IMG/VR virus record: IMGVR_UViG_3300011474_000007
Coordinates: 124,001 to 157,535 of that record
Direction: 5' to 3' (one strand)
DNA length: 33,535 nt
From: an uncultured virus (IMG/VR IMGVR_UViG_3300011474_000007)
Taxonomy: Duplodnaviria; Heunggongvirae; Uroviricota; Caudoviricetes
In this document: one piece after another, positions 1 to 33,535 of the stretch
Position numbering within the stretch: the first letter of the stretch is position 1
How the letters are laid out: every line of letters begins with the position of its first letter
Position numbers and translations under genes: made by a program
Notes under the pieces: generated by a model
The model's database searches: none
Told to the model about the DNA's origin: nothing
What the model saw: the letters and a program-made list of their open reading frames with translations, nothing else

Positions 1-2
1 TT

Positions 3-194
3 GATATTACACAATTATATTTAATGATTATTAATGGCATATTAGTAAGACTTATAGCAACAGGTACATATGATTTTAAAGGGAGAAAGAAAGATGATGA
101 TATACAAACTATAAATAATTTTTATGAAAAATTAATAAAAGATACAAATGTAGCTACGTATACAAAAAAATTTAATAATATAATAAAAGGTTAA
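3..194 (+). CDS. 3' part of a small membrane protein, possibly a holin (runs off window start)
   Basis: Open frame DITQLYLMIINGILVRLIATGTYDFKGRKK...KG* ending TAA 192-194; hydrophobic helix followed by a charged tail; not in ORF track. Confidence 0.4.
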   Translation, partial: DITQLYLMIINGILVRLIATGTYDFKGRKKDDDIQTINNFYEKLIKDTNVATYTKKFNNIIKG

Positions 195-217
195 TTTTTA
201 ATAAAGGAGGAATTATT

Positions 218-1438
218 ATGGATGGACAAATTTTATCATTAATACTTGCCTTATCAAAAAAACAAGCACTAAAATACGGTAATATAAGCATTATTAATAT
301 AAATGCTAATACAACAAATGATGGAATAACTTTTGAATTAGCAAATGGAACTAAACATGATATAAAATTAAATAATTTAAATTTTATGAAATTATCAGAG
401 TTTGATAAAAATAATGATGGAGTTATAGATTTAGCTCAGCTTGCTAAAGAATCTAATATGTCAAAAGATAGTAAGAAATTAAATGGTAAAGATTCGAGTT
501 TTTATTTTCAAAAAGATATACATACTACTGATGATATTATAGAAGGAACTAATAATAGATTCTTTAAACAATCTGATAAAGATAAAATTAATAATATATC
601 TGCTCAAATAAATGCTAATCAAAATAATATTAACCAATTAAAATCAGATTTAAATAACAAAAAAGATGAATTAGTAAAATTAAATTCTTCAGATACAGCA
701 GATTACTTAGAAAATAAAATCGATAACAACTCTGTTCAAATAAAGAATAATAAATTAATTGCAAAGTCATTAGATGGCTTAGAAGTTACTATTGCAGAAC
801 TTAATATGCTAAAAGGAATTAAAGATAATATTCAGAAAATGATGGATTTAACTCAAAAGGGTATGCAATTTCGAGGATTTGTAAATACATATGAAGAGTT
901 ATTACAAACCTCTAATGCTAAAACAGGATATACATCAATCGTTAGAGCTGATGAGAATAGTGAAAGTAAACAAATGTTTTATATCTATGATGGTTCAAAT
1001 TGGCAACCAACCTATGAGGTTTCTTCTAAAAATATGGGAAGAGATTTTACTATAGAACCTTTGAATTTGATGGTAGAGACCAAAGGGGTATTATCAGAAA
1101 ATCAAATAGACAAGAGTATAGCAAGAAAAATTGATATAAAAAATAAATTAGATAAAATTGTTAGTGCAACTCAAGATAATATAGTTATATTAAATAAAGA
1201 TGGAACAATAAAAGATAGTGGTAATAATTTAAATGATTATGCTAAAGTTAATCATACACATAAAGAATTAGAAGACAAAATGGCCTTAAAAGAAGACTTA
1301 CACAATCATAATAATAAGGATACTTTAGATAAACTAAGCATAAGTGAAGACGGGAAGTTATTGTTTAATGGCAATTTAATCGAAGGAAATTCTAGTGGTG
1401 GAACAGGAATATCTACATGGAATAAATTTGAATTATAG
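218..1438 (+). CDS. Putative virion structural / tail-fibre-associated protein
   Basis: SD AAGGAGG; coiled-coil stretch, HxH motifs (NHTH, HNHN) as in phage fibre shafts, EF-hand-like DKNNDGVID. Confidence 0.45.
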   Translation: MDGQILSLILALSKKQALKYGNISIININANTTNDGITFELANGTKHDIKLNNLNFMKLSEFDKNNDGVIDLAQLAKESNMSKDSKKLNGKDSSFYFQKDIHTTDDIIEGTNNRFFKQSDKDKINNISAQINANQNNINQLKSDLNNKKDELVKLNSSDTADYLENKIDNNSVQIKNNKLIAKSLDGLEVTIAELNMLKGIKDNIQKMMDLTQKGMQFRGFVNTYEELLQTSNAKTGYTSIVRADENSESKQMFYIYDGSNWQPTYEVSSKNMGRDFTIEPLNLMVETKGVLSENQIDKSIARKIDIKNKLDKIVSATQDNIVILNKDGTIKDSGNNLNDYAKVNHTHKELEDKMALKEDLHNHNNKDTLDKLSISEDGKLLFNGNLIEGNSSGGTGISTWNKFEL

Positions 1439-1450
1439 GAGGTGTAGTTT

Positions 1451-2731
1451 ATGAATATTACTTTTGAAGCTTTATTAGAAAAACCTATAGAAATAGTTTC
1501 AGGTAGGATATATTTCGTAAAAGAGGATAATGATATTAATTTATATTTAGGTAAAAGTGATAAGACATTACAGTATATAGGTAAGCAATTGGGTGATTCT
1601 TCGGTATTACCAACAGAGCTACAAGGGAAATCTATAATGGAAATGTTTGCCTACCTTTTTCAATATGCCAATAGAAATAAGAACAACTTAAAAGTTTTAG
1701 TAGGAAATTCTATTGGCATGGATTATACTACTAAAACAGATGAAGAAATATCAAATGATATTATAAATAGAAAAGATTTAATCTGCAAAGCTTTATCAAA
1801 TAAAGGTGTCATTGCTACAAAATCAGATGAATTATCTACCTATGCAAATAAAATAAATTCAATAGTACAAAACTCTCAAATCAAAAATACAAAATTAAAT
1901 ATAAAAAAAGGAGAAACTAAACAAATTGTATTAACCAATCCTACAGATATTCAAAATGTATGTACAAGTGTACTAGAATATAAAGAAGGTCAAGATAATA
2001 TAGTTAAATACAATTGCGGATTCGACAATGGAGACGCTACAAATTTTGAACATACTGCAAATATAATTTTTGATGGGTATATGAAACAAGATAATAAAGT
2101 TGAAAATGATGCTTTTGTTAAAATACAAGAAAATGAATCCTTTACTGAACATCTATATCATATAAATAAAAGTTTATTTCATACCTTAGATGAAATTGAA
2201 GATTATGAAGATGGCAATATTGAAAAAATTAAATTAACAGGTACTTATTTTCCTACTTTAGTTAAGGCTAGTGATGATATAAGTTTAAATGGAATAAATA
2301 AAATTAATAAAATAATATGGATAGCAAACGATGGGGCTATTTCTAAAAATAGATTGATTTTTTCTTTAGATAGTGGATTAACATGGAAAACTTATGATAC
2401 TATAAACAAAATTTTAATCGATGTCGATATAAATAACTTATATGATATAGAAAATAAAGGATTAACTGTTAAGCAAGTAAATAATTTAACAATAGAAGAT
2501 TTAGATATCTTAAGAAATAATAGTCCAAAGATTAGATTTGGATATTATTTAGAAAAAAACAATGCTTTTGATGAGTTATATAATGATAATATATCTATAC
2601 CAGTTGATATGAAAGGAAGAGATATTCCTAGTTTAAATTATATATGGAGTTTTAATGAAGATGAAAAGACTATAAATTATAAATTTATAGAAGATGGTAC
2701 ATATACAATTATTTATTGTGATAATAATTAA
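1451..2731 (+). CDS. Putative tail/adhesin scaffold protein with an Asp-box
   Basis: SD AGGAGGTG; ALSNKGV...LSTYANKINSI helical motif like Firmicute phage fibre proteins; SLDSGLTW matches SxDxGxTW. Confidence 0.45.
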   Translation: MNITFEALLEKPIEIVSGRIYFVKEDNDINLYLGKSDKTLQYIGKQLGDSSVLPTELQGKSIMEMFAYLFQYANRNKNNLKVLVGNSIGMDYTTKTDEEISNDIINRKDLICKALSNKGVIATKSDELSTYANKINSIVQNSQIKNTKLNIKKGETKQIVLTNPTDIQNVCTSVLEYKEGQDNIVKYNCGFDNGDATNFEHTANIIFDGYMKQDNKVENDAFVKIQENESFTEHLYHINKSLFHTLDEIEDYEDGNIEKIKLTGTYFPTLVKASDDISLNGINKINKIIWIANDGAISKNRLIFSLDSGLTWKTYDTINKILIDVDINNLYDIENKGLTVKQVNNLTIEDLDILRNNSPKIRFGYYLEKNNAFDELYNDNISIPVDMKGRDIPSLNYIWSFNEDEKTINYKFIEDGTYTIIYCDNN

Positions 2732-2782
2732 ATATAAAATAACTTTAAAATATATGATAGATATAAAGGAGATGATTTTTAG

Positions 2783-3493
2783 ATGGATATATCTTCTGAC
2801 TTTAATTTTTATAAAAATTTTAAAAAAGAAGTGATTCCTACAGTGTTAAATCATAAAACTGAGGCATCAAGTCGGTTTGTTAATTCTTATACTGCACTTT
2901 TTGATAAAAATGACAATACTGGGGTTCTTTTTAATGCAGCATATGGAGACAATGAAATAGAATTTAAAATAGATAAAAAATGTAAACTTTATTCATATGG
3001 TACTACATTTTCAGATGCAGGTGGTAATACAAACCAACCAATGGAAATACAAAAATTAAAAGACTCAGGTATATATGAAATTATAGGTTCTACAAATTCA
3101 ACTAATGGACATAATTGGGTTGTTTTGGTAGAAGAACTAGAACCAGGTACTTATAAATTTAAAGCAAAATATCCTAGATATCAAGGGTACAGGCAATGGT
3201 ATTTTGAAAGTATTAATACTAATAAATATCTTATAAAACAAAGCTCAAATTATTATACAATAAAATCCGAATTTTATAAAACTGGTAATTATGAACCTAT
3301 TTCAGAATTAGAAGGAAAAGAAATATTAACTGAAACTGATTTTAAAACTTATGGTATAGATGATTTAAATTTATCAACTGAAACTATCAATACCCAAGTT
3401 GTTAATGGGATTGATAAAGGTAATTTAGGTAGTGGAAAATTATTTGAATTTAATTTAAACAATGAGTTTAAGAATATAAATAATATAAATTAG
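2783..3493 (+). CDS. Beta-sandwich (discoidin/galactose-binding-like) head + KYLIKQ-module protein
   Basis: SD AAGGAG; LFD...GTYKFK...WYFE head similar to the next ORF; junction KYLIKQSSNYY. Confidence 0.45.
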   Translation: MDISSDFNFYKNFKKEVIPTVLNHKTEASSRFVNSYTALFDKNDNTGVLFNAAYGDNEIEFKIDKKCKLYSYGTTFSDAGGNTNQPMEIQKLKDSGIYEIIGSTNSTNGHNWVVLVEELEPGTYKFKAKYPRYQGYRQWYFESINTNKYLIKQSSNYYTIKSEFYKTGNYEPISELEGKEILTETDFKTYGIDDLNLSTETINTQVVNGIDKGNLGSGKLFEFNLNNEFKNINNIN

Positions 3494-3507
3494 AGAGGGA
3501 TGATATT

Positions 3508-4254
3508 ATGGCTGGAATTTCAAAACCTAATGTTGATAGTTTAGGTAAAGAAGCAAAATATACAGTTCTAAGTTGTAAAGATAGAGGTGGTTCAACTCCA
3601 TCAAATTGCGGCTTATTTGATGGTACTACTAATGGAGCATGGGATAGTTCAAAAATTTTTTATTGGCAAGAATCACCTCATTACCTAGAAATAGAAATAT
3701 TATCTTATAGGGTTAATATATGGAGAAGCGGAAATAATTATGGACATCATTCAGAATTAACAATAGAAAAATGGGATGGAGAAAAATATATTGATGTAAC
3801 TAAGATATATCCTCAGGTATTAACATCAATAACAAATTTAGAATGGGAAAAAACAATTTGCAATTTACCAAAAGGCAAATATAAATTTATTCGTAATAAT
3901 GGATATAGATTAGATGCAGAGTGGTATATAGAAGAGATTAAAAGTATTAAATATTTAATTCAGGATAAAAACAATATTTTATACACACTAAATGGAGTTA
4001 ACTTGGTACAAGCTCCATCACAAATATTAGATGAAAATAACTTAATAGATAATGGACTTACAGATACTGATCTAATAACTAAAGATTTATTATTAAGTAA
4101 ATTTGAAAACTTAGAAGGAATTAAATTACTTGTATATACAGATGATTTAGAAAAAAAAGAATGTGAAATGATTTATAATTGTGAGCCTTTTAGACCAATA
4201 GATAAGTTAAAGAAAAATAGTGATATTTGTAATATATTATTTAAGGAAGTGTAG
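3508..4254 (+). CDS. Beta-sandwich head + KYLIQ-module protein, paralog of previous gene
   Basis: LFDG...GKYKF...EWYIE head; junction KYLIQDKNNILY. Confidence 0.45.
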   Translation: MAGISKPNVDSLGKEAKYTVLSCKDRGGSTPSNCGLFDGTTNGAWDSSKIFYWQESPHYLEIEILSYRVNIWRSGNNYGHHSELTIEKWDGEKYIDVTKIYPQVLTSITNLEWEKTICNLPKGKYKFIRNNGYRLDAEWYIEEIKSIKYLIQDKNNILYTLNGVNLVQAPSQILDENNLIDNGLTDTDLITKDLLLSKFENLEGIKLLVYTDDLEKKECEMIYNCEPFRPIDKLKKNSDICNILFKEV

Positions 4255-4267
4255 GAGGTGATACAAG

Positions 4268-5203
4268 ATGAAAGAAACAATAATGTGGAACTCAAATGAC
4301 AAAGATTCAAGGATATTGTTAGATAAAAAAAATTTGAAGGCAAGTACAGATTATGGCTATATAATTGGTGTAAGAGCTAATATAGGAAGAACTTCAGGGA
4401 AATGGTATTGGGAAATTAAGATAAATAATAATACTGGATATCGTCATGTAGGAATTGCAAACTTAGATATGGCTCTTAGTACAGGAACAGGATTTCCCTT
4501 ATCAACTTCTTGGAGAGCATACAGAGGCAATAATGGATATAGCTTAGGAGGTGAAACTAATAATAGTAGTTACGGAGATACTTTTACAGGTGGAGATATA
4601 ATAGGAATAGCCTTGGATTTGGAATTAGGTAAATTAGAGTTTTTTAAAAATGGTGTAAATCAAGGAGTTTCAACAAATACAGTAAATGAAATGGGAGAAG
4701 TATATCCTGTATTTACTGGGGCAGATTTTTCTTGCAATGCTAATTTTGGACTAACTGAATTTGATTTAGCAATATATAATCCTAATATGTGGATGGAACT
4801 AGTAAGACAAGGTTATAAACCATATGATTTAGAAAATGCTAATTGGTTTAAAACTAAAAAATATTTAATAAAACAAAATAGTAATTACTATTCAATAAGC
4901 AATAATTATATAGATTTAGGAATTATAAATAATGATGAAGAGTTAAAGACTATAATAGATGAACATGGTTATAATGATTTATCCATACTCACTAAAGAAT
5001 TAAATACTAAAAAAATACCTACAAAGCTAGAAAATGATTATTACAAATCTTTTGATATTAATTTAAATGACATAAAAGATAGTATAAATCTTATAGAAGA
5101 TGATGATAAAAAATATATTGAATATGTTTGTGATAATTATAAAATATCAGATAAAATCAAGAAAATTAATAATGCTAAATTTGAAGTGTTAATGAAAGAA
5201 TAA
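4268..5203 (+). CDS. SPRY (B30.2) domain protein with KYLIKQ module
   Basis: SGKWYWEIKI, GDIIGIALDLELGKLEFFKNG, VYPVF, ANFG are SPRY signatures; SD AGGAGGTG. Confidence 0.8.
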   Translation: MKETIMWNSNDKDSRILLDKKNLKASTDYGYIIGVRANIGRTSGKWYWEIKINNNTGYRHVGIANLDMALSTGTGFPLSTSWRAYRGNNGYSLGGETNNSSYGDTFTGGDIIGIALDLELGKLEFFKNGVNQGVSTNTVNEMGEVYPVFTGADFSCNANFGLTEFDLAIYNPNMWMELVRQGYKPYDLENANWFKTKKYLIKQNSNYYSISNNYIDLGIINNDEELKTIIDEHGYNDLSILTKELNTKKIPTKLENDYYKSFDINLNDIKDSINLIEDDDKKYIEYVCDNYKISDKIKKINNAKFEVLMKE

Positions 5204-5267
5204 TGAGGAGAATGATATAAAATATTCATTTTAAATAAAATAATTTTAAAATATAATATAGAAAGGA

Positions 5268-6206
5268 ATGATTCTTGTGGGAGCTTTTAAACCAGCTTGG
5301 GATGTTGAGTATGATTGTAGTGTATTGCCTAATGTAGCAACATCGCCTTGGAGTATAAGTGGTGATATAAATTTAATGCATATTATAGATAGAATGTTAT
5401 ATATAAATGATAATTCTACAACTTCTCCCAGTGCCTTGGCAATGAACAATATAATAAGTAGTGATAAAATAACTACATTTGAGTGTGATATAAAAATTAT
5501 AAGTGCTAGTAATTTTCTTTCTTTGCAAATGCAAATCAATGATGACCAAAAAGGAATAGATTTAGGATTAGAATCCAATAAAATAAACATTTTTGACAAT
5601 AGTGCTTATCCATTTCGGATTATAAAATCTATAAATGTAGATTTAACAAATTTTAATAAGATAAAGCTTATTAAATATGGACAAACAAAATTTCAAATTT
5701 ATATAAATGATAAATTAATTGAGGAGAATAATTATTTTTCTAATATAAGAGATTCGAATAGTTTATATATAGGTGCTGGTAGTACACCGAATACTGGAAG
5801 TTGCTATATAAAAAATATAAGATATTGTTTAGATGGAATACCAATTTACTATCCCAATTCTTATTTAATAAATCAAAATAATAATTACTACTCAATTAAT
5901 TCAAATTTTCTTAATCTCGGACAACCTATAGATAATAATCAATTAGAGAATTGGTATAACAAATATAGTTCAGATGATGTAAATATAATAACTCAAAATT
6001 TGCATAATAAAGAATTTCCTATGACTAAAGCTGAAAATGGAATATGGAAAACTGATTTTGAATTAGATATGAATGATGTTACAGATAATATTGACTTGGT
6101 TGATATAAATGAGAACAACAAATCAATTAAATATGATTGTAATGATTATAGAATACTAGATTTATGTGATGATGAATTTGATATAAGAATGTTTAAAGAA
6201 AAATAG
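5268..6206 (+). CDS. ConA/LamG-like beta-sandwich head + YLINQ-module protein (start may be GTG 5277)
   Basis: FQIYINDKLI, LYIGAG, CYIKNIRY are LamG-like strands; junction SYLINQNNNYY. Confidence 0.5.
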   Translation: MILVGAFKPAWDVEYDCSVLPNVATSPWSISGDINLMHIIDRMLYINDNSTTSPSALAMNNIISSDKITTFECDIKIISASNFLSLQMQINDDQKGIDLGLESNKINIFDNSAYPFRIIKSINVDLTNFNKIKLIKYGQTKFQIYINDKLIEENNYFSNIRDSNSLYIGAGSTPNTGSCYIKNIRYCLDGIPIYYPNSYLINQNNNYYSINSNFLNLGQPIDNNQLENWYNKYSSDDVNIITQNLHNKEFPMTKAENGIWKTDFELDMNDVTDNIDLVDINENNKSIKYDCNDYRILDLCDDEFDIRMFKEK

Positions 6207-6239
6207 AGAAGGATTAGATATACACTACACCCTTCTCTA
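6204..6239 (+). terminator. Hairpin at the end of the structural/adhesin operon
   Basis: TAGAGAAGG / CCTTCTCTA 9-bp stem with 18-nt loop; no clear U tract. Confidence 0.4.
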
Positions 6240-6509
6240 GTAAAATGTAATATGGGATTAAAATAGCTAATATTTGATAATGTTAATCATATATTAACAT
6301 AAACCATAAAATATGTAAACCTCGTTTATTTGCTTTGATTTGGCTGTAGAATTTTATTATAGTATAAAAGGTAGCCTATTTATTTTTTAATTTCAAAAGT
6401 TTTCACAGAATTGATGTAAATAATTTAATAAAATTTAAGATAATTATAATGAGATTTATTATTTTTTTCTTATATATAATTATGAATTGAGTTTTGTTAA
6501 TTTATAAAG

Positions 6510-6537
6510 AGGCGACAGAATGTATATTTTGTAATGT
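6510..6537 (+). promoter_or_regulatory. dif-like tyrosine-recombinase site (11-6-11)
   Basis: AGGCGACAGAA-TGTATA-TTTTGTAATGT; central TGTATA as in E. coli dif; inner arms ACAGAA/TTTTGT nearly palindromic; ~80 bp upstream of the Xer-like gene. Confidence 0.6.
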
Positions 6538-6553
6538 TTTTTAAAATCTTATG

Positions 6554-6562
6554 TGTTATAAT
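6554..6562 (+). promoter_or_regulatory. Extended -10 sigmaA promoter for the recombinase
   Basis: TGtTATAAT about 55 nt upstream of ATG 6616. Confidence 0.55.
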
Positions 6563-6615
6563 AGTATCAAGGCTTGTACATGTGTATAAGTCATTAAATA
6601 CTTAGGGTGATATTT

Positions 6616-7434
6616 ATGTATTATCAATTAAATGATTTTAAAAAACATTTATTAAAAAATAAAAAAAGTGAAAAAACTATAGAAGTATACATAAGAGATA
6701 TTAAACACTTTTTATCTTATTTTAAAAACAAACAGTTAAAAGATATTACAAATGATGATATAGACAAATATAAAATATTCATAATTAAGGAATTAGAAAT
6801 GGATGTAAAAACACTGAATAAAAAATTAGTAGCCATTAATCAGTATTTAAAATTTAATGGTGTTGCGGTAGATATAAAACAAGAAAAAGTACAGAGTCAG
6901 AATTTCTTAGATGATATATTCTCCTCTTCTGATTTAGAAAGAATTTTAAGGGCTATTGATAAAAAAAATGATTTAAGAGCTAAAGCAATAATTATGACAT
7001 TGCGTCTAACTGGGATGAGAGTTAGTGAAATGTTACAGTTAACAAAATATGATATTGATAAAGATACCTTAACCATATGTGGTAAAGGTAAAAAATATCG
7101 AAACGTTTTTATATCAGAAAAATTAAGATTAATATGGCGACAATATATGACAGTTAGAATTGATAAAAGTGAAATGCTTTTTACAGGTCAAAAAGGAGCT
7201 ATTACAAGACAAACAGTCGATAAAATTATAAAATATTATACTGGACAAGCAAAAGTAAAAAAATCAAAAGGACATGCACATAATCTAAGGCATAAATTTT
7301 GTAAAGATTTAGTGGATAAGGATGTTCCATTAGATTCTATTGCTGATATTGTGGGCCATGAAAATATTAATACTACGCGTATTTATACTCGTAAAACAAA
7401 AAAAGAATTACTAGATATAATTAATGATATCTAA
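6616..7434 (+). CDS. XerC/D-like tyrosine recombinase
   Basis: Catalytic TGMRVSE, GKGKK, HNLRH, GH...TTRIY; SAM-like N-terminus; ATG 6616 follows SD AGGGTGA (track starts at GTG 6607). Confidence 0.92.
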   Translation: MYYQLNDFKKHLLKNKKSEKTIEVYIRDIKHFLSYFKNKQLKDITNDDIDKYKIFIIKELEMDVKTLNKKLVAINQYLKFNGVAVDIKQEKVQSQNFLDDIFSSSDLERILRAIDKKNDLRAKAIIMTLRLTGMRVSEMLQLTKYDIDKDTLTICGKGKKYRNVFISEKLRLIWRQYMTVRIDKSEMLFTGQKGAITRQTVDKIIKYYTGQAKVKKSKGHAHNLRHKFCKDLVDKDVPLDSIADIVGHENINTTRIYTRKTKKELLDIINDI

Positions 7435-7460
7435 AATTTAATATAAAACTTAATGATTTT

Positions 7461-7485
7461 GAGTAGGTATTGCCTACTCTTTTTT
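7461..7485 (+). terminator. Intrinsic terminator after the recombinase
   Basis: GAGTAGG-TATTG-CCTACTC followed by a T run. Confidence 0.8.
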
Positions 7486-7513
7486 ATTTTGTATTTTAAA
7501 GAGGAGGTATTTT

Positions 7514-8155
7514 ATGCACGGTGAAATATTCACTTATGATGATATGGATAAATTCATAGCCAATGGAGAGGCAAAAATATTAAAAAAATCACAAAGAGTA
7601 GGTGGAAATAATCATTATAGATATTGGGTCAAATATAAAGGGGAAGAATATTTGATTTGTAATCAATGTAGTAAGTATTATCATATTGATTTATTCACAA
7701 GCTCAAAATATGGTTTTGCCAATAAACAACCTTATTGTAAGCAATGCAGAAGTAAAATGCTAAGAAAAGATTATAATAACAATTTTTCTACACATATGTA
7801 TTTAAGATATAAAAGACTAGAACAGACATCAAAACAATATAATATTCCTTATTTATCTTATAATGAATTTATTACATTTGCAAAAACTGTTAAAGAACCA
7901 ATATTTGAATTAACACTAGAAGGCGCTTTTTATAAAAATATGTCTAATGAGTTTGAAATCGAGCATTCACATCCTATCTCAAAAGGAGGAAACAGCTTGT
8001 TAAATAATTTAACTCTTATGCATAAATCATTTAATAGATTTAAAGGTACTATGACATTAGAAGATACGCTTTATTTTGCAAAATTAATTGTAAAACATGA
8101 AGATAAAATAAGAAAGAGTTATTATAATAAACAAATTCAATTAAATATAAAATAA
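7514..8155 (+). CDS. Zinc-finger HNH endonuclease
   Basis: CNQC...CKQC; EIEHSHPISKGG...NNL...FNRFKG HNH motif; SD GAGGAGG. Confidence 0.8.
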   Translation: MHGEIFTYDDMDKFIANGEAKILKKSQRVGGNNHYRYWVKYKGEEYLICNQCSKYYHIDLFTSSKYGFANKQPYCKQCRSKMLRKDYNNNFSTHMYLRYKRLEQTSKQYNIPYLSYNEFITFAKTVKEPIFELTLEGAFYKNMSNEFEIEHSHPISKGGNSLLNNLTLMHKSFNRFKGTMTLEDTLYFAKLIVKHEDKIRKSYYNKQIQLNIK

Positions 8156-8191
8156 TTTAATAATCTATTTAAAAGAAAAGTGGTGATTAAA

Positions 8192-8374
8192 ATGAAATAT
8201 TACTTGTGTTTTTCATGGAGACAAAAGGAGTTTTTAAAGAAAAATGGATTTAAATATGAATTTAAATCTAGACATATTGGAAACGGAAAAGTTTTTTACT
8301 TTTATTTTTGGAGCTACCAATTAGATTTATGTTTAAGGGAGTATAGTGAGATTAAAAGGAGTGTTTTGGAATGA
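8192..8374 (+). CDS. Small phage hypothetical protein (DUF5659-like)
   Basis: SD GGTGA before ATG 8192 (track starts 8180); FLKKNGFKY...H..NGKVFY pattern. Confidence 0.55.
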   Translation: MKYYLCFSWRQKEFLKKNGFKYEFKSRHIGNGKVFYFYFWSYQLDLCLREYSEIKRSVLE

Positions 8375-8466
8375 AAGTTAAAAAGTTTTAAAGGAAAAGA
8401 TAAATTTAATATAAAATAATTTCAAATATACATATAATTTCATACTAAACAAAAGAAGGTGAAGTA

Positions 8467-8691
8467 ATGGATAATGGAAAAACTAAAAAGAATACTAACA
8501 TATTTAATAATAACACCTTACCCTCTCAACATATAACTAAAACACAAATGATACAAATATTATATAAAGATTTACAAAACACACATACAGAATTTCATAA
8601 CTCACATACATTTGATTTCTCTAAAGGATTCATAAAAGGTAAGGAAGATATAATTAGGAAAGTTGAATTATTATTACAAATTTTAGACTAA
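8467..8691 (+). CDS. Hypothetical protein
   Basis: SD GAAGGTGA; last + strand gene before the strand switch. Confidence 0.6.
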   Translation: MDNGKTKKNTNIFNNNTLPSQHITKTQMIQILYKDLQNTHTEFHNSHTFDFSKGFIKGKEDIIRKVELLLQILD

Positions 8692-8828
8692 AATGAAATA
8701 ATTCTTAAAACATCTATTTTAGCTCTTACTTTACCATTCATATATTTTGCCCTACTCCAGAATAAACTTTCTACTACCTATCTATAATTATTGCTTACGA
8801 TATGATATTCATTTAATAAAACAATCTT

Positions 8829-8878
8829 AACCTAGTATTGTGTGGTACGCTTATTCGTACCACACTTAAGCAAGGTCT
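8829..8878 (-). repeat. Hairpin repeat copy A (candidate ncRNA or recombination site)
   Basis: GTGTGGTACG-6nt-CGTACCACAC core; shares ordered blocks with 14036-14090; 8 nt after the NTPase stop. Confidence 0.6.
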
Positions 8879-8886
8879 ATTATTTC

Positions 8887-11085
8887 TTATTTAATAACCC
8901 ATCCTATTTTTTTTAAGTCAGATTCTAACCACTCAAATACAAGATTAGTAATAGGGTTATAACCAAATATCTCCAAAACCCCTTCTCCACTTGAAAAATG
9001 AATCCACTCACTTTTTTCTCGACGTTTTACTCTTAATTCTCTTCTAATTTGAGAGTATTCTTCTAAAGTTGCTTTTTCTCTATCTAAAATATCAACTAAT
9101 TTAAAATTTACATATGAACTTTCACCTTTAGGAAGAATTTCGTAATACCACTCCATTGATGGTCCTCCGCAATATGTATTTTCCCTACTAATATGTATAT
9201 CTCCATTAAATTTTACAGGCAATAGATTATATAGTGATAGATTCTCTTTAATTAGTGGAAACCATTCTTCCACTACTCTTAAATATTCCTTAAATGCATT
9301 ATCATAAATAAAAATAGTTTTTTCGAGAATTCTTTGATCTGAATATGAGTCCCATATCCATCCACCACTTTCTCTACAAGAGATATCATGTTTTGGCCAA
9401 GGCGCACTTATAAATGTCTGCCCCTTATCAATCAATTTATCTATTTCACTAAAATAATACTTTATGTTAATTAATATATTATTAACATTCAAATTAGTTG
9501 CATATGAATATTTTCTGTATTCCTCAATTTCAGATATATCTATTATATCATCAAATAAACTACCTTTTTCAGTCAATATACAACTTACCCTCCATATATA
9601 CTCATCTAGCAAAATCCCATCTTGTAATAATAATGGTTTCTGCTTAACAATTTCTTTTAGATTTTTACTAAGATATTCTAATGTATCTATCCATGGCCAT
9701 ATTGATTGTGCGACTGGAACATGAGATCTAATGTTTCCGCCCCAAAATAACAAGTCTTTACCAGTAAACGTTTTAATATCTTCATTATAACTTTTTTCAT
9801 TCCATGCTACTGATATTTCTATTCCATCTACATCTACACCTAGATCTGCAATTTTACTATACCTAAATGGAGCTATTACATAAGCCAAATTTTCTAATCC
9901 TTTAATCCATTTTCTCATACATTCCTGTAACATTTTTCCACATTCATTTGCAGTTGGTAAATCACTTTGTCTCGTAGTTTTTATTCCATCTCGTATAATA
10001 ATAGAAGCAACTCCAGGATATTTACTTACAATTTTTCCAAAAATATCTTTTGATTCATTATAAGTTAACTTTCCAAACAATAATGATAACGGATATCTCC
10101 ATTTTATTATTTGCTCTTCTGACTTAATAATTTCATCAATATTCTTATATTTAAGTCTTACCCCTTCTGCTGAAAGCCATTGAGGTATTATTGGAAGTGG
10201 GAAATATAAATACTCACTATTATCATTATAGATAAGTCCTGATTTTAATAAATCATCTATATCAAAATCACTTCCTAGCTCACTAAAATGTATCTTTCCA
10301 AGTTTTTTATCTATAAAAATAATTGATAATCTAATTATTTGATCGTATATTTTTTCTTTTTGTAGAGATAGTTTTGCAATTGATCTGTTAACTAAATAAT
10401 CTATCATCCTATTTCTATCAAAAATAAAATTGTTACAATTTTCTTTAATAGATAAAGCAAATAAAATACAAAAAAATGGTCTTTCTATAGCATCCTTAAT
10501 ATCTTTATCTAATCTAAATCCTATTGATGAAACATATTCCTTCCCAGATATACACTCAATTATTTCAACTATCTCATCGTTTTTTAGAACAGGTAAATAT
10601 TTAATATTATGATTATTAATCAATGACATAGGTCTAGTTGTTAGCATAAAATAGCAATTCTCCCACAATTCCTCTAAAAACATTACCTCATTAATAATTT
10701 TATCTATTAGTTCATAATCAAGTTCATCTAATCCATCAATAAATATAATATATTTATTGTCATTGTCAAAAAAATAATTCTTTTCTATCTTCTCTTTTAA
10801 ACTACCTATAAAATTATCTTCTAAATATATTGGAAATCTATCATCCATATCATCTAAATATGCTTTGGCATATTTCTGAAATAGAATATCTACTGCATAT
10901 GATTTTCCAACTCCAAACTCTCCACATAAAATAATTAATCTTGATTCGTTATTACTTATAATATAATCAAATCTATCTTTTTTTAAATCCTTTTCAATTA
11001 TTTCAACAGCTGATTTCCTATCTAATCCATTAGTTCTAAATCTCGAAATACATTTTGCATATACCTCTTCTAATTTACTTTTTAG
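8887..11085 (-). CDS. NACHT-like STAND NTPase frame with no start codon of its own (continuation of the SEFIR ORF)
   Basis: Frame stays open 79 codons upstream of the track's Met 10848 and contains Walker A GEFGVGKS (10900-10923); Walker B YIIFIDGLDE; LTTRP; RPFF equivalent of GxP. Confidence 0.85.
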   Translation of the reverse strand, partial: LKSKLEEVYAKCISRFRTNGLDRKSAVEIIEKDLKKDRFDYIISNNESRLIILCGEFGVGKSYAVDILFQKYAKAYLDDMDDRFPIYLEDNFIGSLKEKIEKNYFFDNDNKYIIFIDGLDELDYELIDKIINEVMFLEELWENCYFMLTTRPMSLINNHNIKYLPVLKNDEIVEIIECISGKEYVSSIGFRLDKDIKDAIERPFFCILFALSIKENCNNFIFDRNRMIDYLVNRSIAKLSLQKEKIYDQIIRLSIIFIDKKLGKIHFSELGSDFDIDDLLKSGLIYNDNSEYLYFPLPIIPQWLSAEGVRLKYKNIDEIIKSEEQIIKWRYPLSLLFGKLTYNESKDIFGKIVSKYPGVASIIIRDGIKTTRQSDLPTANECGKMLQECMRKWIKGLENLAYVIAPFRYSKIADLGVDVDGIEISVAWNEKSYNEDIKTFTGKDLLFWGGNIRSHVPVAQSIWPWIDTLEYLSKNLKEIVKQKPLLLQDGILLDEYIWRVSCILTEKGSLFDDIIDISEIEEYRKYSYATNLNVNNILINIKYYFSEIDKLIDKGQTFISAPWPKHDISCRESGGWIWDSYSDQRILEKTIFIYDNAFKEYLRVVEEWFPLIKENLSLYNLLPVKFNGDIHISRENTYCGGPSMEWYYEILPKGESSYVNFKLVDILDREKATLEEYSQIRRELRVKRREKSEWIHFSSGEGVLEIFGYNPITNLVFEWLESDLKKIGWVIK

Positions 11086-11621
11086 TTTTTTTTTAATTCA
11101 ATATCATTTCCAAATTTAATACTTTTTAATAAATCCTCATTATTACCATCCAAAGAAATTATATTACCCAACTGTGGTCTCTGTATACGTGGCTGTTTAG
11201 TAATATATCTATATAGCTTTTCAAACTCTCCACTTTGATATAATTTATAATGTGTATAAGGCTGCAATGCTGATGGAATTGACCCATTATCTGTAAAAAA
11301 TATAGGCAATACTTTTTTATTATATTCGCCTTCATATAATATTTGTGTTATATATTTCCCCTCAAATTTTGCGCCAAGCCCCTTCCCTATCTGCTCCTTA
11401 TTTTCAAATCTATTTTTATAAATTTCCGTACAAACGCATAATATATAATCTGATTCTAATATATTATCTAACATATATTGCGCCCATCCTTGTTCAGGAT
11501 TCGTGGTATATTGATCTATTTCAGTTTGAACACCAAGATCTATTAATTTATCAGCAAGAATCTTAACCTTCTCTTCTAATTCCCGTGAATCATGGCTATA
11601 GCTAATAAAAACTTTAGGCAC
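11082..11621 (-). CDS. SEFIR/TIR domain protein; fuses to the NTPase by a -1 shift
   Basis: KVFISYSHDS, GW..YM, GKGLGAKFE, VLPIFF; GTG 11621 preceded by SD GGGGAG; ends ELKKN* over an A9 run. Confidence 0.88.
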   Translation of the reverse strand: MPKVFISYSHDSRELEEKVKILADKLIDLGVQTEIDQYTTNPEQGWAQYMLDNILESDYILCVCTEIYKNRFENKEQIGKGLGAKFEGKYITQILYEGEYNKKVLPIFFTDNGSIPSALQPYTHYKLYQSGEFEKLYRYITKQPRIQRPQLGNIISLDGNNEDLLKSIKFGNDIELKKN

Positions 11622-11732
11622 ATTAATCTCCCCCATATCTATAAGATCACATAACATTTTTTCTCATTATTACTTATCATATATTATAACATATAGTCTT
11701 TCTCAATACATTATATGGATAGCCACTATTAC

Positions 11733-11781
11733 AACCTATTCTTTTATTAAGATTTATCTTAATCTTAATAAGTATAAGCCT
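11733..11781 (-). terminator. Long hairpin after the TPR gene
   Basis: TTATTAAGATT/AATCTTAATAA core extended by G-U pairs on the minus strand; no U tract. Confidence 0.45.
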
Positions 11782-11804
11782 CTAAATTCTCCTAAATATT
11801 TAGA

Positions 11805-13804
11805 TTACATCTTATCAATTATTTGTATTCTATTCTTCCTAAATGTTATTTGGCAAATTTCTTCTGGAGAACGTAAAACAATCGCAGCCTCATTAAACAT
11901 TAATTCACTTTGTAGTTTGCTCCTAAAACCGTGGAAGCCTTCTGATGTGCTTGGAATCCATTCATCAATAATATAATTTCCTATTTGAATAATTGCATTT
12001 AGACTATTTAGCATTTTTATTATCGTCACTGTTATATTCTTATCATTAACAATATATTCTTCAAATTTATCCCATTTATGATTCAAATGTAAAACATCTT
12101 CTAACAATAATTCATTTTTATTTTTAATATAATTATCTTGATTATCATAAATTTTAAATAATGTTGGTAAACTAGCTTCTAAATCTAATTCATCACAATC
12201 TTTATTCATTACAAATTCAGCTAACCATCGATTTATAGGAGATATATACAATCCAATTCCTGATCTAGAATGAATTTTGTATTGAGTCTTTATAATATTT
12301 TTATTGTTCATATTTACCTCTATATAATCTTTATTTCTTATAAGAATTAATATATTAGTATATTCATACCCTATATCTATTACTGGTATTTTTTCTCCAT
12401 CACTAATAGGCTTATCTAAATCAAAATTAATAAATCTATCAATCCACCTAGCTAAATATATATTATTTGTATCGCCAGTATTATAATAACTCATAGCAAT
12501 TTCTAATAAAACTTTGCTATTTAAGTAATCTTCACTTAACTCCATATACATCTCTAAATTTTTAATAGCTTTTTTAAATTGACCAAAGTATCTTAAAACT
12601 TTTCCTTTTTCTAAAAATGCCAAAGCAAATTTTTTATTATAACTTAAAGCTTTATCCATATAATCAATACACTTTTTTGAATATGGATACATCATACCTA
12701 ATTCAAAATAAATTACTTCCTTATGCTGATTTAAATCCAGAGACTTTTCTAAGTATATTATACCTTTCTCGTTATTTCCTTTATTCTTATAACATTTAGC
12801 TAGTAAAAAATATATTTCGAGCAAGTTTTCCCAATTAGATATTTTCTCCAAATTTTCAATTGCTTCATCATATCTATGTAAGCATTCAAAACTTTTCCCT
12901 AATAATAACCTGTCAAAATCGCTATCTTTTTTATCTATTTTTACGATTGATATGTAATTCTATATATTTCATCTATATTTTTTAATCCCAAACATCTTAA
13001 ATCTAATATGTGATTCCAAGCCTCAACATACATTTTATTTTCTATTTCATATTTTACAATTTGTAAATCCATAGATATACGTGGCTGTTCTAATATGAGT
13101 TGTTCTAAACTTTGAATTATATATAAAATATCTGTATCTCTTATATCTTCACAATAATTAGATGATACTCTGCTATTTCGATGATGTTGAATTATATCCA
13201 ATATATCTTTCTTTGTTAAAAATCCTCTTTTTTCTCTTAAAAATAAGGATATTTTTGTTTGGAGTTCAGATAAAATACCAATAGTATTAACAAATAAATG
13301 TCTTTTCTCTGCCCACTCTAAAATAGAATATTTAGCTAAATCTACACTGCATATTTTATCGATAGAGTCAAATTGTACTTTTTCAATTTTATCGAAGTCA
13401 ATATTATGACTATTGCATACAGCTTTTATTTCTTTTAAAAATTCTTCTTTCATATTTTCACGTATACTAACAGCATTTTTATATTTTAATAATTTTGAAT
13501 GGAGATTCCTAAACCCATCATCAAACCCATTTCCAATAAAGACTCTTCCTTCAATGCATTCATATTTTCCTAATAATTCTCGTACAAATTTTATAGTAAA
13601 TAAATTATTCTTAACTTGTATACGTAATTCATTGTTATCATCAAATAGTATAGTAAAATCATCTAATGATTCAAAAGTAATAGCTTTAAATTTATCTTTA
13701 TCTAAGTATCTAAAAATATATACTATACTAGTACAATCTTGTTTCGATATTCCAGCACTATTAATTGCACCACCATCTTGTGTTCTTGAAAAGTAGCACT
13801 CCAT
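11805..13804 (-). pseudogene. Frameshifted PD-(D/E)xK nuclease (Cap4/DUF4297-like) - TPR fusion; track ORFs 12941-13846 and 11805-12851
   Basis: N-term DGGA...G...Q, E..DDF, IQVK nuclease motif; SD GAGGAG before ATG 13804; TPR frame is open up to ~12959 with TPR-like text (LLLGKSFECLHRYDEAIENL) and no SD/start. Confidence 0.7.
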
Positions 13805-14035
13805 TAAAAACTTCTCCTCTGTATATTTTAATCTAATTTCAAACATTGTCTAAATAAATCAATTTCTTTTCTTTACTATAATATAATTCTTCACCATTCA
13901 CATCTTCCTAATAATTTACTTTTTAATTCAACTTTATATCTTTGTATAAAATTATACCATACTCTCTTTAATTAAAAGACGGTATTTTCACTTATAAAAA
14001 TAGCCTTAACCAAGTAATATGAATAGCTAAAGACT

Positions 14036-14090
14036 AAGAACCTCATTTACTTATGGTACAGTTATCCGTAACTACTCTAAATAAGGTCTT
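14036..14090 (-). repeat. Hairpin repeat copy B (candidate ncRNA or recombination site)
   Basis: AAGACCTTATTTA...TACGG-ATAA-CTGTA...TAAATGAGGTTCTT on the minus strand with G-U pairs; related to 8829-8878. Confidence 0.6.
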
Positions 14091-14173
14091 TCTATTCCAT
14101 TCTTATTCTATATAATTAAAATATTATTTTAATTGATATCAATCTACTAATAATTTATTTTTATCATGTAATA

Positions 14174-16108
14174 TCACTTAAGAATTCCTTCATCTTCAGC
14201 TAAACAAAACTCCTCATTTATTTTTATAATAATTAAAATTAAAATTCGTAAAAAAATATAATAATCTTGTTCATGAATCCATGTATCTCTAGGTTGTGTT
14301 CCATGAATATATTTATTTCTTAAATCTAACCCATTACTAAATTCAGATTTATTCAAAAGATAATTGAAATAATTTTGTTCTGGCTTAGATAAAAATGAAC
14401 TTGTACATTCTAATATCTTCTTTGCTTCCAGTTCATTAATACTTTTACTGAATTCTTTTACGTGATAGTTAGAAATTACATCATTATAATAAAGTTCTTT
14501 TAATAGCCAAATTTTTTTCTTACTGTTTTTTAATATATTTTTTCTATCCTCATATAAGTATCCCTTTTCAATCAACCAATTAACTGCATGAAATTGATAT
14601 TCTTCGAAATCTTTTTTCTGAACCTTTTCTTTTTCAATTAAAATATAAAAAGCCCTATAATGACTATCTATGCCTTGGATATAATTAAGGTGAGATTGAT
14701 CAGAAAATAAGTAATTACTTGCTATCTTATACTCATCACCAATTGGATAAATATACTTTTTTTTCAATAAGCTCGGAATATCTTTTACACACATATGCTC
14801 AGATGATAATTGTAATAATTCATGATTAATTTCTCTATCCTCAACAAACAATTTAAATTGCTTTAATATGCTATCAATTTCAGAAGCTATTGTTCGGCAT
14901 TTTTCAAGATAAGTAGAATTTTCAGAAGGTAAATTTAAATAAAATCCTTCTATTCCAAATTCAGATTTTACATACTCATAAAAAAACCATTCTAGAACTT
15001 CTTCAAATCTAATATCATTTTTTTTAAGTTCATTATAATATCCCATTGTCTGTAACATTGCTAGACTTTGTATTTGTTGAAATGCGGTTCCTTTAATATA
15101 TTCCTTTTTGCTCTTAACACCCATAACTCTCTCAAATATCCCCATAGTGTTAACTTTATGTACATGTTGAAATCTAAATTGAAGATCCGTAAATTCAAAT
15201 AAATAAATAAAATTATTTAATATTGTAGGATAATCCCTATTTTCTTTAATCCATTGTGAACTATACGATGCACATAAATTCCTGTCTACCATTTCAATTT
15301 TTTTTTCTATCTCTTGATTATCTAAAAAGCGAACCTCAACATTGTATTGAAAACTGTATCCATCTTTCAAATCTTTTTTCCGTTCTTCTTCGTATTTTCT
15401 TTTTGCTTTCAGTTTTGTTCTATCTGATATGTATAAATCACTTGAATTTTGAAATTCAAATATAAGTTTAAGATAATTAGGATTTGCTCGTCCACATTCT
15501 ATATATCTAACTATTATTCCCTCCTTATCATCTAATGATAATGTTTTGGGGAAATGATACATTTTCCTACTAATATCCTTAGAACTAATATATTTATCTG
15601 CTAAAATCTCAGCACTTCTTTCATAGTTTAATAGATACTGGCTAATTTCTATATCATAATATCTAACTATTCCTCTACAAGATAAAATATCATACAATTT
15701 TAATCGCTCATGCGATAAGAGCCTTGCAAAAAATGCACCTGAAATGTTCAAATAAATCTTATAGTAATCAAACAATTTCCAAAAGTTTTCTAAGTACTCT
15801 ATATTAACCTCATTTAATATATCTTTAATATTGGATTCTTTAACATTAGAAAAATACTTTCCAATATGTTTTGAAAATTTATTTACTGTATATAAGTATA
15901 TCTTCCTTTTTTCTTTTGACCAAATGGTTAAGTACATATCATTTTGAAAAAAGAGCTTTATATTATAAAATTCAATTATCTTATTAATATTTTCATATAT
16001 TAAATTATCATCAAAATCTTTAATCACTTTTTCTGCCTTCACCAAATTATGGGGACTACTTAAATCAGTAACTGAATAAAACTTTACCCACGCCTGTTCC
16101 ATTGACAT
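14174..16108 (-). CDS. Large protein with a C-terminal HEPN-like motif (putative defence RNase)
   Basis: GLDLRNKYIHG = RxxxxH followed by a hydrophobic helix; SD GAAGGTG before ATG 16108. Confidence 0.6.
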   Translation of the reverse strand: MSMEQAWVKFYSVTDLSSPHNLVKAEKVIKDFDDNLIYENINKIIEFYNIKLFFQNDMYLTIWSKEKRKIYLYTVNKFSKHIGKYFSNVKESNIKDILNEVNIEYLENFWKLFDYYKIYLNISGAFFARLLSHERLKLYDILSCRGIVRYYDIEISQYLLNYERSAEILADKYISSKDISRKMYHFPKTLSLDDKEGIIVRYIECGRANPNYLKLIFEFQNSSDLYISDRTKLKAKRKYEEERKKDLKDGYSFQYNVEVRFLDNQEIEKKIEMVDRNLCASYSSQWIKENRDYPTILNNFIYLFEFTDLQFRFQHVHKVNTMGIFERVMGVKSKKEYIKGTAFQQIQSLAMLQTMGYYNELKKNDIRFEEVLEWFFYEYVKSEFGIEGFYLNLPSENSTYLEKCRTIASEIDSILKQFKLFVEDREINHELLQLSSEHMCVKDIPSLLKKKYIYPIGDEYKIASNYLFSDQSHLNYIQGIDSHYRAFYILIEKEKVQKKDFEEYQFHAVNWLIEKGYLYEDRKNILKNSKKKIWLLKELYYNDVISNYHVKEFSKSINELEAKKILECTSSFLSKPEQNYFNYLLNKSEFSNGLDLRNKYIHGTQPRDTWIHEQDYYIFLRILILIIIKINEEFCLAEDEGILK

Positions 16109-16322
16109 ATTAACACCTTCCAACTTTATCTTCTACAACCATTATTGTATTTTCATTATATAACATATAAAATTTAAATACTATCTCATCTAGTTTAAAT
16201 AATAATGCAGTAAGTAAAATTTACCCATTTACTTACCTATATATTCAGTTGTATCTGTCATTCACTTTAATATCATATTATAATAAATTTTAATTAGATT
16301 TTTTTCAGTACCACTTATCTCT

Positions 16323-16360
16323 ATATTACAATATCTAAATTTAATATATCTATCCCAACA
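16323..16360 (+). repeat. 38-bp direct repeat copy 1
   Basis: 32/38 identical to 17988-18025. Confidence 0.6.
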
Positions 16361-16370
16361 TTTCTCAATA

Positions 16371-16403
16371 TAAAAGAAGATGATACCTATTAAAGCATCA
16401 TCT
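16371..16403 (-). terminator. Intrinsic terminator after the small ORF
   Basis: AGATGATGC-8nt-GTATCATCT then TCTTTT on the minus strand. Confidence 0.7.
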
Positions 16404-16456
16404 ATTAGCTTTCGTTATATTATTAATCGAATTGAATAGAATCTTATACCTCCATA

Positions 16457-16621
16457 TTATTTATTAATAATCTTTTTTGCTTCTCTTTGAAGTACTAAAT
16501 TAGATAAAGTAACATAAAAATCTTGTTCTTCTTTTGATTTAGCATCTTTAAATAATTTCATCAACTCATCATAAGAATAGGTTAAAAATATATCATATAA
16601 ATTTCCTTTTTTACTATCCAC
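16457..16621 (-). CDS. 54-aa small helical protein
   Basis: SD GGGAAGGA, GTG start, MDSKKGNLYDIFLTYSYDELMKLFKDAKSKEEQDFYVTLSNLVLQREAKKIINK*; below track cutoff. Confidence 0.7.
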   Translation of the reverse strand: MDSKKGNLYDIFLTYSYDELMKLFKDAKSKEEQDFYVTLSNLVLQREAKKIINK

Positions 16622-16871
16622 TCTAGATTTCCTTCCCTTGTCTTTGGAAAACTATATATTGATTATACACTATTATTTAGGGATTTTACCTATTTTTATT
16701 ATGTATAACGGTAAAGATTTATTAGACAAAGTTTTTAACAGTACGCTCCAATATAACTACTTTTACTAACCCATAACCTTTTCACTAAAAAATATTATTA
16801 ATTATAATATATTAACATCTTTCTAAATAAAACACATAAATTAAACTTATATTTAAGATGATCTTGACTAG

Positions 16872-16911
16872 GAAACACATAGACTTGAATTTAAACAACT
16901 CTATGTGCGTT
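16872..16911 (-). terminator. Hairpin after the TIR gene
   Basis: CACATAGACTTG / CAACTCTATGTG inverted repeat with one mismatch. Confidence 0.5.
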
Positions 16912-16933
16912 CACTTTATAATAACCTAATCTA

Positions 16934-17887
16934 CTATTGGTACCAGAGAGTACATCTATGACCATATTGTATTTCATTTAATAATTTGTACTCTTTTTCT
17001 ACATCAATATGCATCCCCAATTCTTTCATTTTAATATATTCTTTATACTCATTCTCTTTAATTCTATTTTTACACCACATATAAAACTTTTTATGTTCGA
17101 TACTCTCAATTGTATTCTTTTCTATGCTAGCTATATCTATTACAGATAGTTTTACACTTTCATTATCTTCAATTTGCTTTAAACTAAAATCTATATTAAG
17201 CCCATGTATACCTTTAGTTACATTCGCACTTTCTAATATATATTTTCTTTCTCCAAATGTATCTTCTGGATAAATACTAATTTCTATATAAGTACATTTA
17301 TCTAATTCATTTAAAAACTGCTCTAACCCTGCTACTTCATCACCCAGCTTTATTCCATTATCATATAATTTTTTACTTATTTCCTCACAAATGTTATTTA
17401 TATTTGGATTATTCATATCTGAGACTATTTGCATAAATTCTCCAATAGTACGCTTTATATCCCCTATTTTTTTAAGTTCCTGATTTAAAGTCAAACTACT
17501 TTCATTATCCTTTATTGTATAAATTTCTTCTAAAAGTTTATTATATTTTTCATTCCAATACTTGATATATTTAGTTCTATCTAATGAATCATATATAGAA
17601 GTATCTTCCAAAACTACTGTAAGGATTCTACTTTCATAATTTTCATCTTTCATTACTTCTAATACTTCGTACATGCAATTTACGGACTTTAAGTAATTAT
17701 CACTTACCACTAAGATTGCATAATTGCTTTTTCTTATCCTTTTCATAAATTCTTTTATACTTTTCCAAGGCTTAATTTCTCTCCTATCTCTGTCAAAAAT
17801 AATTTGTCTACTTTTAAAATAATTATCAATTTGATTTACTATATTATCATCCTTGTGACAATATGATATAAAAACCTTATTCTCCAT
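16934..17887 (-). CDS. TIR domain protein with an unknown C-terminal domain
   Basis: KVFISYCHKD, ILVVSDNYLKSVNCMYE with the catalytic Glu; SD AAGGAG. Confidence 0.88.
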   Translation of the reverse strand: MENKVFISYCHKDDNIVNQIDNYFKSRQIIFDRDRREIKPWKSIKEFMKRIRKSNYAILVVSDNYLKSVNCMYEVLEVMKDENYESRILTVVLEDTSIYDSLDRTKYIKYWNEKYNKLLEEIYTIKDNESSLTLNQELKKIGDIKRTIGEFMQIVSDMNNPNINNICEEISKKLYDNGIKLGDEVAGLEQFLNELDKCTYIEISIYPEDTFGERKYILESANVTKGIHGLNIDFSLKQIEDNESVKLSVIDIASIEKNTIESIEHKKFYMWCKNRIKENEYKEYIKMKELGMHIDVEKEYKLLNEIQYGHRCTLWYQ

Positions 17888-17951
17888 ACAAAACTCCTTA
17901 TATAAACGTATTTTTATAAATTAAATACAAAGTTAATGTTAATATATATTA

Positions 17952-17980
17952 ATTTTATCAATATTTATATTATTTATCAA
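17952..17980 (-). promoter_or_regulatory. sigmaA promoter of the TIR gene
   Basis: TTGATA-17nt-TAAAAT with TG extension. Confidence 0.55.
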
Positions 17981-17987
17981 TTTAATC

Positions 17988-18025
17988 ATATTGAAATATC
18001 TAGATTTAATATATTTAATCCAACA
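17988..18025 (+). repeat. 38-bp direct repeat copy 2
   Basis: 32/38 identical to 16323-16360; abuts the terminator of the RusA-like gene. Confidence 0.6.
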
Positions 18026-18060
18026 AAGAAAAAGGAATATCCTTCATAGATACTCCTTCT
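18025..18060 (-). terminator. Intrinsic terminator ending the metabolic operon
   Basis: AGAAGGAGTATC-7nt-GATATTCCTTTT then TCTTT on the minus strand. Confidence 0.75.
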
Positions 18061-18708
18061 TTAATTCTTCCAATTATTAATATGTACTTTTATTTTTTCA
18101 TAAACATCTTTTGTATTATCATCAAAAACACTTATTCTTATTTCTGTTCTAGGATACTTTTTATCGTAGTCTAAATTTATAATTAAAGGATTAATATGAT
18201 TATAATTATCATCTACATACATTTTGCTTTTTACAAATAATCCATCATTTAAAAATTTTATTCCACCTGAGATGTTGTCGTTGTCTTTATTTGCTTTAGT
18301 TTCACTAAAGACCTTATATTCTACTAAAGAATTAGAAATGTTCAAGTTATCTAAATTATATTTTTTAGCTATCCAAGTACCTAAATTACCCCACTTATCT
18401 TTTTTATCATTCATAGTCATACGATTATTTATTATTAATATTTCATTTAAACTCATTGCTCCATATATACAGTCCTTTACAGTATATTTTTTCTTGCTAA
18501 TTGCTTGCTTTTTTGTTTTTTGTCGTCCACCTTTTGTTAATTTTGGAGTCCCATCTTTATTAAATAATTTAACGGTTTCTAATTTTGCGAAAGGTAAAAT
18601 TTTTGCAGTAGGATGTTTTTTTAAATAATATTGATGGTATTCATGTATTAACTCCCTATCTATTGTTATTAAATATGTATCTTTTATTGCTTTATTAATA
18701 TATATCAC
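18061..18708 (-). CDS. RusA-like Holliday junction resolvase
   Basis: DNDN...K...DGL...VDDN...PRTEI RusA signature; N-terminal extension. Confidence 0.7.
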   Translation of the reverse strand: MIYINKAIKDTYLITIDRELIHEYHQYYLKKHPTAKILPFAKLETVKLFNKDGTPKLTKGGRQKTKKQAISKKKYTVKDCIYGAMSLNEILIINNRMTMNDKKDKWGNLGTWIAKKYNLDNLNISNSLVEYKVFSETKANKDNDNISGGIKFLNDGLFVKSKMYVDDNYNHINPLIINLDYDKKYPRTEIRISVFDDNTKDVYEKIKVHINNWKN

Positions 18709-18753
18709 TTCCTCATATCTACTAATTTATTAAATTATTTTGTATTATTATGT

Positions 18754-19449
18754 TTATTTTATTTTTTCTTTCATCTCATCTTTAGTAGGTATCATTCCAC
18801 AACTTGACTTTCCTTCAGGACACCATAATAGGTATTTACAATGTGGAACTAAATATTCTTCTAATTGTGGTAAAACAGCTATTACTTCTTTTCTCATTTT
18901 AGTAGCTAATTCTCTAATTTCCCATTGGCTACGCAAACATAATCTTTTATGCATAAAATGAATTAAAGCCTCTAATGTAAATCCATATGTACCTTGAGTT
19001 TCACAACTTTCTAATAAACAATATCTTGCATCTTCGTTTGATTGCTCCTTATTTTTACCATCTTCTCTTAATATTTTTTGAATTTGAGAATAAGACGATA
19101 TACTTTCTACCATAAGTTTTCTATATATATCTAATGCTTTAGGATTGCTTTGTATAGAAGGTGGAATCACAAAATCTACTCCGTTCATATCACAATATCT
19201 TTGTGATTGTTGATTTAGTTCTATTCCTATTTTATGTCTATTCAGTTGTAATGAACATGCTCTAGATATTTCTTTTATTCTAAAATTAAAAAATATAGTC
19301 CTACTACCACTAAAGTGATTGTTTTTTAAACAATGTTTACCTACATTTTCAGCATATTTTAAAGGTGTATTATAGCATTGACAGGAAAATTCCCCCCAAT
19401 GTTTAAATAAGTTTTTTATTTCTTTGTAATTAATTAATGTTACTTCCAT
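18754..19449 (-). CDS. thyX: FAD-dependent thymidylate synthase
   Basis: ISRA, QLNRHK...QQSQRY, EDARY, RLC...QWEIRELA. Confidence 0.92.
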   Translation of the reverse strand: MEVTLINYKEIKNLFKHWGEFSCQCYNTPLKYAENVGKHCLKNNHFSGSRTIFFNFRIKEISRACSLQLNRHKIGIELNQQSQRYCDMNGVDFVIPPSIQSNPKALDIYRKLMVESISSYSQIQKILREDGKNKEQSNEDARYCLLESCETQGTYGFTLEALIHFMHKRLCLRSQWEIRELATKMRKEVIAVLPQLEEYLVPHCKYLLWCPEGKSSCGMIPTKDEMKEKIK

Positions 19450-19488
19450 TTTATTACCCCCTAATCATTAAATTATTTATAGTTAAGA

Positions 19489-20241
19489 TTATTTAATATC
19501 TTCTAATTCATTTCCAAAGAAATATGCAGTCTCATTATTGTTGAATAATATTTTATATTTTCTATACCCATTTAATACAATATGATTAGTGTAAACTTGT
19601 CCGACTTGACCTACATAGCCTATTAAGTGATGTGCTTTCTTAGGGCTATTAATCTGCTTAATCTTTACTTTACTACCTTCAGGAATAATAGGTTGATTAA
19701 ATAGAACTATTTTATATATCTCGTTCACAGTATTGTATACTAATTTGTTCTCAATACAATAATCTACTTCTGACTCTATATTAGAAAATAACTCGATATC
19801 ACTAAGGAATCTTCTACATAGCTCCTGACAGTCTGGTTGTATCTCTCTATGTAAACTTCTTAATAATCTTTCTTTGTCTTCTACATATATATAAATTCCT
19901 ATTACATTTTCTTTGCCTAGGTTTCTTATTATTTGCCTATATCCATTAGGCTCAATTACACATACATAATCATGTTTAGATAAATCAAAATTATTAAAAT
20001 CTTTATCTATGCAATAATGCCACTCTCTATATTTAGTATTTTCTAATAAACAGTTTTTAGATTCTAATTTTTTAAATTCATCTTCTGATATATAATGATA
20101 GTCTACACCTTCTTGCTCGCCTTCTCTTATTGGTCTTGTTGTTGTACTTATAATTCTTTTTAGACCTTTTTTTTCTAACATTTTTTCTACTGTAGATTTC
20201 CCACTGGCAGATTTTCCTAATATACAATATAATTTACCCAT
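19489..20241 (-). CDS. gmk: Guanylate kinase-like protein with a C-terminal extension
   Basis: GKSASGKS P-loop, STTTRPIREGEQEGVDYHY; ATG 20241. Confidence 0.85.
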   Translation of the reverse strand: MGKLYCILGKSASGKSTVEKMLEKKGLKRIISTTTRPIREGEQEGVDYHYISEDEFKKLESKNCLLENTKYREWHYCIDKDFNNFDLSKHDYVCVIEPNGYRQIIRNLGKENVIGIYIYVEDKERLLRSLHREIQPDCQELCRRFLSDIELFSNIESEVDYCIENKLVYNTVNEIYKIVLFNQPIIPEGSKVKIKQINSPKKAHHLIGYVGQVGQVYTNHIVLNGYRKYKILFNNNETAYFFGNELEDIK

Positions 20242-20245
20242 ATAG

Positions 20246-20413
20246 TTATTTACCACCTTTTCTAAAGTTTTTTATTTCTAATTTTAATTGCTCTAATATT
20301 TCCTTTTCTGTATCATATCTGCAATTAGTTTTTTCTATTATATTCATAGTTTGTGTATCATTTATTTCTGGTATGTATTTTTTAATAATCTTTATATACT
20401 TATTTATATTCAT
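20246..20413 (-). CDS. 55-aa hypothetical protein
   Basis: SD AAGGAG, MNINKYIKII...RKGGK*, abuts gmk; below track cutoff. Confidence 0.6.
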   Translation of the reverse strand: MNINKYIKIIKKYIPEINDTQTMNIIEKTNCRYDTEKEILEQLKLEIKNFRKGGK

Positions 20414-20426
20414 TTAATCGCGCTCC

Positions 20427-20582
20427 TTAAACTAATATCATAATGCTAATAAAGTATATTGCTAATCCAAATATTAATCCTATTGAATAATCATCTATTT
20501 TTGATATACTATCTTTTATTTTTCTCCCTATAAGCATTAATAAAGTTGAAATTATTGCAATCAATATAATCTTTAAAATCAT
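20427..20582 (-). CDS. 51-aa two-helix membrane protein
   Basis: SD AAGGAGGG, MILKIILIAIISTLLMLIG...GLIFGLAIYFISIMILV*. Confidence 0.65.
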   Translation of the reverse strand: MILKIILIAIISTLLMLIGRKIKDSISKIDDYSIGLIFGLAIYFISIMILV

Positions 20583-20830
20583 AATTCTACCCTCCTTTAA
20601 TTAAAATAAAAATTAAATCCTATAGTTATATTATCAAATGATTTTATATTTATGTTAACTTTGTAACTTCATTTAGTATTTTTTATATACTTTTAATGTC
20701 TGTTCGTTCTCATATTAATCAATCAAATAATTTATAATAATTACTAACAAGAAAATAATATTAATTAAATTATGAAGTCTTTTGTTGTTTTGTGTTTCTT
20801 CTCCTATTTATAATATATTTGAATCGTGAC

Positions 20831-21616
20831 TTAAACTATAGCATAATTTGTTATAATCAATTCTTTAAAATCTTTTCTTCCGTTCTCAGTTTTACAAACA
20901 CTATAATATAAATCATGAGTAATAATATTAAAGTCTTTAAATAACTTTCTTATATATTTATCATCATTTATAGTATATAACCACTTGCCTTTAGCTCTTT
21001 TACAACAATCAGCAAGTAGTTGGTATTTCTCATCTATAAAATTACCTACTGCATATTGTTTAGTATTTCTATAAGGACTATCCAAATAAAAGAATGTGTC
21101 TGGACTGTCATATATTTTGAATAAACCTTCAAATGATTTGTTTTCAATAGTAACTTTTTGCAATCTTTTATGTGCTTGTGGAATAGTCTTATCAATTTCT
21201 TCAAGTCTTAACCCATTTCTACTTTGACACTTTGTTCCAAAAACAGGATTTTTCATATCACTTGCAAATCCTGCATTTACAAGATAATAAAATACATGAG
21301 CCTTTTCTATACTATCTCCAAAATCATTTTCTTTATATTTTCTCTTGTATTCATTAAATGTTTCTCTGCTAACTAATGTATAATCAAAACTTCTAATAAA
21401 TTGGTCTGGTGCATTTTTAACTATTGCCCAAAAATTCATTAAATTACTATCAAAATCATTAAGTATTTCAACGCTAGAAGGCTCCTTGCCAAACAATAAC
21501 CATCCGGCACCACCAAATACTTCAACATAACATTTATGTTTTGGAATCAAAGGTATTAATGTATTTATAAGCTTTGATTTTCCACCTACCCACTTAATTG
21601 GACTTTTCAATTCCAT
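20831..21616 (-). CDS. D12-class DNA adenine methyltransferase (orphan)
   Basis: WVGGKS, YVEVFGGAG, LNDFD, motif IV DSPY, ELIITNY; SD GAGGAGG. Confidence 0.9.
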   Translation of the reverse strand: MELKSPIKWVGGKSKLINTLIPLIPKHKCYVEVFGGAGWLLFGKEPSSVEILNDFDSNLMNFWAIVKNAPDQFIRSFDYTLVSRETFNEYKRKYKENDFGDSIEKAHVFYYLVNAGFASDMKNPVFGTKCQSRNGLRLEEIDKTIPQAHKRLQKVTIENKSFEGLFKIYDSPDTFFYLDSPYRNTKQYAVGNFIDEKYQLLADCCKRAKGKWLYTINDDKYIRKLFKDFNIITHDLYYSVCKTENGRKDFKELIITNYAIV

Positions 21617-21737
21617 TCCTCCTCTATTTGTCGCCTTAATTTCATATTATGAAATAATATCATTTATATTTAAGATATATTTTAATACTTTTATATTATC
21701 AAATTATTTTATATTTATCAAGTAAATATTTTATAAA

Positions 21738-23888
21738 TTAGCTTAATTTGTATATTTTATCTGACTTTTTTAAAAATACTCCAACAGCATTCGGTCTACC
21801 TTTATAATATTCCATATCTGTTATTTGTTCTATGTCTATAATACTTAACGGAGCACACATATCCATAGTTGAATTATTTTTAGATTTTAATACCTTTACT
21901 CCTCTAGTACTTTTACTACCTTTAGAATTGATATTAGAAGTATTTATAACTAATACTTTATCTATAGATGACTTACATAAAATATCTATATCCTTCTCTA
22001 TTGTAAATTGATTAACTAAATTACTTTCTAAGTTTATAGCATTTTCTAATTTACTTCTTTTAGTTTTTGTTTCAAATGAAGATAAATCTATTTTAGCTAT
22101 TTTACCATTCTCAAAACAGTTAATTAAATATCCTTTTTTATAGTCTAGTATAGTTACCATATTAATTATTTCTTCATCTTTATCTAATTTTAATAATTGG
22201 GGTAAGTATTCCCCTAAATTTGAAGGCTTACATTCATCAATCTCATATTCATATATCTTATAACATATTCCTTTATTAGAGAATAATAATAGTGTTGATT
22301 TATTACTTGAATACATTTCTGAAATAATTTCATCACCATCTTTTAATTTTACACTATCTGATTTTTTCTTTAACTTTTTAAGATAGTTATCCTTAGTTAG
22401 AATACAATAAGTTGAATATTCTTCAATCATTTGTATTTCATCTATTTCTTTTATTTCATCTTCATATATTATTTTTGTTTGACGTGGTTTACCATAATTT
22501 TTTTTAACTTCTTTAAGTTGAGATATTATTATATTATTTATGGCTTCATCTGAAAATAAAGTGTTTTTTAATTGTAAAATTTCTTCTTTTAAATTATTTA
22601 TGTTTTGTATTCTTTTAAATATCCATTCTTCATTTATATTAACTAATTTTATTGTACTTATATATTCTGCTTGTTGTTGATTTAGGTTAAAATGGGATAT
22701 AAGTTTGTCTATAGCTCTTTTTTCTGTTTTTGAGGAACGTATTAGCTTTATAGCAATATCTAAATCTTTATTTATTATTTCTAATCCTTGTAATTTATTT
22801 AATTCAATTTGTAACTTATTAATATCAAATTTTAATTCATTTTTAATACAAGTTTGTCTATGTAATATCCATCTATCATATATATCTTTTAGAGACATCA
22901 ATATTGGAGTTTTTCCGTCTAAATCTAATATAGTAAAATTACAACTAAATTTAGACCTATAAGAAGTGTATTTCATTAACTTTTGTTCAAATTGTTGAAT
23001 ATTAGTATTTTTCTTTAAATATATATCTAATTGTATACCTTGTCTACCATTATTATTTTGAATGTGAGTAACTTCTTTAAACAATCCCTTTTCATATGAT
23101 TTCTCTAGCTTATCTTCTATGTCTTCAATATAAGTACCATAAGGAACTTCTATAATTGAAATATAGTTCTCTTCTTTATTGTAGATATAGCTTCCTGTTA
23201 AAGTAAAACTTCCTCTTCCTGTTTTATATATCTTTTTAAATATATTTTTATCATAAATGATTTTTCCGCCAAACCTATTAAAATCAGGACATTGTATTAT
23301 TTCTATAGATTTATCTATGTTATTATTTTTCAAATAATTCATTATACTATCACAAACTTGATTTAAGTTATGAGAAGGCATTTTACTAGCTTCTCCTACT
23401 GCAATGGATTGTGATGAATTAATTAATATATTAGGTATTATTGAAGGCAATATAATTGGCTCATATGTAGTATTGTCATAATTTCTCTTCATAGGAACTA
23501 TATTTTTATCTATACCCCTTAATAAGTCTTGACTATATTCAGATAGTTTACATTCTATATAACGTGGACTAGCCCCTACTCCTTCTTTTTTTCTTTTATC
23601 ACCAAAACTACCTTTAGGTGATAAATAATAATAATCTATTCCGTTGTTAGCCATATTTTTCATAGCTTGAGCTAATGGAATATCGCCAAAAACATAGTAA
23701 ACCATTGTCATTGCACTAGCTCTTAATAATTTAATAAAATTTTTATCACAAGTTACTTTATTCTTATGTAATGCCCATAAGACTTTCCTTTGGACAGGAA
23801 GTAGACCATCAATGCTAGGTAGATTATTTACAATTACTTCCCCAGCAAAATTAGTGAATTGTTCTTTAGTAACATCTATAATATGCAA
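21738..23888 (-). CDS. Type IIA topoisomerase subunit A (GyrA/ParC-like, divergent)
   Basis: LPSIDGLLPVQRK, GSFG, catalytic SPRYIE, IAVG...PSHNL; TTG start with SD AAGGAGG. Confidence 0.92.
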   Translation of the reverse strand: MHIIDVTKEQFTNFAGEVIVNNLPSIDGLLPVQRKVLWALHKNKVTCDKNFIKLLRASAMTMVYYVFGDIPLAQAMKNMANNGIDYYYLSPKGSFGDKRKKEGVGASPRYIECKLSEYSQDLLRGIDKNIVPMKRNYDNTTYEPIILPSIIPNILINSSQSIAVGEASKMPSHNLNQVCDSIMNYLKNNNIDKSIEIIQCPDFNRFGGKIIYDKNIFKKIYKTGRGSFTLTGSYIYNKEENYISIIEVPYGTYIEDIEDKLEKSYEKGLFKEVTHIQNNNGRQGIQLDIYLKKNTNIQQFEQKLMKYTSYRSKFSCNFTILDLDGKTPILMSLKDIYDRWILHRQTCIKNELKFDINKLQIELNKLQGLEIINKDLDIAIKLIRSSKTEKRAIDKLISHFNLNQQQAEYISTIKLVNINEEWIFKRIQNINNLKEEILQLKNTLFSDEAINNIIISQLKEVKKNYGKPRQTKIIYEDEIKEIDEIQMIEEYSTYCILTKDNYLKKLKKKSDSVKLKDGDEIISEMYSSNKSTLLLFSNKGICYKIYEYEIDECKPSNLGEYLPQLLKLDKDEEIINMVTILDYKKGYLINCFENGKIAKIDLSSFETKTKRSKLENAINLESNLVNQFTIEKDIDILCKSSIDKVLVINTSNINSKGSKSTRGVKVLKSKNNSTMDMCAPLSIIDIEQITDMEYYKGRPNAVGVFLKKSDKIYKLS

Positions 23889-23903
23889 TATGAAACCTCC
23901 TTT

Positions 23904-25952
23904 CTACTCTACATTGTTTAAATCTATATTTACTATGTTATATCTAATAAATTGTTTTCTATTGGTTGTATCATCTCCCATAAACATATCTAAATGATAT
24001 TGTATTTCTTCTTTCGTATTTTCATCATATTCTACTGGTATAAATGTTTTTTGTCTTGCCTCATCACTTAATACATAAGCCCAAAAATCCTCCTTATCAA
24101 ACTCGCCTAATCCTTTTTTAACACCTATTGTATAATCAATTTTATTATCTTGTAATTCTTTTATTTTCTTATTCTTCTCTTCTTCGTTATATACAAAAAT
24201 TGATTCACCTGTTTTTGTTAAAGTAAATTCAAATCTTGGTGATTGTACTAGAAATATTCTATTTTGTTTTACTAAAGTTGGCATATATTTATAAAAAAAA
24301 GTTATAAGTGATAAATTAATGGCTTTTCCAAAGGCATCAGCATCACAAAGAATACCTATTCTCCCATATTGTAAATTGTCTATATTAAAAGTTTGTATAT
24401 CTTTAAACTTCTTTCTTTCTTCATATGGGATTTCGATACCGCAGCCCAATGCTTTGATTACTCTTAAAGCAGGTTCATTATTTAAAACATCTGGTACTGA
24501 ACTTTTAAAGCTATTTATAAATCTACCTCTCAATCCACAACAACCCATTATTCTACTGTCTATAGAATCCTCTATTGTGCTATTTGCTGAAAGCCCTTCA
24601 TCTATTAAAAATATTCTTTCTTCGACTTTTGATTTTTTAAAATCACAATGTTTTACTCCTTGTACTCTATTTGAGATTCTTGTATTATTGTCTTGTAATT
24701 TTTTCTTTAATTCTTGTTTTGCTTTATCAGCTTTTGAATTTGCTCTCATGTTATTTAGTATTGTGTTACATATAAGTTTAGCTTCCATAGGATTTTCAAT
24801 AAAGTATATCTCTAATTGTTCTTTTAAGTAATCTGTCATATATTTTTTCATTAGATCTGAGTCTATTTTCTTCTTAGCTTGGTCTGTATAAATGGAAATT
24901 GTTGAATAAGTATCACTTATTATTATTAAACTATCTTTAATATCATCATATCTTATTTTTTTATCTTTTTTATCATACATTTTGTTACTATTTAAATATT
25001 TATCAATGGAATAGACAAAAGCATTTCTTATAAAATCATCTGGTGTACCACCATTAGATAGATAAGAACCATTATGATAGAATTCTATTAGTTGTTTTGT
25101 ATTATTAAAGGTAAATCCAATATTACATTTAATTTTATACTGTGGATTAACTTTATTAATGATATCATCAATTTTGTTGTTTTCTATACTATCTCTACCT
25201 TCTGTTTCAGTAGACCAATAAATAATATCAGTTAGATTTTTATCTTCACCATATTCTTTAATAAAATCGGTAATTCCATTTTCATAATAAAATTCTTCAT
25301 ATGTATCATTTATTTCATCTTTGAAAGTCAGTTTTAATCCTTTATTAACTATTGATTGTTGCTTTAGCATTAATCTTATAAAGTCTGAATTAGTATCATC
25401 ACCTGTTCTAAAAACATCTATGGAAGGTTTCCATGTTATAATAGTCCCAGTATGTGAATGATTATATCTTTTTTCTTGTAATTCACATTGTTGCCTACCT
25501 TTTTTATATTCTATAAAATATTTTTTACCATCTCTAAAGGATATGCATTGGAATATATCTGAACAAAAATTCGTTGCTTTAAGACCACAACCATTAGTAC
25601 CTAAACTAAAAAGGTATTTACCTTTATTTTTGGTGTTATCCATTTTTCCACCTGACCATAATTTACATAATGTTTTTTTATAAACATATTCTCCATTACT
25701 ATTTTTACCTAAAGGGATTCCTCTTCCGTTGTCTTTAACTGTTATAGATAAATCTTTATGTTTTATAACTTCTATTATATTTCCAAATCCTTCTCTTGAT
25801 TCATCTATTGAATTAGCTAAAACTTCCGTAAATAAATGATTATGATTTTCTATACCGATAGATGCAGGTTTGTGTCTTATGGCTTCTATTTCATCTTTAA
25901 ATGAATCTATTGAGTCATTTGTATATATATTGTTTTTTATTAAATCTGTCAT
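23904..25952 (-). CDS. Type IIA topoisomerase subunit B (GyrB/ParE-like, divergent)
   Basis: GHKL EVLANSIDE, DNGRGIP, GTNGCG; TOPRIM EGLSA, LRG, DAD; KGLGE. Confidence 0.92.
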   Translation of the reverse strand: MTDLIKNNIYTNDSIDSFKDEIEAIRHKPASIGIENHNHLFTEVLANSIDESREGFGNIIEVIKHKDLSITVKDNGRGIPLGKNSNGEYVYKKTLCKLWSGGKMDNTKNKGKYLFSLGTNGCGLKATNFCSDIFQCISFRDGKKYFIEYKKGRQQCELQEKRYNHSHTGTIITWKPSIDVFRTGDDTNSDFIRLMLKQQSIVNKGLKLTFKDEINDTYEEFYYENGITDFIKEYGEDKNLTDIIYWSTETEGRDSIENNKIDDIINKVNPQYKIKCNIGFTFNNTKQLIEFYHNGSYLSNGGTPDDFIRNAFVYSIDKYLNSNKMYDKKDKKIRYDDIKDSLIIISDTYSTISIYTDQAKKKIDSDLMKKYMTDYLKEQLEIYFIENPMEAKLICNTILNNMRANSKADKAKQELKKKLQDNNTRISNRVQGVKHCDFKKSKVEERIFLIDEGLSANSTIEDSIDSRIMGCCGLRGRFINSFKSSVPDVLNNEPALRVIKALGCGIEIPYEERKKFKDIQTFNIDNLQYGRIGILCDADAFGKAINLSLITFFYKYMPTLVKQNRIFLVQSPRFEFTLTKTGESIFVYNEEEKNKKIKELQDNKIDYTIGVKKGLGEFDKEDFWAYVLSDEARQKTFIPVEYDENTKEEIQYHLDMFMGDDTTNRKQFIRYNIVNIDLNNVE

Positions 25953-26028
25953 TACATCGCCCTTTCATTTTGTTATTAAATTATTTTATATTAAGGAGTA
26001 ATTTAATTAATTTAAATTATCATTTATT

Positions 26029-26106
26029 TTATTCAAGCTTACAACTCAATCTAAAAGCACAAACAAAACATAACAATATAAAACCATATATAATTATATC
26101 TATCAT
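26029..26106 (-). CDS. 25-aa single-helix membrane peptide
   Basis: SD GGGGTGA, MIDIIIYGFILLCFVCAFRLSCKLE*. Confidence 0.4.
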   Translation of the reverse strand: MIDIIIYGFILLCFVCAFRLSCKLE

Positions 26107-26120
26107 TTGTTTCACCCCAC

Positions 26121-26330
26121 TTATTTATCAAACGTATTTCTTATAAATAAAAATATATCGCATCCTAAGCACATAAAAAAACATATTGTAGCTACTGAAT
26201 TTAGGATAGGACAAAATGTTACTATAATATCTTTTGCTGATATTTGATGATATATATTGTACTTCATATATAAACTACATATAACACTCCCTATAATAGA
26301 AAATATGTAAATTATTATTAATGTATTCAT
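26121..26330 (-). CDS. Small membrane protein
   Basis: SD AGAGGAG; two hydrophobic segments, CPILN motif. Confidence 0.65.
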   Translation of the reverse strand: MNTLIIIYIFSIIGSVICSLYMKYNIYHQISAKDIIVTFCPILNSVATICFFMCLGCDIFLFIRNTFDK

Positions 26331-26355
26331 AAATTTTCTCCTCTTTTGTCATTTT

Positions 26356-26384
26356 TATTTTATCAAATTATTTGATATTAATCA
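26356..26384 (-). promoter_or_regulatory. sigmaA promoter with the recurrent AAATAATTTRAT motif in its spacer
   Basis: TTGATT-AATATCAAATAATTTGA-TAAAAT (17-nt spacer). Confidence 0.55.
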
Positions 26385-26534
26385 AGCATGTTTAATTATT
26401 TTTTAAATTGTTTTATATGAAAATAAACTCCTAAAAAACAAGGACTATTAATTATTGTCCATTTATTTAATTTAACTCATTACAAAATAGACTATACTAC
26501 CTATATCATATCCAAAAACTAATAACCCTTTTTA

Positions 26535-27119
26535 CTATTTGATTATTCCTGACTTCCAACAGTTTCTACATAATGCTATATAAGATTCATTACCTCCTAT
26601 TTGTATTTGTTCTCCATCATAAATAACTTTGTCATTCTGTATCCTCGCATTTTGAGTGGCTTTATTTCCACAATGGCACATAGTTTTTAATTCTTCTATC
26701 TTGTCTGCTATTTCCATTAATCTTTTACTTGCAGAAAATAAATTAGATTTAAAATCTGTTCTTAATCCATAACATATTACATTAGTATTATATTTGTCTA
26801 CTATTTTAGCTAATTCGTCTATATGATATGATTGAAAGAATTGAACTTCATCACATAAAATAACATCGGGAAATTTGTCTATAAATATATCTTCATATAT
26901 ATTTAAAATATTATCTCTTTTATGTATGATTAAAGCATTTCTTGATAAGCCTATTCTTGTTGTTATTTTGCCTTTACCATATCTATCATCTATTGATGAA
27001 GTCAGTAGCCATACTTTTTGATCTCTTTCTTCATAGTTATAAGCCGTTTTTAATAAATCAATAGACTTTCCCGCTCCCATACAAGACCATTTAAAATATA
27101 ATTTAGCTATTTTAATCAC
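26535..27119 (-). CDS. tdk: Thymidine kinase (true start probably ATA 27110)
   Basis: MGAGKS, DEVQF, YGLRTDF, CHCG...C..C zinc site. Confidence 0.95.
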   Translation of the reverse strand: MIKIAKLYFKWSCMGAGKSIDLLKTAYNYEERDQKVWLLTSSIDDRYGKGKITTRIGLSRNALIIHKRDNILNIYEDIFIDKFPDVILCDEVQFFQSYHIDELAKIVDKYNTNVICYGLRTDFKSNLFSASKRLMEIADKIEELKTMCHCGNKATQNARIQNDKVIYDGEQIQIGGNESYIALCRNCWKSGIIK

Positions 27120-27136
27120 CTTCCAACTATATATTT

Positions 27137-27715
27137 TTATACTGCAAAATTATTCTGTAATTGATGAATTAAAATATAAAACTCCTTATGGTTATTTACT
27201 CTTAACCCATTCCATTTATCATTCCAAGGTTGCGTATAGGCTATAGCTATGCCACCTTGATTCTTCCATTCTACTAAGTTATTTATATTGTCATCAAGCA
27301 ATACTCGATTGTCTCTAGCTAATAATGATTTATCTCCAGTAAATATTAAATCTTTCTCAACATTTATAAAAGGTAAATACTCTTCTATCCACTTCACTTT
27401 TTCACTAACACAATAATTTGAATTGTATTGAGGCAAAGTTATTATTTTAATTTTAAAACCTTTGTTATGTAATATTGTAGCAATATCTATTGAATTATTG
27501 ACAGGGCTGCCTTTATAAAAAGCACCCTTTTCTAATAATAAATTTTCAAAATATTTTTTACTGGCTTTCTTACAATCACTTCACCAATATGATTTATTAT
27601 CATTAGATTTCATATTATCATTAAACTTTTTATTATATTTGTCTATTATAATATAAGAGCTTAAATCATATAAAACTTCGTCCATATCATAAAATATTTC
27701 TAACTGCTTAGACAT
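27137..27715 (-). pseudogene. 5'(3')-deoxyribonucleotidase (NT5C/HAD) with an in-frame stop
   Basis: SD GAGGAG, ATG 27715, DMDEV motif I; TGA at 27581-27583 in frame with track ORF 27137-27436 (EKVKW, LLDD, PWN). Confidence 0.85.
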
Positions 27716-27716
27716 T

Positions 27717-28256
27717 CTACTCCTCACTTTCTGTGTCATTTTTTATGAATTCCATTATATCTTCAAAGTGTCTAAACATTTTACCATGACTATCTATACC
27801 CCCTTTATTATATTGATTAATTCCAAAAGGCATATCAAACTCTTCATATCCTTTACTATCAAGTCTTATATCACTACAATGTGCTAATATAGTTTTATAT
27901 GGTACTTTATCTAATATTTCTTGTGGTGTCATACCATCTTTTAACATATCTAAAATAATATTAATTCCACTACATACCCCCATCTCATAACATAAACCAT
28001 CATCTGTGTTCATTTCTATGTCTGCTGTTATATATTTAGATTCTATAATTTGATTAGTATCACCCCAAAATATTTCTTTTGCAGTAGGTTGAGTAGTAGC
28101 TTTGTCATTAAATGGTGCAGTAATAGGATTATAAATATCTAAGTTTGATCCTGAAACTCTTAATTGCCTTTCTTCAAGTTTACGTTTGTTAATTTCAGAA
28201 TCAGAGAACATTCCTCCTCCTATATAACATTTAATAGGTTTATTTGTTTTGTTCAT
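27717..28256 (-). CDS. Nucleoside 2-deoxyribosyltransferase family protein
   Basis: YIGGGMFS, YNP, IFWGD, DDGLCYEMG with the catalytic Glu. Confidence 0.85.
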   Translation of the reverse strand: MNKTNKPIKCYIGGGMFSDSEINKRKLEERQLRVSGSNLDIYNPITAPFNDKATTQPTAKEIFWGDTNQIIESKYITADIEMNTDDGLCYEMGVCSGINIILDMLKDGMTPQEILDKVPYKTILAHCSDIRLDSKGYEEFDMPFGINQYNKGGIDSHGKMFRHFEDIMEFIKNDTESEE

Positions 28257-28384
28257 TAATAATCAAGTCCTTTCTATTCTAAGTTTAACTTCTTTATAAA
28301 CTCTATAAACAATAATAATAATTCTAACATATTCCACTCCTGCGTTCAATTTGTATAATTAATTAAATTATTTTGTATTATATA

Positions 28385-28900
28385 TTAAAATAAACTTAAT
28401 TCATTCTTTAATTTATTTATATCGTTATCTAATACTTTTCTTTCCTCTAACATTTCCTTTAATTTCTCCTGTTTTTTCTGTAACATAAATTTTTTTAATT
28501 TTTCTTCTGTTTCCTCTTTAACTTGTTTTAATAGATTTTCATCTATATCTCCTTCTGAGATTTCTGCAAGTTCAACTGTTTTTATGATATTATAACCTTT
28601 TCTATAAATGTCAAAAATATTGTCATATTCGCTTATAAGTATTATCTTAAATTGTATATTATTATTTAAATAAATATTAATTTCTCCATCATCATAACCC
28701 CAACTATCTTTATTATAATCCAATTTATTAAATCCATTTTCAAGCATATTTTTAAACATCTCATTGTGATTATCTATATTTGCTATAATTAAATTGTAAT
28801 AATCAAATAAATCATTTTTATTACATTTTGCTTGTATTTTAATTACTTCAAATAATCTTTCTGTAAATTGATTTTTAACATATTGTAATTGATATTTCAT
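28385..28900 (-). CDS. Hypothetical protein with a C-terminal coiled coil
   Basis: SD AGGAGGG; co-oriented with neighbours. Confidence 0.7.
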   Translation of the reverse strand: MKYQLQYVKNQFTERLFEVIKIQAKCNKNDLFDYYNLIIANIDNHNEMFKNMLENGFNKLDYNKDSWGYDDGEINIYLNNNIQFKIILISEYDNIFDIYRKGYNIIKTVELAEISEGDIDENLLKQVKEETEEKLKKFMLQKKQEKLKEMLEERKVLDNDINKLKNELSLF

Positions 28901-28940
28901 TAAATTCCCTCCTAAAAGTTACGTGCTATAAAGTTATATA

Positions 28941-29120
28941 CTATTTAACATCGAATTTTGAGTATATGTCTATATTACAAATATCGTTATTTCCAATCTT
29001 TTCTTCTAATGCTTCTCTAATAACATTATCCAAAACTACTTTCGCATCATCTATTAAATTACTGTAATCCCCTTCATCTATCATAAGAAGTTTAATATCT
29101 GCTTCATATTTAACCTTCAT
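28941..29120 (-). CDS. 59-aa acidic hypothetical protein
   Basis: SD AAGGAGAGG, MKVKYEADIK...FDVK*; below track cutoff. Confidence 0.65.
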   Translation of the reverse strand: MKVKYEADIKLLMIDEGDYSNLIDDAKVVLDNVIREALEEKIGNNDICNIDIYSKFDVK

Positions 29121-29137
29121 ATACTATTACCTCTCCT

Positions 29138-29251
29138 TTATTCCATAATTTTATATGAATTACATTCTATATCTATTTTTCCCCTTAGTATTTGAATTTT
29201 CCAGATACTACTATCAAATACAAATTCTTTACCTTCACAATATTTACACAT
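29138..29251 (-). CDS. 37-aa CxxC-start peptide, possibly a truncated zinc-finger gene
   Basis: MCKYCEGKEF...KIME*; lacks a second Cys pair. Confidence 0.4.
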   Translation of the reverse strand: MCKYCEGKEFVFDSSIWKIQILRGKIDIECNSYKIME

Positions 29252-29284
29252 ATTTATCTCTTTCTATTTGAATTACGGCATAAA

Positions 29285-29323
29285 AAAATACCGCAAATTC
29301 ATTTTTGAATAATACGGTATTTT
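29285..29323. terminator. Palindromic terminator; inner arm is an inverted repeat of 32956-32973
   Basis: AAAATACCG...CGGTATTTT with A/T tails. Confidence 0.7.
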
Positions 29324-29404
29324 AATATATTGTTTCTATTACTTTTTAATTGCAATTTATCTAACTATGCTAATATAATCGAATATCTCTGAATCATAGT
29401 TATT

Positions 29405-30697
29405 CTAAATTAAAAATGTTGCATAAAGTGGAATTGACTTAATTCCATTTTCAAAACCAAAGTTTTTCCCAGATACTCTTATAGCATATTTAGGTTGATA
29501 TTTTTTTATATATTGTTGTAAACTCTTAGCCCTAACATGCTCTGCTGCTTTTACTTCTATTGGTATTATATATCCATCCTTATCTTGAATTAAAAAATCA
29601 ACCTCTGCATTTCCTTTTGACTCCCAATAATATGGTGTATATCCATTAGCATTTAAAGAAAAACAAACATAATTCTCTGTTAATGCCCCCTTAAAATCAT
29701 TAAATGCTATACTATCTGATAAAACTGCATTAGCTGGAATTCCAAATTTAGAGCATAAAAGACCTGTGTCAGTTATATATACCTTAAAGGAATTAAAATC
29801 GCTATACGCTGCTAAAGGCAATTTCCCCTCATTACACTTTGTACATTTTAAAATAACTCCTGAAGCTCTTAACCATTCTACAGGTGTTTCATATTCATGG
29901 GCTCTAGCCCCTGATTTTATTACTTTATATTGAAACTTTTTATTTTCTTTAGCTAATTGAGCAGGAATACTATTAAATGTAGCCATTATTCTAGTAGTTT
30001 CATGAGGTGTTGCATACTTGGCCATATCTGCCACATAAGAATCATTTATACTTTTTTGTGTTGCAAGAACAAAATCCAAATCTTTTTTATCAATATACTC
30101 TTTAACTGCAGCTGGCATTCCTCCAACTACTAAGTAAGTCTTATATAAATCCATAGCTTTATTATGCATTGATAACTCTATATCCTTCTCAAAGGATTCT
30201 TTTATAAGTTCTATTAATTTTTCTTCATTAACAGCCATTAAAAATTCTTCAAAGTCAAGTGGATATAAAGTTTTTAAATCAACTTTTCCGACTGGAAATG
30301 AATATTGATCTCTATTTACAGCTACTCCAAGAAGACTCCCTGCTGCAATTATATGATACTCATTTGCATTTTCATTAAAATACTTTAATGAAGTTAAGGC
30401 TCTTTCACAGGCCTGTATCTCGTCAAAGAAAATTAATGTTTTCTCTTTAAATATACTTTTCCCACTATTTATGGAAAGTTCTCTTATTATTCTCTCTGGT
30501 TCTAAATCCCTTTCAAATATTTTTATAAGTTCACTATTATTCTCAAAATTAAAATATACTACTGAATCATAATATTGTTTTCCAAAATATAAAGCAGAAT
30601 ATGTCTTACCAACTTGTCTAGCACCTTGTAAAATCAAGGGTTTTCTATTGGGGCTATTTTTCCAATCTATTAGCCATTTCATAACTTTTCGTTTCAT
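29405..30697 (-). CDS. AAA_14 ATPase with DUF4143 (PD-(D/E)xK-like) C-terminus
   Basis: GARQVGKT, FFDEIQ, VGGMP, DTGLL, EVDF...IPIEVK. Confidence 0.92.
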   Translation of the reverse strand: MKRKVMKWLIDWKNSPNRKPLILQGARQVGKTYSALYFGKQYYDSVVYFNFENNSELIKIFERDLEPERIIRELSINSGKSIFKEKTLIFFDEIQACERALTSLKYFNENANEYHIIAAGSLLGVAVNRDQYSFPVGKVDLKTLYPLDFEEFLMAVNEEKLIELIKESFEKDIELSMHNKAMDLYKTYLVVGGMPAAVKEYIDKKDLDFVLATQKSINDSYVADMAKYATPHETTRIMATFNSIPAQLAKENKKFQYKVIKSGARAHEYETPVEWLRASGVILKCTKCNEGKLPLAAYSDFNSFKVYITDTGLLCSKFGIPANAVLSDSIAFNDFKGALTENYVCFSLNANGYTPYYWESKGNAEVDFLIQDKDGYIIPIEVKAAEHVRAKSLQQYIKKYQPKYAIRVSGKNFGFENGIKSIPLYATFLI

Positions 30698-30922
30698 TTA
30701 ATGTTACCTCACTACATTTTTTATAATATAATCTTATATCTTTCCTACACTTTTATCAACTTAATAGTATTATATCCTCTTTTTATTCCATTAATTATTA
30801 TTTATAATAATCGACCTTAAATTACTATTGACCTGTATCTCTCATACAAATAATTTTTACATAATGTAAGCTAGAAAGCCACTATGCCTTCAGTCTAGTG
30901 GATGAATAGCCTTTTAATTCTT

Positions 30923-31324
30923 TTATCCTTGATTTTGTATATATTTTTCAATTGTTTCTTTCGATATTTGCCCTATGCTACAAGCAAAGTATCCATCTCC
31001 ACAAAATGTCTTTTCGTTCCAAAATTGTTTTTTTAGATATATATAATTCTTGTTTTGTCGCCATATTCTATAAGTAGACATTTGTTTAAATAATCTTACT
31101 AAATCTAAAATAGATTTTGTTGGTGGGTATTGAACTAATATATGAATATGGTCTTTATCAACTTCCATTTCTATAATATTCAGGTCTTTTTCTTTAGAAA
31201 TGTCATATAATATTTTCTTAATTTCATTACCATATTTTATTAATAATTTCTTTCTATACTTAACTGAAAATATTAAATGACACATTAATAAATGTTTTGA
31301 ATGATTTTGACTTATATAATCCAC
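30923..31324 (-). CDS. tnpA: IS200/IS605 HUH (Y1) transposase
   Basis: HLIFSVKYRK, DHIH, YIQNQ; GTG 31324 (track starts 31333). Confidence 0.93.
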   Translation of the reverse strand: MDYISQNHSKHLLMCHLIFSVKYRKKLLIKYGNEIKKILYDISKEKDLNIIEMEVDKDHIHILVQYPPTKSILDLVRLFKQMSTYRIWRQNKNYIYLKKQFWNEKTFCGDGYFACSIGQISKETIEKYIQNQG

Positions 31325-31370
31325 TATACCCACACTATTCCTTTATTAAATTTATAGGGCTTAATTAAAT

Positions 31371-32651
31371 CTATTCATTTAATCTTACATATTTCCCTTT
31401 ATTTTGAGTTCCTCTAACACTATAAACCTTTCCTTCGTATTTAATTAAGTCATTGGGCTGATAAAAATATTTACCCTTTCTTATTCTTCTTTGACCTTTA
31501 GATACTTTTTGTCCTCTGTATTTCTTTAAATTTTCATCATTTAAACTCTTATTTCTAGTTCTTCTGCCACAGTTTAATTCTCCACCACTAACCTTTCCTC
31601 CTGTTCTTATATCGATATATTTAGAGTCATAAAACATCTCTAAACTTCTATTATTTCTTCTTGATTGCTTAACTTCATATATTTCATTATTTCTTGATTG
31701 ATTAATTCCTTTAGCTATACAAAAAGCATCATTGTAGTGTGATTTCTCTATATTGTTCTGTATTCTATGATTTTTAGTTATATATCCATAAGTAAAATTT
31801 ATATTATTATATTTTTCTTTTAGCTCATTTACTAAATACCATCTAATCATACTCATAAAAGTAGCATCTTTAAATCCTCTGACTTTCTTTTCTTCTTGAC
31901 ACCAATCCCATAAAAATTTACCTTTCTTATGATTAGGTGAAGTATGACATTTTGAACATAAAGTTATTAAGTTATTGGCATTATCTGTTCCACCTAAACT
32001 TTTATATTTAATATGATGAACTTCTAATATTTTTTCTTTAGATTTATTCTTACAATTAGGATTTTGACATTTGTGCAAATCTCTATGAAGAATATACTCA
32101 CGCAAATTCCAAAAACCTATCATTTCACCTTGTTGATATTTTTCCCCTTGTATATCTGGATTCTTAATTTTTTTAATATCAAAATTAGCTATTTCTACAA
32201 CACATTTAGTTATTGGTAATATTGAATATAAATAATGAATAAATTTAATATGACTATCTAGTTTGTGTTGTAAACTAGGAGCTAACCAACCCTTTTGTTT
32301 TGATTTTGTTCTATTGTTCCATTTAGGTTTTCTATATCTCAATCTACTTCTTCTTTGTTTTCTATACATTTGTTTTTCTAATAATCTTTCCTTCATACCT
32401 TGAAGAAGTTTTAATTCACCAACTAACAATTCTCTTTTGTCTGTTATAGCACTAAAACCTATGTTATTATATCCTGAATCTATTCCTAATGTTATTTTTT
32501 GAGTATATTCAGTTTCAGTTTTGTAAGTTAATTGAATAGTAAAAGGTTTTGATTCTTCGACTTTTGCTTTATTATTTTTTAATAATATTCTAGCTTTAGC
32601 ATTAGATGTAGGCATAAGAGCTTTTCCATCAATCCCTATTACATAAACCAT
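31371..32651 (-). CDS. iscB: RNA-guided endonuclease IscB, with a frameshift near the C-terminus
   Basis: ALMPT (PLMP), RuvC-I LGIDSG, bridge helix RKQRRSRLRYR, RuvC-II VVE, HNH EVHHI...NL..LC..CH, RuvC-III HYNDA. Confidence 0.92.
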   Translation of the reverse strand: MVYVIGIDGKALMPTSNAKARILLKNNKAKVEESKPFTIQLTYKTETEYTQKITLGIDSGYNNIGFSAITDKRELLVGELKLLQGMKERLLEKQMYRKQRRSRLRYRKPKWNNRTKSKQKGWLAPSLQHKLDSHIKFIHYLYSILPITKCVVEIANFDIKKIKNPDIQGEKYQQGEMIGFWNLREYILHRDLHKCQNPNCKNKSKEKILEVHHIKYKSLGGTDNANNLITLCSKCHTSPNHKKGKFLWDWCQEEKKVRGFKDATFMSMIRWYLVNELKEKYNNINFTYGYITKNHRIQNNIEKSHYNDAFCIAKGINQSRNNEIYEVKQSRRNNRSLEMFYDSKYIDIRTGGKVSGGELNCGRRTRNKSLNDENLKKYRGQKVSKGQRRIRKGKYFYQPNDLIKYEGKVYSVRGTQNKGKYVRLNE

Positions 32652-32664
32652 AAAAATCAATCCT

Positions 32665-32909
32665 TCCAGATAATTTAACCTCACCTTACGGTGGTAAGTT
32701 CTCTTTGCTAATGTTATATAAGGTTTTATATCTTTAATACACTTGTCCTGCCATTAGAAATGTTTAATATTAAAGCGTAGTGTTCAAGACTAGAGAAGTA
32801 TCTTGAAGTACCTATATATTCTCATATAACGTAGTCATTTAAGACTTAAGCTAATCAACAAACTTGTTACTTAACAAGCCACTACCCTTTAGGGTAGTTG
32901 GCAGTTGAC
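32665..32909 (-). ncRNA. omegaRNA scaffold (HEARO-like)
   Basis: GTCAAC...GTTGATTAG...CTAAG-like...GACTACGTT...ATAACATT...ACCACCGTAAGGTG blocks directly upstream of iscB. Confidence 0.85.
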
Positions 32910-32938
32910 TTAAGGTTATTTCTCATTATTATGAATCA

Positions 32939-32947
32939 ATTATAACA
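32939..32947 (-). promoter_or_regulatory. Extended -10 promoter reading into guide + omegaRNA
   Basis: TGtTATAAT on the minus strand, ~30 nt upstream of the element end. Confidence 0.55.
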
Positions 32948-33013
32948 TATTTTGTAAATACCGCATTATTCAATTTTCAAAGAACATTTACTTATATTTC
33001 TTCTAATCTTCTT

Positions 33014-33043
33014 AAAGATAGGAATGAATTTAATCATCCCTAT
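33014..33043 (-). terminator. Terminator after dUTPase
   Basis: ATAGGGATGA-6nt-TCATTCCTAT then CTTT. Confidence 0.6.
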
Positions 33044-33534
33044 TATTTAACTCCTGTACTTCCTATACCGCCTCTATCTTCATTTCCTAAATCTTCTATC
33101 TCTACAAACTGTATTGTAGGCATTTTTTCTTGTATCCTAAATTGTCCCATTCTTTCACCTAATTCAATTTCACCATTTCTAGTAGCATAAAATATCATCA
33201 TCCATTCATCGTTATTACCACAATAAGATTCATCTATAATGCCTTGTGAATTAACTAATAATAAACCGTAATTTTTAAATGTACTGCTTCTTGGTAATAC
33301 ATACGCTTCATATCCTTCAGGTAATTCCATGCTAAATCCTAATTTTATTTTTAATACATCACCTTTATTATATGTAATTTTATTGCTATTGCTTTCTCTT
33401 TCTATTTTAGATTTTAATCCTTTAGTATTTTCAAATATTTCTACTCTACAAGCTCTAACATCTATCCAATCTCCCTTATCTATCTTTTTTAATTTCCAAT
33501 CCCCATTGTTATGATGATATTTAACTCTTACTTC
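33043..33534 (-). CDS. dut: Trimeric dUTPase (5' end outside window)
   Basis: Frame open to the window end with GDWIDVR; PRSS, GIIDESY, GQ, RGGIGSTG. Confidence 0.93.
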   Translation of the reverse strand, partial: EVRVKYHHNNGDWKLKKIDKGDWIDVRACRVEIFENTKGLKSKIERESNSNKITYNKGDVLKIKLGFSMELPEGYEAYVLPRSSTFKNYGLLLVNSQGIIDESYCGNNDEWMMIFYATRNGEIELGERMGQFRIQEKMPTIQFVEIEDLGNEDRGGIGSTGVK

Positions 33535-33535
33535 T

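Follow-up and report, generated by a model that had tools for sequence, protein, structure and literature searches.

Two open reading frames (ORFs) in different phases on the minus strand of the window (the whole 33,535-nt stretch of an uncultured virus record analysed here) appear to be parts of one bSEFIR-type SEFIR-STAND gene, and we rate at about even the chance that its full-length product depends on slippage at the run of nine adenines (A9) where the frames meet, with RNA polymerase likelier than the ribosome to be the slipping enzyme. The tract is kept out of frame in related bacteria, and thus the full sensor is probably made only by slippage. An earlier interpretation made from the letters of the DNA (the sequence-only reading) had proposed one gene with a conserved slippery tract at its domain boundary and a downstream half that needs a -1 shift. 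A single ancestral gene, conservation of the tract and dependence on the -1 frame are all supported, because the A9 split is shared among loci, purifying selection acts on the coding sequence, and a homologue with ten adenines (A10) at the same site is colinear with the window.

The two halves and their setting

The upstream ORF encodes a SEFIR/TIR effector preceded by a putative ribosome binding site (Table 1). The ORF listing carries this frame up to an ATG at 11657 (191 aa), and we take GTG 11621 to be the real start because homologues begin MPKVF. The bSEFIR family is described as having an N-terminal SEFIR domain that scores above TIR (Millman et al. 2022 preprint). This order was found for the SEFIR half, P0001, in Pfam (SEFIR 1.1e-13, 52.2 bits; TIR_2 1.4e-10, 42.2 bits), while the two scores are about equal in the fused homologue P0007 (TIR_2 9.8e-12, SEFIR 1.7e-11). 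The PADLOC bSEFIR HMM (PDLC03957) matches P0001 at 7.6e-45, P0007 at 1.4e-45 over residues 2-366, and P0018 at 4.4e-35. Residues D36, E76 and E87 are invariant in all 25 aligned SEFIR domains. Some close relatives, of 420-435 aa, join the same SEFIR head to a different C-terminus, and the more distant P0033 and P0034 are stand-alone SEFIR proteins of 168-175 aa.

The downstream ORF, which stops at 8887-8889, encodes a putative STAND NTPase (P0002) with the Walker A motif GEFGVGKS and the sequence IIFIDGLDE, the DGLDE of which we take to be a NACHT-type Walker B. Its Pfam matches are weak (KAP_NTPase 17.5 bits, cut-off 20; NPHP3_N 17.1, cut-off 24.8), those of its relatives also fall below the cut-offs (NACHT 25.0, cut-off 26.7; nSTAND5 18.1, cut-off 34), and NCBIfam returned no match. 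The nearest Atlas clusters are nSTAND4/NACHT (0.97-0.98), and the C. cibarium homologue goes by the name 'NACHT domain-containing' in one source; because the Pfam scores lie under the cut-offs, membership in NACHT proper is not established. In relatives, the NTPase and C-terminal module bears SEFIR, SMEK_N or DUF4062 heads, and a homologue on a plasmid carries the annotation alpha/beta hydrolase. As read from these proteins, the layout is tripartite, with an exchangeable N-terminal effector, an NTPase and a C-terminal region that may act as the sensor. NCBI annotates the two halves apart, as 'TIR domain-containing protein' and 'hypothetical protein'.

The locus sits in defence islands. In the window a TPR protein is encoded next to the gene; at the C. 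cibarium locus (L003) the flanks encode PDC-M62A/B together with a PLD nuclease, and the genes beside the fused locus (L004) are unrelated; neighbouring genes were considered as parts of the system and rejected, since the flanks differ among these three loci. The phage nature of the record rests on its classification and on PHROG matches; the Pfam families Terminase_6N, Phage_sheath_1 and Phage_portal were not found in it.

Table 1. Positions in the window of the features discussed in the text.
Feature	Position	Strand	Remarks
SEFIR/TIR effector ORF, 179 codons	11082..11621	-	GTG 11621 to TAA 11084-11082; homologues start MPKVF
Shine-Dalgarno-like GGGGGAG	11628..11634	-	6 nt ahead of the GTG start; read directly, function putative
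A9 tract (T9 on the plus strand)	11086..11094	-	proposed slip site; with the following C forms the heptamer A_AAA_AAC
Stretch in which the frame change must occur, 13 nt	11085..11097	-	same layout in L007
STAND/NACHT-like NTPase and C-terminal (sensor?) region, -1 frame	8887..11097	-	736 codons from stop to stop; no start codon in the first 83
Walker A GEFGVGKS	10900..10923	-	read directly
First ATG/GTG/TTG of the NTPase frame	10846..10848	-	past the P-loop; a product from here would lack Walker A

Anatomy of the junction

The 3' end of the SEFIR/TIR ORF reads ...GAT ATT GAA TTA AAA AAA AAC TAA on the minus strand, with the nine adenines where the sequence-only reading had seen them. Its account of the other frame is also confirmed. 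The -1 frame is closed by TGA at 11100-11098 and continues as ATT, AAA AAA AAA and CTA, so that it opens one codon ahead of the run, with 736 codons free of stops from there on, Walker A included; no ATG, GTG or TTG lies ahead of the P-loop, the first such codon being at 10848. Between that TGA and the 0-frame stop TAA (11084-11082) the two frames are open together across only 13 nt (11097-11085), and the heptamer inside this overlap, A_AAA_AAC, fits the X_XXY_YYZ pattern of -1 slippery sites. One added A joins the 179-codon and 732-codon frames, giving a predicted fusion of 176+3+732 = 911 aa beside the 179-aa product that starts at GTG 11621, the sizes first suggested for the fusion and for free SEFIR. 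The tract falls in an inter-domain linker, about 10 residues ahead of the start of the conserved NTPase module. One 208-nt contig (depth 3.3), possibly from the source sample itself, covers the run and agrees with the record, though it does not bear on the choice between A9 and A10; contigs of three further sequencing runs leave the tract uncovered.

Homologous loci and conservation of the split

The junction could be read in DNA at four loci: the window, L003 of C. cibarium and L007 of genome G062, all of which are split, and the fused L004. Searches for further DNA loci found none in viral contigs and none among GenBank phages, and plasmids held homologues of <60% identity only; genome contigs and metagenome contigs contributed one locus each. 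A family-level search of 401 genomes (384 scored, 17 not) gave 11 with matches, two of them with the split pair, and in a genus-level search of 17 genomes (13 scored) around G062, G062 itself was the sole match.

The three split loci differ at pairwise dS of 0.30-0.94, yet their 18-nt junction (GAA TTA A9 C TAA) is identical, and in each a TGA just upstream ends the -1 frame. The run is A10 in L004, the one DNA locus of the sister clade, and the fused homologue P0007 (910 aa; ...ELKKKLITMSDEVYARSISRF) is colinear with the window over the junction; both P0007 and P0009 are single polypeptides. At the protein level the C-termini of 16 SEFIR halves were readable: 11 end in ELKKN-stop and five in ELKKTKN-stop, the latter fitting a run of eight (A8), and ELKK is invariant in all 16 while the flanking residues vary on both sides. 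Diverged homologues are not uniformly in frame, and the proposal of the sequence-only reading thus survives the refuting condition set for it there: the A9 split is common to three DNA loci and the ELKKN-stop ending to 11 of 16 SEFIR halves, and the same junction recurs in at least 11 non-identical sequences.

The A8 state is read from protein ends alone, as are most of the A9 calls, and all five A8 sequences come from Logan or ENA assemblies. Two ELKKTKN-stop proteins are otherwise identical to ELKKN-stop proteins and the other three are interspersed among A9 sequences. The five NCBI/JGI sequences (P0001, P0028, P0135, P0136, P0143) have the A9 form, as does the G062 locus. An A8 allele would need a different slip, the loss of one A or the gain of two.

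Within the split clade we met with no sequence in frame, either among the 16 SEFIR halves or among the 12 members of the NTPase-side cluster, which range from 111 to 724 aa. Searching from the SEFIR side for longer proteins returned only P0007, P0009, forms of 420-433 aa and fusions of 49-53% identity. Because a tree of the SEFIR halves was unresolved (no starred branches), we used a tree of the NTPase (14 rows, with P0012-16, P0022 and P0023 omitted as redundant or distant), in which all five split lineages group together (support 98/97) as the sister clade of the fused pair. Few of these lineages are effectively independent. A chance GTG 9-10 codons past the tract makes independent initiation conceivable in the lineage of P0151.

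Purifying selection and run avoidance

Both halves of the gene are under purifying selection. Comparison of the three split loci gave a dN/dS of 0.13-0.28 in SEFIR; in the NTPase ORF the value was 0.33-0.39 over the first 79 codons, where there is no start, and 0.27-0.30 over most of the remainder; one-sided Fisher tests gave p = 0.005-0.015 for these 79 codons and <1e-7 for the other parts. The other two frames over the same 736 codons contain 77 and 116 stops (10-16%).

The A9 run at the junction is more than chance. In the 157.5-kb record (25.5% GC) there are four A/T runs of at least nine where 27.7 are expected, and none of at least ten where 10.4 are expected; in its 106 long ORFs none of 28 KKK tripeptides is written entirely with AAA, where 14.9 are expected at 81% AAA usage. 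Slippage on 9A is considered to matter in genomes that avoid 9A (Baranov et al. 2005, PMC1088944), and the premise applies here because the record strongly avoids such runs. The same work accepts conserved ORF organisation together with a conserved 9A as a comparative sign that a site is used (Baranov et al. 2005, PMC1088944). By these comparative standards, so far as that paper sets them out, we found at least nine A in an ORF overlap with a longer slip product, the arrangement in three of three split loci, and under-representation of 9A/9T in the record.

RNA signals and the slipping enzyme

The sequence-only reading had remarked that no stimulatory hairpin stands at the canonical spacing, and RNA folding agrees: predicted structure is not significant on either side of the run, with z of -1.21, -1.45 and -0.28 on the 3' side and of +0.83 to -1.28 on the 5' side. 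One shared 9-bp hairpin begins about 17 nt past the heptamer, and the interval 5-9 nt downstream of the heptamer held no stimulatory structure. No conserved Shine-Dalgarno-like stimulator was seen upstream in the split loci, Rfam had no match at the locus, and scans gave no terminators and 32 promoters against 28.9 expected, a count that is uninformative in such AT-rich DNA. In E. coli, A_AAA_AAC is reported to shift far less readily than A_AAA_AAG (Atkins et al. 2016 review), and RNA polymerase is for this reason the likelier slipping enzyme. A precedent comes from the Firmicute L. cremoris, where ribosome profiling put at 18% the translation that continues beyond an out-of-frame site rich in A (PMC10986495).

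Alternative explanations

The most substantial competitor, which we nevertheless consider unlikely, is classical phase variation, in which tract length would change during DNA replication, A10 (or A7) being ON and yielding the fusion while A9 and A8 are OFF and yield SEFIR only; the cost of the receptor would keep most sequenced populations OFF. Defence systems that vary in phase include the mod genes of type III restriction-modification (R-M) and the G-tract of Pgl/BREX pglX. Tract lengths do vary among the relatives studied here (A9 in three DNA loci, A10 in one, A8 inferred in five proteins), and the idea is somewhat strengthened by proteins in which an inferred A8 or A9 allele is the sole distinction: each of two inferred A8 proteins matches an A9 protein at every other residue, as a mutable contingency tract would produce, which indicates that A9 is not rigidly fixed. 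Selection for mutability, no less than selection for RNA slippage, would fit the retention of an unbroken run where the genome otherwise breaks its runs. Yet no ON allele was found among the SEFIR halves and NTPase-side members of the split clade even though A8/A9 changes recur in it, and the frame state follows the tree rather than being scattered, in-frame forms being confined to the sister clade. The tract, moreover, lies in a linker 179 codons into the gene and is followed at once by a stop, so that the OFF state yields an intact domain, and the inferred A8 forms all come from Logan/ENA assemblies, while the five NCBI/JGI sequences and the G062 locus are all A9.

We regard as improbable that the halves are two separate proteins, a free SEFIR and a free STAND protein, with the NTPase ORF translated alone by reinitiation past the SEFIR stop or from a non-canonical start (AUU 11097). 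AUU does open the -1 frame in all three A9 loci, the gene caller chose as start of P0151 (724 aa) a Val codon that is GTG, and SEFIR stands alone in P0033 and P0034; but no ATG, GTG or TTG precedes Walker A in the window, C. cibarium has only a TTG inside the P-loop strand, and AUU has no convincing Shine-Dalgarno sequence ahead of it in the window, L003 or L007. The inferred A8 alleles would open the NTPase frame two codons before CTA, leaving no AUU, and the distant relatives are all single polypeptides with the effector fused. Decay, by which a frameshift at a hot spot would have inactivated the receptor and left a pseudogene downstream of SEFIR, the only part that would work (if anything does), was among the alternatives raised at the outset and is now strongly disfavoured, to the point of being very improbable. 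Homopolymers are indel hot spots, but 736 codons stay open in DNA of 25.5% GC in which the off-frames have 10-16% stops, comparisons between lineages, every one of them split, give a downstream dN/dS of 0.27-0.39 at dS of 0.3-0.5, and the same junction persists in those 11 or more non-identical sequences. Another early alternative, a homopolymer miscall of a true A10, is the least probable of all: such runs are error-prone, and the window is part of a metagenome-derived, assembled virus record whose run is covered by one contig of depth 3.3, but A9 recurs in two independent genome assemblies and the same protein ends appear across NCBI, JGI, ENA and Logan.

Proposed mechanism

Under the preferred reading, slippage at an out-of-frame tract, the two ORFs would constitute one NLR-like defence gene, coding for a SEFIR effector at the N-terminus followed by a STAND NTPase and then a C-terminal region, in which selection would maintain the out-of-frame A-tract in the inter-domain linker. 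Standard decoding would stop one codon past the tract and release the free 179-aa SEFIR; the NTPase-sensor part, having no start of its own, would be translated only within the 911-aa fusion, after a -1 change in the 13-nt overlap. The likeliest route would be the addition of one A by RNA polymerase on A9, a ribosomal -1 shift on A_AAA_AAC being a lesser possibility, and the outcome would be much free SEFIR and little full-length receptor. The bSEFIR family suggests, by analogy, that the effector would deplete NAD+ upon triggering of the receptor. The slippage itself, its rate and any role of free SEFIR are inferred.

More tentatively, and with rather less confidence than in the dependence on slippage, we suggest a selected recoding site in a prokaryotic NLR-like receptor: RNA polymerase slippage might set the ratio of abundant free SEFIR (as NADase or adaptor) to rare SEFIR-STAND, the tract length of 8, 9 or 10 might serve as a heritable dial, and free SEFIR might join or restrain a SEFIR assembly nucleated by the receptor, as a counterpart of plant TIR-only isoforms.

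Comparison with known systems

The nearest named system is bSEFIR, described as a single-protein system whose SEFIR domain depletes NAD+ (Millman et al. 2022, Osterman et al. 2024 preprints). The window gene resembles it, as it is described there, in an N-terminal SEFIR that scores above TIR, in its match to the PADLOC model and in its defence-island setting; unlike that single polypeptide, it lies in two frames and has a C-terminal part of about 730 aa that comprises a STAND NTPase and a further domain.

In Citrobacter rodentium tssM1, an early stop lies just past a poly-A run, and RNA polymerase slippage yields short and full-length forms (Gueguen et al. 2014, PMC4256274). The authors report that the two forms, and the ratio between them, are required and that a second species conserves the arrangement (PMC4256274). 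The window gene is likewise stopped just past a poly-A run, but whereas tssM1, an experimentally studied case, has A11 and encodes a membrane protein for type VI secretion in Proteobacteria, here the run is A9 in a putative Clostridium/phage immune receptor known from its sequence. In the OrfA/OrfAB arrangement of IS elements, the upstream ORF is an autonomous N-terminal domain to which a -1 change on an A-run adds the catalytic part (PMC1088944; Atkins et al. 2016). The ORF of an N-terminal domain would be fused downstream by the same kind of change in our gene, which unlike those of IS elements encodes no transposase; the downstream part is a putative sensor NTPase and the fused product would carry an N-terminal effector.

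Slippage-dependent two-product genes are known among transposases and the secretion genes of types III and VI, and include dnaX (an A9 site in Thermus) and copA. For the last, from E. coli, Meydan et al. are said to have described in 2017 a programmed -1 frameshift, copA/CopA(Z), that releases the free N-terminal domain of a multidomain protein. There the long product comes from the 0 frame and the short one from the shift, at a slippery site aided by RNA structure. The likeness is recoding at a domain boundary; the differences are that here the 0 frame would be short and the shifted product long, and that the RNA structure was not found.

By sequence, the effector-NTPase-sensor layout with swappable heads (SEFIR, SMEK_N, DUF4062/NIR and one annotated alpha/beta hydrolase) is that of NLR-like STAND proteins such as Avs and bNACHT. 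In the plant TNL genes N and RPS4, a truncated TIR-bearing product beside the full receptor is reported to be necessary for full resistance; those isoforms arise by alternative splicing, unlike the slippage proposed here. With the phase-variable type III R-M mod and Pgl/BREX pglX genes the window gene shares a homopolymer that differs in length between close relatives, and it differs from them in that in-frame alleles are 0 of 16 in the split clade and in that the tract lies at a domain boundary rather than near the 5' end.

Full-text literature searches found no report of a slippage-dependent two-product anti-phage immune receptor. If the proposal is right, a dangerous NAD+-depleting receptor would be held at very low dose with its effector domain in excess. 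Annotation pipelines routinely label homopolymer-split defence genes as pseudogenes or as two unrelated genes; on the same premise, STAND, TIR or SIR2 defence genes split at homopolymers can be functional.

Architecture of the split gene

The minus-strand junction of the gene pair reads GAT ATT GAA TTA AAA AAA AAC TAA, with nine As at 11094-11086 and the TAA stop of the SEFIR half at 11084-11082. The -1 frame is closed by TGA (11100-11098), then runs ATT AAA AAA AAA CTA in an open stretch of 736 codons that ends at a stop at 8887-8889 (P0002). Both frames are jointly open over 13 nt only (11097-11085), so a frame change must occur on the A-run or beside it; gain of one A would yield a 911-aa fusion (176 + 3 + 732 codons). 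Homologues of the SEFIR half begin MPKVF and therefore the true start is the GTG at 11621, preceded by GGGGGAG, and the product has 179 aa. The sequence-only reading had described the A9 junction, its frames, the absence of a start codon ahead of the P-loop and a SEFIR of about 179 aa, and its account proved accurate when we re-read the minus strand.

The upstream ORF matches Pfam SEFIR (1.1e-13), TIR_2 (1.4e-10) and PADLOC bSEFIR (7.6e-45), and the split pair, judged by sequence, is a defence gene of the bSEFIR kind. The C-terminal part comprises a STAND/NACHT-like NTPase and a region of about 450 aa without a family match. Curated NACHT and STAND models score under their cut-offs for the NTPase, which is therefore named NACHT-like rather than NACHT; its look-alikes in the Atlas are nSTAND4/NACHT clusters. 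Within the linker, the tract precedes the NTPase module's conserved beginning by about 10 residues.

In proteins from other Clostridium (P0154, P0158-P0160; 420-435 aa), one of which is attributed by its source to C. perfringens, this linker joins the same SEFIR head (69-76% identical) in frame to another C-terminus, which spans about 250 aa and lacks an NTPase. No NTPase Pfam domains are listed for P0158, P0159 or P0160; P0163 (433 aa), with NPHP3_N and nSTAND_NTPase5 domains listed, resembles a fusion that has been truncated. Between the window and the split locus of genome G062, dS is 0.94 in SEFIR and 0.43 in the NTPase. Because of the alternative C-terminus and the unequal dS of the halves, the linker also resembles a recombination joint, which points to domain shuffling at this site. 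In a more distant group (53% identity), the stand-alone SEFIR P0033 (175 aa) ends NLKSDAEK-stop and its fused relative P0161 (886 aa) continues past that end point as ...NLQSYTEKEIDKIKKTCIARF; these two proteins may reflect an independent second split at this linker.

Features of the gene pair and its surroundings (window coordinates unless a locus is named)
Feature	Position	Strand	Basis or remark
phrog_10667 ORFs, four successive	2783-6206	+	common C-terminal region
Integrase	6607-7434	+	
HNH/endonuclease VII-like gene	7514-8155	+	
Earliest ATG/GTG/TTG of NTPase frame (ATG)	10848	-	beyond P-loop; ORF listing
Walker A GEFGVGKS	10923-10900	-	read in P0002 frame
Walker-B-like IIFIDGLDE		-	in P0002 frame
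SEFIR/TIR ORF, 179 aa	start GTG 11621, stop 11084-11082	-	Pfam, PADLOC, homologue starts
TPR protein	11805-12851	-	
LmuA/Cap4-nuclease-like protein	12941-13846	-	
PDC-S56	14174-16123	-	PADLOC 1.3e-231
TIR protein	16934-17887	-	
IS200-like Y1 transposase	30923-31333	-	
RRXRR+HNH ORF	31371-32684	-	PHROG HNH endonuclease 2.5e-157
HEARO RNA	32694-32909	-	Rfam RF02033, 133.5 bits
Alternative SEFIR fusion	L008 243-1550	+	P0154, P0158-P0160

Homologues and tract-length variants

A homologue search with the 736-aa NTPase frame returned three groups. Two proteins of 65-66% identity, P0007 (910 aa) and P0009 (909 aa), are in-frame SEFIR-NTPase fusions. Five close 'short' forms start at an internal Met, which in some lies within or past the P-loop (P0004, P0005 and P0008, 664 aa each; P0006 from C. 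cibarium, 679 aa; P0010, 638 aa), and distant fusions (21-32% identity) carry the same NTPase and C-terminal module under SEFIR, SMEK_N or DUF4062 heads. Across the junction P0007 reads ...FGNDKELKKKLITMSDEVYARSISRFKTNG, exactly colinear with ...FGNDIELKK(N-stop) and then (IKKK)LKSKLEEVYAKCISRFRTNG of the window. DNA across the tract was read in four loci. The window, C. cibarium (L003) and genome G062 (L007) are split and have A9, with identical junctions (GAA TTA A9 C TAA in C. cibarium; -1 frame closed by TGA in G062), while the metagenome locus encoding P0007 (L004) has A10 (CTA AAA AAA AAA CTA) and is in frame. In the NTPase tree, five split lineages form one clade (98/97), sister to the fused pair (100/100); P0010 is basal, and its SEFIR half, P0032, ends KLKKKSKS-stop.

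A SEFIR-half search and cluster listings gave 16 readable split-clade C-termini, with P0137, P0138, P0141 and P0145 dropped as truncated. Eleven end ELKKN-stop (P0001, P0024, P0025, P0027, P0028, P0029, P0031, P0135, P0136, P0143, P0146) and come from NCBI isolates (several Clostridium species per source names), JGI and Logan; five, all Logan or ENA, end ELKKTKN-stop (P0026, P0139, P0140, P0142, P0144). Given the sequence downstream of the tract in L007, the latter ending would be the exact product of A8, an allele we infer from protein ends alone. ELKK is invariant in 16/16, and the flanking residues on both sides vary. Two A8-type proteins have otherwise identical A9-type twins (P0026 with P0135/P0136, P0142 with P0025); for the other three, an A9 sequence and another A8 sequence are equally close. 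No in-frame form was found in the split clade: NTPase-side cluster members span 111-724 aa only, and a SEFIR-side search for longer proteins returned only P0007, P0009, proteins of 420-433 aa and fusions of 49-53% identity.

Coding constraint and avoidance of A-runs

Among the three split loci, with pairwise dS of 0.30-0.94, dN/dS is 0.13-0.28 in SEFIR (one-sided Fisher p below 1e-7), 0.33-0.39 in the first 79 downstream codons, which lack a start codon (p 0.005-0.015), and 0.27-0.30 in the remaining 652 codons of the NTPase ORF (p below 1e-7). Read in its two remaining frames, the NTPase region has 77 and 116 stops per 736 codons. Coding sequence has therefore been retained in both halves, the start-less stretch abutting the tract included, in lineages that are all split. 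The downstream half is selected yet start-less, and its sole entry is a -1 change within 13 nearly all-A nucleotides.

The record (G000; 157,535 bp, classed as viral, 25.5% GC), whose final 33.5 kb is the window, actively breaks A-runs. It has four A/T runs of at least 9 versus 27.7 expected from base composition, and none of at least 10 versus 10.4 expected. In its 106 long ORFs, Lys is encoded by AAA 81% of the time, and 0 of 28 KKK tripeptides are all-AAA versus 14.9 expected from that usage. That the SEFIR-junction A9 is left unbroken is more than chance. A second A9 run (15298-15306, minus strand) lies in frame (GAA AAA AAA ATT) within the PDC-S56 candidate, where both alternative frames hit stops within 1-3 codons; the record's four runs of at least 9 include two in the window's defence island.

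Genomic setting

The gene pair sits in a defence island (6607-17887) of a phage-like record. The defence genes are bordered on one side by the integrase/HNH pair and on the other by phage-type genes for nucleotide metabolism and topoisomerase II; the flanks hold ThyX, guanylate kinase, Dam methylase, topoisomerase II subunits, thymidine kinase and dUTPase, all of phage type. Because neighbours differ among the three loci with examined flanks (window, L003, L004), the pair moves on its own. Adjoining the integrase, the phrog_10667 ORFs, one of which additionally carries a SPRY domain and weakly matches a virion structural protein, look like paralogous tail-fibre-like or receptor-binding genes. 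Elsewhere, the HEARO RNA, lying directly upstream of the RRXRR+HNH ORF and the Y1 transposase, makes up with them what looks like an IscB/omega-RNA type IS200/IS605 element (30923-32909).

Mechanism and alternatives

The reading we favour, at roughly even confidence, is that free SEFIR would come from standard decoding and a smaller share of full-length SEFIR-STAND from slippage. For the A10 sister clade we expect the opposite ratio, because loss of one A there gives ELKKN again, followed by TAA TAA (L004). Free SEFIR could be a recruited amplifier, a restraint or a mere by-product. A ribosomal -1 shift on A_AAA_AAC is possible; according to Atkins et al. (2016), A_AAA_AAG shifts far more readily than that motif in E. 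coli, and folding 3' and 5' of the tract found no stimulatory RNA structure near it. The A8 alleles, if functional, would favour polymerase slippage, because polymerase can either add or drop bases.

The main rival, DNA-level phase variation, seems to us distinctly less probable, albeit a serious contender. It would fit the apparent difference in tract length between otherwise identical sequences, but assembly noise might account for those A8 forms, the clade in which length changes recur has no ON alleles, frame state tracks phylogeny, and the tract stands where two domains meet and is followed at once by a stop. Slippage and phase variation are nonetheless compatible. Separate initiation of the NTPase is improbable. 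In P0151 (724 aa, Logan, split lineage) a Val codon 9-10 codons past the tract is evidently start-type; gene calling placed the N-terminus of the NTPase protein at that codon (MYAKCISRF...), which might allow independent initiation in this one lineage. Decay, which we consider still less probable, is excluded as a general explanation by the dN/dS of both halves across all-split lineages; artefact is the least probable of all, assembly error being excluded as a general explanation by the retention of both halves as coding.

Comparison with known systems

Nine As is the run length at which many bacterial genomes start selecting against slippage, and when non-identical homologues share both their ORF organisation and a 9A, this counts as a comparative sign of used slippage (Baranov et al., 2005, PMC1088944), a combination that the SEFIR-STAND locus displays. 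In the Firmicute L. cremoris, about 18% translation was reported beyond an A-rich out-of-frame site (PMC10986495), and in C. rodentium tssM1, slippage on A11, rather than the A9 found here, gives two required length variants (Gueguen et al., 2014, PMC4256274). Full-text literature searches found no report of an NLR-like immune receptor that is split at its effector linker and depends on slippage. Slippage recoding and SEFIR/STAND defence are each already known; what appears new is their combination in a conserved split, whose dependence on slippage we judge near even in probability and which occurs both on Clostridium chromosomes and in a large phage-like record. bSEFIR is described in preprints as a single-protein system whose N-terminal SEFIR serves to deplete NAD+ (Millman et al., 2022; Osterman et al., 2024); whereas that family is one polypeptide, the window gene has its SEFIR and C-terminal parts in different frames.
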